NCBI GenBank assembly: GCA_016180525.1
Contig: JACPBB010000002.1
Span: 345,980-409,979 of the forward strand
Length of the DNA: 64,000 nt
Source of the DNA: Parcubacteria group bacterium
Lineage (GTDB): Bacteria; Patescibacteriota; Minisyncoccia; Phycocordibacterales; UBA2135
Reading direction: 5' to 3'
Shown here: piece after piece, positions 1 through 64,000 of the stretch
How the letters are laid out: each line of letters opens with the position of its first letter
How positions within the stretch are numbered: position 1 is the first letter of the stretch
Position numbers and translations under genes: made by a program
Notes under the pieces: generated by a model
The model's database searches: none
What the model was told of the DNA's origin: nothing
Seen by the model: the letters and a program-made list of their open reading frames with translations, nothing else

Positions 1-241
1 TGCGGGTTGCACGCTTTCCAAGCGTGTGCACTAGACCACTATGCGACTCCTCCGTTTTGCGCAGGGATTGCGATTTGCAGCCAATCGCTTCACTCTTGGG
101 CAAATCGGGAACAAGCGTGCGCACTAGACCGCTATGCGAACCCTCCGCGCAAAAGAAAATTTAAATTGTTGGGACTGCGTTTTACCTTCAATCGCTTCGC
201 TCTTTGTAAAATCAGATTACCACAAAACTAAAAATTTTCAA

Positions 242-273
242 TAAAAAAAATGGCTCGAGCTTGTGGCTCGAGC
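242..273 (-). terminator. rho-independent terminator downstream of the 302..1003 gene
   Basis: palindromic ggctcgagc-ttgt-ggctcgagcc hairpin followed on the minus strand by a T-run. Confidence 0.5.
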
Positions 274-301
274 CGAAAGAATCTTTTCCAATTCACATTC
301 C

Positions 302-1003
302 TTATGGATGGTCATTTTGTGGCCACCGCCGAGGAATAAAAAACCAGAGGAAAAGTGTTGTGACGGAAATCAAGAGGAGGATGGGATTCAAGACCATGAG
401 CGCAAGCGTTTTGGTCGCAAACCCGTAGATGCTCCAGAATACAACCGCGGTAATCTGGGTTATGACAAGCCGAGCATCAAGCACTCCCACCTTCTTGTAA
501 CGTAACATTTCGTAGGGCTGGGTGCTGATGGAGTAAATCCTCCCCACCGCAAACAAGAGAAATGTCGCTTCCGGCCACGGGGTGAAAAGCATCATTGCCG
601 GCATGCACACACAGAAGCCGACGAACTGAATTTTTTCCTTCTTGCTCCATGGCTTGAATTTCCATAGACCGATGAGAATCGGTACGTGCATCGCGCCAAT
701 CAGGATACAGGTGAAGACCACCATCGCACTATGGATGTGGATGCCGTAAAGTGTTCCCACAACCACAAATCCAGCGAAGTAGGCAAACCACACGACCGAC
801 AACCCTTCGCCTGATTCTGCATCCCAAATTTTCTTGTTTTGAGACCAAAGGCCCCAGGCATTAAAGAATGAAACGAGGACGGCACCAACAGTACTGATGC
901 CCACCGCATTCCACCCCCACCCTTGGTACTCAATCGTACCCTTGAGGATTTCTACGACGTAGAGCATCAGACTCTCCTTTTTCTGACAGAACACGGACAA
1001 CAA
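302..1003 (-). CDS. polytopic membrane protein, hypothetical (tandem 3-TM repeats with W-rich motifs; weak PnuC-like resemblance)
   Basis: 233-aa ORF, hydrophobic throughout, own terminator downstream; start may be the internal Met at 967. Confidence 0.45.
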   Translation of the reverse strand: MLSVFCQKKESLMLYVVEILKGTIEYQGWGWNAVGISTVGAVLVSFFNAWGLWSQNKKIWDAESGEGLSVVWFAYFAGFVVVGTLYGIHIHSAMVVFTCILIGAMHVPILIGLWKFKPWSKKEKIQFVGFCVCMPAMMLFTPWPEATFLLFAVGRIYSISTQPYEMLRYKKVGVLDARLVITQITAVVFWSIYGFATKTLALMVLNPILLLISVTTLFLWFFIPRRWPQNDHP

Positions 1004-1121
1004 AGTACAGTTTCTTTAGCTTAATTATATCATATTTTAAATATAAAGTCAAGGTTTTTAAAATATGACTCTTATGTGTATGTGGTATTATTCTCTCTAG
1101 ATTGAAGGAAGGGGCACGCGA

Positions 1122-1688
1122 GTGGAAGCAGTTCTTGCGCTTCTTGGATTTACAACTACAGCGGGAATTGTGTGGAACAGCATCGCGTATGCCGCTGCTG
1201 TTGGCAGTATTGCTGGGCTCTTCATTAAAGAAAGAAATAAACATATACGCTATACATTGTTTACTGTATGTGGCGTCGCACTTGCAGCCTATTCACACTT
1301 GTTTCTTCACAGTCTTTTGTTTTCAACATTGCAGGTTGTAGTCACTTGCTCTGCTTTATTTCAATTGTGCAAATTTGAGCCGTGGCGTGCCCGGGTTTCG
1401 CTTACATTATTGACCGGTATAGCTCTTATAATTCTGATTTTAAGTGGAAATTTAAACGATGTATGGGGAGTTATCGGAACTGTCGGTTTGGTTGGGATCG
1501 CTGTAGGCCTTGTTCTGTTTCCGCTGACTGTCGCATATCTACTGTTGGCAGCGGGCGCACTCTTTCTTGTTGGATATGCGCTTGAGACTGCCGCATGGGT
1601 GTTTTTTGCCCTCAATATTGTTTTTGCTCTTTCAAGCATTATTCAATGGTATCTCTTATATAAAGAAGGAAAGTCCTATGTCGCATAG
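1122..1688 (+). CDS. 6-TM membrane protein, hypothetical (two 3-TM repeats; possibly the same family as the 302..1003 protein)
   Basis: 188-aa ORF with GTG start preceded by gaaggaagggg RBS; terminator hairpin at 1696..1726. Confidence 0.5.
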   Translation: MEAVLALLGFTTTAGIVWNSIAYAAAVGSIAGLFIKERNKHIRYTLFTVCGVALAAYSHLFLHSLLFSTLQVVVTCSALFQLCKFEPWRARVSLTLLTGIALIILILSGNLNDVWGVIGTVGLVGIAVGLVLFPLTVAYLLLAAGALFLVGYALETAAWVFFALNIVFALSSIIQWYLLYKEGKSYVA

Positions 1689-1695
1689 GAAAATT

Positions 1696-1726
1696 GCCGC
1701 CCCCTAAGAAGGGCGGTATTTTCTTA
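1696..1726 (+). terminator. rho-independent terminator
   Basis: gccgccc/gggcggt hairpin followed by tattttctt. Confidence 0.55.
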
Positions 1727-2127
1727 ATTATCCACCCCAGCACCAAAGCAAGCTTGGTGCGGGGCGAGAAGTGGTATTTTGAGCGCCTTGCCCGCTTAAA
1801 ACTCACGAGATGATTTTTAAGTGAGTGCCGCATTTACCCCCACACCTATCGTGCCGTTATTGTTAGTGATTTTACAAACATTGAAACGATTTTATATATA
1901 CTCATACTTGCCGCTGTTCCTTCCTATTTCAGAAGAACAATTAATCACAACGGCACAATAGGTGTAGGGGTTTATCCACAGGGACAGTTTTTATAAATCT
2001 GACGTATAATAAAAGTATAATTATTACTTGTTTTTTAAAAGCTAAATTTATTTTGTAAGAGAGAAGGGTTCACCCCAAAAGTAAATGGGGCACGTAAAAT
2101 TTTCTCTTACAGGATTCGTCAAACTAC

Positions 2128-4488
2128 ATGCCCACATCATCAAAAGGCGCGCACGGCAGTGCGCAGAAAAAAAATATCTCTTTTGTAAAACGAGTCCAAA
2201 AACGAAACGGACTTTTTGTTCCTTTTGATGTTGAAAGAATTAGTAACGCCATCTACAAAGCGATGCTCGCGAGCAATGAAGGCGAGAAGAAAGACGCTGA
2301 GATGCTTGCAAAAAAAGTGTCAATAAAATTGAACAGAATGGCTGCACGGGACAAAGGATTTACGCCTCATGTTGAAAAAATTCAAGATATGGTTGAAGAA
2401 GAGCTCATTTTAGGAGATTTTGCCAAGGTTGCAAAAGCGTATATTTTGTATAGACAAAAAAGGGCGGAACTTCGCAGCGAGCGCGGAGAAGTTCCACAAA
2501 AAGTTAAGGAACTCGCGAATGAAAGTAAAAAATATTTTAGGAATCCCTTGGCTGAATTTGTGTATTACACGACGTACTCGCGCTGGATTCCGGCAGAAAA
2601 AAGAAGGGAGACATGGGTTGAAACAGTCAGCCGCTATGTTGATTTCATGAAAGAAAATCTTGGGAACTCTCTAACGGAAAAAGAATACAAAGAAGTGTAT
2701 GAATATATGGTAAGCATGAAAGCGCTCGGTTCCATGCGTCTTCTCTGGAGCGCGGGAGGAGCCGCGCGCGCGACAAATGTCGCGGCATACAACTGCTCAT
2801 TCATTGGTCCTACTAACTGGAGAGATTTCGGAGAAATTGCGTATGTCTTAATGTGCGGTTCGGGTCTCGGGTTTTCAGTGGAGCGGCAAAACACGGAATT
2901 GCTTCCGATTATTAAAAAACAGACTGGGAAAAAATTACCTGCGATGATAATTGCCGACAGCAAAGAAGGGTGGTCGGACGCGATTGTCACAGGACTCTCT
3001 ACGTGGGCTGGCGGCAAAGATATTGATTTTGACTATTCAAAAATACGGCCGCAGGGAGCGCGCCTTCATACTATGGGGGGTCGTGCGTCAGGGCCTGACC
3101 CGCTTCGGAATCTTTTGGTATTTGCGCGTGCAAAAATGCTTGAAAATCAAGGCAGAAGGCTTGCTCCCGTTGATGTGCATGACATTATTTGCAAAATTGG
3201 AGAAGTCGTTGTTATGGGGGGAGTTCGTCGCAGTGCTCTTATTTCCCTCTCCGACTTGGATGATATTGAAATGAAAGAAGCAAAGAATGGCCAATTTTAC
3301 ATCTCGCACCCCGAACGGAGCATGGCGAACAATTCAGTCGCATACAACGAAAAACCTTCATCGGAAGATTTTCTTGAAGAATGGCTTAATTTAGTAAAAG
3401 GCCGCTCTGGCGAACGGGGGATTTTTAACCGCGGAGGGCTTCAAAACCAGGTTCCCGCACGTAGATGGAAAATTTTGAAGAAAGACGCTCATCGCGCGGG
3501 GCTTAACCCATGCGGGGAAATAAATCTTAAATCAAAACAATTCTGCAATCTTTCAGAAGTTGTGGCGCGGCCAGAAGATACGGAAAAAACACTCATGGAA
3601 AAAGTGCGTGTCGCCACTATTTTAGGCACGTATCAGTCAACCCTCACAAACTTTCCCTACCTCTCAAAAGAGTGGAAGAAAAATTGTGAAGAAGAGCGCC
3701 TGCTCGGAGTTTCTATTACCGGACAGTGGGATTGTCCCGCACTCCGCAACGAAAAAACAATGCAGAAATTACGTGAAGTTGCTGTTGTTACCAATAAAAA
3801 ATACGCAAAACGCTTTGGAATCAACGAATCAACGGCGATTACCTGCGTGAAGCCTTCGGGTAATGGATCACAGTTGTTTGATTCATCATCCGGATGTCAC
3901 CCGCGATACGCTGAATATTATATTCGTCGCGTTCGCATAGAAGTGCACAGCCCGCTCTTCAAATTACTGAAAGATATCGGGGCGCCGTATCACCCGGAAG
4001 TCGGCCAGCCGGCGGATTCGGCAACCACATTTGTTGTTGAGTTTCCAATAAAGGCGCCGGAGGGTGCGGTGACACGCCATAGCCAAAAAGCGCTTGACCA
4101 GCTTAAGTACTGGAAGATGCTCAAGGAAAATTATACGGAACATAATCCTTCCATTACAGTTCAGGTAGAAGATGATGAATGGGTTATGGTTAGCAACTGG
4201 GTGCATGAAAACTGGGACATGGTGGGGGGCATTTCATTTTTGCCAAAATCAGACCACGTATACAAACTTGCTCCGTATGAAGAGATTACAAAAGAGCATT
4301 ATGAACAACTTATTGAACATTTCCCCGAAATTGATTTTTCAAAAATCGTCTTGTACGAGTATGACGATGAAACAGTCGGCTCAAAAGAGCTTGCCTGCGT
4401 AGCGGGGACATGCGAGATAGACATACCGGTAGACGCGGTACAATCTGTCTCAAAAGGAACTGCTGGAGTCGCTCATAAAGAATCTTAA
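2128..4488 (+). CDS. nrdJ: adenosylcobalamin-dependent ribonucleoside-triphosphate reductase (class II RNR) with N-terminal ATP-cone
   Basis: 786 aa; ATP-cone motif VKRNGxxVPFDxxRI; class II active-site signature NPCGEI; typical length for monomeric class II RNR. Confidence 0.85.
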   Translation: MPTSSKGAHGSAQKKNISFVKRVQKRNGLFVPFDVERISNAIYKAMLASNEGEKKDAEMLAKKVSIKLNRMAARDKGFTPHVEKIQDMVEEELILGDFAKVAKAYILYRQKRAELRSERGEVPQKVKELANESKKYFRNPLAEFVYYTTYSRWIPAEKRRETWVETVSRYVDFMKENLGNSLTEKEYKEVYEYMVSMKALGSMRLLWSAGGAARATNVAAYNCSFIGPTNWRDFGEIAYVLMCGSGLGFSVERQNTELLPIIKKQTGKKLPAMIIADSKEGWSDAIVTGLSTWAGGKDIDFDYSKIRPQGARLHTMGGRASGPDPLRNLLVFARAKMLENQGRRLAPVDVHDIICKIGEVVVMGGVRRSALISLSDLDDIEMKEAKNGQFYISHPERSMANNSVAYNEKPSSEDFLEEWLNLVKGRSGERGIFNRGGLQNQVPARRWKILKKDAHRAGLNPCGEINLKSKQFCNLSEVVARPEDTEKTLMEKVRVATILGTYQSTLTNFPYLSKEWKKNCEEERLLGVSITGQWDCPALRNEKTMQKLREVAVVTNKKYAKRFGINESTAITCVKPSGNGSQLFDSSSGCHPRYAEYYIRRVRIEVHSPLFKLLKDIGAPYHPEVGQPADSATTFVVEFPIKAPEGAVTRHSQKALDQLKYWKMLKENYTEHNPSITVQVEDDEWVMVSNWVHENWDMVGGISFLPKSDHVYKLAPYEEITKEHYEQLIEHFPEIDFSKIVLYEYDDETVGSKELACVAGTCEIDIPVDAVQSVSKGTAGVAHKES

Positions 4489-4495
4489 ATACAGA

Positions 4496-4526
4496 AAACA
4501 CCCCGACTTGCATCGGGGTGTTTTCA
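4496..4526 (+). terminator. rho-independent terminator of nrdJ
   Basis: caccccga-cttgcat-cggggtg hairpin plus T-run. Confidence 0.7.
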
Positions 4527-4529
4527 TGT

Positions 4530-5032
4530 ATTTACTGCGTATCTATAAGCCGAATTCTGTACCAATCTTGTCCACCGCAGGTGGCCCGGCAAGATTGAGT
4601 ACCTCGCCGAAGCTCCTACTGCGGAGCGAAGGCGGGTCGTCCGCCGTCACATGCTGCGCATGCTCTGGCGAGACGCTCAATTTTGTAACCGCCTCTGGTG
4701 GACAAAATTGGCGATGATTATTTATCTGCCTCGTCTGTTGCCAGACGGGTCAAGCGGCACTCCCAATCGCGCATCGCCATGCGGCGATCACGTGGGCACG
4801 GCCTTGCATGTAGATAGGAATTTAGCTCCGACGCTCTTGCGAGGTCGGAGTCCCGACTTGACGTCGGGACCGTTTCAGCCGGACTTAACCGGGTCGTTTC
4901 TGTTCGCATCCCGTGGATTACTCCAGGTGGGTATTACCCACTACCATCCTCCTCCTATAAGAATATAAAAGGACATGTTCGGACTTTCCTCACCCAGCTG
5001 TAGGTTTTGAAACCCGTAGTTGGGCGCAATCA
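4530..5032 (-). ncRNA. rnpB: RNase P RNA (bacterial type), unusually long (about 500 nt)
   Basis: minus strand carries the P4 5' strand GAGGAAAGUCCGAAC (plus-strand coordinates 4980..4991) and, about 440 nt downstream, the P4 3' strand ACAGAAUUCGGCUUA (4546..4560), in the correct order; non-coding, G+C-rich, hairpin-dense; ends are approximate. Confidence 0.55.
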
Positions 5033-5132
5033 TCTGATACGCAATATCTTTATTATACAATAAGAAGACAAAAATACAAGGAAGCGTTCTTTGCTATGTA
5101 TTGAAAATGAGGCTTCCATTACTATATAATGT

Positions 5133-7538
5133 ATGAATAGTAATTATAATTATCTAATTTTTATGACTGATACAGGAGCTCTCCCGCAGAAGAATTTTTT
5201 TTCTTTTTTAAAAAAAATAAAAAACGCATCCCTCGACGTTGTTTCAATGGGTATTGTATTTTGGGGCATTGTGCTTTTACCTCTTTTTTTCTTTCCCGTG
5301 CTTGGCTTTTCAATTGATACGAGTAAAATTTTATTTTTAATAGCATTCATTCTTCTTAGTTTTTTACTGTGGCTTTTTGCTCGGCTTAAAGAAGGGTCCA
5401 TTACCATTCCGCTTCATCCGACGCTTGCGGCCGCCGCAATTGTTGTTCTTATTTTTATTATCAGCGCTCTTTTTTCTCCCACACCGCAGAGTTCATTTTT
5501 TGGATTTACCTATGAAATAGGAACCGTAGTATTCATGACTGTTCTTTTTTTGTTATTCTTTCTTGTTTCACTCTTTTTTCAGTCGAGTCGCTCTGTTGAA
5601 CTTTTATATCAATCATTGTTAGTTGTATTTGGGATTTCTTTTCTTTTTTGGGTTCTCCGTCTTTTACTTGGCGTTGACTTTTTATCATTCGGTGGATTTT
5701 TCCCCGGAAAGGCGAGTACTATAATTGGAAAATGGAACGATTTTGCGGTGTTTGCGGGCTTTATAGCACTTCTCTCGCTCATTACGCTTGAAAAAGTCTC
5801 TTTGCACAAAAGAATTCGCGCGGCGCTTTACAGCGTGCTGTTTCTTTCTCTTTTTGTTCTCGCAATTGTGAACTTCTATCTTGTGTGGATTATTGTTGGT
5901 TTGTTTGCCCTCATTATTTTTGTATATAATTTTTCCTCCAATCGTTTTGCGAAGAACACGAAAGATAGTACTTTTTCTCAAAATGTTTCATATCCGTCAG
6001 GGATTGTTTTGGTTGTAGCGCTCTTGTTTGTTATTGCGGGCGGAACTATCGGCGGTTTTCTCAACGAAACACTGGGCATTACCCAAATTGAAGTGCGTCC
6101 GTCGTGGGCCTCAACGGGTATTATTCTTAAAGAGACTATAAAAGAACATCCGCTCCTCGGAAGTGGACCAAATAGATTTACCAATCAATGGTTTACATTT
6201 AAACCCGGAAGCATTAATAGTTCACCGTTTTGGAACACTGAATTTCGATCGGGTGTCGGGCTTTTACCGACCTTTGCGGTTACCACCGGGGTCCTTGGAG
6301 CTGTTTCATTGAGTATTTTCTTGTTTCTTTTCCTGTATCAAGGCGCGCGTTCCTTGTTCGCAACGACAATACATCGTTTGGAATATGTTGTTTTTTCATC
6401 TTTTGTTCTCGCGCTATATCTTTGGGTCATTGCGTTTTTCTATGTTCCGAACGTTGTCTTATTCACGCTTGCGTTTGCGATAACGGGCGTTTTCGTCGGG
6501 GCGTTGGTGGGAGCGGGGAAGATAAAACAATATACGTTTTCATACTTTGAAAATCCACGCGCGGGCTTTATTTCAGTGCTCGTTCTGTCTATTTTGTTAA
6601 TTGGAACTGTTACGATGGGGTACGCTGTTACAAAAAAAATTATTGCGCTCAAAAACTTTTATCAAAGCCGCACGGCTTTTACGGTGGGTGATCTAGAGAC
6701 TGCCGAAGGAAAAATTAAAAAAGCTATAAACCAGAATACTACAGATGTATATTATCGAGGGCTTGCTGAAATTAAAACTCGTCAGATTACAGCTTTGCTT
6801 TCAAGAAATGACGTATCTCCGGAAGATGCTCGGGCTCAATTTCAATCACTGCTCGGTGAAGCGATATTCGCGGGGCAGCAGGCGGTCCAGTTTGATAAGA
6901 CTCAATATGTAAACTGGCTCGCTCTTGCACGCGTATATGAATCTGTTGTGCCGCTTGTTACCGGAGCGTATGAAAGCGCTCGAGTTTCACTTGCCGAGTC
7001 ACTTTCACGCTATCCTCAAAGTCCGTTGCTTACCCTTGAACACGCTAGGCTTGAAATTGCAAACAGAAATATAAACGAAGCACGCCGATATATTGGAGAA
7101 GCTCTTCAAATGAAACCGGATTACGCAAACGCGATTTTCTTGCTTGCGCAAATTGAATTTTCTGAAGGTAATATTTCTGCGGCTATTCGTTCGGTTGAAG
7201 GAGCGACGCTTGCCGCGCCAAATGACGAAGGCCTTTTTTTCCAATTAGGACTTCTTAAATTTAATACACGAGATTACAAAGGGTCTGCGGAGGCTTTGGT
7301 TCGGGCGGTAGAGTTAAATCCCCAGTTTGCAAACGCAAAATATTTTCTTGGACTTTCCTTCTATAATATAAATCGTACAGCGGAGGCAATTGTTCAATTT
7401 GAAGGCATTGAGCTTGCAAATCCGGAAAATCAAGAGGTAAAACAAATTCTAGAGAATTTAAGAAACGGCAATGGTCCATTTGCAAATTTTAATGAGCCGG
7501 ATTTTTCTGAAAGGGACACTCTTCCGCTCAATGAATAG
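5133..7538 (+). CDS. large polytopic membrane protein (O-antigen-ligase/Wzy-like N-terminal region) with C-terminal TPR repeats
   Basis: 801 aa; about 12 predicted TM helices in the first 480 aa, then repeated 34-aa TPR-like units (AxxYxxLGxxYxxxxxxxxAxxxxxxALxLxP pattern). Confidence 0.6.
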   Translation: MNSNYNYLIFMTDTGALPQKNFFSFLKKIKNASLDVVSMGIVFWGIVLLPLFFFPVLGFSIDTSKILFLIAFILLSFLLWLFARLKEGSITIPLHPTLAAAAIVVLIFIISALFSPTPQSSFFGFTYEIGTVVFMTVLFLLFFLVSLFFQSSRSVELLYQSLLVVFGISFLFWVLRLLLGVDFLSFGGFFPGKASTIIGKWNDFAVFAGFIALLSLITLEKVSLHKRIRAALYSVLFLSLFVLAIVNFYLVWIIVGLFALIIFVYNFSSNRFAKNTKDSTFSQNVSYPSGIVLVVALLFVIAGGTIGGFLNETLGITQIEVRPSWASTGIILKETIKEHPLLGSGPNRFTNQWFTFKPGSINSSPFWNTEFRSGVGLLPTFAVTTGVLGAVSLSIFLFLFLYQGARSLFATTIHRLEYVVFSSFVLALYLWVIAFFYVPNVVLFTLAFAITGVFVGALVGAGKIKQYTFSYFENPRAGFISVLVLSILLIGTVTMGYAVTKKIIALKNFYQSRTAFTVGDLETAEGKIKKAINQNTTDVYYRGLAEIKTRQITALLSRNDVSPEDARAQFQSLLGEAIFAGQQAVQFDKTQYVNWLALARVYESVVPLVTGAYESARVSLAESLSRYPQSPLLTLEHARLEIANRNINEARRYIGEALQMKPDYANAIFLLAQIEFSEGNISAAIRSVEGATLAAPNDEGLFFQLGLLKFNTRDYKGSAEALVRAVELNPQFANAKYFLGLSFYNINRTAEAIVQFEGIELANPENQEVKQILENLRNGNGPFANFNEPDFSERDTLPLNE

Positions 7539-7555
7539 TTTTCTAGAGTAGTGCA

Positions 7556-9241
7556 ATGATACAACGTATTTTAAAGACTTTAGAGAAGGAGATAAGCGGC
7601 CTCCATGAGGCCGCGTATCTATTGGGCGTGTTTGCTTTATTTGCAAAAGCTCTCGCTCTTTTTCGGGACAGGCTACTTGCGCACAATTTCGGGGCAAGTG
7701 AAACACTGGATATTTATTATGCTGCCTTTCGTATTCCTGATTTTATTTATATTTCTCTTGCTTCACTCGTCGCTTCCGCAGTGCTTATTCCATTCGTGGT
7801 TTCAAAATTAGAAACAGGCGAGGGGGCACGCCGTTTTTTCAATACCATTTTTACGGTATTTTTTATCGGCATTATTGTCGTCTGCAGTCTCGTGTTCGTG
7901 TTCATGCCGTTTTTATCTGATATTGTTGCTCCGGGCCTTAGCCCTGAAGCCCAAAACGAGCTCATTCTTCTTTCGCGTATCATGCTCTTCTCTCCAATAC
8001 TCCTGGGGCTCTCCGGGCTTTTTGCAAGTATTACGCAAGCTCTGCGGCGTTTTTTTGTCTATGCTTTGAGCCCCATTTTATATAACGCGGGTATTGTAAT
8101 TGGTATTATATTTTTTTATCCTCTGTGGGGTCTTTCGGGCCTCGCCTATGGTGTTGTTTTGGGCGCCGTGCTCCACGCGCTTATTCAAGTTCCTGTGCTT
8201 ATTCGCCAGGGGTTTCTTCCGCGGTTCTCTTTACCTGCACATTTTTTTTCAGAAATAAAAAACGTTTTTCTTCTTTCGCTTCCGCGAACCCTCACACTCT
8301 CAATACATCACCTAGTTCTTCTTGTATTTATTTCATTTGCCTCGCTTATGGGAGAGGGCGCAATTTCCATTTTTAACTTTTCTTTTAATCTTCAATCGGT
8401 ACCGCTCTCTATTATCGGAGTAAGCTATTCCGTTGCGGCATTTCCAACTCTTGCGCGCATGTTTTCAGGCGGCAATCATTCTGCGTTTGTCGCGCAAGTG
8501 TTTTCTTCTTTGCGGCATATTATATTTTGGTCTTTTCCTATTTTGGTTCTTTTTATTGTTTTGCGGGCACAAATCGTAAGAGTCATTCTCGGCACGGGAG
8601 AGTTTGGGTGGCCTGAAACACGTCTTACTGCCGCTGCGCTCGCACTTTTTTCAATTTCAGTTATTGCGCAGAGCGCCATTCTTCTTTTGGTTCGTGGATA
8701 TTATGCCGCGGGTAAAACGAAGGCGCCGCTCGTTATAAACGTCTCCTCATCGCTTCTTATTATCGGACTTGCTTTTCTGTTTATAAAATTATTTACTGTT
8801 TCTGAATTTTTCAAATATTTTATGGAGTCATTGTTTAGAATTTCGGATGTACCCGGCACTGCAATTATTATGCTTCCGCTTGCGTTTTCATTAGGAACAC
8901 TCCTCAATGTATTTATATTGTGGTATTTCTTTAAAAAAGATTTTAGCATTGAACAAACACCGCTTGGAGATACGGTGCGGCATAGTTTTTACGGCTCAAT
9001 CGCGATGGGGTTTGTCGCGTATCAATTTTTGGAAATATTTGACAATGTGTTTGACATAAACACATTTTGGGGAATATTTCTGCAAGGATTTTTCTCCGGC
9101 ATGTTAGGAGTTGTGGCGGGAATATTGTTACTTAAAATTCTCGGCAATAAGGAAATTGCTGAAGTAAGCGCGGCACTGCATCACAGATTTTGGAAAACAA
9201 AACCCGTCGCTCCGGATCAAGGAGACCTTGTGAGCCATTAG
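7556..9241 (+). CDS. murJ: lipid II flippase MurJ (MviN family)
   Basis: 561 aa, 14-TM profile; N-terminal region typical of MurJ (AxxLxxFRDRLLAxxFGASxxLDxYYAAFRIPDF). Confidence 0.8.
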   Translation: MIQRILKTLEKEISGLHEAAYLLGVFALFAKALALFRDRLLAHNFGASETLDIYYAAFRIPDFIYISLASLVASAVLIPFVVSKLETGEGARRFFNTIFTVFFIGIIVVCSLVFVFMPFLSDIVAPGLSPEAQNELILLSRIMLFSPILLGLSGLFASITQALRRFFVYALSPILYNAGIVIGIIFFYPLWGLSGLAYGVVLGAVLHALIQVPVLIRQGFLPRFSLPAHFFSEIKNVFLLSLPRTLTLSIHHLVLLVFISFASLMGEGAISIFNFSFNLQSVPLSIIGVSYSVAAFPTLARMFSGGNHSAFVAQVFSSLRHIIFWSFPILVLFIVLRAQIVRVILGTGEFGWPETRLTAAALALFSISVIAQSAILLLVRGYYAAGKTKAPLVINVSSSLLIIGLAFLFIKLFTVSEFFKYFMESLFRISDVPGTAIIMLPLAFSLGTLLNVFILWYFFKKDFSIEQTPLGDTVRHSFYGSIAMGFVAYQFLEIFDNVFDINTFWGIFLQGFFSGMLGVVAGILLLKILGNKEIAEVSAALHHRFWKTKPVAPDQGDLVSH

Positions 9242-9353
9242 TCCTGGTGTTTTTATGTAGCGTTTTCGATAGATATTTGGAAAACCTTTATTTTAAGGTA
9301 TTGTTTAGAAGATACATATGGATAATATTAGAAATTTTTCTATTATCGCGCAT

Positions 9354-9388
9354 CCCAGTACCATGACGCTCCGCGTCAGCTACGGGAC
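9354..9388. repeat. left 35-bp inverted repeat bracketing lepA
   Basis: cccagtaccatgacgctccgcgtcagctacgggac; its reverse complement recurs at 11253..11287 with one mismatch. Confidence 0.8.
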
Positions 9389-9393
9389 AGGCA

Positions 9394-11193
9394 TTGACCA
9401 CATTCCTTATGAATAATATTCGCAACTTCAGTATTATTGCTCACATTGATCATGGAAAATCTACCTTAGCGGATAGGATGCTTGAAATGACGGGTACGAT
9501 TGAAAAAAGAAAAATGAAAGAGCAGGTGCTTGATTCAATGGAGCTTGAGCGCGAACGCGGCATTACTATCAAACTTGCTCCTGTGAGAATGTCCTACGAT
9601 CTAAATGCTAAACGCTATACCCTTAATTTAATTGATACCCCAGGGCATATAGATTTTTCATATGAAGTTTCTCGTGCCCTAAAGGCCGTTGATGGAGCGG
9701 TATTGCTTGTTGATGCTACTCAAGGGGTACAAGCGCAGACGCTCTCTACCCTTGATACCGCACGGAACATGGGTCTTGTCATTATTCCTGTTGTTTCAAA
9801 AATAGATTCTTCGCTCGCAAAAATACCCGAAGTAAAAAAAGAATTAGCGACATTGCTTAAGTGTCCTATTGAGTCTGTACTCGCCGTATCTGGAAAAACG
9901 GGTGAAGGAGTGCATGAACTGTTAAAAGCAATTATTGAACGGGTGCCCTCTCCGAAGAGTGAAGAACAAGCGGGGCTTCAGGGACTTGTATTTGATTTTA
10001 GTTACTCAAATCATCGCGGGATTATTGTGTATGTGCGAGTATTTAATGGAGCCATAAAAAAAGGAGACACGTTACTTTTTAAAGTTACCAATGAAAAATT
10101 CACTGTTCTTGAAACGGGAGTTTTTATTCCAGAGGAAAAATCAGTTGAAACCCTTTCTGCGGGAGAGACCGGCTACATTGTAACGGGAATAAAAAAAATG
10201 GATAAAGCAGTCGTGGGGGATACAATTGTTGAGTTTAAAAATCCGCTACCTGCGCTTCCGGGCTACGAGGATCCACCACCCGTTGTCTGGGCATCCGTAT
10301 ATCCTCAAAGCCAAGATGACTTTGACTTGTTAAAAAATTCTTTATTTCGTCTTAAGCTTTCAGATTCAGCCCTTTCATTTTCCGAAGAACAGTCAGGTTC
10401 GCTTGGCAGGGGATTTCGGTGTGGTTTTTTGGGGATGCTTCATTTGGAGATTGTTGTGGAGCGGCTTAAGCGAGAATTTAACGTGTCGCTTATTGTTACG
10501 GCTCCGTCTATCGTCTATGAGATTGAGCGGATAGATGGGGGGAGAGAGAAAATTTATTCCGCGTCGCAACTCCCCGAAGAGCATACTTTTACGAAAATTT
10601 ATGAGCCATGGGCGCGTCTTACCATAATTACACCGCAAAACTATGTCGGGGATATTGTTCAGATTTTACACAAACACGAAGGAGTTATGGGAGAAACCCA
10701 CACGTTTGGAGACAGTCGTGTGTCATTTGAGGTGGAGATGCCCCTGCGGGAGCTTATGCGAAATTTTTTTGATGAGCTCAAGCGAGTTTCTTCCGGCTTT
10801 GCGTCGTTTTCATACAAGATTGCTGACGTTAGGGGGGCGGATATTGTGAAACTTGAAATGCTTGTTGCCGAGGAGATGCAGCCCGCGTTTTCCACTATTG
10901 TGCCACGTGCTCGGGCGCAGGAAGACGCAAAAAAACTCACAGATCGGCTTTATACTCTTTTGCCAAGGCAGTTATTTCCGATTAAAATTCAGGCAAAAGG
11001 AATGGGGAGAATTCTGTCGTCAAAAACACTTCCGGCTCTTAAAAAAGATGTGACCGGCTATTTATACGGAGGAGATATTACAAGAAAGCGCAAATTGTGG
11101 GAAAAACAGAAAAAAGGCAAGAAAAAACTACAAGCGCGCGGGACGGTGGAGATACCGCACGATGTCTTTTTGAAGATGGTAAAACGGGAGTAA
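9394..11193 (+). CDS. lepA: translation elongation factor 4 (LepA)
   Basis: GTP-binding motifs AHIDHGKST and DTPGHIDF; LepA-specific C-terminal domain; ORF-track start is TTG at 9394, more likely ATG at 9409 (MNNIRNFSIIAHIDHGKST). Confidence 0.85.
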   Translation: MTTFLMNNIRNFSIIAHIDHGKSTLADRMLEMTGTIEKRKMKEQVLDSMELERERGITIKLAPVRMSYDLNAKRYTLNLIDTPGHIDFSYEVSRALKAVDGAVLLVDATQGVQAQTLSTLDTARNMGLVIIPVVSKIDSSLAKIPEVKKELATLLKCPIESVLAVSGKTGEGVHELLKAIIERVPSPKSEEQAGLQGLVFDFSYSNHRGIIVYVRVFNGAIKKGDTLLFKVTNEKFTVLETGVFIPEEKSVETLSAGETGYIVTGIKKMDKAVVGDTIVEFKNPLPALPGYEDPPPVVWASVYPQSQDDFDLLKNSLFRLKLSDSALSFSEEQSGSLGRGFRCGFLGMLHLEIVVERLKREFNVSLIVTAPSIVYEIERIDGGREKIYSASQLPEEHTFTKIYEPWARLTIITPQNYVGDIVQILHKHEGVMGETHTFGDSRVSFEVEMPLRELMRNFFDELKRVSSGFASFSYKIADVRGADIVKLEMLVAEEMQPAFSTIVPRARAQEDAKKLTDRLYTLLPRQLFPIKIQAKGMGRILSSKTLPALKKDVTGYLYGGDITRKRKLWEKQKKGKKKLQARGTVEIPHDVFLKMVKRE

Positions 11194-11252
11194 GAAAATA
11201 CGAGAATGTTTTGCCATGTTCTTTATACTACTAACCCCAAACACCACATCTC

Positions 11253-11287
11253 GTCCCGTAGCTGACGTGGAGCGTCATGGTACTGGG
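11253..11287. repeat. right 35-bp inverted repeat bracketing lepA
   Basis: gtcccgtagctgacgtggagcgtcatggtactggg is the reverse complement of 9354..9388 with one mismatch. Confidence 0.8.
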
Positions 11288-11649
11288 ATGGTAAAACGAG
11301 ATAACTAGGAGTTGAATTTTAGTAGCTAGTGGATTAGAAAATAGGGGTGTAAAGGAAAAGCATACTGATAATAACAAGTATTCCAAGTCCTATCCATACA
11401 TTTCGCACCATTTTTCTATTCTTTTTTCCGAGAAACATGCCAAAAATTGAGGAGCGGAGCGACTGCAATTTTTGAGCACCCCGCACCTATTTTATTAAGA
11501 AATTATTTCTATAATATATAATATTACTACGAAAAAATATTTTTGCAAAGCGCGGGGCCGAATAGGCCAACCCTCATTACGCGAAGCGCTTTGCCACAAA
11601 ATACCTGCAAAATAGGTGCAGGGTATGGTTTTGCGATATAATATTACTA

Positions 11650-12054
11650 ATGGACGACTTTAAAAGAAGAACCAGAATAAGAAAAATTATTTATTCGCCC
11701 TTTACGGTAAGCGCGCTTTTAATACTTATTTTTTTTGTTGGGCATGCCACAATCAAAACCTTAGAAACATATCTTGAGACACGAGAGAATTATAAGGCGG
11801 CACTTGGTGAATTTGAAAAACTTGAAAACCGAAAAGAAAACATTGAAAACAGAATTGAAATGTTAAGTACCGAAAGGGGAATAGAAGAAGAAATCAGGAA
11901 CAAGTTTGGTTTTATAAAAGAAGGGGAGGAGGTTGTGATTATCGTTGAGCCTCCTAACTCACTCGATAACCCTCAAAAACAAAAAGAAGAGAAAGAAACG
12001 AAGGATAGTGTAATAAAAAACATTTTTGAATCAATTTTAAATATTTTTAGATAA
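11650..12054 (+). CDS. septum formation initiator family protein (FtsB/DivIC-like)
   Basis: 134 aa: N-terminal TM helix, coiled coil, C-terminal ERGIEEEIRNKFGFIKEGEEVVII matching the FtsB/DivIC C-terminal consensus. Confidence 0.6.
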   Translation: MDDFKRRTRIRKIIYSPFTVSALLILIFFVGHATIKTLETYLETRENYKAALGEFEKLENRKENIENRIEMLSTERGIEEEIRNKFGFIKEGEEVVIIVEPPNSLDNPQKQKEEKETKDSVIKNIFESILNIFR

Positions 12055-12188
12055 ATACTTAGTATGAAGCGTGCCGTCAAATTTTTTAAAATAAGCACTG
12101 CTCGCTAAAAGAATTAGTGGGGGCGTTATTGTTTTTTTAGAATATATACGACAGATGCATTGATAAAGATTTGAAACAAAATTCTTTT

Positions 12189-12226
12189 AGAAACAAAAAA
12201 TGCCACAGCATCGAAATCCGTGGCAC
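12189..12226 (-). terminator. rho-independent terminator downstream of the 12247..12513 gene
   Basis: minus strand gccacggatttcgatgctgtggc hairpin plus attttttgtttc. Confidence 0.55.
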
Positions 12227-12246
12227 ATAAATGATTGGGTGGCGTG

Positions 12247-12513
12247 TCAGTTGCTGCTGCCCTTGTGTGTGACCGTAAATATTTCGCCCGCTATCATTGT
12301 ACGTTCCTGATCAGGAACCCCACGAGTCGGCCTCACCCACACAGTTCTACATTTCTCTGAGATGGTAAGACCAGGACATGGAGCTTTTTCCCAGAAGCCA
12401 GTAGTTGAGTCATACACGTCATTTTTCATAATGATGTCACCGGGCTCTAGCCGATACCCGTAAATACCAATTGAGCTCTCCGGATGACGATGGATAGATT
12501 CCTTTGAAATCAT
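12247..12513 (-). CDS. hypothetical protein
   Basis: 88-aa ORF with its own terminator; no recognisable motif. Confidence 0.4.
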   Translation of the reverse strand: MISKESIHRHPESSIGIYGYRLEPGDIIMKNDVYDSTTGFWEKAPCPGLTISEKCRTVWVRPTRGVPDQERTMIAGEIFTVTHKGSSN

Positions 12514-12588
12514 GGGTGTTTTCTCTATGCTAGCGTCTGCGTCATTTATATTCTATCTAACTTTCAAAGTCAATGTCCTAGATTTTGA

Positions 12589-12620
12589 TGCGAGTAGCGG
12601 GAATCGAACCCGCGTCCTTT
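12589..12620 (-). pseudogene. tRNA 3'-half fragment (variable region, T-arm, acceptor 3' strand); no matching 5' half
   Basis: minus strand aaaggacGCGGGTTCGATTCCCGCtactcgca has a T-arm and TTCGATT loop, but the required 5' acceptor strand gcgagta is absent; lies 34 nt from the tRNA-Gly 3' end. Confidence 0.35.
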
Positions 12621-12652
12621 GCTTCGCCCCAAATGCAAAATTGCTCTCTTGA

Positions 12653-12723
12653 TGCGGAATACGAGAATCGAACTCGTGTCTACTGCTTGGGAAGCAGTCA
12701 TTTTACCACTAAACTAATTCCGC
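12653..12723 (-). tRNA. tRNA-Gly (anticodon CCC)
   Basis: manual fold: acceptor gcggaat/attccgc, anticodon loop ttCCCaa, T-arm acgag-ttcgatt-ctcgt. Confidence 0.75.
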
Positions 12724-12820
12724 AATTTTACAACGGGATTCTCAAAAAATATATTCTCGCCAGTCATTATTTTTTGGAAGAAGCAAATGTACTACCACTA
12801 TACTATACTCGCAGAATTGA

Positions 12821-12893
12821 TGGACCGTACCGGATTTGAACCGGTCGCCTCTTCCATGCCATGGAAGCGCTCTACCAAATGAGCTAACGGCCC
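12821..12893 (-). tRNA. tRNA-Ala (anticodon GGC)
   Basis: manual fold: acceptor gggccgt/acggtcc with G3:U70 Ala identity pair; anticodon loop atGGCat. Confidence 0.85.
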
Positions 12894-12915
12894 CCATCAG
12901 AGATAATACTGTATG

Positions 12916-15573
12916 TTATGTTTTTCTGTAAAGCCACTTTGCTCCTTCAACAAGCAAAATATTTATTGCTATCCAAGCGAGTAATCCTAACAGCCAAAAT
13001 GGAGAAAGTGGGACGGTTTTGAAAATCTTTTGAAGAGGCGTGACATATATTGTTGCTCCGATAAGAGCAATTCCCGCCGCAACACTCCATGTCAGAAATT
13101 TGTTTGAGAATAATGTATATGAAAACAGAGGTTTTTTTAAACTCCTAAAAGAAAATGCGACGAATAATATGTATGAGGCAAAACAGGCAAAAAGAAATGT
13201 TTTTGCAATCTCCTCATTAACATTAAAATAGAACAGCCCGTAGTACAAAGCAAACAAAAGAAACGAAGAAAAAACTCCGACCACTAATGTCAAAAATTTC
13301 ACTTCAGCGTTTAAAATTTTTCTGTCCTCTTCCGCCCTACCCGTTACATCAAGGCTATTTTCAAATGCAAAAGAAAGCGAGGGTAAACTACCGGTAAAAA
13401 AATTAACCCAAATAATCTGAAGTGCGGTAAGCGGCAGGGGGAGCCCCGCGAGAAGACTCATGCCGATAAGCACGACCTCATCTAAAGAGTTTGACATTAA
13501 ATATACAAATGATTTTCTTATATTTCCCAATATTCTCTTTCCCTCCTCAATCGCCGCGACAATAGTATTAAAATTATCATTGAGCAAAACCAAATCTGCG
13601 ACATCTTTAGCCACATCACTTCCAGAGCCGACCGCTACTCCAATATCAACCGCCTTGAGAGACGGAGCGTCATTTACACCATCACCGGTCATGGCCACGA
13701 TTTCTCCTTTTTGTTTATATAAAAGCCCGATACGCAGCTTGTCTTCCGGAGTTACTCGAGCGAATATTTTTATTTTGTCTAGATTTTCAAGTAGTTCTTT
13801 ATCGGAGAGTTTTTCTAAGCCTTCTCCAGTTAATATTTCTCCCGGAGAAATGTTCCATCCGATTTCTTTTGCGATAGAACGCGCTGTTCCGCTGAGGTCT
13901 CCTGTTGCCATAACCACCTTGATTCCGTAATGTTCCATTTGTTTTATGGCGTTTGGAATTTCAGGACGTACTGGGTCGTAGAACGCCAGAATACCTAAAA
14001 ATTGAAGATTTTTTATATCTGCCGCTTGAACTTGAGTGGGATTTTTTAGCCGCTTATCTACAGCTTTTATGGCAATGCCTAAAATGCGCTTTCCTTCCTC
14101 ACTTAACTTTTCAATGGTTTCCAGGGCTTTTATGTACTCTTCTTTTTTTAAATCCGATTGTTTCAGAAGAATATCCGGAGCTCCCAACACTGCAAGAAAG
14201 TCTTCCCGCGCGGCGCTTTTAATGGTAAATGTTTTTGACTCGCGCACATACGCGGCAGAAAATTTATTTTTTGAATTAAACGGAAGGACTGAGTAAAATT
14301 CCTTTTTTTTGAATATAGAGAGAACGTCTATACCTTGTGCTGCCGCGGCTTTTACAATTTGTGTTTCAAGAGGCCTCCCGGAGAGGCGCCATTTTTCTTT
14401 TGACTCCTCGGGATTTTCTATAAGGACATTTACGTTTGAAAGGGCAAGGGTTAGAATTTCTTTTTCAGGAGGACTTAATTGGGTTATCGGTTTGTGGTCT
14501 TTCGTTTTTCCAAAAATTACATGTTCTGCGATTGCCACATCTACAAGTTCCATGTGTGCCCGTGTCAGAGTTCCGGTTTTATCGGTCATAATGAGAGTCG
14601 TTGACCCCAAAGTTTCTGCGGCGGCGAGATTTCTTACAACACCCTTTCGTCGAGCGAGCCGCTCTACTCCTACGGCAAGAATTACGGTGAGCGCAATAGG
14701 TAAAGACTCGGGAATCGCGCCAACTGCTACGGCGGCTGAAATTAAAAACATATCAAAAAATGTTTCACCTCGAGTAATGCCAAGAATAAAAATGCCTACG
14801 ACCACAGCAGAGGCAAGCCCCGCAATGACCCATGCAAGTTTTGAGACCGCCAGTTGAAGTGGTGTCTTTTGCCGCTTTGTTTCGGAAACAAGAGCCGCGA
14901 TTTTTCCTATTTCCGTGTTTCTACCCGTTGCGGTTATGACTCCAACCCCGAATCCCTCAACGATAAGCGTGCCGCCAAATACCATGTTTTTTCTTTCATG
15001 AATTCCAGCCGACTCAGAAATGAGGTCAAGATTTTTTGTCACAGGCATTGCTTCTCCGGTAAGAATTGATTCATCAACGGCAAGTTCTTTTACTGACAGA
15101 AGCCGTGTATCTGCCGGTACCCGTGTTCCGTAAGAAAGATGAATAATATCTCCCGCTACTATTTGCTCGGCGTCCAGTTCATGCTCCTCTCCGTCGCGGA
15201 TTATTCGCGCTCGTTCTTTGATATAGAGCGTTAGCCGTAGAAGCGCCTCTTCCGCTCTATTTTCTTGATAAAATCCCAAAATTGCATTTACGGCAAGTGC
15301 GAGGAATATGACAGTCGCGTCAATCCATTTGTGCAGGTATAAGGTAAGGCCTCCGGCGATAATCAGTATAAAAATAAGAGGGCTTTTAAATTGGGCAAGA
15401 AATATTGTGAGACGGGTGAGCCGCCGTTTTTTTCCGAATACGTTGTAACCGAAAACCTTGAGTCGTCTCTCGGCTTCTGTTTTTGTTAGTCCATCTTCGT
15501 GGCTTTGAAGTTCATTCAGTGATTCCTGTGTGGTTAAGGCCCAGAATGGTTTTTGTATTACGTTTTTATCCAT
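12916..15573 (-). CDS. cation-transporting P-type ATPase (type IIA, Ca2+-ATPase-like)
   Basis: 885 aa; phosphorylation motif DKTGTLT, hinge motif MTGDGVNDAPSL, ten TM segments. Confidence 0.85.
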   Translation of the reverse strand: MDKNVIQKPFWALTTQESLNELQSHEDGLTKTEAERRLKVFGYNVFGKKRRLTRLTIFLAQFKSPLIFILIIAGGLTLYLHKWIDATVIFLALAVNAILGFYQENRAEEALLRLTLYIKERARIIRDGEEHELDAEQIVAGDIIHLSYGTRVPADTRLLSVKELAVDESILTGEAMPVTKNLDLISESAGIHERKNMVFGGTLIVEGFGVGVITATGRNTEIGKIAALVSETKRQKTPLQLAVSKLAWVIAGLASAVVVGIFILGITRGETFFDMFLISAAVAVGAIPESLPIALTVILAVGVERLARRKGVVRNLAAAETLGSTTLIMTDKTGTLTRAHMELVDVAIAEHVIFGKTKDHKPITQLSPPEKEILTLALSNVNVLIENPEESKEKWRLSGRPLETQIVKAAAAQGIDVLSIFKKKEFYSVLPFNSKNKFSAAYVRESKTFTIKSAAREDFLAVLGAPDILLKQSDLKKEEYIKALETIEKLSEEGKRILGIAIKAVDKRLKNPTQVQAADIKNLQFLGILAFYDPVRPEIPNAIKQMEHYGIKVVMATGDLSGTARSIAKEIGWNISPGEILTGEGLEKLSDKELLENLDKIKIFARVTPEDKLRIGLLYKQKGEIVAMTGDGVNDAPSLKAVDIGVAVGSGSDVAKDVADLVLLNDNFNTIVAAIEEGKRILGNIRKSFVYLMSNSLDEVVLIGMSLLAGLPLPLTALQIIWVNFFTGSLPSLSFAFENSLDVTGRAEEDRKILNAEVKFLTLVVGVFSSFLLFALYYGLFYFNVNEEIAKTFLFACFASYILFVAFSFRSLKKPLFSYTLFSNKFLTWSVAAGIALIGATIYVTPLQKIFKTVPLSPFWLLGLLAWIAINILLVEGAKWLYRKT

Positions 15574-15705
15574 ATTTTGCGTATTTCTCTATTTTCTCAC
15601 GGATACAACTATTAAAAAAGCCCCACTTTAAATGTTTGGGAAGGGCTTTACAGGTGAAATGATATGTAGAAAGTTTATCAATCTTCAAGAGTGAGACTGT
15701 ATTCT

Positions 15706-15966
15706 TTAAGACTTGTCCGCGAAGAGCTGAGCAATTCGACGATTGAGCTCCTCCGAAACCTTAGGAAAGGGATGCTCGTCATCCATCTCTATTCTTTCAA
15801 AATTTGGGTCTGTTCGCATATTTAACATCTGGGGAGCATATTCCTCATAGACACCGGACTCAAGAGTTACTCCGTAACAAGGAGGGTTGCCCCCAGTCAT
15901 TGTTTTTCCAGGAACATCTACAAGAGCCACTCCATGCAAGGGCGCAAACTCAACATATATTTTCAT
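15706..15966 (-). CDS. hypothetical protein
   Basis: 86-aa ORF with a terminator hairpin downstream at about 15640..15680. Confidence 0.4.
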   Translation of the reverse strand: MKIYVEFAPLHGVALVDVPGKTMTGGNPPCYGVTLESGVYEEYAPQMLNMRTDPNFERIEMDDEHPFPKVSEELNRRIAQLFADKS

Positions 15967-16127
15967 GATAGGATAACCTTTCTGATTTGTTCAGCTGTTT
16001 TAACTAGTTAAATTTTAACATACTCAAAGGAAAAAGCAAGTTTTTGTAAAAGTAGTTCTCCTTTAGTGCATCATATATTATGTATGTTATAATGACATTA
16101 TTATAAAAAGTCATAATACTTATTTTT

Positions 16128-16367
16128 ATGGACAAAAAAGTGGTTATTTATACGACGCCGACATGCATGTATTGCAAGGCGACTAAAGAATTTTTTAAGG
16201 AAAATAATGTTGCCTATGATGAATTTGACGTCGCGACAGACGCGGAAAAGCGGGAGGAGATGATTCAAAAAAGTGGACAGATGGGCGTGCCAGTCATTTT
16301 TGTGGGGGATAAAATGGTAGTTGGATTTAATAAAGACAAGTTATCGGAACTGTTGAGTATACAATAA
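16128..16367 (+). CDS. glutaredoxin-like protein (NrdH/YruB-like thioredoxin fold)
   Basis: 79 aa with a CMYC active-site motif in a glutaredoxin-like context (VVIYTTPTCMYCK); terminator at 16378..16406. Confidence 0.7.
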   Translation: MDKKVVIYTTPTCMYCKATKEFFKENNVAYDEFDVATDAEKREEMIQKSGQMGVPVIFVGDKMVVGFNKDKLSELLSIQ

Positions 16368-16377
16368 TAAATAATTC

Positions 16378-16406
16378 AAAATACCGCTTTGTAGCGGTAT
16401 TTTTAG
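16378..16406 (+). terminator. rho-independent terminator
   Basis: ataccgc-tttgta-gcggtat hairpin plus ttttt. Confidence 0.6.
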
Positions 16407-16407
16407 A

Positions 16408-16479
16408 TGCCCCCAGCATGAATTGAACACGCATTTACCCCTTAGGACGGGGTTGTTCTATCCGTTGAACTATGGGGGC
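16408..16479 (-). tRNA. tRNA-Arg (anticodon CCT)
   Basis: manual fold: acceptor gccccca/tgggggc, D-stem gttc/gaac, anticodon loop gtCCTaa, T-loop ttcaatt. Confidence 0.7.
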
Positions 16480-16525
16480 TGTAATATTTTTACAGTATCA
16501 CATTTGCTATAATAATATAACTGTT

Positions 16526-16819
16526 ATGGATCCCGAAGAACAAAAAATACTTGAGAGAATACTCAAACTTTCAGAGGAAAACAACAAACTCTTGAAAAAA
16601 ATAAACCGTTCTATACAATGGGGGAGGTTTATCCACGCCCTCTATTGGGTCATCATCATTGGCTCCGCAGTAGGCGCGTATTATTTTCTACAGCCGTTTT
16701 TTGATGCATTTACGGGGGCGCTTGGAACAGTTGGCGCTGGCGTAGAGAATTTACAGAAAGTTGGCGGGTCATTGCCTGATATTGGAGGATTGCTTCAACA
16801 ATTTAATATACAGCGATAA
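16526..16819 (+). CDS. hypothetical single-TM protein
   Basis: ORF-track 16472 start overlaps tRNA-Arg; the internal Met (MDPEEQKIL) avoids the overlap. Confidence 0.4.
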   Translation: MDPEEQKILERILKLSEENNKLLKKINRSIQWGRFIHALYWVIIIGSAVGAYYFLQPFFDAFTGALGTVGAGVENLQKVGGSLPDIGGLLQQFNIQR

Positions 16820-16844
16820 AAATGAAATAAACACGCCTGGGTAG
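16820..16844 (+). repeat. 25-bp direct repeat, copy 1 (includes the first 10 nt of a tRNA-Phe 5' end)
   Basis: aaatgaaataaacacgcctgggtag is identical to 17154..17178. Confidence 0.75.
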
Positions 16845-16889
16845 CCCCGACGCGCGAAGCGGTCGGGGTCCCGACCGAAGCGTCGGGAC
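16845..16889. repeat. G+C-rich nested palindromic repeat element (REP-like family copy)
   Basis: ccccgacgcgcgaagcggtcggggtcccgaccgaagcgtcgggac; shared architecture CCGACGC...GGTCGG(G/A)GTCCCGAC...GCGTCGGG with four other copies. Confidence 0.65.
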
Positions 16890-16906
16890 TCAGCCTAAGA
16901 GTATAC

Positions 16907-17164
16907 ATGGCTTACGTCTATATTTTACAAAACGAGAACGGAAGATATTATGTAGGTAGTACCAGTAATTTAGAAAAACGTATGCAACACCACAGAGGTG
17001 GCTATACTCCGTCAACGAGGAGACTGAAAGCGTTTCAGCTAGTTTTTTCTCAAAAATACGACAGCCTTTTTGAGGCACGAGATATTGAACGAAGATTAAA
17101 AAAGTTAAAGCGTCATGATTATCTTCAAAAAATTATTCGCGATGGTAAAATACAAATGAAATAA
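16907..17164 (+). CDS. GIY-YIG nuclease domain protein (free-standing, homing-endonuclease-like)
   Basis: 85 aa; YVYILQNENGRYYVGSTSNLEKRMQHH matches the GIY-x10-YVG-x-T...R...H GIY-YIG catalytic core. Confidence 0.75.
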   Translation: MAYVYILQNENGRYYVGSTSNLEKRMQHHRGGYTPSTRRLKAFQLVFSQKYDSLFEARDIERRLKKLKRHDYLQKIIRDGKIQMK

Positions 17165-17178
17165 ACACGCCTGGGTAG
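17154..17178 (+). repeat. 25-bp direct repeat, copy 2 (overlaps GIY-YIG stop codon and tRNA-Phe 5' end)
   Basis: identical to 16820..16844. Confidence 0.75.
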
Positions 17179-17241
17179 CTCAGTTGGTAGAGCGCTTCCC
17201 TGAAGAGGAATAGGTCGCCAGTTCGATTCTGGCCCCAGGCA
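17169..17241 (+). tRNA. tRNA-Phe (anticodon GAA)
   Basis: manual fold: acceptor gcctggg/cccaggc, D-arm tagctcagttggtagagc, anticodon loop ctGAAga, T-loop ttcgatt. Confidence 0.9.
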
Positions 17242-17249
17242 TCAAAACA

Positions 17250-17283
17250 AAAATCATCCCGACGGCTATCGGGATGATTTTTT
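17250..17283 (+). terminator. hairpin terminator after tRNA-Phe
   Basis: aatcatcccga-cggcta-tcgggatgatt plus tttttt; near-identical hairpin at 56309..56345. Confidence 0.6.
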
Positions 17284-17429
17284 ACACTATTTTTCCCACA
17301 CATTTCCTTGACAAATAGAATTTAATATGTTAAGCTTTAGAAACCACTGAAATGTCTTTGGTGGTTTCTTCTAGGGGAAATCCTAGACCCAGATGGTCAT
17401 TGAAGCGACCAAGAGAAGGGAGACAAGAA

Positions 17430-17681
17430 ATGTTCGGTACATCTCAGGAAGCCAAGAAGGAAGGCTGGTTCTCGCGTCGTCACCGTACGAGCGAGGCGCA
17501 CGACAACGTGCGAAATATGCGCGAGAACAAACGGATTGCTAAACTCAAAGACGCGCGCAAACGTAACGAGGCGGCGGCTAACCGTTCGCCCTGTGAGCAG
17601 ATTCGTCGGCTCGACGAGCGACTCGGTTCCGGAATCGGCGCCAAGAAGGAGCGCGCCCGTCTAGGGGCCCTTGTCGGCTAA
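17430..17681 (+). CDS. small basic protein encoded in a G+C-rich island (hypothetical, compositionally foreign)
   Basis: 83 aa from ATG with gaagggag RBS; codons heavily G/C-ending unlike neighbours; own terminator at 17713..17745. Confidence 0.4.
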   Translation: MFGTSQEAKKEGWFSRRHRTSEAHDNVRNMRENKRIAKLKDARKRNEAAANRSPCEQIRRLDERLGSGIGAKKERARLGALVG

Positions 17682-17712
17682 ATACCCAAAGGACTGAGCA
17701 GGCCAACTGCTT

Positions 17713-17745
17713 CCCGCTATCTCTTCGGACCTAGCGGGTTTTTAC
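17713..17745 (+). terminator. rho-independent terminator
   Basis: cccgcta-tctcttcggacc-tagcggg plus tttttacttttt. Confidence 0.55.
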
Positions 17746-18323
17746 TTTTTCTCCACGCGCTCGGTGTATTCGCCAGACTCTGTGTTTACGCGTACAATAT
17801 CTCCTTCCTCAATGAATAAAGGTACTTGTATTTCCATTTTATTTTCAAGCGTTACTTGTTTCGTGCCGCCTTGCACGGTGTTTCCGCGCACAGCGGGCGG
17901 CGCAGAGACGACTTTTAAGTCAACCTTAACTGGAATTTTAAATGTGATGAGTTTGTCGCTAAAAAAGAGTGCCTCCACATTTGTGTTTGCTCTTAAAAAT
18001 TTTCCTTGCGGCCCCACGACTTCTTCTGAATACGAAAAACGATTTTTTGGGTTTCCGGGTTCGCAAAACCAATATATCCCCCGATTTTCATAAAGATATG
18101 TAAATGTCTGCACAGGCAAATCTGCTTCCACTGCCGTTTCCGACTGATGGAACGAACGCTCGGTTACTTTTCCGGTCATAAGGTTTTTCAGCTTTGTCTG
18201 ATTAACCGGCTTTCGCTGTTGTTTTCTAAATACATGCGAATCAAGCACCTCATAGGGTTCACCATCAAGTACAATGATTTTTTTGTTTGTGATTTCGTTG
18301 TAATTTAACATACGTTGATGCAC
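17742..18323 (-). CDS. efp: translation elongation factor P
   Basis: 193 aa, three-domain EF-P pattern (KPGKG-like N-domain region, OB folds). Confidence 0.8.
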   Translation of the reverse strand: MHQRMLNYNEITNKKIIVLDGEPYEVLDSHVFRKQQRKPVNQTKLKNLMTGKVTERSFHQSETAVEADLPVQTFTYLYENRGIYWFCEPGNPKNRFSYSEEVVGPQGKFLRANTNVEALFFSDKLITFKIPVKVDLKVVSAPPAVRGNTVQGGTKQVTLENKMEIQVPLFIEEGDIVRVNTESGEYTERVEKK

Positions 18324-18507
18324 TTTAGGAGAACTAGGTTAGAGCCTCTCTCCAAGCTCTCAAGGAGCCGTTTATGCTTAATATTGTAGCATCGTGGAGT
18401 TGATTTTACCCGTGTAGATGACTTCAAGACACGGTTTTGGAAGCACTTTGCCCGATACCTCGGTAAAACTCCCATCCAATGTTAGAATCTCTGCTAAACA
18501 GCCCGTT

Positions 18508-18786
18508 TTAGTTAGCGTCTGTACATCTAAAATCCCTATTGGGAGATTCTTCTTTGGCAACTTCAACAAGATGTTCGCATACCTCAATATTATCGGCATA
18601 GCCAAATATGAACATCATCTTTTCCCAACCAATGGTCGACTCCATCATAAACCATTGTGCTGGCAGACCCAATGAGGTTTTTGGATAATTTTCCGCAGCT
18701 TCAAAAATATCCACATTCTTGTAGTAATATCCTGCGAAAAAACTGACCAAAATAGCAATGATTAAAATTAGTATGTTCTTTCTCAT
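18508..18786 (-). CDS. hypothetical membrane-anchored protein (possibly frameshifted with the 18378..18605 ORF)
   Basis: 92-aa ORF with N-terminal TM; overlapping same-strand ORF in another frame suggests a pseudogene or sequencing frameshift. Confidence 0.3.
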   Translation of the reverse strand: MRKNILILIIAILVSFFAGYYYKNVDIFEAAENYPKTSLGLPAQWFMMESTIGWEKMMFIFGYADNIEVCEHLVEVAKEESPNRDFRCTDAN

Positions 18787-18791
18787 AAATA

Positions 18792-19313
18792 TTATTGTAC
18801 CATTTCCATAATTTTTTTCGTTATTTTAAGCAGAGTTTCAATATCGTTCTTCATTTTTTTCGATTCTTCTTGATCAACATTACGCAAAGCATCCTTTCCA
18901 AAATCATATCGTACATCAGTAAAATCTTGCAGTATTATTTGTCTGCCGTCTATTAAATTAACGACATATTTCACAAAACCTGATTCTTTAATCTTTTCAA
19001 TGCTCATTATATCAATTTTCTTCAATGCTTCACTAGATAGCTTCTTTGAGAGCAATTTCAGATCATGTGATTTGATGTCTTCCAAAAGTTCTTCTCTCGA
19101 ATTCAACGAGCTGGCCAGTAAAATACGGGACTTCAACATCAACTCAAAATTATAAGAAAACAAAACATACAATGAACGAGAATAGGCAGCGTCCGTTCCA
19201 CCCCTATGAAAATGCTCAAGACACGCATCAATAAATAAAAACCCCGAATTCGCTCTAAAGACTGCACGCTCTGCAAGAATACTCTTTTTGTCTTTTGTTT
19301 TATCTCCTATCAT
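18792..19313 (-). CDS. hypothetical protein
   Basis: 173-aa ORF, charged, no confident motif; adjacent to tRNA-Arg and a repeat element. Confidence 0.45.
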   Translation of the reverse strand: MIGDKTKDKKSILAERAVFRANSGFLFIDACLEHFHRGGTDAAYSRSLYVLFSYNFELMLKSRILLASSLNSREELLEDIKSHDLKLLSKKLSSEALKKIDIMSIEKIKESGFVKYVVNLIDGRQIILQDFTDVRYDFGKDALRNVDQEESKKMKNDIETLLKITKKIMEMVQ

Positions 19314-19423
19314 CTAGTTTACGTTAAAAAGCAACTCTCTTTCCCTGTATGCAAAATAGCGCATGTTAGAACCTCAAAAAGTTTTGGGAAGAGAACGGTC
19401 TAAGCGCTCAAGCTGCAATTCTA

Positions 19424-19495
19424 TGCTCCCACGAGGAATCGAACCTCGATCATGGGATCCGGAATCCCACATTTTATCCATTAAACTATGGGAGC
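19424..19495 (-). tRNA. tRNA-Arg (anticodon CCG)
   Basis: manual fold: acceptor gctccca/tgggagc, anticodon stem tggga/tccca with loop ttCCGga, T-arm cgagg-ttcgatt-cctcg. Confidence 0.8.
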
Positions 19496-19521
19496 GTGTT
19501 TGGGGTCCATTTGAATTGAAT

Positions 19522-19579
19522 CCCGACGCTCCGCTTGTGAGCGGGGGTCGGGACCCCGACCGGCTTTGCGCGTCGGGGC
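19522..19579. repeat. G+C-rich nested palindromic repeat element (REP-like family copy, inverted relative to the 16845 copy)
   Basis: its reverse complement gccccgacgcgcaaagccggtcggggtcccgacc...gcgtcggga aligns with 16845..16889. Confidence 0.65.
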
Positions 19580-19695
19580 TACGGGGGCGGCTACGTACAT
19601 AAGAATATATATGAAATAGGCACAAATGTAAAACCCAGCTCCGCCTATTGGTGGGGCTGGGTAAATGAGTCACTAAATTGTTATAATGAAGTGAC

Positions 19696-20691
19696 ATGAA
19701 ACCCGATATACATTCCGTATACCCCAAAGAATCTGCAGGAGATGTAATGGTGGAAAGAAGCCGCGTTCCAACCGTGCCGCTCGGTACAACATTAAGTGAA
19801 GTGCGGGAGTTGCTTTCAAAGAATGGCCGGGTATATGAATCAGTTGGCTATATTTATGTCACAGACCACGGCATGCATCTTCGTGGTGTTTTTTCAATAC
19901 GAGAGTTTTTTATTCATCAAAACGACAAAGAACGAGTGGACGACATAATGCAAAAAAGCATTGTTACTGTTCGCCTACATACGCATCAAGAACGCGCGGC
20001 CCTTCTCGCGCTCCAACATAACCTTAAGTCTCTTCCGGTTGTTGATAAAGACGATGTGTTTTTAGGAGCTATCCTTGCCGATGCTCTTTTAAAGATTTTA
20101 GACAAAGAGGCGATAGAAGACGTGCTTCGTCTTCGTGGTATGTATTTTAATGGCCCGTATGATGATTTGCTCCAGATGTCCATTTTTGAATCCGTAAAAC
20201 ATCGCTTTCCCTGGCTTTTGTTTGGACTTTTGGGGGGTCTTGTGGCAGCCGCTATCGTAGGCATGTTTCAGGAGACACTTTCACAGAATCTTATACTTGC
20301 TTCGTTTATTCCTCTTATCGCGTACATGGCCGGAGCTGTGGGAACACAAATGGAAATATTTATTATTCGCGATTTTGCCCTGCACCCTACCTTTAGTTTT
20401 TTAAAATATTTTTTTAAACAACTCTCTGTTGTCGGGCTTATCGGTGTTGCAGTAAGTGCGACGGCGGGGATTATTACTTTCTTCCTGCACGGAAACGCCC
20501 GCATAAGTCTTGTACTCGGAACATCTCTTTTGTTCGCGATGCTTTTTTCAGTTTTAACGGGACTTATTATTCCATATGTATTCAGAAAACTTGATTTGGA
20601 TCCGGCAAACGGAAGCGGCCCCACGGCAACTATTATTCAAGATATATTAAGTGTTTTTGTATATCTTCTCGTTGCGTCCTTCATACTATAA
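19696..20691 (+). CDS. mgtE: magnesium transporter MgtE (CBS pair plus MgtE TM domain)
   Basis: 331 aa; CBS-domain region followed by 5 TM helices and MgtE-like pore motifs. Confidence 0.75.
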   Translation: MKPDIHSVYPKESAGDVMVERSRVPTVPLGTTLSEVRELLSKNGRVYESVGYIYVTDHGMHLRGVFSIREFFIHQNDKERVDDIMQKSIVTVRLHTHQERAALLALQHNLKSLPVVDKDDVFLGAILADALLKILDKEAIEDVLRLRGMYFNGPYDDLLQMSIFESVKHRFPWLLFGLLGGLVAAAIVGMFQETLSQNLILASFIPLIAYMAGAVGTQMEIFIIRDFALHPTFSFLKYFFKQLSVVGLIGVAVSATAGIITFFLHGNARISLVLGTSLLFAMLFSVLTGLIIPYVFRKLDLDPANGSGPTATIIQDILSVFVYLLVASFIL

Positions 20692-20708
20692 GCTCTGTTA
20701 CAATAGAT

Positions 20709-21515
20709 ATGCATATAGATACGGTATTGCAAAAAGATTTGCGAGGAAAAACAATGATTGTTTTTGATTTGGATGGAACGCTTACTGAGAGTAAATCAAA
20801 CATTGAGCCGGATATGTCTTCCGCACTCGGACTATTGCTTGCAAAAAAACAAGTTTCCGTGATAGGGGGCGGTTCTTATGCCCAATTTGAACAACAGCTA
20901 CTCGCGCACCTTTCATGCGCGGTAGATTTGCTAAAAAATCTTTTTCTTTTTCCAACATCGGGCTCTCGTTTGTATGTATATGAAAATGGGTGGCGAGAAA
21001 CCTACGCCCACACGCTCTCTCTTGAAGAAAAACAGAATATTTTTGACGCGTTTGAGCGTGTTTTTAAAGAAATGTCATATGAGCATCCGCACAAGGTTTA
21101 TGGAGACATTTTTGAAGACAGAGGAACGCAAATCGCTTTTTCTCCCCTAGGCCAAAATGTTATTCTTGAGATTGGGTCTGAGAGGGGCGTTGCTTTAAAA
21201 CAAGAATGGAATAAACGACACGACTCAACGCGGCAAGCAATTGTTCGCTCTCTGCAACAAACACTTCCGGAGTTTGAAGTAAGGGCGGGGGGGCTTACTA
21301 CGATTGACGTGACCAGAAAAGGAATTGATAAAGCATATGGAATCAGGCAAATTGAAACACTTTTAAAAATTCCTAAATCAAAAATGCTTTTTGCCGGAGA
21401 CGCGCTCTATGAAGGCGGTAACGATTACCCTGTTTTCAAAGAAGGAGTGGATGCGGTTTCTGTAAAAAGACCCTCTGATACTAAACAATTAATAGAAGCG
21501 CTTTTGGCATACTGA
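20709..21515 (+). CDS. HAD-IIB hydrolase, phosphomannomutase-like (eukaryotic/archaeal PMM type)
   Basis: HAD motif I IVFDLDGTLT; PMM-like cap; likely start at MIVFDLDG (20754). Confidence 0.6.
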   Translation: MHIDTVLQKDLRGKTMIVFDLDGTLTESKSNIEPDMSSALGLLLAKKQVSVIGGGSYAQFEQQLLAHLSCAVDLLKNLFLFPTSGSRLYVYENGWRETYAHTLSLEEKQNIFDAFERVFKEMSYEHPHKVYGDIFEDRGTQIAFSPLGQNVILEIGSERGVALKQEWNKRHDSTRQAIVRSLQQTLPEFEVRAGGLTTIDVTRKGIDKAYGIRQIETLLKIPKSKMLFAGDALYEGGNDYPVFKEGVDAVSVKRPSDTKQLIEALLAY

Positions 21516-21523
21516 TAAACAAC

Positions 21524-22477
21524 ATGAGGCAAGCAATACTCAATTTTCCTAAACAACTATTGTGGGAGCCGCAGCTTGTTGGCGAAGTTCATACCAGGCC
21601 GATCAGACGATACATCGTTATTGGAATGGGTGGTTCGCACCTTGGGGCGGATTTAATGCGGATTACTCATCCACGTATTCCTCTTATCGTGCATAAAAAT
21701 TATAGTCTTCCACTGCTTTCTCGCGAAGAACTTAAAGAAAGTTTAATTATTTTAAGTTCATATTCTGGAAACACCGAAGAGGTTTTACACGTATTTGAGC
21801 AGGTTCGTGAAAATGATTTAAAATGCGTTGCTATTACAGTAGGCGGGAAACTTCTCGCGCTTGCCAAAGAACACCATATACCGTATGTGCAGCTGCCTGA
21901 TACGGGTATTCAGCCGAGAATGGCAACCGGATTTTCAAAAAAAGCACTGCTTAAAATTATGGGTGATGAAAACTCCCTTCAAGAACTCTCATCTCTCGGT
22001 GCAATATTACAAGCGGGGGATTTTGAAGAAAGAGGAAGAGAAATAGCGGAGGAGGTGAAAGGATTAGTGCCGGTTGTGTACGCGTCAGAGGCAAATTATC
22101 CAATCGCGCATAATTGGAAAATTAAATTTAATGAGACGGGAAAAATTCCTGCTTTTTCTAATATGGTGCCAGAATTAAATCACAATGAAATGACGAGCTT
22201 CTCTAATCCGCATTTTGCAAAACAATTTTGTTTTATTATCTTGAAAGACAACACGGATCATCCGCGAATTATAAAACGAATGGAGATTTTAAAGACACTG
22301 CTTGCGGAAAGGGGAGCGTCTATCTATGATGTTGAAATTTCACACGGCAATGTGTGGCATAAAATTTTCTCTACCCTTCTTCTTGCCGACTGGAGTGCCT
22401 ATCATGTCGCGCAAAATTTAGGACATGATCCCACGGAGGTGCCAATGGTTGAAGAATTTAAAAAATTGATGTACTAA
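21524..22477 (+). CDS. bifunctional phosphoglucose/phosphomannose isomerase (SIS-domain, archaeal-type PGI/PMI)
   Basis: 317 aa; SIS motif IGMGGSxLGADL and a C-terminal PGI/PMI-like region. Confidence 0.65.
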   Translation: MRQAILNFPKQLLWEPQLVGEVHTRPIRRYIVIGMGGSHLGADLMRITHPRIPLIVHKNYSLPLLSREELKESLIILSSYSGNTEEVLHVFEQVRENDLKCVAITVGGKLLALAKEHHIPYVQLPDTGIQPRMATGFSKKALLKIMGDENSLQELSSLGAILQAGDFEERGREIAEEVKGLVPVVYASEANYPIAHNWKIKFNETGKIPAFSNMVPELNHNEMTSFSNPHFAKQFCFIILKDNTDHPRIIKRMEILKTLLAERGASIYDVEISHGNVWHKIFSTLLLADWSAYHVAQNLGHDPTEVPMVEEFKKLMY

Positions 22478-22507
22478 CAAAATCCGCCTCATCGGCGGAT
22501 TTTGTTT
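22476..22507. terminator. bidirectional terminator between PGI/PMI (+) and hsp20 (-)
   Basis: aaatccgcc-tcat-cggcggattt hairpin with A-run before and T-run after. Confidence 0.6.
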
Positions 22508-22516
22508 AACTTCGTT

Positions 22517-22990
22517 TTAATGAGATTTTATTTTCACTTTTGTTTGGCGAGCTTTGTCAATTTTAGGAAGCTTGAGTGTCAGAAGCCCATTTTTCTCTGA
22601 TGCGTCCGCTGCGTCAACATCAACTTCATGGGGCAGAAGAATAGTCCGTGAAAATGAACCCCAATATAATTCTTTATAAAAGAAATCTTCATCATTTACG
22701 TTTCTCTGAGATTCCCGCTTTCCTTTTATGGTTACCATGTCTCTTCCGATTGAAACATTCAAATCTTCCGGCCTTACTCCCGCAACCATTGTTTGAATAA
22801 CAATTTCATCGGGACCTTGATACATATCAATGGTAAGCTGACCCTCACTTGCTTCTTCCTCAATCCAACCAGAAGAATCTGGAGTATTACCCCCCTTGTC
22901 TTTTACCTCTAATTCCCGTACATCCTCACCGGCTTCTTGATTTACGATGCTCGTAATTTTGTCAAAAAAAGATTTTTTTTGTCCAAACAT
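22517..22990 (-). CDS. Hsp20/alpha-crystallin family small heat-shock protein
   Basis: 157 aa; alpha-crystallin domain with a C-terminal IxI-like motif (LKLPKI). Confidence 0.8.
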   Translation of the reverse strand: MFGQKKSFFDKITSIVNQEAGEDVRELEVKDKGGNTPDSSGWIEEEASEGQLTIDMYQGPDEIVIQTMVAGVRPEDLNVSIGRDMVTIKGKRESQRNVNDEDFFYKELYWGSFSRTILLPHEVDVDAADASEKNGLLTLKLPKIDKARQTKVKIKSH

Positions 22991-23005
22991 AAATTAAGTA
23001 TTGAA

Positions 23006-23725
23006 TTATTTACCGGGCGTAAGTCGCTTGACTCGTTCAAATGAGAGGAGTAGCGCAACTACAAATATCCATAATACGCCAAAAATAAGAAATATATTCT
23101 GACCTTTATATATAATTATAGAGAAATTAAAAAGCGCGTGCAACGCAATAGCTACAGTTATCCCCACAGCAAAATATACTCGTTTTGTTGCGTTATTTTT
23201 GTAAAACGAAAGCCCCTTCCCTAAACCAATAGTTGCACTTGCGACCACATGCAGAAGGGTTGCTCCGATAAAACGCAAATTTCCCGTCAAAAATCCAGAA
23301 ACGGTATCTCCGCCCAAGAGGGGGTTTATGAGAAACATGGTATTTTCCAGAGCCGAAAATCCAAGCGCCACGGTAATCATATAAATAAGAGGGTCCAGGG
23401 GTTCATCCACGCACATGCTTTTATCAAGGCAGACGCTGCGAAACGCAACAATATAAGCACCACCATATTTCAATAACTCTTCAATGGCAGCCCACACGAT
23501 AACTATCGTCAGGCCAGTGCCCAGGAAAGAAAAAGCGAATTTTTCGAGGAAAAACGCAACAGGTACGGCAATCATTCCGGCAATGAATGCGGCAATAATA
23601 AGCCGTTTTGGTTCAGGGTGAGCGGAATCTTCCTTAAGCCAAAACCAGAGCCAGATAAGTGCCGGTAAAATGCCACCGAGAAGAGCGAGTAGTAGTGTAT
23701 AGATATCAAAAGAGAAGAGAGACAT
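23006..23725 (-). CDS. PrsW-family intramembrane protease-like membrane protein
   Basis: 239 aa, polytopic; EExxK (AIEELLK), FxxxE (FSALE) and paired His motifs of the PrsW family. Confidence 0.5.
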   Translation of the reverse strand: MSLFSFDIYTLLLALLGGILPALIWLWFWLKEDSAHPEPKRLIIAAFIAGMIAVPVAFFLEKFAFSFLGTGLTIVIVWAAIEELLKYGGAYIVAFRSVCLDKSMCVDEPLDPLIYMITVALGFSALENTMFLINPLLGGDTVSGFLTGNLRFIGATLLHVVASATIGLGKGLSFYKNNATKRVYFAVGITVAIALHALFNFSIIIYKGQNIFLIFGVLWIFVVALLLSFERVKRLTPGK

Positions 23726-23840
23726 ATTGAGATTTCAGATATAAGATTTATGATTTAAGATTTACGAACATTTTCAGATTTCAAATTGTGAATTTATTTT
23801 TTAAAATACAAATCTAAAATCTGAAATCGTAAATCTGAAA

Positions 23841-26048
23841 TTATATTGGCCATTTTTCTACTATTAATAATGTTTTTTTCTTATGCGGCATAAGCGACCA
23901 GATTTCTTCCGTTACGAACGGCATGAAAGGATGCAGAAGCTTCAATACAGTGGTAAGGATAGAAAGCAGCATACATCGCGTTGAATCTTTTTTTTCTTGT
24001 GGCGATTCTTCTTTTAAATGCGGTTTACTTTCTTCAATAATAATATCCGCAAACGTATGCCATGTGTAATGATATAGTTTTTCTATTGCGAGATATAATC
24101 TGTATCGTTCAATATCTTCGGTTATTTCGTACACAATTCGCTTGCACTCTTTTATTTTTTCTTCGTCTTCTTCCATAAGCTGAGGTTTATTTTCCATATT
24201 CAAATCTTCTGTATTTTCCAGAACAAAACGGGTAACATTCCAAAGCTTGTTCGCAAAATGTTTTTGTCCGCGTACTTTATCTTCGGAGAGCTTCAAATCT
24301 TGTCCTGGAGTGTTTCCCATAATGAGAGAAAGGCGGGTCGCGTCGGCGCCATATTTTTCTATCATATCAAGCGGATTAATAATATTACCGAGTGACTTTG
24401 ACATTTTTCTCCCTTGCCCGTCGCGTACAAGACCATGTAGATACACTGTTTTAAAAGGAATGTCTCCAAGGTTATATGTACTCATTAAAATCATCCGTGC
24501 AATCCAGAAAAATAAAATATCGTATCCTGTTTCAAGAACACTTGTCGGATGATACGTTTTTAAATCAGGATTTTCTTTGGGCCAGCCGAGTGTTGAAAAT
24601 GTCCATAGACCCGAAGAAAACCACGTGTCTAGGGTGTCGGGATCCTGGTTCCAGCCGGGTTCTTTTGGCGCATCAACATCAACGTGTATTTTCCCATCTT
24701 TATACCACACAGGTATTTTGTGGCCGTACCAAATTTGTCGGGAAATACACCAGTCGCGGAGATTGTTTATCCAGTGAAAATATGTTTTTTCAAAATTATC
24801 GGGAATAATATTTATTTGTTTTGTTGTAACTACGTGGAGCATCAGTTCTTTAAGCGTTACCTCTTGTCCTGATTTTATTCCTTTCAGTTTTGAATTGCGC
24901 AGTTTGAATTTTTTATTTACGCCGATAAACCACTGCTTTCGTATCTGCGGCTCAATCACTCCTCCGCCGCGATAATTTGTTGCGATGCGATTTACATAAT
25001 TTTCATCCACCTTCTCAAGCAACCCTTTTTGTTTTAGTTTTTCAACAATTTTCTCGCGCGCCTTTTTTATGTGCTCGCCCGCAAATTTTCCCGCGATAGG
25101 GAGCAGTATTCCGCGTTCGTTTATAATCTGCTCTTTATCTAAGTTATGTCGCTCAGCAATTTCAAAGTCTGTCGCGTCGTGCCACGGAGTGATGGTCATG
25201 ACTCCTGTTCCGAATTCCATGTTGACCGCTTCGTCTTTAACAACCGTTGCCGTAATGGGGCCGTTTATCCACTCAAGTTTTATTTTGTCTCCGTGTTTGT
25301 ATTGTTTATAACGGCTATCTTTTGGATGCATGACGACATATTTATCTCCAAATTTTGTTTCAGGCCGTGCAGTACCTATGGTAAAGGGCCCGTATTTTAA
25401 ATAGTAAAAATTTGTTTTTTGTTCTACCCACTCAATTTCGTCGTCGGAGACATTTGACTGCATTTTGGGGTCCCAGTTTACGATTCGCTCGCCTTGGTAG
25501 ATGAGCCCGTCGTCATACATATTTTTAAACGCGGTACGAACGGCGAGCGCGCGTTTTTCATCAAGCGTGAATGCTTCTCTGGTCCAATCAAGTGACGAGC
25601 CCATTTTTTTAAGCTGGTGCACGATGGTGTCGTGGGATTCCTGCGCGAACGCTTCAACTCGTTTGAGAAAAGCGTCTCTGCCCAAGTCATGGCGTGTTTT
25701 TTTCTCTTTTTTGTATAAAATTTCTTCAACTTTTGATTCAGTCGCGATTGCGGCGTGGTCGGTGCCGGGGATCCAGAGCGTTTTTTTGCCCTTCATGCGA
25801 TTGTATCGTATTAAAATATCCTCTATCGCAAGCATCGCGGCGTGTCCCATGTGAAGGGTTCCCGTTACATTCGGCGGGGGAAGGACGATTGAATAGGGTT
25901 CTGCGTTTTTATCAGTAACGCCTTTTTCCACACATGCATCGGGGTTAAAAAAACCGCTCTCTTCCCAGAGCTTGTATATTTTATCCTCCGCTTCTTTCGG
26001 ATTATATGGTTTCAGTAACTTCTCATCCATAATAGAAAATAATATCAC
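23841..26048 (-). CDS. valS: valine--tRNA ligase (short form lacking C-terminal coiled-coil)
   Basis: 735 aa; PPPNVTGTLHMGHA...WIPGTDHAAIATE ValRS signature and KMSKS motif. Confidence 0.8.
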   Translation of the reverse strand: MILFSIMDEKLLKPYNPKEAEDKIYKLWEESGFFNPDACVEKGVTDKNAEPYSIVLPPPNVTGTLHMGHAAMLAIEDILIRYNRMKGKKTLWIPGTDHAAIATESKVEEILYKKEKKTRHDLGRDAFLKRVEAFAQESHDTIVHQLKKMGSSLDWTREAFTLDEKRALAVRTAFKNMYDDGLIYQGERIVNWDPKMQSNVSDDEIEWVEQKTNFYYLKYGPFTIGTARPETKFGDKYVVMHPKDSRYKQYKHGDKIKLEWINGPITATVVKDEAVNMEFGTGVMTITPWHDATDFEIAERHNLDKEQIINERGILLPIAGKFAGEHIKKAREKIVEKLKQKGLLEKVDENYVNRIATNYRGGGVIEPQIRKQWFIGVNKKFKLRNSKLKGIKSGQEVTLKELMLHVVTTKQINIIPDNFEKTYFHWINNLRDWCISRQIWYGHKIPVWYKDGKIHVDVDAPKEPGWNQDPDTLDTWFSSGLWTFSTLGWPKENPDLKTYHPTSVLETGYDILFFWIARMILMSTYNLGDIPFKTVYLHGLVRDGQGRKMSKSLGNIINPLDMIEKYGADATRLSLIMGNTPGQDLKLSEDKVRGQKHFANKLWNVTRFVLENTEDLNMENKPQLMEEDEEKIKECKRIVYEITEDIERYRLYLAIEKLYHYTWHTFADIIIEESKPHLKEESPQEKKDSTRCMLLSILTTVLKLLHPFMPFVTEEIWSLMPHKKKTLLIVEKWPI

Positions 26049-26091
26049 ACTATAACCTTATTTTTATTACTTTAAATTCGGACGAAAAAAC

Positions 26092-26120
26092 TTGACATTT
26101 TATATAAAATATGCTAAAAT
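26092..26120 (+). promoter_or_regulatory. sigma70-like promoter for the G+C-rich ORF
   Basis: TTGACA, 17-bp spacer, TAAAAT; ggaggg RBS upstream of the 26175 start. Confidence 0.5.
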
Positions 26121-26174
26121 TTAAATGAATAAGTCTGAACTTTTCGTTAACATTTGGAATGGAGGGTTTAAGAA

Positions 26175-26597
26175 ATGACTACCACAATACGCAAGTTGCT
26201 GATTGCCGCGGGCACTCTAATACTGGTCGTTGTAGCCGGCTTCAGTTTGCCTCTCGTCACAGCATGGCATTTCGGCGAACCCGTGAATGCGCCGGCGCTC
26301 AAGGCGCCGCAGGTGGACAACTGCCCGATGTACTTCTGCCGCAAGCTGTACACGGTTACCCAGGCGACAAAGAAGCTGGAGGGGACCGGCTTTGGCTGGA
26401 CTATCATCGAAGAGCCCGGTAGCGGCCATCTCTTTACGGTACTCGTGACTCCGTACCAAAATTATAATATTGGTGCGGTGGTGCAGGTACGAGAAGTTAT
26501 CTATCGCCAGAACAACATGTCACTCGCAAGGTTTCTAGTGGCGTACGATCCGGAAGACTTCTCTTTTCGGCCGTATGCCCCCCAAGGCCAACCATAA
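26175..26597 (+). CDS. secreted or membrane-anchored hypothetical protein encoded in a G+C-rich island
   Basis: 140 aa with N-terminal hydrophobic helix; G+C-rich coding sequence in an AT-rich genome; consensus promoter, RBS and own terminator. Confidence 0.55.
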   Translation: MTTTIRKLLIAAGTLILVVVAGFSLPLVTAWHFGEPVNAPALKAPQVDNCPMYFCRKLYTVTQATKKLEGTGFGWTIIEEPGSGHLFTVLVTPYQNYNIGAVVQVREVIYRQNNMSLARFLVAYDPEDFSFRPYAPQGQP

Positions 26598-26619
26598 CGA
26601 ACACGCGCACCGTTTCACT

Positions 26620-26657
26620 GCGGGGCCCTGCGATTAACATCAACGGGCCCTTTTTTC
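26620..26657 (+). terminator. rho-independent terminator of the G+C-rich ORF
   Basis: gggccc-N17-gggccc hairpin plus tttttt. Confidence 0.55.
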
Positions 26658-26820
26658 TTTATACCTGATATTTTATTTTCAAATTCTAAGGATCAATTTG
26701 CGCGAATTGGTCTTTTACACCACATCGGACTTTGAACAACTTTCTAAAAATTTGATAAAGGTTTTTTCATACTATATAGTAATGTACAGACTTCTGCACC
26801 TTAAAAAGGAAGGAAAAGAT

Positions 26821-27834
26821 ATGAGCAAGTGGACATTTAAGACGGTCCGGCTCAATCCTCAAGGAGTTGCTGAATTTGTTGAGCTTACTAAATCTCAAGA
26901 AGCAAAAATTGACAGATATACTCAAGCATTAGAAGTCGCAGCCAAATCAACAGTTGCGAACCCCTCATACTCTCATTATTTTGTAAAAGAAAGTATCGGT
27001 GTTCTAGAAGGAGCGGCATTGCCTGCAGGAAATATTGAATATGGAATTTGCCAGGCGCTTCATGGAGAAGAGTCGGCAGTATCTGCATTTCGGTCTCATT
27101 ACGGAAGAGGTGAGCATAAAGAACTTGTTCTTGGAATTATTGCGGGCAGTCCGGGTAACATCGCAACGCCGTGTGGAAACTGCAGAGATATCATGCTTGA
27201 AGATTTAGGTACCGATTTTGAAATTGTCTCCGGCGCGGCCGACGGAGGTCTTGCGCTTGTAGTAAAGATGAGCGATTATCTTTTTTCCGATTTTAAAACG
27301 ATTGCTTTAGAGGATGTTCCTCCAAGCGTGTTGCAGAGAGTTGATTTGGCAATTGAAGAGGGTGCATTGCTCGTAAACGACGCGTATTCTCCTCCGAGCG
27401 TTCACCCTGAACGCAGGTACCACGCACTTATCGCAACGCACCGCAACAGTTTTGTTGGGGCTCGAGATGTGATGTGCGAATATCATCCGATTTATGCTCT
27501 TCGTGACGCGGTGCGGCAGGCAAGACGAAGAAATGATCCATGCATTAATTTTGTGGTTATTGTGTGCGAAGATTTTGGCGGCGGTGCTCCCCACGTGATG
27601 TATAAAGACCGGCAGCATTTAGTGGAGCTGAATTTACAAGGAGAGTTGCTTACTGGAGTAGAGACTAATCCTCCTGTATATCTTGTTACGCATAAAGGCT
27701 ATGAACAACTCACTGGCGCCTGGAAGACAAGTGTAAAAGAATGGATTCCAATGGTCTTTACTCCCAGAAATTTTGGACCGGAATTTGTTGATTTTCTTAC
27801 AAATTATTTTAAAACTCTTGGTGGGCGGCGATAA
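26821..27834 (+). CDS. cytidine-deaminase-like zinc deaminase, two-domain (dimeric E. coli Cdd-type architecture)
   Basis: N-domain has NIEYGICQALHGEES (Cdd NxE...CAE-like with His ligand) and PCGNCRDIM zinc motif; second CDA-like domain is degenerate; start at MSKW preceded by aaggaagg RBS (ORF-track start 26698). Confidence 0.5.
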   Translation: MSKWTFKTVRLNPQGVAEFVELTKSQEAKIDRYTQALEVAAKSTVANPSYSHYFVKESIGVLEGAALPAGNIEYGICQALHGEESAVSAFRSHYGRGEHKELVLGIIAGSPGNIATPCGNCRDIMLEDLGTDFEIVSGAADGGLALVVKMSDYLFSDFKTIALEDVPPSVLQRVDLAIEEGALLVNDAYSPPSVHPERRYHALIATHRNSFVGARDVMCEYHPIYALRDAVRQARRRNDPCINFVVIVCEDFGGGAPHVMYKDRQHLVELNLQGELLTGVETNPPVYLVTHKGYEQLTGAWKTSVKEWIPMVFTPRNFGPEFVDFLTNYFKTLGGRR

Positions 27835-27847
27835 GCCGCCTTTTGTT

Positions 27848-29092
27848 TTACTGCAATCGAAGTGTCCCGACCGCCTTTATCATATCTGATTGAGGGGGAA
27901 ACATGCACGAGCTTTGGGTGAGGGTTCCCCGTATGTATCCGACAACTGCAATCATTAAACCGTTATCGGTTGTAAGTTCTGGGGAAGGAATAAAAAGCGC
28001 GGTATCTGAAAAATTGGAAGAAACCGCTTTTGAGAGTTTTTCTCGTATATTTTTATTTGCTGATACTCCGCCGCCGATAACAATTGTTTTTGCCCCATAT
28101 CGCACGGCTGCGTCAATTGTTTTTTTAACAACAACCTCGGTAACTGCTTCTTGAAACTCATGAGAAAATTCCCTAACAAGTTCAGAATTTATTTTTCCTC
28201 CTCGTTTTTTTAATTCATACAACACTGCAGTTTTAATGCCGGAAAAAGAAAAATCAAAATCATCTGAATCAATCATTGGACGAGGGAGTCTTAGTGTTTT
28301 GTCTCCCTTAAATTCATTCGCTTTTTGTGAAACATGCGGGCCCCCAGGATAAGGGAGTTCCAACATGCGGGCAACCTTATCAAATGCCTCACCGATTGCG
28401 TCATCCCTCGTTTCCCCGACAATTTTGTATTGCAGCCAATCTTCTGAAAGCACTAATTCTGTATGCCCACCGGATATCAGTAACGCCAGAAGTGGAAATC
28501 GCACAGGGTATAGCGTATAGCGTTCAGCGTTTAGTTTTTTAAAATTTTGAATTTGTTTAGAAATTAGAAATTTTGAATTAGAAATTTCTTCTCTGCGCAA
28601 TAGCGCAGAGAAGATGTGGCCTTCCATGTGGTTTACGGGAATAATTGGAATATTCCAAACGAGTGAAAGCGCTTTAGTAAAATTAATGCCAACCCAGAGC
28701 GCCGGTTCAAGCCCCGGCCCATAGGTAACTGCGATTGCATCTATATCTGGTTTTTTAATATTTGGAATAAAATCAAGAAATGCTTCCAATAACTCCGGCT
28801 CTCTCGCGAAAAGCATATTGAGCAGTTTTTTTTGTTCAGTAGAAAGGATATTTTTTTGAATTTCAATGTTTCCTCCAAGCGCTTTTTTAAAAAGAGGAAT
28901 CAGATTTTTTGCGTGTTCTCGTTTGGCGAGCGAGGGATACACGCCACCGTATTCAGCGTGCAATTTTACTTGAGAAAGTATCAAGTTTGAAAGCACAGAA
29001 AAAGAGACATCGCCTGTTTTCGAGCTACCCTCGGCTTCCACAAGCGCAAGAGCCGTTTCATCGCACGATGTCTCAATAGAAAGAATTCTCAT
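27848..29092 (-). CDS. tsaD: tRNA N6-adenosine threonylcarbamoyltransferase TsaD (Kae1/YgjD family)
   Basis: 414 aa; N-terminal MRILSIETSCDETALAL, metal-binding HxEGH-type motifs; contains a low-complexity insertion. Confidence 0.8.
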   Translation of the reverse strand: MRILSIETSCDETALALVEAEGSSKTGDVSFSVLSNLILSQVKLHAEYGGVYPSLAKREHAKNLIPLFKKALGGNIEIQKNILSTEQKKLLNMLFAREPELLEAFLDFIPNIKKPDIDAIAVTYGPGLEPALWVGINFTKALSLVWNIPIIPVNHMEGHIFSALLRREEISNSKFLISKQIQNFKKLNAERYTLYPVRFPLLALLISGGHTELVLSEDWLQYKIVGETRDDAIGEAFDKVARMLELPYPGGPHVSQKANEFKGDKTLRLPRPMIDSDDFDFSFSGIKTAVLYELKKRGGKINSELVREFSHEFQEAVTEVVVKKTIDAAVRYGAKTIVIGGGVSANKNIREKLSKAVSSNFSDTALFIPSPELTTDNGLMIAVVGYIRGTLTQSSCMFPPQSDMIKAVGTLRLQ

Positions 29093-29171
29093 ATTCTGTC
29101 ATATTTTCATAGAAAGGACCTAAAATCAACATTTTTCTCTTTATCCAAAGCAGTGATATACTGATTGATAT

Positions 29172-31922
29172 ATGCCTGAATCTAATCTTAGAGAAACATT
29201 TGGATTTAAATCTCCTGAGGAAGAGATTGATTTTTTGCGTGGCGAGATAGAGAAAAAAGAGCATGCGCTCAAAGAATCAAAAACCCACACGCACGAAAAA
29301 GCAACGCAAGCAGCCAAAGAAGAAGTAGCAGCATATCAAAAAAGGCCGCATCAGGAGGTGCTCGCGCCCGGATATGCCATGCCCGAAAAAGAAACAGAAA
29401 GTATCGTTCTTGATTTGGCTCCGGAAGAACATGATGAAAAAATAGGAGAATTACTCGGAGTATTAAACGAAAGAGGAATTAAAAATACGCTTTCTATTGT
29501 TGAAAAACTTAAAGATCCTCACCTTGAAGACGATTTTCATCGTTTCTTGGTGGAATATATTAAAGAAGGGTTTCCTGTTGCGGGGCTCAAAGAAAAGGGG
29601 CCATTATGGAAGGCGCTTCATATGACACTCTACGAGGTCGCGCTTCCCGGAAAAAGCGGAGAGGAAGAGGGTCGTCAAAAGCCGCTTAAAGAATTGCTCT
29701 CTGGTATGGAACAGTTTTATGCCGGCATGCTTTCTATCGGAGGAAAAGATGAGCGCGGAGTATCTCACTTTACGATTGAAGTCGCTCTTCCCGACAAGAC
29801 AGATGAGGTTGTGTTTTATTCTGCTGTTCCAAACCACAAACGAGATTTGTTTGAAAAACATATTCTCTCTATTTTTCCGAACGCGCGGATTCTTGAACAG
29901 AAAAATGATTACAATATTTTTGTTGAAGGCGGCACCTCCGTTGGCTCATATGCAACACTTATGCGCAAGCCAGTACTTCCGCTTAAAACATACGACGCGT
30001 TTGACCATGACCCGCTTAATATTCTTTTAAATACATTTTCAAAAATTGAAAAAAATGGCGGGGGAGCCGCAATTCAGATTGTATTCCATCCCTCCGGTGA
30101 ATCTCACCTCAGTGAATACAAAAATGTATTGCGCAAACTGCAAAAAGGGGAATCATTCAAAGATGCGATCAAAGGAGCTGATGTCCCCGGAGCATTTTTC
30201 AAAACAGTGGGGGAGATTTTTACCGGCCCTTCAAATAAAAAAGATAAAGAAAAAGCGCCACCCGACCAAATTGCGATAGAAAATGTACAAAATAAGACGG
30301 GAAGCCAGATTGTAACCTCAAACATCCGAATTCTCGCGTCTGCAAAAACAAAAAGTCGCGCGGAAGACATTCTCTCCGACATAGAGTCCTCGTTTAATCA
30401 ATTAGAAAATACGCACGGCAACAAGCTCTCTTTTGAGTCTGTCTCGGGAGGGAAATTGCTTTCTTTTTTCAAAGATTTCTCATTTCGCGATTATAGAGAA
30501 AAATATGGTCTTCCGCTTAATTTGAAAGAGATTGCGACCATTCTTCATTTTCCGCTTGGAGAGGCGGTGTCTTCTCCGCAATTGCGTGAGTCCAAAGCAG
30601 GCACTGCGCCGGCACCCACCGATGCTCCACAGGCGGGAATATTTTTGGGGATAAACAGATTTAGAAACGCAGAGAAGAAAATTTATCTTACTCCGGAAGA
30701 CAGGCTTCGTCACCTCTATGTTGTGGGGCAGACAGGAACGGGAAAAACAACACTACTCAAAAATATGATCGCGCAGGACATTGCCGCCGGAGAGGGCGTG
30801 TGCATGATAGATCCACACGGAAGCGACATTGAAGACGTGCTCGGCATGATTCCGGAAGAGCGGTTTAAAGACGTTATTTATTTTGACCCTGCCTACATTC
30901 CGCGCGTTATGGGGCTCAATATGCTTGAATATGACCCAGAACATCCGGAGCAGAAAACATTTGTGGTTAATGAGATGTTTAGTATTTTCCAAAAGCTCTA
31001 TGGCGCAGTGCCAGAGTCAATGGGCCCCATTTTTGAGCAATATTTTAGGAACGCGGCGATGCTTGTGGTTGATGACCCGGAGAGTGGAAGCACGCTTCTT
31101 GATATCTCACGGGTTTTAGCGGAAGAGCCATTCAGAAACATGAAACTGTCTCGGGCCAAAAATCCGGTCATAAAACAGTTCTGGACGGAAATTGCGACGA
31201 AAGCCGGAGGAGAACAATCGCTCGCAAATATTGTACCGTATATCACAAGCAAGTTTGATACATTTGTGGCGAATGAAATTATGCGGCCGATTATCGCTCA
31301 ACAAAAATCATCTTTTAATTTCAGGAAAATTATGGATGAGCGGAAAATCTTACTCGTAAATCTCTCAAAAGGAAAATTAGGGGAGGTGAATGCCAACCTT
31401 ATTGGCCTTATTCTTGTTGGTAAAATTTTAATGGCGGCGCTTTCCCGAGTTGACGCTCGTGGTGTGAATTTGCCGCCGTTTTATCTCTATATTGACGAGT
31501 TTCAAAATGTAACGACCGACTCAATATCAATCATTCTGTCAGAGGCGCGGAAATATAAACTATCGCTTACCGCGGCGCATCAATTTATCAAACAACTTGA
31601 TGATAAAACAAAAAACGCGGTATTCGGAAACGTTGGCTCTATGGCGGCGTTTCGTGTTGGCTCTGAAGACGCGGAGGTTTTGGAAAAACAGTTTGAACCC
31701 GCTTTTTCCGCTCGAGACCTTCTCAATATTGATAACTGGAATTGTTATATGAGACTTTTAATGAACGGCCGCCCCTCAAAGCCATTTAACGTGGAAATTC
31801 CCGCACCGAGGATAAGTGACAGGGCGCGTGCGGAGAAATTGAAAGAACTTTCCTATATGTCGTATGGCGAAGATAGAGGAAAAATAGAGCAAATGATTGC
31901 TGAAAAATATCAAAAAATATGA
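29172..31922 (+). CDS. type IV coupling-protein-like ATPase (VirD4/TraG/TraD family P-loop domain) with about 500-aa unknown N-terminal region and no TM helices
   Basis: Walker A GQTGTGKTT; Walker B-like YLYIDEFQNV; downstream ARKYKLSLTAAHQFIKQLD region matching the T4CP RxxG...Q..QL signature. Confidence 0.55.
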   Translation: MPESNLRETFGFKSPEEEIDFLRGEIEKKEHALKESKTHTHEKATQAAKEEVAAYQKRPHQEVLAPGYAMPEKETESIVLDLAPEEHDEKIGELLGVLNERGIKNTLSIVEKLKDPHLEDDFHRFLVEYIKEGFPVAGLKEKGPLWKALHMTLYEVALPGKSGEEEGRQKPLKELLSGMEQFYAGMLSIGGKDERGVSHFTIEVALPDKTDEVVFYSAVPNHKRDLFEKHILSIFPNARILEQKNDYNIFVEGGTSVGSYATLMRKPVLPLKTYDAFDHDPLNILLNTFSKIEKNGGGAAIQIVFHPSGESHLSEYKNVLRKLQKGESFKDAIKGADVPGAFFKTVGEIFTGPSNKKDKEKAPPDQIAIENVQNKTGSQIVTSNIRILASAKTKSRAEDILSDIESSFNQLENTHGNKLSFESVSGGKLLSFFKDFSFRDYREKYGLPLNLKEIATILHFPLGEAVSSPQLRESKAGTAPAPTDAPQAGIFLGINRFRNAEKKIYLTPEDRLRHLYVVGQTGTGKTTLLKNMIAQDIAAGEGVCMIDPHGSDIEDVLGMIPEERFKDVIYFDPAYIPRVMGLNMLEYDPEHPEQKTFVVNEMFSIFQKLYGAVPESMGPIFEQYFRNAAMLVVDDPESGSTLLDISRVLAEEPFRNMKLSRAKNPVIKQFWTEIATKAGGEQSLANIVPYITSKFDTFVANEIMRPIIAQQKSSFNFRKIMDERKILLVNLSKGKLGEVNANLIGLILVGKILMAALSRVDARGVNLPPFYLYIDEFQNVTTDSISIILSEARKYKLSLTAAHQFIKQLDDKTKNAVFGNVGSMAAFRVGSEDAEVLEKQFEPAFSARDLLNIDNWNCYMRLLMNGRPSKPFNVEIPAPRISDRARAEKLKELSYMSYGEDRGKIEQMIAEKYQKI

Positions 31923-32791
31923 ACCATAATCCACACGAAAAAAGAATTCACACACAGATAGAAAGTGTCTCTGAAGAAGGGCTTTTAAGTAAGGCACTTT
32001 TGGAAACAGGGCAACTATTGCGTGAACATCAAATCAACATTGAAGATTTTCGAGGTAAAGGTAAATATGATTCGGATACAATAGCAGAGCACCTGGCGTT
32101 TGTTGAGCAAAAGAAACGTAAATTTGAAATGTCTGCTACAGATGAAAGCCGTGACTCTCAAGAGCTTGCGACAATATTTGAGGGTATGTTTTATAAAGGC
32201 GCTCACGAATATGGATGGTTGGGGGACCCCACTCTAGTAAGAGTAATTAAGACATGCGATTTTGATGACTTGAAAAATGGAATTGACGGCATCGTGGAAT
32301 TTACCCAAGAAGGCAGAGGAGCGGAACATCTTGCTGTGGGAGTGGACGTAACATATAGTAATCAACTCAAAGAAAAATTTAAAAAAATTAAAAATGATAT
32401 TGCAGAAGGAAAACTTTCTTCCATAGAATATTTTCGTTCCGGTAATTTTATTGGAAGTCTCAATAATGTTCCTCGTGTTATTGTCGGAGCAGAGAGAAAA
32501 AATTTAATAGAATTATGCAGAGATGTGTTTGTTAAAAAAGATTCACAGAAACTCAAAAGACATCCGTTTCAGGTATTGCAATTAAAACAAATGCGGCTTC
32601 AGCTTGATGCGTTTGCCGATTATGCAGAGTCTCTTGGGAAAAAAGATGTCGCAGCTTTATATCGTCGTGATGCGGAAATTATTCGCAAGATTTTACAAAA
32701 GAAAAGTGTCGGAGAAGGAGTGCGCATGGGGCAGTGGGAAAATGATCGAGTCTTTGCGGCAATTAAACAAGAGCTGGAAAATTTAAAATAA
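31919..32791 (+). CDS. hypothetical protein, translationally coupled to the upstream ATPase (ATGA overlap)
   Basis: 290-aa soluble ORF; its start overlaps the stop of 29172..31922. Confidence 0.5.
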   Translation: MNHNPHEKRIHTQIESVSEEGLLSKALLETGQLLREHQINIEDFRGKGKYDSDTIAEHLAFVEQKKRKFEMSATDESRDSQELATIFEGMFYKGAHEYGWLGDPTLVRVIKTCDFDDLKNGIDGIVEFTQEGRGAEHLAVGVDVTYSNQLKEKFKKIKNDIAEGKLSSIEYFRSGNFIGSLNNVPRVIVGAERKNLIELCRDVFVKKDSQKLKRHPFQVLQLKQMRLQLDAFADYAESLGKKDVAALYRRDAEIIRKILQKKSVGEGVRMGQWENDRVFAAIKQELENLK

Positions 32792-32813
32792 TTATTAAAT
32801 TATAACAACCTCA

Positions 32814-32849
32814 TCCTTACAAACTGGAGTTTGTAAGGATGATATTTTT
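32814..32849. terminator. bidirectional terminator
   Basis: ccttacaaact-gga-gtttgtaagg hairpin plus T-run. Confidence 0.55.
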
Positions 32850-32868
32850 GTAGTCAAAGCTTCTGCGA

Positions 32869-33381
32869 TTACGCAAAAAGGACTCCTACGGCCGCGCCGA
32901 GCGCGATTGCGGCTCCGCCGATAAGAAGCATCTCTAATGCGGGGCGAAGCGGGCGGATGCCCGCTATTTTACCGCTTATAGTTCCTAAAATGAGAAGCGC
33001 GACGAGAGAGGCGCCGATTGAAGTCCAAAAAGCAAGAGATATGGGAAGAAAAATGTATGGCGAAAGGGGAATAAATCCGGCAAAAAAATATGAGAAAAAC
33101 ATGATAAGAGCCGACTTGGCAGATTTTTGAATCGGCACTTCTTGCCGCAGAGAAATTTGCCGTGCGGAATGTTCAGAAAGAAGTGAGCCGGCGCCCATTG
33201 AAAATGCTTCAACGGCAATGAGCACGACTCCGGCAAGAACGATTGTCTCCGGCATAGTGCCTGCGACAGCAACACCGGATAGGAGTCCTACGGTTGAAAC
33301 CAAACTGTCTTCAACGCCAAACACAAAGTTTCTGATATTCGTGACGTCTTTTTCTTCATGCATGGTTATATTATAGCGCAT
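32869..33381 (-). CDS. VIT1/CCC1-family (DUF125) iron/manganese transporter
   Basis: 170 aa; 5 TM helices; conserved VIT-family glycine-rich helices; TATAAT immediately upstream of the start. Confidence 0.65.
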   Translation of the reverse strand: MRYNITMHEEKDVTNIRNFVFGVEDSLVSTVGLLSGVAVAGTMPETIVLAGVVLIAVEAFSMGAGSLLSEHSARQISLRQEVPIQKSAKSALIMFFSYFFAGFIPLSPYIFLPISLAFWTSIGASLVALLILGTISGKIAGIRPLRPALEMLLIGGAAIALGAAVGVLFA

Positions 33382-33441
33382 ATAATCTATTTTAATAAAA
33401 TAAAAAAACGGATTGATGTTATCGCACCGTGTGTTTGAATT

Positions 33442-33720
33442 TTAATCACCGGTTATTTTTTTATAGTCCTCAGGCATTTTATCCCAATTGGGCATAAAAA
33501 TCCACAAAAGAATATATAAGCCAACTCCGAAACCAAAAAAGATGATTGAAGATGCCCACAAGAGTCTTACAAGCCAAACGGGAGCTCCAAGCCAATATGC
33601 AACTCCGCCGCAAACGCCACCAACCCATTGTTCTTCTTCAGTCACTAATCGCAATTTTCTTTCAGAAGCAGATGTTTTTGTCGCAACGGTGCTTTTGTTT
33701 TCCAACCTTTTTCTCCACAA
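33442..33720 (-). CDS. PspC-domain membrane protein
   Basis: PspC signature GGVCGGVAxYLG...VRL followed by a TM helix. Confidence 0.6.
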   Translation of the reverse strand: MWRKRLENKSTVATKTSASERKLRLVTEEEQWVGGVCGGVAYWLGAPVWLVRLLWASSIIFFGFGVGLYILLWIFMPNWDKMPEDYKKITGD

Positions 33721-33829
33721 GAATTCTGAATACTACGTTACTTTAGATAAAGATAAGTGTCAAGCTTGTTGCGCCTTTATAATTTTATGCTATGCTCTCT
33801 TTCAGATTGCGAAACGAGAAGGAAAAACG

Positions 33830-34165
33830 ATGAACGAAAAATTCAGTAGTTACCGTGACAGTCTTTGGACGCGCCTATCTTATGTGTCCTTCAAAGGAAA
33901 GTGCGAACTCTTTTTTCGTCTTCTGATTGCCAACATAAAGAATTGCATAAGGGGTCGTGCTTTTAGAAAGGGATACAATTCACTTATCATTGGCTCTTAC
34001 GGCCCAATTCAAATATATTCAAGCAATCCTTATAGCCACAGAACAGAATTGAAAAAATTTTGCGACTGGCATGGTGGTGTCGGGCACGCGGCTGCCGACC
34101 GCATAATTGCTGATTGCAAGGGATACCTCATTCGATTGCAAGAGATACGCCATTCGATAAGATAG
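33830..34165 (+). CDS. hypothetical protein
   Basis: 111-aa ORF from ATG with aaggaa RBS; the ORF-track 33488 start overlaps the PspC gene and is unlikely; terminator hairpin at about 34180..34210. Confidence 0.3.
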   Translation: MNEKFSSYRDSLWTRLSYVSFKGKCELFFRLLIANIKNCIRGRAFRKGYNSLIIGSYGPIQIYSSNPYSHRTELKKFCDWHGGVGHAAADRIIADCKGYLIRLQEIRHSIR

Positions 34166-34277
34166 CGTCAGTCAAAGCAGGGAAACATTTCCTGCTTTTT
34201 CTTTTTGCATTAAAAAGAACATTCTGACATTCTTGCGAATATCAGAATGTTCTGAGGATAATTTTTGTTTTGTAAAT

Positions 34278-35453
34278 CTAATTTTCTTGAGATAATTCTT
34301 TGACTTTGTTTGTTTCCTCCCACGGCAAGTCAATATCCGTCCTACCAAAGTGGCCGTAGGCGGCGGTTTTTTGGTATATGGGGCGTAGGAGATTTAAGTC
34401 TTTTATTATTGCCGCGGGGCGGAAATCAAACACTTTCTCTACGAGTTCGGCAATTTCGTTATCAGGGATTTTTCCCGTGCCGAATGTATTTACATTAAAC
34501 GCCAAGGGTCTACTCATGCCGATCGCGTAGGCGACTTTCACCTCTGCTTTTTTCGCAAGTCCTGACGCGACAATGTTTTTTGCCGCGGAGCGCATGGCGT
34601 ACGCCGCCGAGCGGTCAACTTTGCTTGGGTCTTTTCCTGAAAATGCGCCGCCGCCGTGCTTGGCAAGTCCTCCGTATGTGTCCACGATAATTTTTCTTCC
34701 CGTAAGCCCCGTGTCTCCCGCAGGACCGCCGATTACGAATCTTCCTGTGGGATTCACAAAAATTTCTGTCTTGTCATCAAAAAGATATTTAGGCACAATC
34801 GGCTCTATGACTTTATCTAGTAAAGCATTTTTTAATGTTTCAGTGGATGTTTCAGGAGTATGTTGCGTTGAAATTAAAATATTTCTGACATGCGTGGGGA
34901 CATCGTCACGATATTCAATCGTCACTTGCGTTTTTCCATCAGGCCCCAAGAAGGGGAGTGTTCCGTCTTTGCGCACCTGAGAGAGTTTTTGTGCAAGCGC
35001 ATGTGCCAGGTAAATAGGCATAGGCATAAGCGTCTCTGTCTCGTCTGTCGCGTAGCCGTACATCATACCTTGGTCTCCAGCACCCTGTTCAAGCGGGTCC
35101 TCACGCGATACTCCCATCGCGATGTCAGGGGACTGTTTGTTTACCATTGTCGTAATTTTGACGGTGCGAAAGTCAAGTCCTTTTTTCTCGTCATCATAGC
35201 CGATGTTTTTAATTGTCTCTCGCGCGACAGATTCAACGTCAACAGGGCTTCCTTGTGCTTGCCTCGCCGGCAGGCGGGCGGTAATTTCTCCTCCAATCAC
35301 GAGATTATTGCCACAAATAAATGTTTCGCAGGCAACGCGCGCTTTTCTGTCTTGTGTGAGATAGGCGTCAAGCACAGCGTCGCTTATCTGGTCGCATATT
35401 TTATCCGGATGTCCTTCGGTGACAGATTCCGAAGCAAGAAAATCAATTTTCAT
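34278..35453 (-). CDS. metK: S-adenosylmethionine synthetase
   Basis: [30 protein letters not shown]-terminus and [19 protein letters not shown] motif; start trimmed to MKIDF. Confidence 0.9.
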
Positions 35454-35619
35454 ATTTTTTATAATACTGAAATATGAGCGACAGGTCACCTGGACATATG
35501 TCTTAAAGCGTGTGGGCTTGAGTTTATCATTTCGATTTTACATAAACTTACCAAAATTTGACATTTAATGACCCATTATAGTAATATGGTTTTAGTTTTG
35601 CGACAATGGAGAATTTTCA

Positions 35620-35925
35620 ATGAAAGTTCAACTTGGTGCAAGTTCGGTCACTAGGCTTCTAAAAACAGATGTTGTAAATGCTTTCTTTTCAGACAGATGC
35701 GCGGACACAGGACACGCTCCACTTAACGATAAAGTTGTTTTCTCAATATTTCCAGGAGTTGCTAAGGGTGGTTTTTGCGAAGTCCTTGACGAAATTGCTG
35801 CTAGCGGGATAAAGGTTGAAGTTGACACTACGGGGTTTGTATTTTTACCCTCATGGCAGTCATGGGAAGAGGGACGAAATGACGGCATATATTTGCATGG
35901 TGTTAGATTTACAAGGGTGAAGTAA
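35620..35925 (+). CDS. hypothetical protein
   Basis: 101-aa ORF with ggag RBS and a downstream terminator (aacatcat-tgttacg-atgatgtt plus T-run at about 35975..36000). Confidence 0.4.
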   Translation: MKVQLGASSVTRLLKTDVVNAFFSDRCADTGHAPLNDKVVFSIFPGVAKGGFCEVLDEIAASGIKVEVDTTGFVFLPSWQSWEEGRNDGIYLHGVRFTRVK

Positions 35926-36028
35926 GATATTTTTTGAGTGCCCCAATATATAATTAAGACATTTACAAAAACATCATTGTTACGATGATGTTTTTTTCTT
36001 TTTATTTATACTCAGTCCTTGTTTATTT

Positions 36029-36105
36029 TGGTGGGCGGTACAGGAGTCGAACCTGTCACCTCAGCAATGTCAATGCTGCGCTCTAACCAGCTGAGCTAAC
36101 CGCCC
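36029..36105 (-). tRNA. tRNA-Val (anticodon GAC), CCA encoded
   Basis: manual fold: acceptor gggcggt/accgccc, D-arm tagctcagctggttagagc, anticodon loop ttGACat, 3' ACCA. Confidence 0.85.
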
Positions 36106-36181
36106 ATGTGTTTGTATTATGTACGATTGAACAAAAATTCGCAAACTATGCAGTTATTTAAAAAAGCGCGGGCGGATTTGC

Positions 36182-36424
36182 CTACGCTCCTACGCTAACG
36201 TGTAGTTGTTTGTTTGCATCCAAGACATTAATTCTATCCATAAATGCTATGGCGACATCTACCGGAATAATTCCTCTATGTATCACAACATTATTTTCTT
36301 GAACCGTTACATCTCCGCCGAGTTTGCGAATGAGAGCAATTTCGCGTTGCACCGATGGATGCGCGATTAATTCCTCTGCAGTCACCGTATCCTCCCGCAT
36401 CAAAGCTATTGTAATTATGGTCAA
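36182..36424 (-). CDS. hypothetical small protein
   Basis: 80-aa ORF; no confident family assignment. Confidence 0.35.
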   Translation of the reverse strand: MTIITIALMREDTVTAEELIAHPSVQREIALIRKLGGDVTVQENNVVIHRGIIPVDVAIAFMDRINVLDANKQLHVSVGA

Positions 36425-36518
36425 GCAGAGTCAGGGTGTCAACGGTTGTTTTTTAATATAGATATGCTAAAAATACTTTTAGATTGTTGGGCGAACCCCA
36501 GCAACGGAAGGAGAAGAA

Positions 36519-37175
36519 ATGGAGTACACTCGCACTGATAAAGCTCCCGCGCCGGGGGCGTATAGCCAGGCGACCGTTGTTGAAGTTGAAGACAAGAAAT
36601 TTGTTTACTGTGCGGGACAGACGGGTAACGTACCAGATGGAAAAGATGACCTGGTCATTGAAGGAGGCCTCGGTCCGCAGACGACTCAGGCGCTTCAAAA
36701 TATTCTCGCGGTCGTTAAGGCCGCAGGAGGGGATGTACACGACATCACACGGCTCACTGTATATTTGAAAGATACAGCTATGGATAATTTCTTACAAAAG
36801 ATACTGAACAACATACTAAAGTTATTTGGACTTACTGCTTGGGGAGGCAGTACTTCCTTTGAAGCTAAAAATGAAAGTACCGAACATTGGAATCACAGGC
36901 AATGGAAAGGATCTGAAAGGGCAAAACAGAGGAAGGAATTTGGCGCCGCATACGAAGCATTTTTCAAAGAACACGGGCATACGAAGGAAAAAGGAAATAT
37001 GCCGGCTCGGGCAATGCTTTGGGTCTCTGAAGTGCCGCTTGAAGCTCCTGCGGAAGACACTGTTGTTGAAATTGTTGCAGAGGCCGTTGTTCCCAATAAA
37101 AATTATGTTCCTAAGTATGTACCGGAGCCTTCATATGGCCCGGGACCTGATAATTACGGCAGAGATAGACATTAA
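36519..37175 (+). CDS. RidA/YjgF (L-PSP) family protein carrying an approximately 51-aa in-frame insertion and a C-terminal extension
   Basis: N-terminal region APAPGAYSQA...VYCAGQTG...RLTVYLKD and later AAYEAFFKEHG...PARAMLWVSEVPLEAPxxVEIVAEAV match RidA, interrupted between DTAMDNF and AAYEAFF. Confidence 0.55.
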   Translation: MEYTRTDKAPAPGAYSQATVVEVEDKKFVYCAGQTGNVPDGKDDLVIEGGLGPQTTQALQNILAVVKAAGGDVHDITRLTVYLKDTAMDNFLQKILNNILKLFGLTAWGGSTSFEAKNESTEHWNHRQWKGSERAKQRKEFGAAYEAFFKEHGHTKEKGNMPARAMLWVSEVPLEAPAEDTVVEIVAEAVVPNKNYVPKYVPEPSYGPGPDNYGRDRH

Positions 37176-37268
37176 TGACATAGCCGCCCCACGGGCGGCT
37201 TTTCTATTTTTTAAAAATAAAAAGCGGATTGATATAATCGCACCGCACTATTTCAAATGAAGATTTAT

Positions 37269-37547
37269 TTATTCTAGGGGCTTTGCTTTTCTGATGGGAA
37301 GATGGTGTCGTTTCAATAGTGGTCTTGCTTCAACGCCAGCACATGCTCCATCTACGTCATTTAAGAAACCAAACGGGTTATGAGACCCAAGCTTTTCCTC
37401 TGCTTGTTTATGATATTGCCACCTTAAAACATAGAGCAGTGAACAAGTTTCACACTTTGTTTTAGATTTGCGTTCCGCGGTGTAGCGTGGATGAAAATGG
37501 CATCGCACGGTCAAAATCTTATCGGTGGGCACTCTTAGTCCAGCCAT
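37269..37547 (-). CDS. hypothetical Cys/His-rich small protein (possible zinc ribbon)
   Basis: 92-aa ORF with CHFH...C..C pattern. Confidence 0.3.
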   Translation of the reverse strand: MAGLRVPTDKILTVRCHFHPRYTAERKSKTKCETCSLLYVLRWQYHKQAEEKLGSHNPFGFLNDVDGACAGVEARPLLKRHHLPIRKAKPLE

Positions 37548-37732
37548 GTTATGAGTCTCCTAAGCTGTTGAGTTAAAAACTTTCGTTAGTGTAACATACA
37601 TGTATTCAATTGCAAATCGGACAAGAACCGTCCTCGGCATGTTACTTGTTCCGATGTTGCATAGAACTTGCAAATTTTTAAAAATAATTACATTATTACC
37701 GCAGTGAGTATTCCGCGAATTGTGGAGGTACA

Positions 37733-38239
37733 ATGACAAAGCGCCTGGCGGTGTACGCAGGTTCTTTCGACCCCTTAACCACTGGTCACCTCTGGATGAT
37801 TGAGCAGGGAGCTTGTTTGTTTGATGAGCTTATTGTTGCGGCAGGAATTAACCCGGAAAAACGATATATGTTTTCTGTTACCGAAAGGATTCACATGCTT
37901 AAAGAGAGTGTCGCACAAATTTCAAATGTTACTGTAGGTAGTTTTACAAACCAATTTCTCATCACATACGCGCAATCAATTGGAGCACAATTTATACTTC
38001 GCGGCGTCAGAACAGAAAGCGATTATGAATATGAACGTACTATGAGAAATATTAATGGAGACTTGGACCCTAGTGTCACAACTATATTTCTCATGCCGCC
38101 GCGCGCGATTGCAGAAATCAGCTCCAGTATGGTTAAAGGACTTATTGGGCCAGAAGGATGGGAGCATATAGTAGAAAAGTATCTTCCTGCGCCTGTGTTT
38201 AAAAAAATAAAAGCGGCTCATTATGCAAAACCAGAATAG
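37733..38239 (+). CDS. coaD: phosphopantetheine adenylyltransferase
   Basis: AVYAGSFDPLTTGH nucleotidyltransferase motif; 168 aa. Confidence 0.85.
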   Translation: MTKRLAVYAGSFDPLTTGHLWMIEQGACLFDELIVAAGINPEKRYMFSVTERIHMLKESVAQISNVTVGSFTNQFLITYAQSIGAQFILRGVRTESDYEYERTMRNINGDLDPSVTTIFLMPPRAIAEISSSMVKGLIGPEGWEHIVEKYLPAPVFKKIKAAHYAKPE

Positions 38240-38861
38240 AGAATTGTGGTTTAAGTTGTGGGAGCGTATTGGCGCATGCACCGATTCGCGCACAGTGTAC
38301 AAGGACCTTGCGGCGCGATACAGCGAGTCGCATCGCGCGTATCATACCCTTGAGCACATAAATCACTGTCTTTTTGAGCTTGAAAAAGTAAGGCGTATTA
38401 CATTAGACGTAGACGTTATTGAACTTGCAATCTGGTTTCATGATGCGGTATATGATACGCATGCATCTGATAATGAAGAGCAAAGTGCTTTGCTTGCAGC
38501 GCAGGTTATGCGGGAAGCAGCGTTACCAGAAAGAATGATTAAAAAAGTTACAGAGTTTATACGCGCGACAAAACACACTCACGGCTTGCATAGCCACGAC
38601 ATTGATTTATATTTTTTCTTGGATATAGATCTCTCTATTTTGGGACAAACACAAAAAGTGTTTGACGCATATGAATTACAGATTAGAAAAGAATATGAAT
38701 GGGTTCCAGAAGAGGCGTTTATTGAGGGACGAAAGGTAGTTCTTTCCTCATTTTTAAATCGGGAGCACATTTATTCAACACATCAATTTTACGACGCGTA
38801 TGAAGCACAAGCCCGTGAAAATATCGCTCGTTCTCTTGTGAAATTATCGCCCACGATATAA
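38223..38861 (+). CDS. HD-superfamily metal-dependent phosphohydrolase (COG4339-like)
   Basis: YHTLEH...WFHDAVYD HD motif arrangement; 17-nt overlap with coaD; terminator at about 38885..38925. Confidence 0.55.
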   Translation: MQNQNRELWFKLWERIGACTDSRTVYKDLAARYSESHRAYHTLEHINHCLFELEKVRRITLDVDVIELAIWFHDAVYDTHASDNEEQSALLAAQVMREAALPERMIKKVTEFIRATKHTHGLHSHDIDLYFFLDIDLSILGQTQKVFDAYELQIRKEYEWVPEEAFIEGRKVVLSSFLNREHIYSTHQFYDAYEAQARENIARSLVKLSPTI

Positions 38862-38998
38862 CTTTGTTGGGCGATTTTTTAAAACACCACCTCATCATTT
38901 TCTACGAGGTGGTTTATTATTTTGGACCAATTTTCCCACTTTTTATTGACAGACCATTTTAGTTATAGTATCCATAATGTAGTTACTGATTTTACACT

Positions 38999-39985
38999 TT
39001 GAAATGGAGATGGGCGATGGGACGAAGTGTTGTTGAGCAGTGGTTTCCTCCGATTGAACCGTATCGTAGAGGGTGTCTTCCGGTTGGTGATGGGCACAGC
39101 ATATACTATGAGGAATGTGGCAATCCAGAAGGCGTACCGGTCTTGTATCTGCACGGAGGGCCCGGCGCAGGCTGTGATAAAGATACGCGGAGATTTTTTG
39201 ATTCCCAACAATGTTGCATTATCATTTTTGACCAACGCGGAAGCGGCAGGAGCACGCCCTACACAAGTACGTACGAAAATACCACATGGCACCTTATTAA
39301 GGATATCAATACACTCCTTGATCATCTTGGAAAAGAGCGGGTGGTTCTTTTTGGCGGCTCATGGGGCTCAACTCTCGCGCTCGTGTATGCAATCAATCAC
39401 CCGGAAAGAGTTTTGGGGATGGTGTTGCGTGGGATTTTTCTTTCAGAAAAGAGAGAAGTGCGTGATTATGTTGAAGGTATCCCGAACACTCGTTTTCCGG
39501 AGGTGTGGGAGCGATTTATTTCACATGTTCCCACTGATATGCGGGAAAACCCCGCTGGTTATTATTTTAAACATATGACCTCTGGGGATCTGCTTGAACA
39601 AAAAAAATATGCATATGAATGGGCATACTATGAAAGCGCGCGCCTGAATCTTGTGCCAAAAAGAGAAGAGGAACTTGAGCGAGAAATTAAAGCGGACCCG
39701 TACGAGTCGCTAGCAATTCTTGAAGCACACTATATTAGGAGTCTTTGTTTTCTTTCGGATGGGTATATTTTAAGAAACGCGTACCGCATACCCAATGTCC
39801 CCGTTTCAATCATTCATGGACGGTATGACGATGTCTGTCCGGTAGAGAGCGCTCTGCGTTTGCACCAAAGCCTGCCAACTTCAAAACTTCATGTTGTCGT
39901 TGCGGGGCATTCTCGCTCTGACCCGGAAATTTTAAAAATGCTGGTTTCAGAAACAGATAGAATGATTGCAGAACTTAAAGAGTAA
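38999..39985 (+). CDS. pip: proline iminopeptidase (S33 alpha/beta hydrolase)
   Basis: YLHGGPGAG motif, GGSWGSTLAL nucleophile elbow, overall Pip architecture. Confidence 0.75.
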   Translation: MKWRWAMGRSVVEQWFPPIEPYRRGCLPVGDGHSIYYEECGNPEGVPVLYLHGGPGAGCDKDTRRFFDSQQCCIIIFDQRGSGRSTPYTSTYENTTWHLIKDINTLLDHLGKERVVLFGGSWGSTLALVYAINHPERVLGMVLRGIFLSEKREVRDYVEGIPNTRFPEVWERFISHVPTDMRENPAGYYFKHMTSGDLLEQKKYAYEWAYYESARLNLVPKREEELEREIKADPYESLAILEAHYIRSLCFLSDGYILRNAYRIPNVPVSIIHGRYDDVCPVESALRLHQSLPTSKLHVVVAGHSRSDPEILKMLVSETDRMIAELKE

Positions 39986-40168
39986 ACCCCGTTAGAAGTT
40001 TTCATATTGTTCCCGCATGTTACTGGATGTAGCCAGGGCGAATTTGCTTTTGCAGACCATACAACCCCTATACTCCAGCTGAACTTTCTAACGGGGTAAA
40101 TTAACAAGCCGATCACTATGATCGGCTTTTCTATTTAGAACTTTTGTAGGATGTTGGCGACATTGGTC

Positions 40169-40888
40169 TCAACGTGGCAGTTTTTTATGCAAATAGTCCC
40201 GCAACTTTTTGGCTTGTTCATTCATATGCTGCTCTGCGTCTTCGGGCCACTTGCTTGTATCAAAGGGCACGGCTGCTTTTTCCGCCAATTTTTGCGCTTG
40301 TATAACATCAATGTGAGAAATAGTATCAAAGGGCACTCCGCCTTTTACACAAAAACTATGGCCATATTCATAATCAGTAATATGCAGACTCTCGGGATCT
40401 ATATAAATGTTTCTTTTCTCTGCCAGTCGTGATGAATCAACAAAAACTCTTCCATATAATTTTCCATGCGATTCATCGTCTATATATCCTTCAACCGCAA
40501 AATCAGTTGTTTGCAGGTATGTAAGTGTTTCGGGGTTTTTAGATCCAAACACCTCCTGATTTTCTATATTTTTTTCTATCACAGGTAATTCCGAAACATG
40601 GCCGAGCTCGAGTGGAGGCTCTGTGAGCGGAAGAAGCTCAATTTGTATTCGTTTAGCATCAACCCACCGCGCATTAATTATTTCCCTTTCAAATGCGTCT
40701 ATAATATTTTTTACAGACCGTTCGCTCCACCCGAATTCCTCAACGGTTCCTTCAATTATGATATTGGGCAATTCTTTATTCGGTATTGTTTCTTGCGGCG
40801 AAGAGGGTACTTCAATTGTCTTAAGCACTTTGTGCGCCCGTGCTTTTTCAAGGCGTCTTTCAAAATAGGGGTCTATGTCTTCACGCAT
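40169..40888 (-). CDS. hypothetical protein (third gene of a 3-gene operon)
   Basis: ORF-track 40942 start overlaps the upstream gene by 62 nt; the internal Met at 40888 abuts the upstream stop instead. Confidence 0.4.
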   Translation of the reverse strand: MREDIDPYFERRLEKARAHKVLKTIEVPSSPQETIPNKELPNIIIEGTVEEFGWSERSVKNIIDAFEREIINARWVDAKRIQIELLPLTEPPLELGHVSELPVIEKNIENQEVFGSKNPETLTYLQTTDFAVEGYIDDESHGKLYGRVFVDSSRLAEKRNIYIDPESLHITDYEYGHSFCVKGGVPFDTISHIDVIQAQKLAEKAAVPFDTSKWPEDAEQHMNEQAKKLRDYLHKKLPR

Positions 40889-41534
40889 AAGATTTATTTG
40901 TAAGCATATCTTTTTGGGACCATGTTTGATACCACGCATCACCCTTTCCGGCAGGTGGTATATGAATAACGAGTGTTCCCTCGTCTTTCACGGCAGGATT
41001 CGGATGCTCATCATAGGGTGCTATTATTATTTCTACATCAGAGCCGAGCTCCTTTTCTACCACAAGGGTTAAACCATTTATCGCGTCTTTATCGAGGACC
41101 TGAATCTCTTCTTGTTTTGTGTCTGGATTTTGCGTGCGTACACCGGGAAGAGCAAAAATTGCTTTTTTAATTTTTGCGCTTTTTATTCTCTCTTCATCTG
41201 GAATGAGAGCGCGTAGTTTTCCCATGCTTGTGAGCAAGGCATCCGGCGGATAGTAGGTAAGAGCGCATGCTCTTGTGCCGTCCTCGGTTTCCACAAATAC
41301 AGCCACGGTATTACAGTCGCAGAGCCCATATGTCCACATAACTTTTTCTTCCGTTGCGCCTGGTGGGACTTCCACAAATCTTCCATCTTTAATGCCCACC
41401 CACTCAACATTACTGTCGCGGCTCTCCACAGAGCGACGATATAAATCTTGCACGGTCGCAGAAAAATCTTCCGCGGGGGATTCATTGGCATTTTTTTGTT
41501 TTTCGAAGTTGTTGGTCACATTATTTTTCCCCAA
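40881..41534 (-). CDS. hypothetical protein (second gene of a 3-gene operon)
   Basis: 217-aa ORF overlapping the neighbouring genes at both ends. Confidence 0.45.
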   Translation of the reverse strand: MGKNNVTNNFEKQKNANESPAEDFSATVQDLYRRSVESRDSNVEWVGIKDGRFVEVPPGATEEKVMWTYGLCDCNTVAVFVETEDGTRACALTYYPPDALLTSMGKLRALIPDEERIKSAKIKKAIFALPGVRTQNPDTKQEEIQVLDKDAINGLTLVVEKELGSDVEIIIAPYDEHPNPAVKDEGTLVIHIPPAGKGDAWYQTWSQKDMLTNKSYA

Positions 41535-41791
41535 GGATGATCTTTTCCCTCAAATAATTCCTCTATTAAAAGCTTCTTTACTTTTTCTCGCTTGGGGTCT
41601 CCGAATTTATCACTTTCATTTCTGCAACAGGCACGGGCATATGCAATGTCTCCACGGCGCAGCGCCTTTGTGATACTTTGGGTAACCGTTTCCCACGGGC
41701 CACCATGTTGTGGAGGGTCCAGTTTTTCTATTGTATCAGCAAGCGCGTCCCACCTTCCTTGCTCGGATTCTTGTTTTAATACTTCGTTCAT
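41516..41791 (-). CDS. hypothetical protein (first gene of a 3-gene operon)
   Basis: 91-aa ORF; 19-nt overlap with the next gene. Confidence 0.4.
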   Translation of the reverse strand: MNEVLKQESEQGRWDALADTIEKLDPPQHGGPWETVTQSITKALRRGDIAYARACCRNESDKFGDPKREKVKKLLIEELFEGKDHPWGKIM

Positions 41792-41824
41792 GTTTTGATT
41801 TTAACACATTTGTATGAAAAACGG

Positions 41825-41909
41825 TGGCGGTGGGTAGAGGGCTCGAACCTCTAAGGGCTTGCGCCCGCCGCTTTTCGAAAGCGGTGCATTACCATTCTGC
41901 CAACCCACC
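41825..41909 (-). tRNA. tRNA-Ser (anticodon CGA), CCA encoded
   Basis: manual fold: acceptor ggtgggt/acccacc, 3-bp D-stem, anticodon loop ttCGAaa, long variable arm cgggcgcaagccc, 3' GCCA. Confidence 0.8.
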
Positions 41910-42593
41910 CTAGAAGGTCCTTAGTGGTTTTCTGTTTAATATTTCCTCGACTTCTTCATATCCAAGAGGGAAACTGAAATTGTAACGTGCCGGCACAGCA
42001 AAAACGTAATTTGTATTTCGTCCCAATTCGTTCGGGTCAACCGGAGCGGCTCCAATGTGAAATTTTCCAGATTTAAGATTACCCCATTGTTCCGCGGTAA
42101 ATACCATGACAGGAATATCTTGATAAAGTTTTTCAGCAGTCCATTTCGGATTGTGTATCGATACTATCGGACCATGCGTAAATTCTTTCTCGCCCAGTTC
42201 ATCGCCGACATCGTAACCTGTCCATGTATCCATGGAAACGGTGTAGTTCCGCCATGTTTCCGGTAGAGAAACATAAAATCTGTATTCGGCGTTACGATAT
42301 TCCGGCAAACTTGTATCGCTATCGAATGGTGACAGGTGTTTTTTGGTAACGGTAATGTAGGTAGTTATTGCGACCGCAATTACAGCCGCGATGGCAATGG
42401 ACAACAGCAATTTTTTTCTTGGAATCCTGGCGCAGGCTTTGTTTAGAACTTGAAAATCAGCTAATAGTGATGTAACTCCCAAAACTAAGAAAATGCCGGA
42501 CGCTAGCCAGTCTCCGTTACGTATCGCTTCTATTGATGCGAATCCGAAAAAAATTATAAATATTGCTAAATTGATAAAAGTCGGCGTTTTCAT
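41910..42593 (-). CDS. hypothetical membrane protein
   Basis: start trimmed to MKTPTF because the ORF-track N-terminus runs through tRNA-Ser(42639..42725); 2 TM helices then a soluble domain. Confidence 0.45.
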   Translation of the reverse strand: MKTPTFINLAIFIIFFGFASIEAIRNGDWLASGIFLVLGVTSLLADFQVLNKACARIPRKKLLLSIAIAAVIAVAITTYITVTKKHLSPFDSDTSLPEYRNAEYRFYVSLPETWRNYTVSMDTWTGYDVGDELGEKEFTHGPIVSIHNPKWTAEKLYQDIPVMVFTAEQWGNLKSGKFHIGAAPVDPNELGRNTNYVFAVPARYNFSFPLGYEEVEEILNRKPLRTF

Positions 42594-42638
42594 GCTTTTG
42601 CTTTCAAGCCCGGTCTTTCGAACGGGTGTACAATCCTG

Positions 42639-42725
42639 CGGAGGGGGAGAGATTCGAACTCTCGTGAGACTTTCGTCTCCGACGGATTTCGAGTCCGCGC
42701 CGTTAAACCACTCCGGCACCCCTCC
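42639..42725 (-). tRNA. tRNA-Ser (anticodon CGA), second copy
   Basis: manual fold: acceptor ggagggg/cccctcc, 3-bp D-stem, anticodon loop ctCGAaa, long variable arm ggagacgaaagtctc, T-arm gagag-ttcgaat-ctctc. Confidence 0.7.
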
Positions 42726-42845
42726 AAAAGAAAGACTAACATTTTTTGTATTTTTCACAAAATATGCTATAGTTTTTAGGCCTAAAACACTTTTGCTTTG
42801 CAAAATGTTTGGCCAATCAATTCTGCTTTTGCAGAATGTGATTTA

Positions 42846-42920
42846 GGCCCCATCGTCTAGCCTGGTCCAGGACGTGAGCTTTTCAAGCTCAAAACCCGGG
42901 TTCGAATCCCGGTGGGGTCA
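42846..42920 (+). tRNA. tRNA-Glu (anticodon TTC)
   Basis: aligns with canonical tRNA-Glu (GTCTAG...CCAGGAC D-arm); anticodon loop ttTTCaa; T-arm ccggg-ttcgaat-cccgg. Confidence 0.8.
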
Positions 42921-42960
42921 TAAAATGAAACTCATAATTATAAGTAATTAAATAAAGATT

Positions 42961-43257
42961 ATGGAGAAATTTAAAGGTGAAAAAAATCCGTTTATGGATA
43001 CATATGAAACTGCCAGCGGTCTAATGGAAGCGCTTGAGAAGAACAAAGGAAGGAAATTTAATTGGGAGAGACATCCTCTTTCTGAAGAAGAGGACTTGTA
43101 CACGGGTGTAGACAAACAAGAAGATGGAACTCTTAAAATATATGTGATATTGAGCAAGGATTCTGAAAACTCATTTCTTAACACATTTGATACCTTTCCA
43201 CAGGTGCTCGAATTTTTTAAAGAACTATCTCAGTCTGAGAAAAAACAAGAGAGATAA
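42961..43257 (+). CDS. hypothetical acidic protein
   Basis: 98-aa ORF. Confidence 0.4.
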   Translation: MEKFKGEKNPFMDTYETASGLMEALEKNKGRKFNWERHPLSEEEDLYTGVDKQEDGTLKIYVILSKDSENSFLNTFDTFPQVLEFFKELSQSEKKQER

Positions 43258-43309
43258 AAATTGCCAGAAAAAGATACCTGACCCCAACAAGTTTTGATAT
43301 AATTAATCT

Positions 43310-43651
43310 ATGAGATTAAGCTATGTTGCACTTTTGATTCTTGCTGTTGCCGCTGTGGCAATAGCGGATGTATTTCTCAAACAAGCCGCTGTGCATAACA
43401 GTTTGTGGGCAGCATTTAAAAGCCCATGGATGATTGGAGCGATATTTTTGTATCTCTTTCAAATATTTTTCTTTACTTATATTTTTGTCGCTGGAGTCCA
43501 GCTTGTTAATGTCGGCGTCCTTCAAACTGTTCTCTATGCAGCCATAGTTCTTTTTGCCGGATTTTTTATTTTTAATGAGACACTTACTCCGATACAAGTT
43601 CTCGGAATTATTTTGGCACTCAGCGGGACGATATTAATCAGCCTTAAATAA
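43310..43651 (+). CDS. small 4-TM membrane protein (SMR/EamA-like, DMT superfamily)
   Basis: 113 aa, four TM helices typical of EmrE/ArnE-like half-transporters. Confidence 0.5.
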   Translation: MRLSYVALLILAVAAVAIADVFLKQAAVHNSLWAAFKSPWMIGAIFLYLFQIFFFTYIFVAGVQLVNVGVLQTVLYAAIVLFAGFFIFNETLTPIQVLGIILALSGTILISLK

Positions 43652-43661
43652 AAATTAAAAC

Positions 43662-44903
43662 ATGAACAAAGGATTTATCCCCCCACCTTCTCAGAATACC
43701 TCACAGTCTTGCTGTGGAGATGGATGGGTGTTGTACAGATCCTTTCTGAAGGGTCCAATATCTCGCGGGAAGGTGGGGGGATTTATTTCTATTTTTACGC
43801 TTCTTATTATTCTTGGCGTGGTTGGCGTTGGGGTGGTGGGCGCTGTACTTATTGTTAAAACGGGAAATGATAAAAATGACATGGCATCTATTGAAGAGGA
43901 GACAGAAATAGTGGCATCTGAAAATAAAGAGGCAACTTCGTTACCTGTTTCATCAAAGCTTGTCAAAAGCACAGAACAAGGAATTCAAGCGCCAAACACA
44001 ACTCCTTCTGTGGACACCACTCTTCTTAATTTAGAGCGCGAAATTAGTGTTTTGTTTGACGCCAAAGTAGCGATCGGGGAGGAACACTATCTTCTTATTT
44101 TAAAAAATCTTGATAACGCGGAAAAAGAGGGTGGTAATAAAGATACAGTAGCGCGACTGCGAAATATGCTTGAAACAATACATTCGTATGCATCGCTATC
44201 CGCTCCCGAGGAATCGCAAATCACAACAACAGCAGAAGAAGCTCCGATGCCCAAGGGGGTCGGAGTCCCGACCTCGCCAGAAGCGAGCGTCGGGGAAAAA
44301 ACAGAGCCGGTGTCTTGCGCAAACGACACGCGCCCGAAGCTAACCGCAGACATTACCGACTTTTCTAAAATCAGAAAAATTACGGCCCCTGGCAACGCGT
44401 CAGTTGAAGGTCCGAAAGGACACTCGTTTATCTGGACGGGTGGCGCGCGTGTTCCCATCTATGCTCCTGCGAATATTACACTTGAATCTGGCTCATATTC
44501 AAAAGATACCGAGAGTAGTCCGGCGCAGTATCTCCTCTTTTTTGTAGTACAAGAGAATTGCAACTATCGCGTTAAGTTTGACCACATAGATGAGCCGATT
44601 ACATCCATCAGAGAACAATTCTCGGCGACTCCAGCTGTCGCGGACAGTCATACTTCGGAAGTAGTAAACAAAATAAAATTTAACACCGGTGATTTAATTG
44701 GCTACACGTCTGGTACGGTCTCGGCAGGTAATTGGGACTTCGGCATGTATAATTTGAACGAAGAAGGGCCCCTGAAACGAGTTGACAATGTCTTCGGCAT
44801 ACATGGCTACTCGGTGTGCTGGGTGGATTTTTATTCCCCGGATGTAAAAAAATATCAATACAGAAATCTACTTGAAGGCACCACCCTCGTTTGTTTCTTT
44901 TAA
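43662..44903 (+). CDS. hypothetical membrane-anchored secreted protein carrying an in-frame REP-like element
   Basis: 413 aa; N-terminal TM; nt 44244..44294 is a copy of the G+C-rich palindromic repeat and encodes PKGVGVPTSPEASVGEK. Confidence 0.5.
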   Translation: MNKGFIPPPSQNTSQSCCGDGWVLYRSFLKGPISRGKVGGFISIFTLLIILGVVGVGVVGAVLIVKTGNDKNDMASIEEETEIVASENKEATSLPVSSKLVKSTEQGIQAPNTTPSVDTTLLNLEREISVLFDAKVAIGEEHYLLILKNLDNAEKEGGNKDTVARLRNMLETIHSYASLSAPEESQITTTAEEAPMPKGVGVPTSPEASVGEKTEPVSCANDTRPKLTADITDFSKIRKITAPGNASVEGPKGHSFIWTGGARVPIYAPANITLESGSYSKDTESSPAQYLLFFVVQENCNYRVKFDHIDEPITSIREQFSATPAVADSHTSEVVNKIKFNTGDLIGYTSGTVSAGNWDFGMYNLNEEGPLKRVDNVFGIHGYSVCWVDFYSPDVKKYQYRNLLEGTTLVCFF

Positions 44904-44931
44904 TGAATTTCAAATAGTGTATAATCATACT

Positions 44932-45051
44932 ATGGGAAAACGAAGCACAGCAATAGGGCTCATGAGAACATCTCGTTCTCGAAAGACAAAAAAACGTCTT
45001 GCGAAAAAACACGCAATGCTCGCGAAAAGAGCCGCGAAACGGGGCAGGTAG
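44932..45051 (+). CDS. small Lys/Arg-rich protein (39 aa), possibly a divergent bL34-like ribosomal protein
   Basis: MGKRSTAIGLMRTSRSRKTKKRLAKKHAMLAKRAAKRGR; C-terminal RLAKKHAMLAKRAAKRGR loosely resembles L34 RMATKNGRKVLARRRAKGR; TATAAT 5 nt upstream; terminator immediately downstream. Confidence 0.3.
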   Translation: MGKRSTAIGLMRTSRSRKTKKRLAKKHAMLAKRAAKRGR

Positions 45052-45086
45052 TGCAATCTTACCAGGCTCTTTTGTCATAAAAACAA

Positions 45087-45135
45087 CCCCCTCACTCTCT
45101 AAGAGTGAGGGGGTGTTTTGCCTGATTTTTTTTCT
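45087..45135. terminator. bidirectional palindromic terminator (copy A)
   Basis: ccccctcactct-cta-agagtgaggggg with A-run before and T-run after; near-identical palindrome at 48724..48750. Confidence 0.65.
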
Positions 45136-45144
45136 TTTCTATTC

Positions 45145-46530
45145 TCATACCCCCGTTCCAAATGGAAGCGAGAGTACATAGAGTCCGAAGACGGTGTAGG
45201 AAACCATGAGGAAGAGCATCGGAAGCTGTCCAAGAATGATTTGCAAACGACTTTCAAATTCCACAAGCGCGATGCGATGTGCGATATATGTCGCGAGAAT
45301 ATGTCCAAGAAGAATTGCCCCAACCATAATGTACCAGACGGTGTCAGCCCCAATAATTCCTATATTAACTTGATACGATTGCGTGCCGAATAAATCCCAA
45401 TCTCTGAAGAGTGGATCGGAGAGCATGGGAATTAAGCGTTGTCCTTCAAAAATGAGGAGGCCAAAGTAGTGCGCGAAGTGATAGACAATGGCAATTGGTA
45501 TTAGGGAATACGTGAATGTGAGGAGGAGTGAAGAAAATGAGGTGGCAGTTTTCGTGACGAGTTTCATAAGAAATATTGCAAACGCATAGAATGCGAAGAA
45601 GACAAGCGGAGAGAAAAGAAGCGTTACATGCGAGACAAGAGAATAGTTGTTGAGGAAGAGGTCGCTTGAGCGGATGAAGTTTACCCATGGCTCTGTTTCT
45701 TTACTTCCGTCAAAAACGGTGGAAGAGAGCATAAAGAGAACGAAGAACAGAATGCTTATATGTGCGGTGCGACTTTTTAAGAGATGCTCGCCGGGTGGAG
45801 TAAATTCAATTTTTTGGGGCGTAATATGAAGCGGAGCGAATTTTCCCACAAGACGGAAGAACACGCTGAAAAAGTCAGAATAGTGAAACCAGTCACGAAT
45901 TCCAAAAAGTGCCGAGCCGTAAATGGAGATAAGAGTGTAGATTACAAGTACTCCGCCAAGCACATAGGGGTTCGCACCAGCGCCGCCTGAGAGCAGCTCA
46001 AGCCAGATAAGGCTGAAAAAAAAGAAAAGCGCGGGGATATATCCGAGCCGCCCCGGATAGGTGTATCGTGGCACATGATTTTTAGGAAGTATCCACGAGG
46101 CAATTGTTTTGAATGGGTTCATATACTCCCAGAGATTTCCAAATAGAGCAGAGAGATAGGTAAACCCCAAGAGGAAGATAATCCAGAAGAGAATCGGAGC
46201 GGGGTTGAGAAAGGCATTCCCGCTTCCTAAGAAAGCGAGTGCAAGCGTAAGTGTGAGGAGTATGATACCGAGAGCTTTCAGAAATGCCGCTACGAAGCGA
46301 AGAGATGGAATGGAAAATGTCTTACTGATATATCGCGAAGTTCCAGAAAGAGCTGGGGTGCTGAATAGTCCGAGAATTGCAAATGATGCCACAAGCGCTG
46401 CTCCCGCTCCGATTGCGTAAATGTGGAAGGGAAGCGGGAGTGTAAATTGGAGTCCAAACGCGTGTGCTTCTGTTATTGTTGGCACAAGTAAAATGAGGAT
46501 TCCGGCAAGAATCTTAAGAATTTGTTTCAT
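45145..46530 (-). CDS. polytopic membrane protein with signal peptide; possible metal-uptake partner of the adjacent YcnI-like protein
   Basis: 461 aa, more than 10 TM helices; operon with cupredoxin-like and YcnI/DUF1775-like genes. Confidence 0.5.
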   Translation of the reverse strand: MKQILKILAGILILLVPTITEAHAFGLQFTLPLPFHIYAIGAGAALVASFAILGLFSTPALSGTSRYISKTFSIPSLRFVAAFLKALGIILLTLTLALAFLGSGNAFLNPAPILFWIIFLLGFTYLSALFGNLWEYMNPFKTIASWILPKNHVPRYTYPGRLGYIPALFFFFSLIWLELLSGGAGANPYVLGGVLVIYTLISIYGSALFGIRDWFHYSDFFSVFFRLVGKFAPLHITPQKIEFTPPGEHLLKSRTAHISILFFVLFMLSSTVFDGSKETEPWVNFIRSSDLFLNNYSLVSHVTLLFSPLVFFAFYAFAIFLMKLVTKTATSFSSLLLTFTYSLIPIAIVYHFAHYFGLLIFEGQRLIPMLSDPLFRDWDLFGTQSYQVNIGIIGADTVWYIMVGAILLGHILATYIAHRIALVEFESRLQIILGQLPMLFLMVSYTVFGLYVLSLPFGTGV

Positions 46531-46539
46531 GGTTTTGCA

Positions 46540-46923
46540 TTATGGCAATACTTCTAACGCGCCTATATCCGTTTTGCTTTCTTCAAGTTCAAACATGAAA
46601 CGACCGCTTGCTGAAGCTTTGAATGTAAGTATCGCGGGCACTCCTTTTTCCAAATCAACGCTTCTGTCGTAGCCGTGGAGGTGAAATTCTTCATCTTCGT
46701 CAGCAGTAACAATGATACTTACTGTTTCCCCTTGTTTTATCGTGATTGTCTCGGGACCGGAGATGATTTTTTTGTTTTCAACAACAAGAGTAAATTCTTT
46801 TGGTTGTGTCAAAATTGTTTCTGGGGGTATGGGTTGAACATTTTCTGCCTCTTTTCCTAAAAAGAGCCAGCCACTGGCAATAATGAGCATGCCTGCGAGT
46901 ACAATAATTATTTTAGTCTTCAT
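46540..46923 (-). CDS. secreted small beta-rich protein, cupredoxin-like (HxH motif)
   Basis: 127 aa with signal/anchor sequence; EFHLHGYD motif. Confidence 0.4.
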   Translation of the reverse strand: MKTKIIIVLAGMLIIASGWLFLGKEAENVQPIPPETILTQPKEFTLVVENKKIISGPETITIKQGETVSIIVTADEDEEFHLHGYDRSVDLEKGVPAILTFKASASGRFMFELEESKTDIGALEVLP

Positions 46924-46928
46924 ATTAG

Positions 46929-47582
46929 TTATTTTTTAGCTGTTTTTAATGATATTCCAAGTGCGACAACGGAGAGAACCAAAGCAAGAAGCGCTGTCAT
47001 AAATGTGTAATCAGCTTTACTTGAAGCTTCCGTAACGGGGGCGGAATAAGGCGTAGAAGACATATGGTCATCGGCAGAAGCGGATGTGTCAGCGACAACT
47101 TCCGTTGTTGAATAGGGATTTTTTACTTTGCCATCTTTTTCATCCTCATTTGGTTTCTGGGGGTCTCTATCCCATGCGACCACTTCTCCTCTTGCGTACG
47201 TTTGATACGCTTTCCAAATAAGGGTTGTATCTTCTTGCGGAGTGCGAGCGGTGAATTGGAACACATCTTTTTGCCCTGCGGGGATTGCTCCACCCGTCCA
47301 TTCTATTTCGGTAACAATTGTTTTATCACCTTCTTGTTTTGTCTTCACTTCTATATCCCAGCCTGATTTTACAAACGGCGTTACTCGCTCAAGTTTTTCT
47401 GGAATAATGAGCCGAACACCTTCGGTGGGCACGTCACGTTCAGTTGGAACACTTAAGTTAAATGTTTCATATTTTGAAGCAGGAACTTGAGATGGAGTAA
47501 CCGTTGAGTGCGCAAATACTGTTGGGGAATAAAATACAAATAATGTGACAATAAAAAATAACAATAAATAAGTTTTTTTCAT
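46929..47582 (-). CDS. YcnI-like (DUF1775) copper-binding protein with C-terminal membrane anchor
   Basis: signal peptide cleaved before HSTVTP (N-terminal His typical of YcnI/DUF1775), beta-rich domain, C-terminal TM. Confidence 0.5.
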   Translation of the reverse strand: MKKTYLLLFFIVTLFVFYSPTVFAHSTVTPSQVPASKYETFNLSVPTERDVPTEGVRLIIPEKLERVTPFVKSGWDIEVKTKQEGDKTIVTEIEWTGGAIPAGQKDVFQFTARTPQEDTTLIWKAYQTYARGEVVAWDRDPQKPNEDEKDGKVKNPYSTTEVVADTSASADDHMSSTPYSAPVTEASSKADYTFMTALLALVLSVVALGISLKTAKK

Positions 47583-47659
47583 GATTAGATATATGTTTCA
47601 CTTCTTTAAAGACACAAAGTGCTTTAAAGAATTAATAGCTAATAAAGGGAAACAAATAC

Positions 47660-48022
47660 CTATCTATATATTTTAGGATGCATAATGCCGCATCGGAGCA
47701 TTTCCCGAAAGAGATTGAATAGATTCGTTTGAACGCGAGTATTATATGAAAATATATTTTTAGCCACAAACGGCGCACAGAAAACAACATGCATTTTTTG
47801 AAGCGCGCTGAAACTTATTCTAAAACACAAAAGAAGGAACACAAAAAACAGCAACTTTTTGTTTTCATTATGAAAAAGATTATCTATTTGGAGGCCGAGA
47901 AGCATTTTCGGGGCGCCCGTATGTAGGTGGCTGTGGGGAACGAATTCATGCACTCCGAAAGATAGAAGCAGTGCGACACAAATCATAAAAACAAGCATTT
48001 TTGAAAGATTTATACTTTGCAT
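47660..48022 (-). CDS. small membrane protein, hypothetical
   Basis: start trimmed to MQSINLSKM because the ORF-track N-terminus is a read-through of the 73-bp repeat copy. Confidence 0.35.
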   Translation of the reverse strand: MQSINLSKMLVFMICVALLLSFGVHEFVPHSHLHTGAPKMLLGLQIDNLFHNENKKLLFFVFLLLCFRISFSALQKMHVVFCAPFVAKNIFSYNTRVQTNLFNLFREMLRCGIMHPKIYR

Positions 48023-48197
48023 ATTTATTACTATGAGTATACCACACTTGAGTATGTTGGTATGTTGTTTTGCCTGATTTTTTTTCTTTTCTATTCTCAT
48101 ACCCCCGTTCCAAATGGAAGCGAGAGTACATAGAGTCCGCAGGCGATATAACACTAATTTAAAAAGCGATTCCATAATAGGAACCGCTAAAAATGAA

Positions 48198-48644
48198 TTA
48201 ACTATTTAACGATAAACAAGAATTGGATTTGCGGGGATTATGTGCTGCAATGATGCCGCATATTGCATCTATAAGTTTTGGAGGGTATCTTAAATTTGGA
48301 TTTTGACGTTCTTCTTGTATTAGTGCTTGTAATTTTTCTCGAAATTCTATTGGGTCTCTGTCGTCAGTTGAAAAATCTGATGAAATACCAGTCTCAAGCG
48401 TTTCTCTGCTGCTAAGTGGGTATTGATCTGTAATTGCGTAATAGCGCACGGAAACATGATGGTGGTCAGAAGATCGGAGGAGCCAGAACGTGCCTGTACC
48501 TAGATCAACAATTCTACATACACCCTGAGTGTCTTTACAAATATGAGGCGCTGATCCTTTAAGTTCTGAATCAGATATTACCTCTCCGTTTTGGTTGAAA
48601 AAAGATAATGTTTCATACTTTGAATACGGAATAACAATGAACAT
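48198..48644 (-). CDS. hypothetical protein
   Basis: 148-aa ORF. Confidence 0.45.
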   Translation of the reverse strand: MFIVIPYSKYETLSFFNQNGEVISDSELKGSAPHICKDTQGVCRIVDLGTGTFWLLRSSDHHHVSVRYYAITDQYPLSSRETLETGISSDFSTDDRDPIEFREKLQALIQEERQNPNLRYPPKLIDAICGIIAAHNPRKSNSCLSLNS

Positions 48645-48723
48645 ATATGAACAACCCCTTCCGTTATTTTTCCTTTTTACAGGGTAATTCTTTTAATGTA
48701 TATAGTCAAGTTTTTACTAAAAC

Positions 48724-48760
48724 ACCCCCTCACTCTTTAAGAGTGAGGGGGTGTTTTGAA
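48724..48760. terminator. bidirectional palindromic terminator (copy B), downstream of ftsZ
   Basis: ccccctcactct-tta-agagtgaggggg plus T-run. Confidence 0.65.
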
Positions 48761-48764
48761 ATTT

Positions 48765-49910
48765 TTATTTATCTTTTTTTGAACGTCGCAGGAATGCGGG
48801 CACTGCGCCCCACTCCTCGTCATCAGATTCTCCCGCTGCGTCAACGGTTCGTTTTGCTCCTTCATTGACAGCGTTCATCAGCTCTTCCTTTTTATGATTT
48901 TTTTTTCCGCTGTCAGACAAAAAAGAATTGAATAATGGCTTATGATTGCTTGAATTGTCAGGGAAACCGGAGGCAATAACGGTAATTTTCACTTCTCCTT
49001 TTCCTAGTTTAGGGTCATTGATAGCGCCAAAGATAACTTTTGCGTCACCCGCGATTGATTCGGTAATAATCTTTGCCGCCTCCTGGATTTCATGCATGCC
49101 AAGGTCTGGGCCGCCGGCAATCGCAAAGAGTATGCCTTTTGCTCCGTTTACCGATATATCAAGCAGCGGAGAGTTGATAGCCATGCGTGCCGCGTGTTCC
49201 GCTCGTTTTTCTCCAGCCGCGCGTCCGACTCCCATAAGCGCGGAACCTGCTTCTGCCATAACAGCTCTGATGTCCGCAAAGTCAACATTGATGACTCCAG
49301 GCGTCGTAATTAAATCTGAAATACCTTCAACGGCCTGTCGCAATACCTCATCGCTCATCGCAAATGCGTCAAGTGCCGACATTTCTTTTTTTACAATTTG
49401 TAGTAGGCGGTCGTTCGGAATAATGATGAGCGCGTCAACTTCATTTTGAAGCTCCGAGAGTCCGTTTAACGCAATGTTCATTCGCTGTGTTCCTTCAAAG
49501 AAAAATGGTTTCGTGACAACTCCGACGGTAAGCGCTCCCGCTTCTCGCGCTGTTTTCGCAATAATCGGCGCTGCACCGGTGCCCGTGCCTCCGCCCATAC
49601 CCGCGGCAATAAAGACCATGTCCGAGCCCTTGATGGAGTCCTGAATTTCCGTGCGAGTTTCTTCGGCGGCTTTTTTGCCGACTTCAGGATTCATTCCAGC
49701 ACCCAATCCCTTTGTTAAGTTTTTTCCAAGATGGATTTTTTTAGGAGCGACTGATTTTTGAAGGTCTTGCACATCCGTGTTCATTACCATAAATTCAACG
49801 CCGCGTACTTTGGAATTGATCATGTGGTTCACGGCATTACCGCCGGCTCCTCCTACGCCGACTACATAAATACGCGCGAATGCTTCAATGCCTGGTTCAA
49901 TTTTTGCCAT
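48765..49910 (-). CDS. ftsZ: cell division GTPase FtsZ
   Basis: GVGGAGGNAVNHM tubulin signature, GGGTGTG motif. Confidence 0.9.
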   Translation of the reverse strand: MAKIEPGIEAFARIYVVGVGGAGGNAVNHMINSKVRGVEFMVMNTDVQDLQKSVAPKKIHLGKNLTKGLGAGMNPEVGKKAAEETRTEIQDSIKGSDMVFIAAGMGGGTGTGAAPIIAKTAREAGALTVGVVTKPFFFEGTQRMNIALNGLSELQNEVDALIIIPNDRLLQIVKKEMSALDAFAMSDEVLRQAVEGISDLITTPGVINVDFADIRAVMAEAGSALMGVGRAAGEKRAEHAARMAINSPLLDISVNGAKGILFAIAGGPDLGMHEIQEAAKIITESIAGDAKVIFGAINDPKLGKGEVKITVIASGFPDNSSNHKPLFNSFLSDSGKKNHKKEELMNAVNEGAKRTVDAAGESDDEEWGAVPAFLRRSKKDK

Positions 49911-50130
49911 GATATTTTAGGGTATAGGGTTTAGGGTATAGGGTTTAGAAAAACTAAAAGCTAAACACCAAACACCATGTTAACAGAGCACCAGTAAATC
50001 GACTGTTTACTCTGCATATTAATTTACTTTTAAATTACCAGAAAAAAAGACACTGACAATATTGACAAACGATACAGTATTTTTTTTAATATTCTCTTCA
50101 GAAATGAAGAAAAGTAAGGCGATGATGTTT

Positions 50131-51300
50131 TTATGGGAGAAATTGCTTGCTCCAAGAAGCAAGCGACTTCCAATAATCTTCAATGTTTCGGCCTCTATTT
50201 GTAAGATCCACTCCATATGGCTCATGAATTCCCAAAATACAGAGTCCGTACGCAACAGACCAAATGGGGTCTTTTACTTTAATCTGTGCGTTACCCGGTG
50301 TGTGAGGCACTGCTATGCGAGCGGGGAGTTTTAATGTTGCTTTTGCGAGGTCCTCTGTCGTCGCGATGCCCGAGCCTCCTCCCGCAATTACTATTCCAGC
50401 AGGCAACAGCCCGCTTCTGCCGACTTTTTTCAAATGTGCCTCCACTAATTCAAAAATGTCAGACATCCGCGCCTCAATGATTTCAGCGAGTTTTTTTTGA
50501 GAAAATCCTTCACCAGTAAGCGTTCCCATTTTTACATTTTCCGCTTCCTCGAGAGGAATTTTAAGGCCAAGGGCGATGTCATTAGTGATGTCAGTTGACC
50601 CTATGGGGAATACTTCAAGTGAAGTTGGTTTGTCATTTTCAAATACCGCAAGGGACACGGTTTCAGCTCCGATATTGACTAACACACAGCCGGCAATTCG
50701 CTGTGCTTGAGTTAATGTAACCAAACTTGCGGCGACAGGCGATGCGGCAACATTTACCACCGTGACCCCGGCTTCTTCCACCGCTTCAACAAAATCATCC
50801 AAATGTTGCGCGAGGCAGGTGATCAAAAGAACTTTTACTTCAAATTTAACACCGCGCATTCCGAGTGGTCGCCCCAAAATTTCTTTTCCATCAAGTTTGT
50901 AATGGAGCACGACTTCGTGAATCACTTTTTTATTGGTAAGATTTTCTGCTTTTTCTTTACTTGCCGCGATTGCTCGTTCAATATCAAGCGCGGTAATTTC
51001 CCCGTCAACCCTTGAGATAAGAGTGGAGCCGACGCCAATAGTTGCTCCAAGAGAAAGGCCCCCAACGGCAATAAGCGCTTGCCGTACTTTTTCCCCCGAA
51101 TCTTTTTCAGCCCGCGCAATGGCTTCTCTTACGCTCCTGGTTGCCTCATCTATTTGGGTAATATATCCATGACGCAGCCCCCGAGACTCCGCGCTTCCTA
51201 CCCCGAGCACTTTTATTCCAGCACCTTTTTTATTTCGTTCGGCAATTACCACTCGCGTGTTTCGTGTTCCTATGTCAATGCCGGTAGTAATGGTGCTCAT
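50131..51300 (-). CDS. ftsA: cell division protein FtsA (actin-like ATPase)
   Basis: 389 aa; N-terminal IGIDIGTRNTRVVIAE actin-fold phosphate-1 motif; immediately upstream of ftsZ. Confidence 0.85.
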   Translation of the reverse strand: MSTITTGIDIGTRNTRVVIAERNKKGAGIKVLGVGSAESRGLRHGYITQIDEATRSVREAIARAEKDSGEKVRQALIAVGGLSLGATIGVGSTLISRVDGEITALDIERAIAASKEKAENLTNKKVIHEVVLHYKLDGKEILGRPLGMRGVKFEVKVLLITCLAQHLDDFVEAVEEAGVTVVNVAASPVAASLVTLTQAQRIAGCVLVNIGAETVSLAVFENDKPTSLEVFPIGSTDITNDIALGLKIPLEEAENVKMGTLTGEGFSQKKLAEIIEARMSDIFELVEAHLKKVGRSGLLPAGIVIAGGGSGIATTEDLAKATLKLPARIAVPHTPGNAQIKVKDPIWSVAYGLCILGIHEPYGVDLTNRGRNIEDYWKSLASWSKQFLP

Positions 51301-51377
51301 GAAGATATACTTTCCGATAATGTGATAATCGGATTTTATTTATAGAAATAGTAAGAGGAAATGTGTGTTAAAAATTT

Positions 51378-51782
51378 TTAAATAACGACAGAAAATTTTT
51401 TTCGCACACGCGCCTCCTTATCTTCCATTGTACTATTATGGCGGTACCCCTTCAAATGAAATAAGCCATGTATAAACAGGTACAGAATCTGATTTTTAAG
51501 CATTCTTTTGTTTGTGTGTGCTTCCCAACGAGCCTCTTCAATGTCAATAAAAAGCTCACCCATATGTGTTTCAAGGGGGAAACTTAACACGTTTGCCGGA
51601 TTGTTTTTTTTACGATAGCGTTTGTTGAGATTTTTGGAAAGGGCGTTTTTGATAAATACAATACTCAAATTATACTGTTTTCCTAAAACCGTATTTTTAA
51701 TATCGGAAAACGGCAGGCGAGGAAGCCTGCCGTTTGTTTTGTTTGTAATAGAGATCGTAGAAAAGGCGTTTTTAGCCCTCAT
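51378..51782 (-). CDS. ybeY: endoribonuclease YbeY (rRNA maturation factor)
   Basis: HGLFHLKGYRH zinc-binding motif (HxxxHxxGxxH). Confidence 0.75.
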   Translation of the reverse strand: MRAKNAFSTISITNKTNGRLPRLPFSDIKNTVLGKQYNLSIVFIKNALSKNLNKRYRKKNNPANVLSFPLETHMGELFIDIEEARWEAHTNKRMLKNQILYLFIHGLFHLKGYRHNSTMEDKEARVRKKFSVVI

Positions 51783-51784
51783 AA

Positions 51785-52018
51785 TTATGATGGTATTCGG
51801 CCAAGCTTTTTTAATTTTTCTGTTTCCTTATGTTTTGCAATTCGTTTCAGCGCTCGAGCCTTTTTTTTAAATTTTGATTCTGCTCGTTCAGCAAAACGGT
51901 TTGTTCTCACAAACCGTAAAATACCGGATCCTTGCATCCGTTTGGTGAATCTGCGCACGAGTGACGCGTTTGATTCGTTTGCGTTTTTGGCGACTTCTAC
52001 GTTAACAGCTGAATTCAT
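51785..52018 (-). CDS. rpsU: 30S ribosomal protein S21
   Basis: LVRRFTKR...GIL...R...F.E...KFKKKARALKRIAKHK matches the bS21 consensus (ALRRFKR...GVL...RRR.FYEKP...KRAK). Confidence 0.6.
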   Translation of the reverse strand: MNSAVNVEVAKNANESNASLVRRFTKRMQGSGILRFVRTNRFAERAESKFKKKARALKRIAKHKETEKLKKLGRIPS

Positions 52019-52178
52019 TGTTATGGATTATATATAAAACCTTTTTATTTGCAACTAAAATTATGGCCAACATCCAAGTTATATTTGTTTCACGGGCGCA
52101 TATGTTTTTAGCCCTATCCCTACCCCATACCCCTAAAAACATATGCGCCTGTGTGGAACGATCTTTAGTCCTCTTTAG

Positions 52179-53567
52179 CTATACGTGTTTTTTAAGATAA
52201 TCTCCCAGCTTATCAATGGGTACAGTTTCTTGCGAACGGGTTTTCATGTTACGAACGATGACCGCGTTTTCGTTTGCTTCCTTTTGTCCCAGTATAATGA
52301 TGTAGGGGATTCCTATTCTCTCCGCGATACCAAGCTGGACAGAGAGCTTGTCTTTGTTTATGGAATGCATGAGGGGAATCCGCACTTTTCGAAGTGCTTC
52401 TATAACCGTGAAGCTTTTCAGTTTTGCTCCTGTGCCAATCTGTATAAAATATATTTTTGGTTTTTTAACTATTCTCGGGCGTGGCATGGAATACCCCGGC
52501 GCGGAGAGCACTCGGTCAACTCCGATTGCGGAACCAACAGCGGGAATGTCGCGGCGGCTTCCCAAAGCTCTCGCAAGATGGTCGTATCTGCCGCCCCCAC
52601 CCAAAGAAAGCATTGGTTCCGCACTCGTTTTTTCTTTTGATTCTCGTGAAGGCTTTGTTTCCGTATTCTTAGTTTCTGTATTTTCTTTCGTATTTTCTGC
52701 TGAGCTTTCTTCCTGCTCGGATACAACCTCAAAGACAGTGCGGGTGTAGTAATCAATACCTCGCACCAAGGTGTGTTTTAGAAAATAAGGAATTTGCATT
52801 ATCTCTAGATACTCCAGTACTTCTTTAAAATGCTCCCTGCAATCTTCACACAGGAACCCCATGATGTCGGGTGATTTTTCAGCAAGTTCTTTACAAGCGG
52901 CTTCTTTACAGTCAAGTAGACGAAGCGGATTTTTCTTTAAACGCATTCTGCAGTGCGCGCAGATTTTATTAATATGTTTTCTGTAATATGCCGTGAGTTC
53001 TCGTATATAATTCGGCCGACAGCGAGAATCTCCGATACTGTTTATCAATATAGTAAGGTTTTTGATTCCAACCTCTTCCAATATGAGATGCGTCAGTTTA
53101 ATGGTAAGCGCATCAATAATGGGCTCTGCCGCTCCTATGGTTTCAAATCCAAATTGAAAAAATTCCCGAGCGCGTCCTTTCTGCGGTTTTTCATGGCGGA
53201 AAAAGGGACCATAATAATAGAGCATGACCGGCTGGGGGAGCGAGTGCATGCCGTGTTCCAAATATGCCCGCATAATACCCGCAGTGCCTTCGGGACGAAG
53301 CGCAAGACGGTCTTTCCCTTTTGTTGAGAAACTATACATTTCCTTACCCACGATATCGGTTTCCAAGCCTACTCCGCTGGTGAAGACGCCTTCCTTTTCC
53401 AAAATAGGTGTTTCAATGGGCTTGAATCCGTAATAGAGCGCGATTTCCGCGGCCTTTTCAAAAAATCCCTGATATGACAAAAAATCTTCATGCAATATGT
53501 CACGCATGCCTTTTGGCGACAGAAGCGCGCCCGGCTTTTTTTCTTTTGAAGAATTTTTTTTGCTCAT
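52179..53567 (-). CDS. hisS: histidine--tRNA ligase
   Basis: class II motifs (FRHEKPQKGRAREFFQFGFE, GGGRYD), with a low-complexity insertion. Confidence 0.85.
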   Translation of the reverse strand: MSKKNSSKEKKPGALLSPKGMRDILHEDFLSYQGFFEKAAEIALYYGFKPIETPILEKEGVFTSGVGLETDIVGKEMYSFSTKGKDRLALRPEGTAGIMRAYLEHGMHSLPQPVMLYYYGPFFRHEKPQKGRAREFFQFGFETIGAAEPIIDALTIKLTHLILEEVGIKNLTILINSIGDSRCRPNYIRELTAYYRKHINKICAHCRMRLKKNPLRLLDCKEAACKELAEKSPDIMGFLCEDCREHFKEVLEYLEIMQIPYFLKHTLVRGIDYYTRTVFEVVSEQEESSAENTKENTETKNTETKPSRESKEKTSAEPMLSLGGGGRYDHLARALGSRRDIPAVGSAIGVDRVLSAPGYSMPRPRIVKKPKIYFIQIGTGAKLKSFTVIEALRKVRIPLMHSINKDKLSVQLGIAERIGIPYIIILGQKEANENAVIVRNMKTRSQETVPIDKLGDYLKKHV

Positions 53568-53570
53568 GTT

Positions 53571-54176
53571 TTATTGCACGTATGAAGCGAGTCCCGGAAA
53601 CACCGAGATATGATTGAATGGAAATAGTCGGACAAGGGCGCGGCCAACGACAAGTTCGCGGGGAAGTGCTCCCCACGAACGGGAATCAAGGCTTGCCCCG
53701 CGATTGTCTCCCATAACGAAATATTCTTTTTCCTGCAATGCAACAGTTGTTGTATCACTAAAGACAGCTGTATTATATGACTCTTCTAAAACAAATTCTT
53801 CTCTGGAAACACTGTTCTTAATGGTAACCACCCCGCGCTCTATTGATATTGTTTCTTGCGGTAGGGCAATAATTCTTTTAATAAAAAATTTTGAAGGGTC
53901 TTTTGGATATCTGAACACAATTACATCTCCACGCTCCGGTTCATGAAAGCGATATGAAAGTTGGTCTACTATTAAATAGTCTCCGTTTTCAAATGTGGGC
54001 ACCATTGATGTGCCGCTGACGATATAGGGTTGGGCGACATATACGCGAATGGGCACGACGATAATGAGCGCCAAAAACACGAACTTGGCAATTTCCAAAA
54101 CAAAAGATTTAATGGAACCTTCTTGTGTTTCATTTTTTTGAAGTTCTTCAGGCAGCATTATGCAATTGTAATACAA
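53571..54176 (-). CDS. lepB: signal peptidase I
   Basis: SGTSMVPT (Ser box), GDNRGASLDSRSWG (box E) motifs. Confidence 0.8.
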   Translation of the reverse strand: MYYNCIMLPEELQKNETQEGSIKSFVLEIAKFVFLALIIVVPIRVYVAQPYIVSGTSMVPTFENGDYLIVDQLSYRFHEPERGDVIVFRYPKDPSKFFIKRIIALPQETISIERGVVTIKNSVSREEFVLEESYNTAVFSDTTTVALQEKEYFVMGDNRGASLDSRSWGALPRELVVGRALVRLFPFNHISVFPGLASYVQ

Positions 54177-54192
54177 TTTTGTGTTTTATACA

Positions 54193-54225
54193 AAAATAAA
54201 CCCCGCGCGACTTTGGTCGCGCGGG
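54193..54225 (-). terminator. rho-independent terminator of the 54238..54654 gene
   Basis: minus strand ccccgcgcgac-caaa-gtcgcgcgggg plus tttatttttg. Confidence 0.6.
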
Positions 54226-54237
54226 GAAACGAGAGTG

Positions 54238-54654
54238 TCAGATGCCGCCTTTTGTGCCGAACAGCATCTTTTTGTTCTTTTTCTGACGTTTGTTGGCGCA
54301 CGGGACGATCCACAGTACGCCAGCGAGCGTAAGAGCAGCAATCGAAAGAGAAAACACCGTGTCTAGTGCCGAATAGCCCTTGCTGGACCAACCGTAGAAC
54401 ATGGCTAGAAGATCCATTGTCCAGAAGGCTTCGCCGACGATGATGGTGTTTGCGAAGATTCTGCCATTCGGCACGAGCATGACGAGTTCACCGCACGCGA
54501 CGATGCTCGGGGCGGCGGCAACGACAGCCATGACCGCTATCACGACGAGGTGTGGCGCGAATCCGCCAAGTGATGCGAATACCCACGCAACTATGACGGC
54601 AGCAAGAGCCGTCACGAGCGTTTGCGAAAAGTATACCAACCGTACGAGATTCAT
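54238..54654 (-). CDS. hypothetical 4-TM membrane protein in a G+C-enriched segment
   Basis: 138 aa; hydrophobic; G+C-richer than flanking genes; own G+C-rich terminator. Confidence 0.5.
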   Translation of the reverse strand: MNLVRLVYFSQTLVTALAAVIVAWVFASLGGFAPHLVVIAVMAVVAAAPSIVACGELVMLVPNGRIFANTIIVGEAFWTMDLLAMFYGWSSKGYSALDTVFSLSIAALTLAGVLWIVPCANKRQKKNKKMLFGTKGGI

Positions 54655-54755
54655 TTTCCGTACTCCCTATTCAGTTTTAACTAATTAAAACATATCATAA
54701 GACCATATCTCTGTCAAGCCCCTTACCTTGCGCCCAATGCTCTATACTTAATTAC

Positions 54756-55364
54756 ATGTCATATGTAATCGTCGGACTTGGAAATCCTGGAGTAGAATAT
54801 GAAAACACGCGGCACAATAGTGGGCGGAGCGCTGTACTTTATTTTTGGAAAAAGCAAAATTTTCCGGAATGGGAGAAAAATAAAAAATTAAACGCGCTTG
54901 TTTCAGAAGGAAAAATCAAAACCCCGCATGTAAGGGGCAAGGAAGAAAAGGTAATGCTTGTACTGCCGCAGACTTTCATGAATAAGTCAGGCACAAGCGT
55001 TGCGCCGCTTGTTAAAAGCAAAAAACAAGCAGAACGGCTTGTGGTGGTTCATGACGACCTTGATTTACCACTTGGCTCTCTCAAGATAGTTTTTAATCGC
55101 GGCTCCGGCGGGCACAAAGGGGTAGAATCGGTAAAGCGGGCAGTGAAAACGGAAGGATTTGTCCGCATCCGTATCGGTGTTTCTCCTGCAACTGCTTCCG
55201 GAAAACCAAAAAAACCGGACGGTTCACTTGTGAATGATTTTATAGTAGCCGCTTTTCGGCCCAAAGAAACGGAATTGCTTAAAAAAGTCACTAAACGCGT
55301 TGCGGATATTCTGCAAACTATCGTGGAAGAAGGAAAAGAAAGAGCGATGAATAAGTTTAATTAG
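54756..55364 (+). CDS. pth: peptidyl-tRNA hydrolase
   Basis: VIVGLGNPG...RHNSG N-terminal Pth motif. Confidence 0.85.
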   Translation: MSYVIVGLGNPGVEYENTRHNSGRSAVLYFWKKQNFPEWEKNKKLNALVSEGKIKTPHVRGKEEKVMLVLPQTFMNKSGTSVAPLVKSKKQAERLVVVHDDLDLPLGSLKIVFNRGSGGHKGVESVKRAVKTEGFVRIRIGVSPATASGKPKKPDGSLVNDFIVAAFRPKETELLKKVTKRVADILQTIVEEGKERAMNKFN

Positions 55365-55752
55365 TCACCGTCCATCAGTCACTAGCCACTGCCACCAGTC
55401 ATTAGTTGTTGTGTTGCGTATGTGTGCGTCACATTTTCTACATTGAAAGAAATATAAAAGATGTCATGAGAGAGATGGCCGCAAAAAAAGCTCGACCGAA
55501 GTCGAGCCTTTCACCAAGCGGTCTAGAGGCCAAACAGGGCGCGAAGGAACCGGAAAGGATGATTTTTTGTCCACATGAGAAACTCACGGCGAGTCATTTG
55601 TTGGTTCTTCTGCTGCATGGTGATACCTCCTGAATAGTTACTGATTGAAGTGTGGCATACTTCCATACAAAATGTCAAGAAAATATAAGCGTATTTCGTC
55701 AATGGAAAGAAATATAAGCATTGCCATGGCAACGCTTGGAATCGCGACGTTC

Positions 55753-55786
55753 GGAGGAAAATGAAAACAAGTTTTCATTTTCCTCC
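55753..55786. repeat. 34-nt perfect palindrome (16-bp arms, 2-nt centre)
   Basis: ggaggaaaatgaaaac-aa-gttttcattttcctcc. Confidence 0.8.
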
Positions 55787-55876
55787 TCGCCTCTGATTGT
55801 AAAAAGTGTCATGGGAAATGATGGCAAAGAAAAAACCACCGTTTCTTTTGGAGGGCGGTGGCCACGGCTAGGGGAT

Positions 55877-56260
55877 TCATTTGTTGGTGCGCTGTTCAAT
55901 TTCATTTAACCACGCCGTGCGTGTGGCATGTGAGCGACTTAGAAATGCAGCGCGTCTCCGGTTCTCGGAATAAGCAAGAGAGAAGGCCTCATGGTAATTT
56001 CCAAAAACTTGACCAAGAATATCATATTTCGGACAGGCAAGGTTGAGCTTGCGTATGTCAATTTTCTGGGCCCATTCAAATAGTACACTGGCATCCAGCA
56101 ATCTTGCGGCTTGTTTAACTAATACACCAACTACCCTGGGATGGTAGTACCACTCTAATCTGCTTTTCATGCCCGGTTTTTTGAGCAAATGACGGCAGCA
56201 TCTCCGTTTTTTTGGCATCGGACACTTCCTGCTGTTGGTGCGCTTCCGCAAAGATAACAT
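55877..56260 (-). CDS. hypothetical basic protein
   Basis: 127-aa ORF; Lys/Arg-rich N-terminus. Confidence 0.35.
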   Translation of the reverse strand: MLSLRKRTNSRKCPMPKKRRCCRHLLKKPGMKSRLEWYYHPRVVGVLVKQAARLLDASVLFEWAQKIDIRKLNLACPKYDILGQVFGNYHEAFSLAYSENRRRAAFLSRSHATRTAWLNEIEQRTNK

Positions 56261-56308
56261 AAGTAATATCGAAAGTCAAATTTTTACAGCGTAATCATTT
56301 TAACAAAC

Positions 56309-56345
56309 AAAAAATCATCCCGATACCCGTCGGGATGATTTTTTG
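56309..56345. terminator. hairpin terminator downstream of rpsA
   Basis: atcatcccga-taccc-gtcgggatgat flanked by A and T runs; same hairpin as 17250..17283. Confidence 0.6.
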
Positions 56346-56353
56346 TTTAATTT

Positions 56354-57742
56354 CTATTCTTTCGCCTCCGTTTTTTCTGGTTCTTTGTGGGAGAGTGTCA
56401 TTCGCTGCTCTGTTGGCTCAAAAAGGGTAATTTTGAATGAATATTTTTTCCCAAGTTCAAGCGCGTCTTTAAGCGCTTTTTCGGTACCGAACTCTGAAAT
56501 ATGATTAAGGCCGGCAACTCCTTCTTCAATAGAGACAAGCGCTCCGTGTTTGTTATGTTTAATCACGACACCATCAACAGTGTCTCCTTTTTTGTATTTT
56601 TTACCCGCGGCCACCCACGGATTTTCTTTAAGTACTTTTATGGAGAGAGAAATTTTGTCTCCTTTTACTTCAATAACCTGCGCCTTCACTTTTTCCCCGA
56701 CTTTAAACAACATGCGCGGATTCTCAACGAGACCCCAATCCATTTCTGAAATATGCACGAGTCCTTCAAGCCCCTCTTCAACTTTCACAAAAGCACCGAA
56801 ATCAACGATACCGGTAATCTCTCCTTCCACAATATCGCCCACTTTGTATTTTTCAACGATTTCACCTTTGCCCTGCTGTTCTGGTCCTTTTTCTGAAAAA
56901 ATGAGCTTCCCTTCTTTTGGCGAGGCAGAGATAATGATGACCTGGAGATTTTTCCCCACAAGTTTTTGAAGTTCAATAAGAATTTTATCCTTATCACCGT
57001 CCAGTACGCGTGGATAATGCTCCGTTTTGAGTTGTGATGCCGGCACAAATCCGGGAATGCCTTGCCACTCTAAAATGAGTCCGCCTTTGTTTGCTTCTTT
57101 AACAGGAAGTTCTAACAATGTTTTGTTACGGATTGCTTCTTCGGCACTGTTCCAGATAAGCGCCTGGCGTGCCTCTTTGAGCGATAGTTCAACATAGCCG
57201 TCTTCGTTTTCCCGCTCCACAACCTTTGCGGTAATATTATCGCCGACATTTATTTTTTTAATAATATCGCTCGCATTTCTAAACTCCCTCCCATAAATGA
57301 TTCCCGTGCCGAACGGGCCAAGGTCAATAAACAATTTTGATTTATCAATTTCTATAACGGGACCGAGAACCAAATCTCCCTCTTCCGGGGGATTTTTAGT
57401 GTTCTCCATAATTTTAACCATTGGATGGCTGGCCATGGGCCGAGCGTTTTGTAAGGGAACATACGCCGCTCTTGATTCAGCGTTCGCAGATTCAAATTTT
57501 TTATCAGATTTTTTTGTGGAGGTGGATACGGGAGGAGAGACAACGGCCTCTTCCGCGACAAGAGATGCCTTTGAAGTTTCTTTAGGTTGCTCTATTTTTT
57601 TTCCGACGCTCGCTTCTGGCGAGATCGGGACCCCGACCCCTTTGGGCGTCGGAGCCTCTTTTACGATAATTTTTTTTGTTTCTTCTTTTCCTTCCTCTTT
57701 TTTAGACTTTTTAAGTTTAAATAATGATTTAATTAACGCCAT
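56354..57742 (-). CDS. rpsA: 30S ribosomal protein S1 (four S1 domains) with N-terminal low-complexity extension carrying an in-frame REP-like element
   Basis: repeated S1 OB-fold units (GxVxGxV...G.F...) across about 350 aa; nt 57603..57651 is a repeat copy encoding PKGVGVPISPEASVGKK. Confidence 0.75.
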   Translation of the reverse strand: MALIKSLFKLKKSKKEEGKEETKKIIVKEAPTPKGVGVPISPEASVGKKIEQPKETSKASLVAEEAVVSPPVSTSTKKSDKKFESANAESRAAYVPLQNARPMASHPMVKIMENTKNPPEEGDLVLGPVIEIDKSKLFIDLGPFGTGIIYGREFRNASDIIKKINVGDNITAKVVERENEDGYVELSLKEARQALIWNSAEEAIRNKTLLELPVKEANKGGLILEWQGIPGFVPASQLKTEHYPRVLDGDKDKILIELQKLVGKNLQVIIISASPKEGKLIFSEKGPEQQGKGEIVEKYKVGDIVEGEITGIVDFGAFVKVEEGLEGLVHISEMDWGLVENPRMLFKVGEKVKAQVIEVKGDKISLSIKVLKENPWVAAGKKYKKGDTVDGVVIKHNKHGALVSIEEGVAGLNHISEFGTEKALKDALELGKKYSFKITLFEPTEQRMTLSHKEPEKTEAKE

Positions 57743-58094
57743 ATTATAATGTAGTAAAAGACTGTTTCCTCCTTACTTGTAACTGGCAACTAGCCACTAA
57801 CTATTAACAACCAATGAAAGGTGGGGTTAGACAATCTTTTGCTGATAAAAAGCGCTTATGCGCACAATGGGTATTAGTATATCTAAAAGAAAATAAAATG
57901 CAAAAAAGAACACGGCCGTAATTGGCCGTGTATTAGTGAGCATATACAGCTTCAAAGGTTTCCCTCCACTGCACATGCAACTCCTTTCTTCTCTGTCGTG
58001 CGGATTTTTCGGTCAGTTGCGCCGAAAGTCTTACCCCCGAGGAAGACTTTTATGGCGCGGGGCGGGTGAGCGGGGGTGCCTTGCCGAGCGGTCG

Positions 58095-58277
58095 TTAGGC
58101 GGTCTTGTTGGCGCCGGCAATGCCCGCGATGTTGAGATGGGCATTGACGCCGAACGAGGTGCCGGCGGTGATGAAGCCGTTGTCGGTGTCGGTCGTGGCG
58201 ATAAAGGTCGAGTTCTTGCCGGGTGGTCGCACGGGAATCTCCCTTGCTTTGGCGAGGTTGGAACGACTCTGGCACAA
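58095..58277 (-). CDS. small ORF (60 aa) with strongly G/C-ending codons inside a G+C-rich island; hypothetical, compositionally foreign
   Basis: in this frame third codon positions are almost all G/C (gcc, acc, gac, ggc, ttc, atc...), whereas the antisense frame shows the complementary bias. Confidence 0.3.
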   Translation of the reverse strand: MCQSRSNLAKAREIPVRPPGKNSTFIATTDTDNGFITAGTSFGVNAHLNIAGIAGANKTA

Positions 58278-58380
58278 GATCTGCCAAAGGTACCCCTATT
58301 ATATACCCCTCAAAATAAAAGTCAATCTTAATAATAGAACCCCCTAGACCCTATACCTCATACCTTATATACTAATATTC

Positions 58381-58995
58381 ATGGTCATCACATATCACGG
58401 AAATCAGTTTTTCAAAATCCAGCAAGGAGACACGCTTCTTGTGTTTAATCCACCGGCAGACGTAAATCGTTTTGGCGCTACCGTTGGACTTTCAACACTT
58501 AATGATAGTGATTTTAACGGTTTAGAACATCTTTCCCACGGAGACAAACAGCCGCTTCTCATTTCAGGGCCTGGAGAATATGAAATCAAAGGAATTTTTA
58601 TACAGGGCTTTGGCGTTCCGATCACTTATAAAAAAGAAGAAAAAATAAACACGGTTTATTATTTAACCCTTGAGGGAGTGCGCATTTGTTTTCTTGGGGC
58701 GCTTTCCAAAACAACATTTTCCGAGGAAATTGAGGAGAACATCTCTGAAGTTGATTTGTTGTTTGTGCCAATCGGAGGTGGAGATGTGCTTACACCCACT
58801 GACGCGTATAAAGTGGGCCAATTTTTTGAAGCAAAAATAATTATTCCCATGCATTATGAAAAAGAGGGCGCTCCGCAGTTGAAAAAGTTTTTGGAAGAAT
58901 CTGGAGAGAAAGTTGCTCCGACTGATAAACTTGCCATACGCAAAAAAGATTTTGAAGGAAAGGAAGGAGAAGTTATAGTACTTAAACAAGTTTAA
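58381..58995 (+). CDS. metallo-beta-lactamase-fold protein (UPF0173/UlaG-like), His motif partly degenerate
   Basis: MVITYHGNQFF...LLVFNP resembles the MKITYHGHS...ILIDP start of UPF0173 MBL-fold hydrolases. Confidence 0.5.
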   Translation: MVITYHGNQFFKIQQGDTLLVFNPPADVNRFGATVGLSTLNDSDFNGLEHLSHGDKQPLLISGPGEYEIKGIFIQGFGVPITYKKEEKINTVYYLTLEGVRICFLGALSKTTFSEEIEENISEVDLLFVPIGGGDVLTPTDAYKVGQFFEAKIIIPMHYEKEGAPQLKKFLEESGEKVAPTDKLAIRKKDFEGKEGEVIVLKQV

Positions 58996-59022
58996 ATACT
59001 ATAAACTTCTAATTTTTAAACC

Positions 59023-59274
59023 GTGTTTAACGTCATCGTAAAACTGCAACGGCAGCCGCTTTATGTTCGCAAGCAAGCCGCTTTTTTTATCTCCGGCCTT
59101 ATTGTTTTTATTATTGCGGTACTATGGATTGCAACATTTGGTGAGCGTTTTGCCCCGGACAAAAAAGGAGAAAGCATAGTAACAGAGACAAAAAACGATC
59201 TAGCCCCTTTTGCGCTTTTGAAAGAACAATTCGTTGACCTGCGTTCTCTGTTTCAAAACAAGCCGGAATTTTAA
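59023..59274 (+). CDS. small single-TM protein, hypothetical
   Basis: 83-aa ORF. Confidence 0.4.
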   Translation: MFNVIVKLQRQPLYVRKQAAFFISGLIVFIIAVLWIATFGERFAPDKKGESIVTETKNDLAPFALLKEQFVDLRSLFQNKPEF

Positions 59275-59346
59275 TTTCTAAGCTGAACGCCATGGTTCCT
59301 TGCGGTGTATGTAGTTTTAATGTTTGAAAAAAATTACTTGATTTTC

Positions 59347-59390
59347 GTTAAAAGAAAAAGCCCGTGTTCGCTTGATAGCTACTAACGGGC
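59347..59390 (-). terminator. rho-independent terminator overlapping the NADAR gene stop
   Basis: minus strand gcccgt-N19-acgggc hairpin plus tttttctttt. Confidence 0.5.
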
Positions 59391-59876
59391 TTGAGTTGAG
59401 CAGTGTTTTTCACGAATCCGAGTGAGGATGTCGCAGAACACCTTCGCGGGTAAAGAGGTGTTGGGAGATTCGGGATGACCCAGGTCGTGTACGAGCGTCA
59501 TGCCCCTTGTGGCGATGAGCGCTTCCAATGCTTCTGAATTTTGTTCGAACTTTGCTCTTATGGCCTTCTCGATGAGACGATGATGCGCTTGCGATCCATA
59601 AGAGAGTACCCCACTCCTCCACCAGATGAACTTTCGTTCAGCGTTTTTTCCAAAGCGTTTTGCAGTTCTACCGACAGATTGAAACGCTTGTTCTCGGCGT
59701 GGATCATTTGTAGGGAATTTTGTTCCCTGAATGAATCCCTCGACCGAAGCAAAACGTATTCCGTCTATAACAAATGAGTCAGCAGAGAAATTAGAAAGCC
59801 GTTGCGCGCGCCAATCTTTCGACTTGCTTCCGATATTCAGAGTTAACATCACGCTTTTCCTCCTTTCAACTTTCAA
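59382..59876 (-). CDS. NADAR-domain protein (YbiA/DUF1768 family)
   Basis: FSADSFVIDGIRFASVEGFIQGTKF and LIEKAIRAKFEQNSEALEALIATRGMTLVH match NADAR conserved blocks. Confidence 0.6.
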   Translation of the reverse strand: MKVERRKSVMLTLNIGSKSKDWRAQRLSNFSADSFVIDGIRFASVEGFIQGTKFPTNDPRREQAFQSVGRTAKRFGKNAERKFIWWRSGVLSYGSQAHHRLIEKAIRAKFEQNSEALEALIATRGMTLVHDLGHPESPNTSLPAKVFCDILTRIREKHCSTQAR

Positions 59877-60106
59877 ACCTTTGAGTGCTGAACTAATCCT
59901 TGGAGTTCTCCCGACGCCATATGCACAAGCTTCATAGCACGAGATTTTTCGTAACCCTGGCTCATCAATTCTCGGACTACTTGTACCTTTGTTTTGGTAT
60001 CGCTAGGTTTACAATCCGCGTCCTGTAACATCATTACGACGAGTTGGAATTCTTCCTCGTCAACACGCAACTCTGATACATCCCACTTCAAATAGACTTC
60101 CGCCAT
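59873..60106 (-). CDS. hypothetical small acidic protein, translationally coupled to the NADAR gene
   Basis: 77-aa ORF; 4-nt start/stop overlap with 59382..59876. Confidence 0.45.
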   Translation of the reverse strand: MAEVYLKWDVSELRVDEEEFQLVVMMLQDADCKPSDTKTKVQVVRELMSQGYEKSRAMKLVHMASGELQGLVQHSKV

Positions 60107-60240
60107 GATTCATCTCCTGAAATTTAGGGGGTTTCAGATCAATTAACATTATATCAAAAAATTGTTACAATGTCAAATTTTTGAAGATGTGTATGCAAAG
60201 TTTTCCCACGATAACATCTTTTAAAATGGGGATATTTATG

Positions 60241-60320
60241 CTACGATAAGACTACGAAATAGTACTAAAACAATACGAAATTTTTCGTATTTTTTCGTTT
60301 ACTTTATATAGTTTCGTAGA
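60241..60320. promoter_or_regulatory. array of five TACGAAA/TTTCGTA half-sites (nested palindromes) in the divergent gyrA / NADAR-operon promoter region
   Basis: gactacgaaatag, caatacgaaa-ttt-ttcgtatt (perfect palindrome), ttttcgtttac, gtttcgtagaaat within 80 bp ending 7 nt before the gyrA ATG. Confidence 0.5.
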
Positions 60321-60326
60321 AATTAA

Positions 60327-62798
60327 ATGGCTAAAAAAGACGATTCAAATAAAAAAGAAGTGGCAGTTTCAACAGGACATGTAATTCCGAGAAACATTAC
60401 GACCGAAATGAAGGAGTCGTATTTGGATTATGCCATGTCCGTCATCGCGTCTCGCGCGCTTCCTGATGTTCGTGATGGTTTGAAGCCGGTGCACCGGCGA
60501 ATTCTCTACGCAATGTCGGGATTAGGACTTTCACACTCCGCACGATTTAGAAAATCAGCGGCAGTTGTTGGTGAAGTGCTCGGAAAATATCATCCACATG
60601 GAGACACATCCGTCTACGACGCGCTTGTGAAAATGGCGCAGGAATTTTCACATCGCTACCCGCTTATTTTAGGACAAGGAAACTTTGGTTCGGTTGATGG
60701 AGACTCTGCGGCGGCAATGCGTTACACGGAAGCAAAAATGTCTCGGCTCTCCGGTGAGTTGCTTCGTGATTTAGATAAAGACACGGTGGAGTGGAGACCA
60801 AACTACGACAATACAAAAAAAGAGCCGACTGTTTTGCCTGCTGTCGTACCGAATCTTTTGCTTAATGGAACACTCGGCATCGCGGTCGGTATGGCGACAA
60901 ATATTCCTCCGCACAATATCAGCGAAGTAGTTGACGCAACAATTCATTTAATTGAGAACGAAGATGCTTCAACGGAAGATCTTTTGAAATTTGTACAAGG
61001 ACCAGATTTCCCGACGGGTGGAGTCGCATTTAACGCGAAGGACATCGCGCATGCTTACGCCACAGGCAAGGGCGGGGTTATTGTTCGTGGAGAAGCAGAA
61101 ATTGTTGAAGGTAAGGGTGGAAATACTCACATTGTTATTACCTCATTGCCGTATCGCGTCAACAAAGCGGAACTTGTTATCCGCATTGCCTCTCTTGTAC
61201 GCGATAAAAAAATTGACGGAATTAGAGGGCTTCGTGATGAAACCGCGAGAGGTGAGACGCGCATTGTCGTTGATTTAAAATCCACCAGTCATCCGCAAAA
61301 AATATTAAACTATCTTTACAAACATTCAGATCTTGAAACTACGTTTCATTACAACATGCTCGCGCTTGTGGATGGAGTGCCACGAGTGCTTTCTCTTAAA
61401 ACAATTCTTAAAGAATTTATTGGTCATCGTGAAGTCGTGGTGCGGAAACGCACGGAGTTTGATTTGAAACGCGCCGAAGAGCGTGCACACATTTTAACAG
61501 GGCTTAAAAAGGCGCTTGACCACATAGACAAGATAATCAAAACAATTAAAGCCTCTGCAGATACTCCCACGGCCCATAAAAATTTGGTTAAAACATTTAA
61601 GTTTTCAGACGCGCAAGCAGCGGCGATTCTTGAAATGAAATTGCAGAAGCTCGCGGGACTTGAACGAAAAAACATTGAGCTGGAACTTAAAGAAAAAATT
61701 CAACTGATTGCGGAACTCAAAGCCCTGCTTGCAAGTCAAAAGAAAATACGCACTGTTATTAAAAATGAACTTTCAGAAATCAAAAAAGTGTATGGAGATG
61801 AGCGACGCACAAAAATAGTAAGGGGCGGAGTGAAAATGCTCTCCATGGAGGATATTATTCCTGATGAAGAGACAGTCGTTGTGCTCACCAAGGGTGGCTA
61901 CATCAAACGCACTAATCCCGCTGAATATCGGCGACAGAAGCGTGGCGGAGTCGGAGTGCAGGATTTAAATACTAAAGAAGAAGATTTTATTACGACACTG
62001 CTTACCGCCACGACTCATAACGACGTGCTCTTTTTTACGAATGCCGGAAAAGTATACCAAAGTAAAATGTATGAAATTCCTGAAGGCAAACGAGCAACGA
62101 AAGGAAAATCAATTATGAACTTTTTGCCACTTGCACAAGGCGAAGAGATAACATCAGTGCTCGCGCTTCCAAAAGTTGCCCGTGAAATTAAAGACCTGTC
62201 TTTGTGCATGGTTACCAAAAATGGAATGGTAAAGAAAGCATCCGCGCAAAGTTTCCTTGATGTGCGCAGAAGCGGGATTATTGCGCTTAAACTCAAAAAA
62301 GGAGATGCCCTTCTCTCTACAATGTTTGTGGAAAAAGGAGACACCGTTGTGCTCTCTTCAACGAAAGGACAGGCAATACGATTTAAAGAATCTGACGTGC
62401 GGGTTATGGGTCGTGCGGCAGCGGGGGTACGGGGAATGAAATTGCGCAGCGGAGACTCTGTCGTAGGAGCGGATGTTGTGCGCAGTCGTTTTAAAGAGCC
62501 GTTTTTGCTTTCAGTATCGGAAAAAGGAAATGGAAAGCGCACGCCAATAAAAGAATATAAAGTGCAAAGACGCGGAGGTTCAGGAATTAAAACTGCGAAA
62601 ATTAACCAAAAAACAGGACCGCTTATTGTCGCTAAAGTAGTAACCGAAGAAGATGAGGAAATCGTGGTTATCTCAAAGCAAAGCCAAGTAATACGGGTCG
62701 CGCTCAAAGAAATTTCATCTCTTGGAAGGCAAACGCAAGGGGTGCGCATAATGAGACTACGAGATAGAGATTCAATCGCGACCTTCATTTGCTTATAA
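60327..62798 (+). CDS. gyrA: DNA gyrase subunit A
   Basis: [28 protein letters not shown] active-site region; 823 aa with C-terminal beta-pinwheel repeats. Confidence 0.9.
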
Positions 62799-62874
62799 AC
62801 AACTTACAACGGGTAACTCATAATTTACAACGTAGTTGTGTTGTGAGTTGTTGGTCGTGAGTTATAATATAGAT

Positions 62875-63405
62875 ATGCAATTTAAAGATCCTGAACGAGT
62901 ATTGGATCAATTAGTTCTCGGTCATGGCCGCACGGTTGTTGATCTGGGAGCTGGAAGTGGGGCTTACACACTCTCTGCGGCACGAAGAGTCGGCGATACC
63001 GGGCGGGTGTATGCGGTAGATATCCAAAAAGAATTGTTACAACGGATACAGAATGTTGCAAAAAGAGCGCGCTTGCATAACGTTGATGTTATTTGGGCGG
63101 ATATTGAAAAAATAAACGGAAGCAGCATTAAAGAGGAGACTGCTGATGTTGTTATTGTTTCAAATATTTTATTTCAAGCGGAGGATAAAAAAGCAATTGC
63201 TCGAGAATCTTATAGAATTTTAAAAAATGGCGGAAGGGTACTTGTCGCGGATTGGTCTCTTGCCGGCGGTGTTCTCGGTCCGTCATCTGATTTTGTGTTT
63301 CCACGCGATGAAGCGAAACAATTATTTGAAAATCAGGGATTTTTGTTTGAACGGGATATTGATACGGGAGCCCACCACTACGGAATGGTGTTTCGGAAAA
63401 TTTAG
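62875..63405 (+). CDS. class I SAM-dependent methyltransferase
   Basis: [13 protein letters not shown] motif I, DVVIVSN motif; start trimmed to MQFKDPERV (ORF-track start 62836). Confidence 0.65.
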
Positions 63406-63634
63406 AAAAATAAGGAGTGAAACGACTATATTTTTCTTAACCCTGTTAAATAAATTTTTTAAAAAAATTTATCCTGTTATATCAATCTTCTACAAAAAGT
63501 GCTCTGTTCTGAGAATAAAAAAGTGATACAATTGATTGATGAGATATCGTGATGTAACAGGATATTTAACAGGGTGCTCAATGTTGTCGTAAAATTTACT
63601 TCGCATTGGGCTCATAAATTTTAACAACATTGGC

Positions 63635-64000
63635 ATGAGCAAACTTACTCCATTTCAAGTTATTCTTCTCGGGGTATTTGGTTTTTTTATTATTTTTGCG
63701 GTGCTTGTGTTCTCGGGAATTATTCCGCTTTTTAATAACACACCAAAGGGCGTAGGAGGCGAAGTGCTTTTGTGGGGCACGCTGCCTGCGTCATTTTTAA
63801 ATGAGCAGATTGAAGAATTAAACAGGGAAGCAAGGGGAGCATGGAGTATTTTGTATATTCAGAAAAGACCCGAGACGTTTGACGCGGAACTTGTTGAGGC
63901 ACTTGCGAGTGGCAGGGGGCCGGATGCAATTTTTCTTTCGCAAGATCTTATTTTGCGTCATCGTGACAAAGTATTTCCTATTCCGTATGAGAATCTCTCT
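63635..64000 (+). CDS. hypothetical membrane-anchored protein, 5' partial (runs off the window end)
   Basis: ATG at 63635 opens a frame without stop to 64000; N-terminal TM helix. Confidence 0.4.
   Translation, partial: MSKLTPFQVILLGVFGFFIIFAVLVFSGIIPLFNNTPKGVGGEVLLWGTLPASFLNEQIEELNREARGAWSILYIQKRPETFDAELVEALASGRGPDAIFLSQDLILRHRDKVFPIPYENLS

Follow-up and report, generated by a model that had tools for sequence, protein, structure and literature searches.

A short hairpin element accompanies partial copies of both lepA ends in a Parcubacteria genome

How a complete gene can come to lie between two inverted copies of a short repeat, with diverged pieces of its own two ends left outside them, is the question raised by the lepA locus in the 64-kb stretch of Parcubacteria DNA analyzed in this study (the window). 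The gene itself is intact (9409..11193, plus strand), with its ATG at 9409 and its stop codon at 11193, and encodes elongation factor 4 of 594 aa with every LepA domain present. An identical protein is on record as elongation factor 4 in a Parcubacteria MAG; this exact sequence is recorded solely at the window locus, in six Logan contigs and the NCBI MAG contig. The inverted repeat of the preliminary description, 9354..9388 versus the reverse complement of 11253..11287 with 34 of 35 matches, was found as reported. It is longer, reaching 38 nt with 1 mismatch (9351-9388 / 11253-11290), since the complementarity includes CAT and ATG at the outer ends. Further copies of the 35-nt repeat with up to 3 mismatches were detected neither in the 64 kb nor in 100 shuffles.

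Outside the left repeat, the segment 9318..9353 encodes MDNIRNFSIIAH, as had been described, while the number of differences from the internal gene start is 10 of 36 positions and not 9. These differences are indeed mostly synonymous: over 45 nt, 10 codons differ, 9 of them synonymously. The first part of this 5′ stub (9318..9352, plus strand) leads from the start codon to the first two bases of His12 (MDNIRNFSIIA-H). The stub extends beyond the repeat: the frame, interrupted by an insert of 39 nt, resumes in ATTGACCAC (9393-9401), corresponding to LepA codons 13-15, so that the continuation at 9392..9401 (plus strand) consists of C + ATTGACCAC, i.e. the end of His12 followed by Ile13-Asp14-His15. 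The 10 nt of 9392..9401 are identical to the matching sequence of the locus L007, and at offset 4 past the hairpin the continuation agrees with the intact copy in 8 of 9 positions. A 7-nt filler (ATTCCTT, 9402..9408, plus strand) separates the end of the partial copy from the start codon of the intact lepA. An ORF of 32 codons (9318..9416, plus strand) joins the stub with the in-frame element (PSTMTLRVSYGTG), IDH and IPYE. Its stop lies 5-7 nt past the lepA ATG; translational coupling of this ORF to lepA would be possible. The same layout was found for the ORF of a typA stub (L161), where AACCAAT is the counterpart of the filler.

On the other side, the sequence ATGGTAAAACGAGATAACTAG (11288..11308) has 14 of 15 nt in common with the internal gene end, in agreement with its earlier description as a copy of that end. 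The 3′ stub (11289..11308, plus strand; (A)TGGTAAAACGAGATAACTAG = MVKRDN-stop) is located at the ancestral end of lepA. This position could be determined because it is fixed by a convergent small ORF (11334..11438, minus strand) for a conserved membrane protein of 34 aa (MFLGKKNRK...LFLYTPIF), which is convergent with lepA in most relatives; the order lepA(+) / small ORF(-) is kept in ~30 of them. The 3′ stub ends 25 nt from this ORF, like lepA in other genomes. Upstream of the 5′ stub, the region appears homologous to the lepA leader of L007, L009 and L010, as judged by reading and not by formal alignment. The stubs are thus true remnants of lepA at its ancestral start and end. Between stubs and gene ends, 33 synonymous and 9 non-synonymous codon differences were counted, with a random expectation of 18% synonymous (p ~1e-17). 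Since the differences are overwhelmingly synonymous, the stubs derive from a different functional allele, in line with the different lepA allele that had been proposed. Also, the two flanks differ, one being a lepA 5′ stub and the other a 3′ stub, so the absence of a classical target-site duplication was correctly noted.

The repeat arms proved to be two members of a family of structured hairpin elements of ~39 nt, here called H (YCCCAGTACCAT, a covarying stem, and AGCTACGGGR). The 35-nt hairpin is built from an outer helix YCCC(A)GUA / UACGGGR, an internal loop CCA / GC, an inner 6-bp stem and a 3-nt loop. The left copy (9353..9391, plus strand, 39 nt, class 1; covariance model R1, 62.9 bits, E = 1e-12) comprises the hairpin T-CCCAGTACCAT-GACGC-TCC-GCGTC-AGCTACGGG-A followed by a CAGG tail, and interrupts the His12 codon of the stub after its second base (CA|C). 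The right copy (11254..11288, minus strand; R1, 54.3 bits, E = 1e-10) is inverted relative to the left one and identical to it in 34 of 35 positions; the mismatch disrupts one stem pair. The nucleotide directly outside CCCAGT on either side (T at 9353, A at 11288) is part of the repeat unit and of a covarying base pair, and both arms align to R1 across all 42 positions. Between the lepA stop and the right hairpin lies a spacer or 3′ UTR of ~60 nt (11194..11253, plus strand). At its hairpin-side end it carries a class 2 tail (CGAGATGTGGTG... as reverse complement), which resembles the tails of L008 and L010 and class 2 tails elsewhere. Pairing of the class 2 tail with the internal loop as a pseudoknot was considered and rejected, as it is not conserved across copies.

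Scanning with R1 yielded three H copies in the window. The third, a diverged member with a class 2 tail (ACCCCAGCACCA...TGCGGGGCGAGAAGTGGTATTTT; 1734..1770, plus strand; 20.2 bits, E = 0.014), is intergenic, past the hairpin that trails the ORF 1122-1688, and its outer helix carries a compensatory change from U-A to C-G. The G+C-rich palindromes at 16.8 and 19.5 kb, to which the arms had been likened, are not relatives: the H model scores only 9 bits there (E = 5). As a separate observation, two tRNA genes with CGA anticodon at 41.8 and 42.6 kb are different genes and no duplication.

Outside the window, H was searched with the pattern CCCAGTACCAT-N11-19-AGCTACGGG, in which the flanks are fixed and the centre is free. 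It matched 119 metagenome stretches versus ~10 expected by chance according to a rough estimate, while the exact arm core ACCATGACGCNNNRCGTCAGCTAYGG had 0 matches in the metagenomes. In 47 distinct sequences of 42 nt, 95.4% of the cells were paired compared to ~40% in slid controls. The same 47 sequences contained 85 compensatory cells; five of the six inner-stem pairs covary, and the outermost pair alternates between C-G and U-A. With its 39 nt, H corresponds to 13 codons and is open in five of six frames. Some copies are read through in frame within intact YchF (L093/L100/L132) and UvrC (L096), and others lie in antisense inside tRNA copies. Several unrelated sites share one centre variant, and in several cases these loci come from one metagenome; such shared variants suggest that H proliferates. 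Its mobility we infer only from this distribution and from the sample-specific variants. No recurring recombinase, transposase or reverse transcriptase was found near H in ~120 loci, and among the viral contigs scanned there was only 1 match. A LAGLIDADG-like ORF was seen near H in three loci. In Rfam 15, no family, group I and II introns included, covered H at E <= 5 in the window region, and at the Rfam gathering thresholds 18 H loci gave tRNA and rRNA matches only. Literature searches by motif strings, run accessions or keywords yielded no description of H, which is apparently a widespread and so far undescribed hairpin element of Parcubacteria-type (CPR) genomes.

What the copies have in common is their position relative to the neighboring gene. 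Read along H, a partial gene copy from the gene boundary to a site x is followed by H, a short spacer and the intact gene. Out of 108 non-redundant copies, at least 25 have their upstream flank duplicated 14-180 nt downstream, with a significant match anchored on H. According to gene identification by Pfam or Rfam, 5′ stubs at H belong to lepA (L133/L176), typA (L158/L161), tsaD, uvrB, rplS and transketolase, and 3′ stubs to EF-G, SMC and rpsI; the tRNA stubs are 3′ halves starting from the anticodon loop. In L154, an array of stub-H-spacer-stub-H-spacer precedes the end of EF-G. The boundary of the duplicate in L133 is sharp at the start codon, with 92% identity in the coding part and no similarity upstream.

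Both junctions of the window follow this rule. At class 1 junctions, including the left one of the window, H is simply inserted in a partial copy that extends 6-25 nt (mostly 8-12) beyond it; insertions of the same type as the left H are found at typA (L158/L161) and tRNA-Tyr (L173). A 5′ junction and no second H are present in L133, L176 and L161, and L010 has a homologous 3′ UTR with a degenerate hairpin and no 5′ junction. As 5′ junctions occur alone (L133/L176) and the 3′ junction occurs alone (L010), the two junctions are independent, and an inverted repeat surrounds lepA because the window has one junction per lepA end in opposite orientation. No other H-gene-H′ unit like that of the window was found in ~120 H loci. 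Among 80 LepA loci from species-representative genomes, no second N-terminal stub was detected, and only L011 has H near lepA.

Important information came from L008, whose LepA is 81% identical to that of the window. Its locus is built like that of the window, except that the lepA segment is inverted between the arms relative to the stubs. Its arms of 62 nt, 95% identical to each other, enclose a lepA whose coding strand is opposite to that of the two stubs and of the flanks on either side, so that the 3′ stub adjoins the 5′ end of lepA and the 5′ stub adjoins its 3′ end. The flip is deduced from the fact that L008, which is represented by a single assembly, breaks the stub/H/gene adjacency exactly as an inversion would; recombination between the arms explains it most simply. 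The earlier idea of an invertible segment therefore stands on the evolutionary scale (L008 is flipped); the junction-crossing assemblies of the window's population show only one orientation. Pairwise identities of LepA, MurJ, TPR and DivIC all give ((window, L007), L008). Given this agreement among the four genes, lepA is taken to be vertically inherited, and horizontal transfer was rejected. Stubs are absent from L007, which by its flanking genes is the closest relative, and the position of H in the 5′ stubs differs by 9 nt between the window and L008; hence, the junctions were gained twice or lost once. A Pfam search revealed no recombinase domains in five ORFs around lepA in L008 and in nine ORFs scanned in the window.

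The arms are two H copies, each marking a stub/gene junction of the H family. In our view, the origin of these junctions is probably linked to insertion, with a later role of the paired copies as recombination substrate. The insertion at each junction would bring with it, or coincide with, a copy that replaces the displaced gene end, i.e. a 'self-healing' insertion-duplication. The stub would then be the end of the resident allele, and the working end would be of other origin or history. The mobilizing enzyme would act in trans. Two inverted H copies 1.9 kb apart would form a recombination substrate, by which the intervening intact lepA could have been flipped in L008. An alternative order, in which the duplication came first and H was inserted into the spare copy second, would fit class 1 equally well. 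The near-identical arms within each genome need gene conversion or local copying. Staggered-break inversion and fold-back replication at the 3′ hairpin were also considered, and neither yields the order stub-H-gene at both ends. As a wider and more tentative proposal, which we regard as possible and short of likely, H could be the signature of a new class of miniature mobile elements of CPR bacteria, which insert in the first or last few dozen nt of essential, highly conserved genes and spare the host by carrying in or generating a copy in place of the displaced end. The targets of such a class would presumably be translational GTPases, tsaD, uvrB, ribosomal protein genes and tRNAs.

A composite cassette H-lepA-H′, with H as terminal inverted repeats, could instead have replaced the body of the resident lepA, of which the first 12-15 and the last 6 codons would remain. 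Such an event would place inverted repeats exactly at both boundaries and leave stubs of a different allele, as observed; the outer (5′) boundaries of both H copies face outward like transposon ends, and two public contigs end exactly at these boundaries. However, a target-site duplication is lacking, LepA and its flanks agree in phylogeny, and many genes, lepA included (L133/L176), have a single H at an identical stub junction, with the 3′ junction alone in L010. The inner tails also differ between the arms (class 1 versus class 2), the left arm is located inside the stub and not at its end, and ~120 loci contain no other such unit. Thus, the mobile cassette carrying lepA that had been suggested is not supported, given that the LepA tree matches the flanks, H is found singly at many genes and the junctions are separate elsewhere; the composite form is rather unlikely.

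The two orientations in the window and L008 could also point to a programmed switch, in which a site-specific recombinase flips lepA between the H sites and thereby sets its expression on or off or its promoter context. Both arms are internally dyad-symmetric, as recombinase sites are, and the flipped lepA of L008 is co-directional with both neighbors. Yet all junction-crossing assemblies of the window's population (L003-L006 and the window) have one orientation, no recombinase gene is nearby in either genome among the ORFs scanned, and lepA is complete in both orientations. In addition, H is mostly single, and therefore inversion is not what the H family is for. We consider a switch unlikely.

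It was also considered that H is a functional structure under selection, either an mRNA-stabilizing or processing hairpin or a bidirectional terminator, and that the stubs are by-products of local duplications; in a variant, the copy at the 5′ end of the lepA mRNA might pair with the one at its 3′ end. Strong covariation with triloops, H copies located in the 5′ and 3′ untranslated parts of intact genes, and a hairpin at the 3′ end of lepA in several relatives would be in line with this. It is nevertheless improbable, as the orientation of H relative to the gene is opposite at 5′ and 3′ ends, H lies in frame in intact YchF and UvrC and in antisense in tRNA copies, and the same centre variant occurs at unrelated sites. 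No U-tract directly follows the hairpin. In a promoter and terminator scan around lepA, counts were not above those of shuffled sequence, and neither arm was predicted to be a terminator.

Mis-assemblies typically arise at inverted repeats or from mixed strains, and two short public contigs break at the arms. A two-strain chimera, as considered in the preliminary description, or a mis-join at the repeat is nevertheless highly improbable, since four independent k = 31 assemblies from other runs (L003-L006) cross both junctions identically, L008, a different species, shows this architecture in diverged sequence, and analogous junctions occur in dozens of unrelated contigs from several projects. 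A k-mer collapse of the arms was excluded as the cause of the contig breaks because the single mismatch makes every 31-mer unique. One public contig has a Nextera adapter at an arm, which raised the possibility of a synthetic adapter or engineered cassette. This was rejected on three grounds: a single base differs between the arms, another species conserves them in altered form, and their family is a natural one.

Several known systems resemble parts of this picture. Rickettsia palindromic elements (RPEs) are short palindromic repeats of ~100-150 bp that encode a conserved peptide and proliferate in the small genomes of host-dependent bacteria (PMC10969869). Like RPEs, H is a short palindrome that apparently spreads within small genomes of such bacteria and occurs in frame inside protein-coding genes (YchF and UvrC, thus for the H family and not for the copies of the window), and neither RPE nor H has an associated transposase. 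In contrast, H has 39 nt instead of ~100-150 bp, and an informal comparison revealed no obvious sequence similarity. We know of no association of RPEs with truncated duplicates of a host gene end.

REPs and REPINs, which RAYT (Y1 HUH) transposases mobilize, share with H the 20-40 nt imperfect palindromes with conserved foot sequences and variable stem, the genome- or sample-specific variants, the sites at gene ends and the inverted pairs. REPs are documented join-points of duplications and inversions, and the bottom strand of H carries GTAG, the conserved REP tetranucleotide, beside the stem. REPs are, however, extragenic, whereas H is found in stubs, coding frames and tRNA copies, and a REPIN is a close doublet, unlike the two H copies, which flank a gene at a distance of 1.9 kb.

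Integrative elements that restore the interrupted gene end include tRNA-targeting islands and phages, e14 in icd, and SXT/R391 at the 5′ end of prfC. H resembles them in the arrangement of intact gene, element and leftover partial copy from the crossover point to the gene boundary, in the highly conserved targets including the 5′ end of a translational GTPase, and in tRNA stubs starting in the anticodon loop and tandem arrays (L154). It differs in that only 50-130 nt of non-coding sequence lie between the H stub and the gene, no integrase was found near H (~120 loci) or the L008 lepA, and class 1 stubs extend 6-25 nt past H. The lepA segment is also similar to MITEs and mobile insertion cassettes, being a passenger gene bounded by inverted repeats with no transposase. 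In contrast to these, it has no target-site duplication, its arms are complete copies of a normally single element, and the passenger is a resident, vertically inherited gene. With invertons it shares inverted repeats around a segment that occurs in both orientations in related genomes (window versus L008). However, a whole essential-type gene is flipped instead of a promoter or an alternative gene end, no adjacent invertase was found among the scanned ORFs at lepA in the window and L008, and mixed orientation in one population was not observed in the lepA assemblies.

If the rule holds family-wide, many core genes of CPR genomes have duplicated ends that are marked, and probably caused, by a tiny repeat. 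This would be a new route for selfish DNA into conserved targets without splicing. Should the miniature-element reading be true, it would represent a third solution beside introns and inteins for parasitizing conserved genes, and H pairs would make essential genes invertible segments. In streamlined genomes, inverted H copies would be substrates able to flip single essential genes, as with lepA. The H pattern and the covariance model provide a handle for tracing the enzyme by phylogenetic profiling. For genome annotation, there is a risk that stubs and in-frame inserts of 13 codons are mis-called as gene starts, extensions or pseudogenes; a public LepA call of 599 aa (P0002) begins at a TTG inside the junction.

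The window contains a complete lepA gene (9409-11193). Its product of 594 aa has every LepA domain and is identical to one annotated as elongation factor 4 in a Parcubacteria-group MAG. As stated in the preliminary description, the gene is bracketed by an inverted repeat with stubs of the gene outside. A single mismatch (9373, G vs. A) separates the left arm (9354-9388) from the reverse complement of the right arm (11253-11287), and their complementarity reaches 38 nt once CAT and ATG are counted. No further arm copies with up to 3 mismatches were found in the 64 kb, and none in shuffled sequence. Outside the left arm lies the 5′ stub ATGGATAATATTAGAAATTTTTCTATTATCGCGCAT, encoding MDNIRNFSIIAH, and outside the right arm the 3′ stub ATGGTAAAACGAGATAACTAG (MVKRDN-stop). 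Of 36 positions in the 5′ stub, 10 deviate from the internal lepA start, not 9 as counted before. Nor does this stub end at the left repeat, a point missed before: left arm plus four bases make 39 nt (13 codons), after which the stub frame resumes in ATTGACCAC (9393-9401, LepA codons 13-15), followed by 7 nt and the true ATG. The left arm thus interrupts a partial lepA copy as an insertion instead of ending it. Public gene calls at 9394-11193 (P0002, 599 aa) begin at a TTG within the junction (MTTFLMNNI...), whereas the conserved lepA start is the ATG at 9409.

Both arms are copies of a hairpin element of about 39 nt, here called H, in opposite orientation. At another lepA locus (L011), a hairpin downstream of lepA has the same flanks and another stem (CCCAGTACCAT-CCCGCC-TAC-GGGCGGG-AGCTACGGG). 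The pattern CCCAGTACCAT-N11-19-AGCTACGGG yielded 119 stretches from groundwater, sediment and other metagenomes, and the exact window arm core had 0 matches in the metagenome scan. With few exceptions, the centre of H consists of a 5-bp stem closed by a 3-nt loop, variable in sequence. Among 47 distinct sequences, the structure.((((.(((...((((((...))))))..)))))))...... was formed in 95.4% of cells, compared to about 40% with the 3′ partners slid, and in 85 cells both partners were changed. Covariation extends to the outermost pair, which is C-G in 34 sequences and U-A in 8; the window arms represent the U-A variant, so that 9353 T and 11288 A are part of H. Within the window, a covariance model of H (R1) detected both arms and a third, diverged copy (1734-1770); across 84 lepA loci, it matched only in L011 and in the relative L008. 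No Rfam family matches H, and literature searches by motif strings and related keywords gave no paper describing it. One centre variant can occur at several unrelated sites, e.g. CCGCCTTTGGCGG in the contigs L102, L138, L150 and L169; since several of these contigs derive from a single metagenome, this suggests that H proliferates within a genome.

On the strand on which H reads CCCAGTACCAT..., at least 25 of the 108 non-redundant H copies have a truncated copy of a conserved gene as their upstream flank, from gene boundary to insertion site, and probably more do because short stubs are missed. The same sequence restarts 14-180 nt downstream and runs on as the intact gene. Stubs of the 5′ type, beginning at the start codon, were found for lepA (L133/L176, stub MKNIRNFSIIAH), typA/bipA (L158/L161), tsaD (..ETSCD), uvrB (..PAGD), rplS and transketolase. 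Stubs of the 3′ type, with H antisense to the gene, belong to EF-G, SMC and rpsI, and tRNA 3′-half stubs begin in the anticodon loop. The boundary is sharp: the two copies in L133 are 92% identical from the ATG on and unrelated upstream of it. In L154, the intact EF-G end is preceded by an array (865-1050) in which the unit of EF-G 3′ stub, H and spacer occurs twice in tandem, which looks like repeated hits at one site. Five of the six reading frames of H are open, and within intact, full-length YchF (L093, L100, L132) and UvrC (L096) the 39-nt H lies in frame as a 13-aa insert, e.g. TPVPSAEGGATGQ. Genes near H are housekeeping genes, among them translational GTPases (10 loci) and YchF/Obg (9 loci); in 7 loci there is a long ORF, a putative aminoacyl-tRNA synthetase. 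No recurrent transposase or recombinase was found among the genes near H.

Two classes of H can be distinguished by their tails. In class 1 (CAGG or CAAG), the target sequence resumes at once for 6-25 nt, mostly 8-12 (window 9, L158 10, L194 8, L187 8, L114 12, L205 6, L173 25), followed by a short filler and the intact copy. Class 1 H is thus a 39-nt insertion at A|C within the partial copy. In class 2, the tail GCGAGAAGTGGT is followed by A+T-rich sequence, and the stub stops exactly at H. The third copy in the window has a class 2 tail (GCGAGAAGTGGTATTTT); it is intergenic without an obvious stub and directly follows the hairpin that trails ORF 1122-1688. Of the two arms of the window, the left belongs to class 1 and the right to class 2; L008 has two class 2 arms with 19 further nt in common.

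The order MurJ(+), lepA(+), 34-aa small ORF(−), DivIC(+) is common to about 80 Parcubacteria/Paceibacteria lepA loci. On reading by eye, the leader before the window 5′ stub looks homologous to the lepA leaders of L007, L009 and L010, and the 3′ stub ends 25 nt from the small-ORF stop; the stubs thus occupy the ancestral lepA start and end. A second N-terminal lepA stub was present in 0 of 80 species representatives. Identities of TPR, MurJ, LepA and DivIC all yield ((window, L007), L008), thus lepA was inherited together with its flanks. Further peculiarities were seen at related loci. In L007 (7984-8210), the small ORF between lepA and divIC is reversed relative to about 30 other genomes. 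Between murJ and lepA, L008 carries an ORF of about 203 aa (5177-5788) with two KA(K/R)KLGL repeats and no Pfam match, and L010 an ORF of the same size at this position (5342-5950); the window lacks such an ORF there. In L009 (6001-8262) and L012 (LepA 73% identical), the LepA GTPase domain contains an in-frame insert of about 150 aa, a PD-(D/E)XK nuclease domain (PF13366), the ORF of 753 aa still being open.

That the segment might be invertible, as considered earlier, gains support on the scale of evolution from L008 (GCA_964556765.1; LepA 81% identical), which has the same parts with lepA flipped between the arms. These arms span 62 nt at 95% identity and have the core TACCATGACGC-GAG-GCGTCAGCTAYGGGAC; the stubs are MTANNIQNFSVVAHLDH (5′) and TGGTTAAACGCGAGTAG (3′), and 17 nt of the latter match the internal gene end without a difference. 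In L008, lepA is on the opposite strand to both stubs, MurJ and DivIC, its 5′ end adjoining the 3′ stub and its 3′ end the 5′ stub; when flipped, it is co-directional with the genes on each side. L008 departs from the adjacency rule in just the manner expected of such a flip, so that the window-like arrangement is primary and that of L008 derived. L007 (LepA 85% identical) has no stubs and half an arm directly after the lepA stop. The 5′ junction, absent there, may be shared or may have arisen twice; the element follows His12 in the window and the next His in L008.

The window lepA has a 5′-type junction at one end and a 3′-type junction at the other. The former occurs alone in L133, L176 and L161, and L010 has the 3′ UTR with a degenerate hairpin alone. 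Two events are therefore more economical than the single cassette proposed initially. An assembly chimera of two strains is contradicted by L003-L006, Logan contigs of 4.8-7.8 kb from four assemblies of further runs in the same project, in which the order TPR-MurJ-stub-arm-lepA-arm-stub-DivIC recurs and the arms are identical. Two public short-read contigs, L001 and L002, each from its own run, stop precisely at the outermost nucleotides of the arms (9353 and 11288), and in L002 a Nextera mosaic-end adapter is joined directly to 9353. The dull explanation is that the foot of the hairpin is a hot spot of tagmentation; the contig ends may also be real DNA ends. k-mer collapse does not account for where the contigs stop.

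The idea that the stubs stem from a different allele gained support: in nine stub/gene pairs, 33 differing codons were synonymous and 9 were not, against an expectation of only 18% synonymous for random single changes in the same codons (binomial p ~1e-17). This excess indicates that, during most of their divergence, selection at the protein level acted on stub and working gene end alike; neutral drift of a stub from a fresh duplicate would not produce it. Either the working gene end would have come from elsewhere, element-borne or by recombination, or another allele would later have overwritten the gene copy. In young cases, the two hardly differ (49 of 52 nt match in L173; 3 of 36 differ in L133). 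The tRNA stub of L185 differs from the intact tRNA in acceptor and anticodon stems and has the same T arm between them, and thus appears derived from another tRNA allele.

Beyond what is established (family membership and structure of H, junction rule, inverted state in L008), we infer that H insertion goes together with the duplication or replacement of the gene end that it displaces, with an enzyme presumably acting in trans. The event may have taken a single step or begun with the duplication, and the moving form may be DNA or RNA. In architecture, the closest analogues are integrative elements restoring an interrupted gene end, such as SXT in the prfC 5′ end (PMC2791158); in size and habit, REP elements and Rickettsia palindromic elements (PMC10969869) are closest.

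The G+C-rich palindromic repeats of the window (GTCCCGACCGAAGCGTCGGGAC and relatives; 16834-16892, 19517-19589, ~4852, ~44258), which the arm hairpin had been said to resemble, form a family different from H. They adjoin the gene of an 85-aa GIY-YIG protein (16907-17164) and tRNA genes, and in the unrelated metagenome contig L173, the same repeat sequence lies where two tandem copies of tRNA-Tyr are joined. Also, two near-identical perfect palindromes of 39 nt (AAAACACCCCCTCACTCT.TAAGAGTGAGGGGGTGTTTT; 45081-45119 and 48719-48757), 3.6 kb apart, look like terminators.

Follow-up and report, generated by a model that had tools for sequence, protein, structure and literature searches.

A hairpin-bearing GIY-YIG nuclease cassette recurring at the start of tRNA genes in Patescibacteria, a probable homing-type selfish element

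Introduction

How does a small nuclease gene come to lie immediately in front of an essential, single-copy tRNA gene, between two copies of that tRNA gene's own 5' end? The question is raised by the tRNA-Phe locus of a 64-kb stretch of DNA from a Parcubacteria-group (Patescibacteria) metagenome-assembled genome, which was analysed as a whole stretch (the window; positions below refer to it). A first-pass annotation had read this locus as a homing-endonuclease-type GIY-YIG cassette inserted at the 5' edge of tRNA-Phe, which regenerated the gene boundary through a 25-bp duplication. Here, we describe the locus, its relatives and its empty counterparts, and weigh the explanations that these admit. 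We found no published description of a GIY-YIG/tRNA cassette in Patescibacteria in the literature.

Results

The 25-mer AAATGAAATAAACACGCCTGGGTAG is present in exactly two copies in the window, at 16820-16844 and 17154-17178, as had been claimed, and had no match in 100 dinucleotide-preserving shuffles. The copies are in fact identical over 26 nt (16820-16845 versus 17154-17179, including the C at 16845/17179), and with one mismatch allowed the repeat is 30 nt long (16816-16845 versus 17150-17179). ARAGORN and Rfam agree in placing an intact tRNA-Phe(gaa) at 17169-17241 on the + strand, and the right copy (17154-17179, + strand), which by repeat comparison consists of a regenerated leader and tRNA nt 1-11, thus provides the first 10 or 11 nt of the tRNA, much as the first-pass annotation had it. 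In an Rfam search of 16700-17800, tRNA was the sole match. An inverted repeat at 17249-17282, to which no strand was assigned, forms a terminator-like hairpin closing the unit 3' of the tRNA.

The left copy (16820-16845, + strand) directly abuts the stop codon of orf115 (16526-16819, + strand), an upstream host gene for a small predicted membrane protein with the likely start MDPEEQ, whose stop codon lies 2-56 nt from tRNA-Phe in most relatives. It comprises the original 15-nt leader, AAATGAAATAAACAC, the placement of which agrees with the empty sites of relatives, where leaders likewise abut the stop codon, followed by an orphan tRNA-Phe 5' end (nt 1-10, 16835-16844) and the C at 16845. A G+C-rich double hairpin follows orphan nt 10 at 16845-16888 on the + strand (S1 at 16845-16868, S2 at 16869-16888), its boundary being uncertain by one C. 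Since the CTCAG straight after the hairpin (16889-16893, + strand) corresponds to tRNA nt 11-15, with no tRNA resemblance beyond 16893, the orphan 5' end that had been recognised earlier is refined to nt 1-15, with the hairpin placed between nt 10 and nt 11. A ribosome-binding-like motif, AAGAG, can be discerned in the sequence at 16897-16901 (+ strand), ahead of the gene for an 85-aa single-domain GIY-YIG nuclease (16907-17164, + strand), the last codons and TAA stop (17162-17164) of which are encoded by the duplicated leader, within the right repeat copy. The insert is ~310-334 bp in size and, according to the ORF list and Pfam, contains no integrase gene. The cassette splits the start of the tRNA-Phe gene, and the duplication restores a whole tRNA gene; the predicted empty junction for the site is CAGCGATAAAAATGAAATAAACACGCCTGGGTAGCTCAGTTGG. 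A different origin of the left repeat, as the remnant of an older nuclease gene (it reads IKMK*), was rejected as less simple than chance resemblance, because the empty sites of relatives have A/T-rich leaders there.

In Logan assemblies of three sequencing runs, both junctions read exactly as in the window. One contig (L001) represents the left junction and another (L187) begins at 16863, within the first hairpin, and covers the nuclease ORF, the right repeat copy and the tRNA as well as what remains of the hairpin block. Among the Logan contigs of the three runs, none showed an empty allele of the window genome at strain level; all are filled or end near the repeat, at 16849, 16863, 17150 or 17169. 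As these ends do not match the branch points expected from an empty allele, nothing was concluded from them.

The identification of the 85-aa product as a GIY-YIG protein held in a profile search, in which it matched Pfam GIY-YIG (PF01541) over residues 1-70 with E=3.7e-15 and 56.4 bits against a cut-off of 22.6. In an alignment of 37 homologues, 49-72% identical, Y5, Y15, G17, R25, H29 and E61 are invariant; by analogy with I-TevI we presume catalytic roles for Y5, Y15, R25, H29 and E61, the last as the metal-binding glutamate. The nuclease ORF is under purifying selection, with dN/dS around 0.1 (0.08-0.14 in seven alignable pairs). No internal stop occurs over at least 75 aa in 78 of 80 matches from the survey described below, the exceptions being one locus with an internal stop (L065) and one short match (L073). 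To judge by its sequence, the ORF is thus a functional gene, whereas nuclease activity itself is inferred, there being no cleavage data. Among 1.84 billion representative proteins, 150 homologue clusters were retrieved at E<=1e-10 and 2670 at E<=1e-3. An exact-sequence look-up of the 85-aa protein returned no record; in at least one assembly (L187) the annotated product differs from it, the ORF there being called with an extension, as 99 aa. The protein consists of the catalytic domain only, any DNA-binding domain of classical homing endonucleases being absent, and neither the NCBIfam group I intron endonuclease model TIGR01453 (24 bits, below its cut-off of 56; residues 1-30 only) nor the PHROG homing-endonuclease profiles (N-terminal motif only) matched it beyond its N-terminal part. 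For lack of a DNA-binding domain it is not a classical homing endonuclease of the I-TevI/Seg type, in which a catalytic and a C-terminal DNA-binding domain together make up ~200-270 aa. Viral contigs yielded only distant GIY-YIG relatives, at most 36% identical over the domain, and no close relative that could have served as a vector.

Several C-termini in the homologue alignment resembled translated tRNA 5' ends. A profile built from this 37-homologue alignment was scanned against one genome per species and found 80 loci, nearly all in named Patescibacteria. A tRNA gene on the same strand lies directly 3' of the ORF in 72 of these, starting at most 170 nt after it and mostly within the interval from -11 to +16 nt relative to the stop codon's end; at 4 of the 8 loci without one, the contig ends within 330 nt of the ORF. 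The 72 resident tRNAs are Thr (22), Phe (15), Val (9), Asn (7), Ile (4), Lys (4), Met (3), Arg (3), His (3), Pro (1) and a predicted suppressor (1), and in 33 of the 72 loci the stop codon of the ORF is T8-A9-G10 (TAG) of the tRNA. An orphan copy of nt 1-10 of the resident tRNA, differing at no more than 1 position and lying no more than 200 nt upstream of the ATG, was present at 45 of 73 loci, window included, where ~0.4 loci would be expected by chance under uniform base composition. Thus, the cassette is a family-wide architecture before at least 11 kinds of tRNA gene and not a one-off. In many cases the duplication takes in 5-36 nt of leader upstream of tRNA +1; it measures 10-51 nt in all, with a right edge that is fixed and a left edge that varies among loci. 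A transposon with target-site duplication was considered and rejected, the length and left edge of the duplication being variable and a transposase absent. At L002, L004, L029, L032, L039 and L067, a second mini-tRNA orphan with hairpin lies between the ORF and the intact tRNA, and at L008 and L017 the cassette is bordered on both sides by fragments of tRNAs other than the resident one, as expected if the flanks travel with the cassette. One locus, L061, contains 12 duplicated codons for which we have no explanation. Copy number is low, usually one cassette locus per genome in this one-genome-per-species scan, and other tRNA genes of the window that share the D-arm sequence are unoccupied, so that nuclease activity must be rare, highly specific or regulated.

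The G+C-rich palindromic repeat reported between the two repeats is real, being the double hairpin at 16845-16888, but it is not incidental: at 72 of 80 loci the 130 nt preceding the ATG contain CCGAY..RTCGG hairpins (154 in total), whereas the remainder of these loci has a background of 0.019 per 130 nt, and at 21 of 80 loci such hairpins are also found downstream, on both sides of the ORF. In the window, S1 is CCCCGAC..GTCGGGG and S2 is TCCCGAC..GTCGGGA. The 5-nt core is nearly invariant (CCGAC in 165 of 179, GTCGG in 167 of 179) and the two outer pairs covary, with 304 of 358 positions complementary and at least six pair types. The hairpin block follows tRNA nt 10 (..TAG, hairpin, CTCAG) at ~46 loci and tRNA nt 15 (..TAGCTCAG, hairpin, TTGGTAGA) at ~11 loci; at 30 or more loci, CTCAG or CTCAA stands directly 3' of the hairpin, a place taken by TTGGTAGA in the nt-15 class, which is a separate clade in the protein tree. 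Because hairpin placement tracks protein clades, hairpin type and nuclease co-evolve, and the hairpin is integral to the cassette.

The hairpin loops contain a CGAAG / GCGAAGC motif, which is known to form very stable DNA mini-hairpins, and the repeats that flank canonical Ssn genes carry GCGAAGGC. Four further double hairpins lie in the 64-kb window, two of which are identical at 55 of 61 positions and are embedded in frame in protein-coding genes; elsewhere, in genomes with the nuclease gene, dispersed double hairpins number 0.16 per 10 kb. Solo footprints, in which an orphan and a palindrome occur without an ORF, were seen at one other locus (L085) and in the window at 19515-19588 on the - strand, where an Arg-like orphan 5' end, GCCCCCGTAG, is followed by a double hairpin and TTCAAT and ends 19 nt upstream of tRNA-Arg(ccg). 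An apparent hairpin insertion into the RNase P RNA gene was rejected, as that copy aligns to the native P13/P14 helices.

In 13 divergent genome loci the cassette is syntenic with orf115 and a glutaredoxin gene (grx - tRNA-Arg - orf115 - GIY - tRNA-Phe), an arrangement that, taken by itself, would be compatible with an ancient, fixed gene. A scan of metagenomes with orf115 as the key, and so unbiased towards filled sites, gave 80 loci, with ~50 orf115-tRNA-Phe sites. Empty sites, in which the stop codon is followed by 2-56 nt and tRNA-Phe without nuclease gene or hairpin, were found at 37 distinct loci, and sites filled with the GIY-YIG cassette at 3. The same site holds an HNH endonuclease ORF (Pfam HNH) at 4 distinct loci, a ~200-nt structured insert inside an upstream tRNA-Phe copy at 3, and an orphan with a different palindrome and no ORF at 1; the structured inserts of L123 and L156 matched no Rfam family. 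In the orf115 tree, each of the filled loci L002, L004, L027 and L147 has empty sites as sisters.

The closest view of an insertion comes from the pair L027 (filled) and L121 (empty), the orf115 genes of which are 81% identical. At L121 the stop codon is followed by TTTGATT and GCCTGGGTAGCTCAG (more fully, ..CAATGA ATTTGATT GCCTGGGTAGCTCAGTAG..). At L027 the order is stop codon, TTTGATT, GCCTGGGTAG, hairpin, CTCAG, ORF, CTT and GCCTGGGTAGCTCAG (more fully, ..CAATGA TTTGATT GCCTGGGTAG (hairpin) CTCAG GTTTATTT ATG..ORF..TAA CTT GCCTGGGTAGCTCAGTAG..). It follows from this comparison that the original target is represented by the left copy, the right copy being the regenerated one, and the pair displays the insertion event directly. 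It bears out an insertion in the 5' region of the tRNA gene, though not at its edge, the break lying inside the gene, in the D arm, after nt 10 or 15. The empty site that the first-pass annotation had predicted is therefore met in relatives, with 37 examples and the predicted form at L121, but not in the window genome itself. To judge from its patchy distribution among these relatives, the cassette has been gained and lost repeatedly. In Nomurabacteria, the divergence of the nuclease is close to that of orf115 (~80% versus ~75% identity), a pattern that vertical inheritance over long times, with precise losses now and then, would also explain.

The suggestion that tRNA-Phe is an insertion hot spot is supported, though on other grounds than those first given, namely the HNH genes, other inserts and solo footprints at the site in relatives. 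The G+C-rich ORF downstream of the tRNA (17430-17681), on which the suggestion had leaned, has only two homologues and no Pfam match, and is an orphan gene without an explanation. Its G+C content is 59.5%, that of the window 42.5%.

Discussion

We believe that the locus is probably occupied by a homing-type selfish nuclease cassette, composed of a 44-nt double hairpin with CCGAC/GTCGG cores and the gene for an 85-aa, catalytic-domain-only GIY-YIG protein, the landing site of which is the conserved D arm of an essential tRNA gene; both movement and cleavage are inferred and have not been shown. The signature of such a cassette is the combination of recurrence before many tRNA species, patchiness with empty sites in close relatives, and purifying selection. 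We propose that the nuclease would break an empty tRNA gene at about nt 10-15, perhaps through recognition of the conserved TAGCTCAG of the D arm, or perhaps in the manner of Ssn enzymes, which bind a hairpin in single-stranded DNA and cleave immediately 5' to it. Host repair would then copy the cassette from the occupied copy, homology being provided on the left by the orphan 5' end and on the right by the tRNA body. When a new site is colonised, repair synthesis or microhomology joining could produce a duplication of variable length, and the only surviving events would be those that regenerate the single-copy tRNA. Several points stand against a homing interpretation. There are no cleavage data and no classical homing DNA-binding domain; hydrolytic GIY-YIG enzymes cannot transfer strands, which leaves the variable 10-51-nt duplication unexplained; and copy number is low, tRNAs with the same D arm are unoccupied, and neither viral vector relatives nor an empty allele in the same genome were found. 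The homing-endonuclease-type cassette that the first-pass annotation proposed is supported overall, with empty sites in relatives as it predicted, although the enzyme is not of the classical I-TevI/Seg type.

Among known systems, the Ssn enzymes (N. meningitidis SsnA, CDD cd10448) come closest. These 94-aa single-domain, site-specific GIY-YIG ssDNA nucleases bind the hairpin repeats that flank their own genes, cut ssDNA just upstream of them and have a host role in natural transformation; the paper mentions tRNA zero times and reports no tRNA association (Chenal et al., 2025; PMC11893778). The two systems share a single-domain GIY-YIG protein of ~85-95 aa and G+C-rich flanking hairpin repeats with more copies dispersed in the genome; and where an oriented Ssn hairpin is cut just upstream, the Patescibacteria cassette has its tRNA/hairpin junction at the 5' base of the hairpin. 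In contrast to Ssn, the Patescibacteria hairpin is double and its dispersed copies are few. The published Ssn repeat consensus, HGTCWYN(0-2)YYVSBRHN(0-5)WNVSBRGN(0-2)RNCYNB, had no match among the window hairpins, while the same expression recovered four copies around each of the Azospirillum and Shinella Ssn genes (plasmid relatives). Our profile of the Patescibacteria (candidate phyla radiation, CPR) proteins scored 48.7 bits on the Azospirillum protein, 46.6 on that of Shinella, 49.3 on UPF0213 BH0048 and ~45 on proteins without such repeats. Ssn is the best functional counterpart of the Patescibacteria nuclease, but its place within Ssn proper, as opposed to UPF0213 (cd10456), is unresolved, since UPF0213 scores alike. 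Proteins of the UPF0213 / YhbQ type (PDB 1ZG2, 1YWL) are of the same size and single-domain, and are the best solved-structure matches (E=4.6e-12); to our knowledge no hairpin or tRNA context has been described for them, and their function is uncertain.

Another partial likeness is offered by SegB, which is a multi-domain protein of ~220 aa, whereas the Patescibacteria protein is a catalytic domain only. This GIY-YIG homing enzyme of phage T4 has a recognition site that includes a conserved tRNA motif (PMC2330249). Both are encoded by free-standing genes among or beside tRNA genes, are patchily distributed and are co-inherited with flanking tRNA sequence; SegB differs in recognising the T-psi-C arm, in being phage-borne, and in having neither a hairpin nor a duplicated tRNA 5' end. 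Enzymes of the I-TevI/Seg type in general show patchiness with intact empty targets, and this the cassette matches (37 empty sites versus 3 filled). As for REP/RAYT, IS200/IS605 and Rickettsia palindromic elements, the resemblance lies in a single-copy nuclease gene with short palindromic repeats, and copies of the Rickettsia elements lie in frame inside protein genes, as do two of the window hairpins. REP/RAYT and IS200/IS605 rely on HUH tyrosine transposases rather than a hydrolytic GIY-YIG enzyme, and none of the three kinds of system is known to make a partial copy of a tRNA gene.

Explanations other than homing differ greatly in what they can accommodate. That the repeat arose by chance or as an assembly artefact deserves next to no credence: contigs in several assemblies do stop near the repeat or hairpin, but both junctions are identical in the assemblies of three runs, the shuffles contained no match, and dozens of unrelated metagenome-assembled genomes share the architecture, so that this reading is already contradicted. 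The same is true of an integrase-type genomic islet with the 25-mer as attL/attR, which we regard as highly improbable. Direct repeats overlapping a tRNA gene are typical of integrative elements, yet the ~310-bp insert has no integrase, the repeat spans the 5' end of the tRNA and not its 3' end, and its length is not constant among loci (10-51 nt). Somewhat more can be said for a hairpin-directed transposable unit similar to IS200/IS605 or REP/RAYT, in which the nuclease would recognise its own double hairpin in ssDNA and mobilise both the hairpin alone and the hairpin with the gene, the D arm being a preferred docking sequence. The invariant core and covarying outer pairs fit recognition of folded DNA by a protein, hairpins flank the ORF on both sides at 21 of 80 loci, further double hairpins are scattered in the window, two of them in frame in protein genes, the loop motif has its counterpart in the GCGAAGGC of canonical Ssn repeats, and an insertion-sequence analogy was raised by the Ssn authors themselves (PMC11893778). 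We nevertheless consider such a unit quite unlikely, given that GIY-YIG enzymes form no covalent DNA intermediate, that double hairpins are rare in other genomes with the gene, that a right-end hairpin is absent from the window and most loci, and that the tRNA resumes after the hairpin, which places the hairpin inside the tRNA copy and not at the end of an element.

It is also conceivable, though in our view unlikely, that the cassette is a domesticated host module: an Ssn-like ssDNA nuclease that, for example, restricts or modulates hairpin-bearing transforming DNA, is co-transcribed with the tRNA and is inherited mostly vertically, the duplication being an old scar held tRNA-like by gene conversion. 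Strong purifying selection and low copy number would suit such a module, as would the synteny conserved in 13 divergent genomes, the similar divergence of nuclease and neighbour genes, the hairpin copies dispersed elsewhere in the window, and the host role of Ssn in natural transformation. It does not readily account for the orf115-tRNA-Phe site, where only 3 of ~50 sites are filled, scattered among empty sisters, and where other lineages hold HNH nuclease genes; nor for 11 different tRNA species, or for borders made of orphan fragments and foreign tRNA halves. Domestication is compatible with a selfish origin, and neither it nor a transposon-like unit is excluded; both remain possible. A further suggestion, which we offer tentatively and hold to be rather doubtful, is that the hairpin and the single-domain GIY-YIG gene constitute an undescribed, Patescibacteria-specific class of mobile element that recognises its own hairpin as Ssn enzymes do, docks in the tRNA D arm, spreads both as the cassette and as hairpin-only copies, and has its expression coupled to tRNA maturation.

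If the homing-type reading is correct, these loci represent a recurrent and precise way for a selfish nuclease gene to occupy an essential single-copy tRNA gene, by splitting the D arm and regenerating the 5' end. Such cassettes are common in the candidate phyla radiation, where mobile elements are poorly known. They also link a hairpin-guided, Ssn-type nuclease to a concrete genomic target, which provides testable substrates in the hairpin junction and the tRNA D arm. For annotation, it matters that gene callers run these ORFs through the hairpin or into the tRNA, that orphan tRNA 5' ends can mislead tRNA counts, and that assemblies tend to break at cassettes. With the stop codon inside the tRNA, processing of the tRNA and expression of the nuclease may be linked: where the stop codon coincides with U8-A9-G10 (~45% of loci), RNase P cleavage of a co-transcript would yield a message without a stop codon. 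Hairpin-only copies were observed in frame in protein genes and also upstream of tRNA-Arg.

Double hairpins elsewhere in the window

On the minus strand at 19515-19588, an Arg-like orphan tRNA 5' end (GCCCCCGTAG) is followed by the CCGAC/GTCGG double hairpin and then by TTCAAT, with no ORF, and a gap of 19 nt separates the end of the element from tRNA-Arg(ccg) downstream. It has the appearance of a solo footprint (an orphan 5' end and hairpin without the GIY-YIG nuclease gene) left behind when a cassette was lost; the AAACAC leader of this element is similar to that of tRNA-Phe.

The double hairpin recurs in frame within two long ORFs, once on the plus strand at 44242-44295 (ORF 43662-44903) and once on the minus strand at 57602-57654 (ORF 56354-57742, the product of which we presume, as an impression only, to be a putative S1-type RNA-binding protein). 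These two copies are identical to each other at 55 of 61 nt, and both are translated as AP(M/T)PKGVGVP(T/I)SPEASVG. In this they are similar to the Rickettsia palindromic elements found within coding genes.

A CCGAC/GTCGG double hairpin is also present at 4826-4869, inside the RNase P RNA gene on the minus strand at 4530-5045. Since its helices are aligned by Rfam to P13/P14 of RNase P RNA, the double hairpin there is no obvious insertion, and why these helices and the cassette hairpins have their cores in common remains unexplained. Between positions 335 and 336 of the model, the same gene carries an additional segment of ~125 nt.

Other inserts and tRNA contexts in relatives

In other lineages, the intergenic site of the cassette, between orf115 (a small predicted membrane protein gene) and tRNA-Phe, holds minus-strand HNH endonuclease ORFs of ~122-124 aa (Pfam HNH, 22.5 bits; loci L108, L127, L135, and L159), and at L108 the left edge of the site also shows an orphan, GTCTGGGTAG. 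At L123, L132, and L156, an upstream tRNA-Phe copy is split by a G+C-rich, structured-looking insert of ~150-200 nt, for which no matching Rfam family was found at L123 or L156. In L085 and L087, the palindrome at nt 15|16 of the orphan tRNA-Phe 5' end is a different one, CCCTGCCTGCCGGCAGGCAGG; TTGGTAGA comes next, and there is no ORF.

In a Yanofskybacteria genome (L072:3255-3328), the cassette lies 5' of a tRNA for which ARAGORN predicted the anticodon TTA; the tRNA may be a suppressor, or the prediction may be wrong. In some genomes (L004, L048, L053, L056, and L076), a second gene of the GIY-YIG cassette family is present within 3 kb, that of L004 (936-1169) being directly upstream of tRNA-Gly(ccc).

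Two hazards for assembly and annotation arise here: at many loci of the nuclease-keyed genome scan, contigs of metagenome-assembled genomes end 70-450 nt from the cassette, and gene callers often extend its ORF, with the N-terminus running through the hairpin or the C-terminus into the tRNA (for example, P0015 and long representatives among the nuclease protein clusters).

Other features of the window

An 85-nt direct repeat (95% identity) and a 40-nt hairpin repeat (93%), ~3 kb apart (45081-45198 and 48066-48150/48719-48758), have no relation to the cassette.

Downstream of tRNA-Phe, a plus-strand ORF of 83 aa (17430-17681) has 59.5% G+C, against 42.5% for the window, and a GC3 of 0.65. A Pfam search with it gave no match, and only two homologues were found among 5.8 billion proteins; a promoter-like site lies ahead of the ORF, and a hairpin comes after it.

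Follow-up and report, generated by a model that had tools for sequence, protein, structure and literature searches.

We found that the five G+C-rich repeats in the window, i.e. the whole stretch of 64,000 nucleotides analysed here, are genuine copies of one dispersed double-hairpin DNA element. The element consists of exactly two abutting hairpins, each of the form NN-CCGAC...GTCGG-N'N'. The repeats are probably best explained as a structure-defined mobile element of CPR bacteria, possibly mobilised by a GIY-YIG nuclease. One of the copies is clearly a functional part of an RNA.

The presence of the five copies was given in the original prediction and all of them were recovered (Table 1). Searching the window with the core GGTCGGRGTCCCGAC and at most two mismatches resulted in exactly these five loci, where 0.06 are expected from shuffled sequences. 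The pattern CCGAYGC-N(10-40)-CGTCGG, also with 0.06 expected, matched four of the five and missed the copy at 19522, in which the spacer is longer. A generic double-hairpin search of the window gave no copies beyond the five. The limits of the copies were set with the help of tRNA junctions whose target is also known in uninterrupted form, and their lengths range from 44 to 58 nt. The predicted G+C richness is evident, with about 75% G+C in the elements against 42% in the window, but the genome described as AT-rich is only moderately so, judging from the composition of the window. A partial arm proposed at 27861-27880 was discarded, as only the 9-mer GTCCCGACC is in common with the element and an ordinary terminator hairpin adjoins it.

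Table 1. Positions of the element copies and of the genes and repeats associated with them in the window.
Feature	Position	Strand	Description
RNase P RNA gene, bacterial type A	4530..5045	-	Rfam RF00010, 104.7 bits (gathering score 100)
RNase P copy	4826-4869 (module to 4870)	- (RNA gene strand)	Element-like module, P13/P14; RNA strand GUCCCGAC-GUCAA-GUCGGGAC and UCCGACCUC-GCAA-GAGCGUCGGA
Left 26-nt direct repeat	16820..16845	+	aaatgaaataaacacGCCTGGGTAGC; 15-nt tRNA-Phe leader and tRNA nt 1-11
EL2	16845-16888	+	44 nt; sequence and core match; H1 = CC-CCGAC(G)C-GCGAAGC-G-GTCGG-GG, H2 = TC-CCGAC-CGAAG(C)-GTCGG-GA
D-arm remainder, diverged	16889..16906	+	CTCAGCCTAAGAGTA vs CTCAGTTGGTAGAGC in intact tRNA; short spacer before ATG
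GIY-YIG nuclease gene, stand-alone	16907..17164	+	85 aa; Pfam PF01541, E = 3.7e-15
Right 26-nt direct repeat	17154..17179	+	Identical to 16820-16845; continues into intact tRNA-Phe
Intact tRNA-Phe(GAA)	17169..17241	+	ARAGORN; Rfam tRNA 70.2 bits
Intact tRNA-Arg(CCG)	19424..19495	-	Downstream of EL3; ARAGORN and Rfam
EL3	19521-19578	-	58 nt; extended second hairpin CCCGCTCACAAGCGG
EL4 host	43662-44903	+	ORF, 413-aa protein; EL4 in variable linker, encodes APMPKGVGVPTSPEASVG
EL4	44242-44295	+	54 nt (18 codons), in frame
EL5 host	56354-57742	-	Ribosomal protein S1; EL5 in N-terminal tail, encodes APTPKGVGVPISPEASVG
EL5	57601-57654	-	54 nt (18 codons), in frame

An architecture in which an outer inverted repeat encloses an inner hairpin had been suggested, but both covariation and folding favour two hairpins in tandem. 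Under the tandem model 97.7% of cells are paired, a value reached by 0 of 500 shuffles. Pair 4-30 is CG in 47 cases, UA in 28 and other in 5, and pair 39-49 is CG in 40, UA in 25, AU in 7, UG in 4 and other in 3, while the nested model fails at pair 11-49, which is unpaired in 36 of 80. Energy folding returned tandem hairpins for each of the five window copies, with z = -2.8 to -4.6; the DNA folds have energies of -17.2 kcal/mol for EL2 (z = -2.8), -21.0 kcal/mol for EL3 (z = -3.8) and -20.1 kcal/mol for EL4 (z = -4.5). The arms are invariant, and likewise the extrahelical G of hairpin 1 and the extrahelical C of hairpin 2. The closing pairs covary, as do the parts of the stems next to the loops. 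Among the x loops, GCGAAGC and CCGAAGG are frequent. GCGAAGC is a DNA mini-hairpin of unusual stability, and loops of this kind fit a role of the element at the DNA level. The element carries no stop codon in any frame. As no T-run was found 3' of the five window copies, the element is not a terminator.

A scan of genomes resulted in at least 118 loci with the element, about 110 of them with the full element, in agreement with the predicted dispersed, G+C-rich, palindromic multi-copy family. Nearly all loci come from CPR/Patescibacteria MAGs, and some copies from Omnitrophota. The family is 36-70 nt long, has roughly 75% G+C and spans many CPR lineages. The 15-mer core was not seen at comparable density in shuffled sequence or in unrelated genomes. 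No matching family was found in Rfam and no matching paper in the searchable literature, and the element is apparently undescribed so far. The element inserts as one discrete piece and in most cases directly follows AG or AA, which form the left flank of 81 of 110 copies (AG in 61). At tRNA targets of known sequence, including loci L002 and L076, the insert comprises the two hairpins and nothing else, and zero bases are duplicated. Purine-rich flanks on both sides were found for 26 of the 110 copies. Loops within one genome are no more similar than loops between genomes (p = 0.39), and therefore most copies look old even though their arms are intact. This means that each copy could be under selection for function. 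Between orthologous sites, identity is 89-100% within the element and 46-78% in the flanks, a comparison which carries an ascertainment bias because the loci were picked by the arm pattern.

Both tRNA neighbours that had been named, tRNA-Phe and tRNA-Arg-CCG, were identified by ARAGORN, but their proximity is not incidental, as at both sites a duplicated 5' piece of a tRNA gene is split by the element. EL2 splits such a fragment of tRNA-Phe behind nt 10 (GTAG^CTCAG), and 18 nt separate it from the start codon of the GIY-YIG gene downstream. The last codons and the stop codon of this gene lie within the right direct repeat, and the intact tRNA-Phe begins 5 nt past the stop codon. The layout of the tRNA-Phe locus with a D-arm remainder was also found in L087, L090, L098 and most of L119-L198. 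EL3 likewise splits a degenerate tRNA-Arg-like 5' fragment behind nt 10 (GCCCCCGTAG^TTCAAT..TGGA), lies about 25 nt upstream of tRNA-Arg-CCG and has no ORF, and other tRNA-leader copies lacking an ORF are those of L002 and L076. The order of the cassette is leader and tRNA nt 1-10 or 1-15, element, the next ~10 nt of the D-arm, an ORF for a GIY-YIG nuclease of ~85 aa, and finally leader and intact tRNA. The element is located on one side only of the ORF. The nearest solved structures to the nuclease are UPF0213 proteins (1zg2 at E = 7e-11). Residues Y5, Y15, G17, R25, H29 and E61 are invariant among its relatives. The PF01541 domain covers residues 1-70 of the 85, and a separate DNA-binding domain is absent.

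Additionally, we used 80 metagenomic loci (L119-L198) selected by the GIY-YIG protein alone. In 69 of these a same-strand tRNA is located between 4 nt before and 120 nt past the ORF end, and at least 57 of the 80 have a CCGAC double hairpin in the 120 nt preceding the nuclease gene, compared with ~0.9 expected from the density in the remainder of these loci; the strict core is found in 30. The closing base pairs covary in these cassette copies as well. GIY-YIG is the only protein family recurring within 1.5 kb of the element in the at least 118 loci, and the TnpA-REP/Y1 HUH partner that had been suggested is not among the recurrent neighbours there. Among canonical copies found by the DNA pattern, only about 5% adjoin a GIY-YIG gene.

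We infer the mobility of the element from its distribution, and its link to the nuclease is inferred as well; excision footprints, circle junctions and polymorphism between strains were not seen. In the mechanism that we propose, hairpins would be extruded from single-stranded or cruciform DNA, and the extruded hairpins would be the structure recognised and cut by a domain-only GIY-YIG nuclease (UPF0213/Slx1-like). Repair of the break or recombination would then copy the element to new sites, with or without the ORF. Solo copies within genes would be non-autonomous derivatives, and the cassette layout would be the expected product of a single crossover with a circle carrying the element-interrupted tRNA 5' half. 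Taken by itself, this hairpin-cutting mechanism is tentative and may well be wrong.

The element could also be mobile but moved by an activity other than the nuclease, for which an undetected Y1/HUH RAYT-like transposase, slippage during host replication and microhomology-mediated repair are candidates. The co-occurrence would then arise since element and cassette both land in the conserved tRNA D-arm, or the element might serve the cassette in cis, e.g. as a 5'-UTR stabiliser or by breaking up the target of the nuclease itself within the upstream fragment. In favour of such a mover, a nuclease gene is lacking in the vicinity of most solo copies, and there are leader copies without an ORF (EL3, L002, L076). 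Furthermore, a fixed adjacent dinucleotide, no duplication and bulged hairpins resemble the single-strand transposition of IS200/IS605 and REP/RAYT, and the purine-rich flanks, seen at EL4/EL5 and on both sides in the 26 copies, are compatible with microhomology-templated copying. We nevertheless consider another mover unlikely, though to be taken seriously, because no transposase-like family recurs near the element in the at least 118 loci, because the element has a fixed place in the protein-selected loci, 37-74 nt upstream of the nuclease start and almost never elsewhere, and because the many closing-pair subtypes seen in cassettes all retain the CCGAC arms.

The copy in the RNase P RNA gene is different from the others, and the reading of all five copies as mobile repeats does not extend to it. 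Infernal aligned the module to RF00010 positions about 161-205 with correct flanks, and the same module is found at the same RNase P position in three other genera, where the RF00010 scores are 161.1 (L042), 141.4 (L070) and 103.9 bits (L046). The copy is structural and not a recent insertion, because its position is conserved across genera, and it has the role of P13/P14 in a group of Paceibacteria-type genomes. The arms, the bulges and the AG left flank are the same as in more than 100 copies elsewhere.

Another 49 of the 110 copies (~45%) were found within long ORFs, defined stop-to-stop with at least 150 aa and with only 12 hosts verified as real genes, and the frame is kept, contrary to an extragenic, REP-like reading. 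The length is a multiple of 3 in 38 of the 49 (p = 3e-10) versus 25 of the 61 copies elsewhere (Fisher p = 2e-4). Verified hosts include GyrB, an RNase J-like protein, UvrB, DnaK, the CCA-adding enzyme, RecG, DnaX, LigA and PheT, and further in-frame hosts are L7/L12 and S1. Copies survive where the harm is small, i.e. in protein linkers and tails, at gene ends and in tRNA leaders. None of 50 homologues of the 413-aa protein carries EL4, and the alignment is that of a clean insertion; EL5 is likewise found in 0 of the 120 best S1 homologues, which are up to 80% identical. EL4 and EL5 are about 92% identical, including both loops and ~14 nt of right flank. We count this near-identity in unrelated genes as support for probable recent copying, and the common flank suggests templated copying rather than clean transposition. 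The mobile behaviour put forward in the original prediction is supported by lineage-specific copies in conserved genes and by two near-identical copies in unrelated genes of the window.

It is against these in-gene copies that a primarily functional RNA has to be weighed. The element would then be a P13/P14-like coaxial double hairpin, with arms conserved by selection and not by mobility, used in mRNAs, pre-tRNA leaders and RNase P RNA as a signal for processing, stability or the binding of proteins, or with antisense-oriented leader copies pairing with the RNase P copy. This would account for a module placed exactly on P13/P14 with the GCAA tetraloop kept in P14 across four genomes, for invariant arms next to drifting loops, for compensatory changes at orthologous sites (e.g. 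L083/L097), for copies that are not young within a genome, and for leader copies mostly in one orientation relative to the tRNA. However, the copies in ORFs occur in all frames and in both orientations (31 versus 18), close orthologues of the same genes are without copies, and the hosts are essential proteins of unrelated kinds, for which no use of an RNA signal is apparent. The absence of a T-run, and hence of terminator function, the absence of an Rfam family and the GCGAAGC mini-hairpin loops also speak against it, and we find an RNA module improbable as the main explanation. That the in-gene copies are a peptide motif, PTPxGVGVPT..SVG, with coincidental intergenic look-alikes, is hardly credible: the 18 residues encoded by EL4 and by EL5 are nearly alike and are read in one and the same frame, but synonymous positions are invariant in the DNA, the same DNA is found in tRNA leaders and RNase P RNA, and the five other combinations of frame and orientation, which give unrelated peptides, refute it.

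The mobile double hairpin, as preferred here, was compared with known systems. REP/RAYT and IS200/IS605 are high-copy bulged palindromes inserted next to a short fixed sequence without target duplication; their substrate is presumably a hairpin of single-stranded DNA, and autonomous forms exist alongside solo ones. Here the linked enzyme is instead GIY-YIG, with no recurrent Y1/HUH gene near the element in the at least 118 loci; the element has two hairpins and not one, and it is not confined to extragenic sites (49 of 110 in ORFs). A REP-type GTAG 5' tetranucleotide precedes the element only at tRNA D-stem targets. Organellar double-hairpin elements and GC clusters are also short G+C-rich hairpin units in a more A+T-rich genome and considered mobile. 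In Allomyces such elements lie in protein and rRNA genes as well as beside the ORF of a mobile endonuclease. The likeness to the CPR element is functional and architectural only, the sequences being apparently unrelated, and no tRNA-leader cassette architecture is described for them. For GC42, stems more conserved than loops and AG as the target dinucleotide are reported (PMC4478555; Paquin et al. 2000 as cited in PMC7218506). The AG nucleotides of GC42 are reported to be duplicated. AG is correspondingly the left flank in 61 of 110 CPR copies, but without duplication at known tRNA targets.

Rickettsia palindromic elements (RPE) are in-frame inserts in unrelated housekeeping genes and also found in non-coding regions (PMC10969869). 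They too are palindromic repeats in a reduced-genome bacterium that add a peptide segment, and in-frame insertion is shared (38 of 49). Compared by description, RPE-1 to RPE-10 are ~100-150 bp, apparently of different sequence and from Rickettsia, whereas our element is 36-70 nt and from CPR, and RPEs have no defined two-hairpin CCGAC architecture, known GIY-YIG link or tRNA 5' fragments. SegB of phage T4 is a GIY-YIG nuclease whose gene lies among tRNA genes and spreads with flanking tRNA DNA (PMC2330249), similar to the CPR gene lodged next to tRNA genes with intact catalytic residues. SegB is, however, larger and site-specific with DNA-binding regions, compared with a chromosomal 85-aa UPF0213-type domain, and has no associated double hairpin or duplicated tRNA 5' fragment. 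Viral contigs were searched for the element and none was found. Bacterial MITEs (Correia/NEMIS, ERIC, RUP, BOX) are small and non-autonomous; co-transcription and an occasional position inside a gene are known for them (PMC10969869). The description of our element as a small non-autonomous mobile palindrome fits its dispersed, lineage-specific occurrence, but not its structure, as it shows none of the terminal inverted repeats, target-site duplications or parent IS of MITEs; no IS element is linked to the repeat, and the only linked ORF is GIY-YIG. In type-A RNase P, P13/P14 are also two adjacent coaxial hairpins at the same place in the specificity domain, but elsewhere in bacteria they have no sequence in common with dispersed genomic repeats.

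It is possible, although rather unlikely, that the CCGAC double hairpin and the 85-aa GIY-YIG nuclease constitute a previously unrecognised class of bacterial mobile element. If so, the autonomous form would be a nuclease cassette parking in tRNA leaders by duplication of the tRNA 5' end, and a structure-only derivative would colonise essential protein genes in frame across the whole CPR. One copy would have been domesticated as RNase P P13/P14, or would be the ancestor of the family, and pre-tRNA transcripts might be tethered to RNase P through their leader copies, which are antisense to the copy in the RNase P RNA. The identity between repeat and P13/P14 means either a ribozyme domain built from mobile DNA or mobile DNA derived from a ribozyme. 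The fixed place in tRNA-leader cassettes suggests a function for uncharacterised UPF0213-type nucleases, and the cassette points to a way in which nuclease genes can sit before essential tRNAs without destroying them. CPR/Patescibacteria have tiny genomes in which repeats are little studied, and a 45-nt element tolerated in GyrB, DnaK, S1 and L7/L12 is a cheap marker across their lineages and would be a source of protein-linker variation. It would also be likely to break assemblies, for which L106 is an example.

All five copies of the element named in the original prediction are present in the window at those places. With at most 2 mismatches allowed, the core 15-mer GGTCGGRGTCCCGAC matches exactly these five loci, against 0.06 matches expected from dinucleotide-preserving shuffles, and the longer pattern CCGAYGC-N(10-40)-CGTCGG matches 4 of the 5 copies (again 0.06 expected). 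A generic window search for two consecutive CCGAY...RTCGG hairpins returned the same five places and none besides. Single CCGAY...RTCGG hairpins gave 38 matches versus 6.9 in mononucleotide shuffles, 20 of the 38 lying within the five elements. The contrast in composition stands for the elements, which are about 75% G+C; the genome described as AT-rich has a window mean of 42% G+C. The partial arm predicted at 27861-27880 shares just the 9-mer GTCCCGACC, beside an ordinary terminator hairpin, and was left uncounted.

Positions of the element copies and associated features, in the window and in other loci
Sequence	Feature	Position	Strand	Description
Window	Element copy	4826-4869		Within type-A RNase P RNA gene (RF00010, 104.7 bits)
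Window	RNase P RNA gene	4530-5045	minus	
Window	Insertion in RNase P RNA gene	~4592-4720		~126 nt, near model position 335/336
Window	Element copy	16845-16888		Interrupts duplicated tRNA-Phe 5' fragment
Window	Direct repeat, left and right	16820-16845, 17154-17179		aaatgaaataaacacGCCTGGGTAGC
Window	GIY-YIG ORF	16907-17164		85 aa
Window	tRNA-Phe	17169-17241		Intact
Window	Terminator-like hairpin	17254-17285		3' of tRNA-Phe; similar arm atcatCCCGAcggcTATCGGGatgat, then T-run
Window	Element copy	19521-19578	minus	Interrupts degenerate tRNA-Arg-like fragment (GCCCCCGTAG^TTCAAT..TGGA), ~25 nt upstream of intact tRNA-Arg-CCG
Window	Two tRNA-Ser genes	41825-41909, 42638-42725	minus	Same CGA anticodon, ~800 nt apart
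Window	Element copy EL4	44242-44295		54 nt = 18 codons, in frame inside 413-aa ORF (ORF413); encodes APMPKGVGVPTSPEASVG
Window	Element copy EL5	57601-57654		54 nt = 18 codons, in frame in N-terminal tail of ribosomal protein S1; encodes APTPKGVGVPISPEASVG
Window	G+C-rich island	58000-58290		Between S1 gene and ORF 58381-58995
L087	ORF stop in tRNA	3251-3260		
L098	ORF stop in tRNA	~4838-4850	minus	
L001, L051, L093	Loci covering L7/L12 and S1 cases	878-1291, 3543-4727, 6227-7429		
L002	Tandem array	2200-2441		Omnitrophota MAG
L106	N run	near 7789	minus	Inside tandem pair of elements
L189, L197	tRNA-like sequence upstream of GIY-YIG ORF	~730-860, ~600-730		Nearly complete; anticodon arm replaced by single CCGAY hairpin, unlike the usual D-arm insertion

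The structure was derived from an alignment of 82 element sequences (A2), in which the arms are invariant and the loops variable. In the tandem model a first hairpin (H1), Y-CCGAC(G)C-x-G-GTCGG-R, is followed by a second (H2), (G)T-CCCGAC-N-y-N'(C)-GTCGGG-A, where x and y are the loops, and 97.7% of the cells in the alignment are paired. Two pairs at positions unconstrained by the search pattern covary: pair 4-30 (CG 47, UA 28, other 5) and pair 39-49 (CG 40, UA 25, AU 7, UG 4, other 3). None of 500 shuffles reached the tandem score, which collapses in slid controls. Independently, each of the five window copies folds as the tandem double hairpin under DNA energy parameters, at -15.8 to -21.0 kcal/mol (z = -2.8 to -4.6). 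The nested fold originally proposed, an outer stem enclosing an inner hairpin, fails on the same alignment, leaving pair 11-49 unpaired in 36 of 80 sequences and requiring 31 G-U pairs at 24-39. An extrahelical G in H1 and an extrahelical C in H2 are both invariant. The x loop is frequently GCGAAGC or CCGAAGG; d(GCGAAGC) is an unusually stable DNA mini-hairpin. Rfam 15 has no family for the element at the gathering threshold or at E <= 1, RNase P itself excepted. A terminator role was rejected, as no T-run is found 3' of the element.

Outside the window, 185,579 species-representative genomes were scanned with the pattern CCGAYGC-N(4-12)-GGTCGGRGTCCCGAY, giving at least 118 loci. Among those listed, about 110 have the element in full, down to the 3' arm that the search pattern did not cover, and 8 are high-G+C chance matches without it. 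The hosts among the matches listed are almost all CPR/Patescibacteria MAGs (Saccharibacteria, Nomura-, Kaiser-, Zambryski-, Lipton-, Adler-, Yanofsky-, Nealson-, Doudna- and Berkelbacteria, and Paceibacterota) together with a few Omnitrophota, and several genomes occur more than once. A phage-borne element was rejected, 2.9 million IMG/VR viral contigs containing no match. In a within-genome burst test, loops were no more alike within a genome than between genomes, EL4 and EL5 excepted. Copies at orthologous sites are 89-100% identical versus 46-78% for their flanks, a real difference, yet one from a biased comparison because the loci had been picked by the arm pattern. In locus L106 the assembly falls into the N run, which suggests that element repeats disrupt short-read assembly of CPR genomes.

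The predicted proximity of two copies to tRNA genes was borne out, these copies lying in the tRNA-Phe and tRNA-Arg-CCG leaders and each interrupting a tRNA 5' fragment. At tRNA-Phe, the direct repeat consists of a 15-nt leader and tRNA nt 1-11, and its right copy continues into the intact tRNA. Between the repeats are the element, a diverged D-arm remainder (CTCAGCCTAAGAGTA) and the small GIY-YIG ORF; no ORF is present at the tRNA-Arg leader copy. Among the canonical copies listed, about 14 have a tRNA-fragment context and 4 are in RNase P RNA. With the intact neighbouring tRNA as reference, the insert at tRNA targets is a discrete unit of exactly two hairpins with 0 duplicated bases, and the junctions follow AG or AA (GTAG^CTCA, CTCAG^TTGG, GTTCAA^CGGATAG). 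AG or AA are also the two bases 5' of the element in 81 of the 110 copies listed. The array in locus L002 lies directly upstream of an intact tRNA-Thr and has no nuclease ORF, its unit being tRNA-Thr nt 1-15, the element, TTGGTAGA and a 21-nt leader.

The copies in protein genes survive in frame. Of the 110 canonical copies listed, 49 are placed well within stop-to-stop ORFs of at least 150 aa, in all six combinations of frame and orientation, and because of this spread a conserved peptide motif was rejected as an explanation. The length is a multiple of 3 in 38 of these 49 copies (binomial p = 3e-10) versus 25 of 61 elsewhere (Fisher p = 2e-4), and many further copies are a few codons away from where an ORF ends. 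A Pfam check of ten element-bearing ORFs identified 9 as core genes, i.e. GyrB, beta-CASP RNase, UvrB, DnaK, CCA-adding enzyme/poly(A) polymerase, RecG, DnaX, NAD-dependent ligase and PheT. The element is also carried by the L7/L12 hinge ('...AAAPMFAPTLAVGVPTPGVGTGEEK...') and, independently of the window, by the S1 N-terminal tail of another lineage ('MSLFSFGKKAPTLEEVGVPTQPEAGVGKEIKK').

EL4 and EL5, the window copies in ORF413 (43662-44903) and S1, are a recent intragenomic pair with about 92% identity, both loop regions and some 14 nt of right flank included. The shared flank hints that the pair may have arisen by templated copying. The ORF413 protein matches HYT93_04070 from a Parcubacteria group bacterium MAG at 100% identity, and EL4 is a clean insertion within a variable linker of the homologue alignment. 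Presence is lineage-specific: the EL5 peptide is found in 0 of the 120 best S1 homologues (up to 80% identity) and the EL4 peptide in 0 of 50 ORF413 homologues (closest 50% identical), an absence established at the protein level only, since the closest relatives are this distant and the low-complexity host region differs.

In the at least 118 loci listed, every ORF lying no more than 1.5 kb from the element was clustered into families. Among these matches the small GIY-YIG protein is the sole recurrent non-housekeeping family, and neither a RAYT nor any other transposase is a recurrent neighbour. The discrete unit, the lineage-specific presence and the recent copy pair fit the proposed small non-autonomous mobile repeat. 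Three further loci (L087, L090, L098) repeat the window cassette with different tRNAs, and in L087 and L098 the ORF stop is the TAG (nt 8-10) of the tRNA sequence G-TAG-CTCA.

As a reverse test, metagenomes were scanned with a five-member GIY-YIG alignment and 80 loci were picked by protein alone. In 69 of the 80, the start of a same-strand tRNA falls in the interval from 4 nt before the ORF end to 120 nt past it, and in many the ORF end abuts the tRNA 5' end or overlaps it by 0-4 nt; the tRNAs are Phe, Met, Asn, Arg, Thr, Lys, His, Val, Ile, Ala and Pro. The strict element core is found within 200 nt upstream in 30 of the 80 loci (27 of them at -37 to -74), and a generic CCGAC double hairpin within 120 nt upstream in 57, versus about 0.9 expected from the density elsewhere there. 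The hairpins are tightly linked to the tRNA-leader GIY-YIG cassettes. Nearly everywhere the upstream layout is a tRNA 5' fragment, often with 8-16 nt identical to the downstream tRNA, then the hairpins, then the following ~10 nt of D-arm sequence; in several loci there is just one hairpin, or additional nested ones occur. Each hairpin is closed by two base pairs that differ between copies and covary (for example CC..GG|TC..GA, AG..CT|CT..AG, CC..GG|AG..CT, GG..CC|TC..GA). Of 58 upstream copies, 43 have both closing dinucleotides fully paired, and the CCGAC/GTCGG arms do not change. The canonical window element therefore represents a single subtype within a broader class.

The GIY-YIG protein is a bare catalytic domain, with PF01541 covering residues 1-70 of 85, and the catalytic-type residues Tyr, Tyr, Arg, His and Glu are conserved and intact. 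Among solved structures, UPF0213 proteins come closest (1zg2, E = 7e-11). We propose that the element hairpins are the substrate of this nuclease, for which, as a domain-only protein, structure-specific action would be likelier than sequence-specific action. That a different activity mobilises the element is less likely, given the linkage in the protein-picked loci; against the nuclease, its gene adjoins only about 5% of the canonical copies listed. If the GIY-YIG nuclease does act on the element, solo copies would be non-autonomous derivatives of the nuclease cassette. The duplicated tRNA 5' end would be the product expected of a single crossover with a circle carrying the element-interrupted tRNA 5' half, and may allow expression of the ORF from the tRNA leader with the tRNA kept intact. 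Excision footprints or circles were absent from the data examined, and this, like the burst-test, orthologous-site and shared-flank results above, may weigh against the proposed mechanism.

The RNase P copy was aligned with Infernal, which placed the RNA-strand element precisely on P13 and P14 with the flanking junctions in register (UGAAAcG before, AGCUAAAU after). The same module is aligned to P13/P14 in the RNase P RNA of Nealsonbacteria (L042, 161.1 bits), Yanofskybacteria (L046, 103.9 bits) and a Paceibacterota MAG (L070, 141.4 bits), where P14 retains a GCAA or similar tetraloop. Because module and place agree in these loci, the RNase P copy is, on sequence grounds, a positionally conserved and functional part of the ribozyme. 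It has the arms, both bulges and the AG left flank in common with the dispersed copies; either an ancestor had its P13/P14 replaced by an element, or the RNase P module gave rise to the family. A reading of the element as an RNA-level module, suggested by these copies and set against in-ORF copies in both orientations, is unlikely. The RNase P RNA gene of the window is 516 nt long versus 367 nt for the model; besides its insertion, its P3 loop is enlarged and its P12 shortened.

The element is best placed among the small palindromic mobile repeats. Its behaviour within genes is like that of Rickettsia palindromic elements (PMC10969869), from which it differs in size and taxon, and in build and AG flank it is similar to mitochondrial double-hairpin elements and to yeast GC42 clusters (PMC7218506, citing Paquin et al. 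2000; PMC4478555). The hairpin and fixed-flank logic is similar to REP/RAYT and IS200/IS605; unlike REP, the element is not confined to extragenic space, nor was a RAYT recurrent in the loci listed. It differs from MITEs in having no TIR, TSD or parent IS. The cassette recalls T4 SegB, a GIY-YIG gene among tRNA genes (PMC2330249), whereas the DNA-binding domain of classical GIY-YIG homing endonucleases is missing from the 85-aa protein. Three features are unusual: CPR-wide sequence conservation, the P13/P14 role in RNase P, and membership in tRNA-leader GIY-YIG cassettes. Searches of open-access text turned up no mention of the core sequence and no account of such repeats in CPR genomes, and work on GIY-YIG with tRNA, Parcubacteria or UPF0213 gave no description either.

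Between the S1 gene and ORF 58381-58995, the ~300-nt island has 63-67% G+C versus 42% for the genome, and no Rfam, tRNA or tmRNA match. Its minus strand reads '...STFIATTDTDNGFITAGTSFGVNAHLNIAGIAGANKTA'; a piece of a foreign gene and an unknown RNA are both candidate identities.
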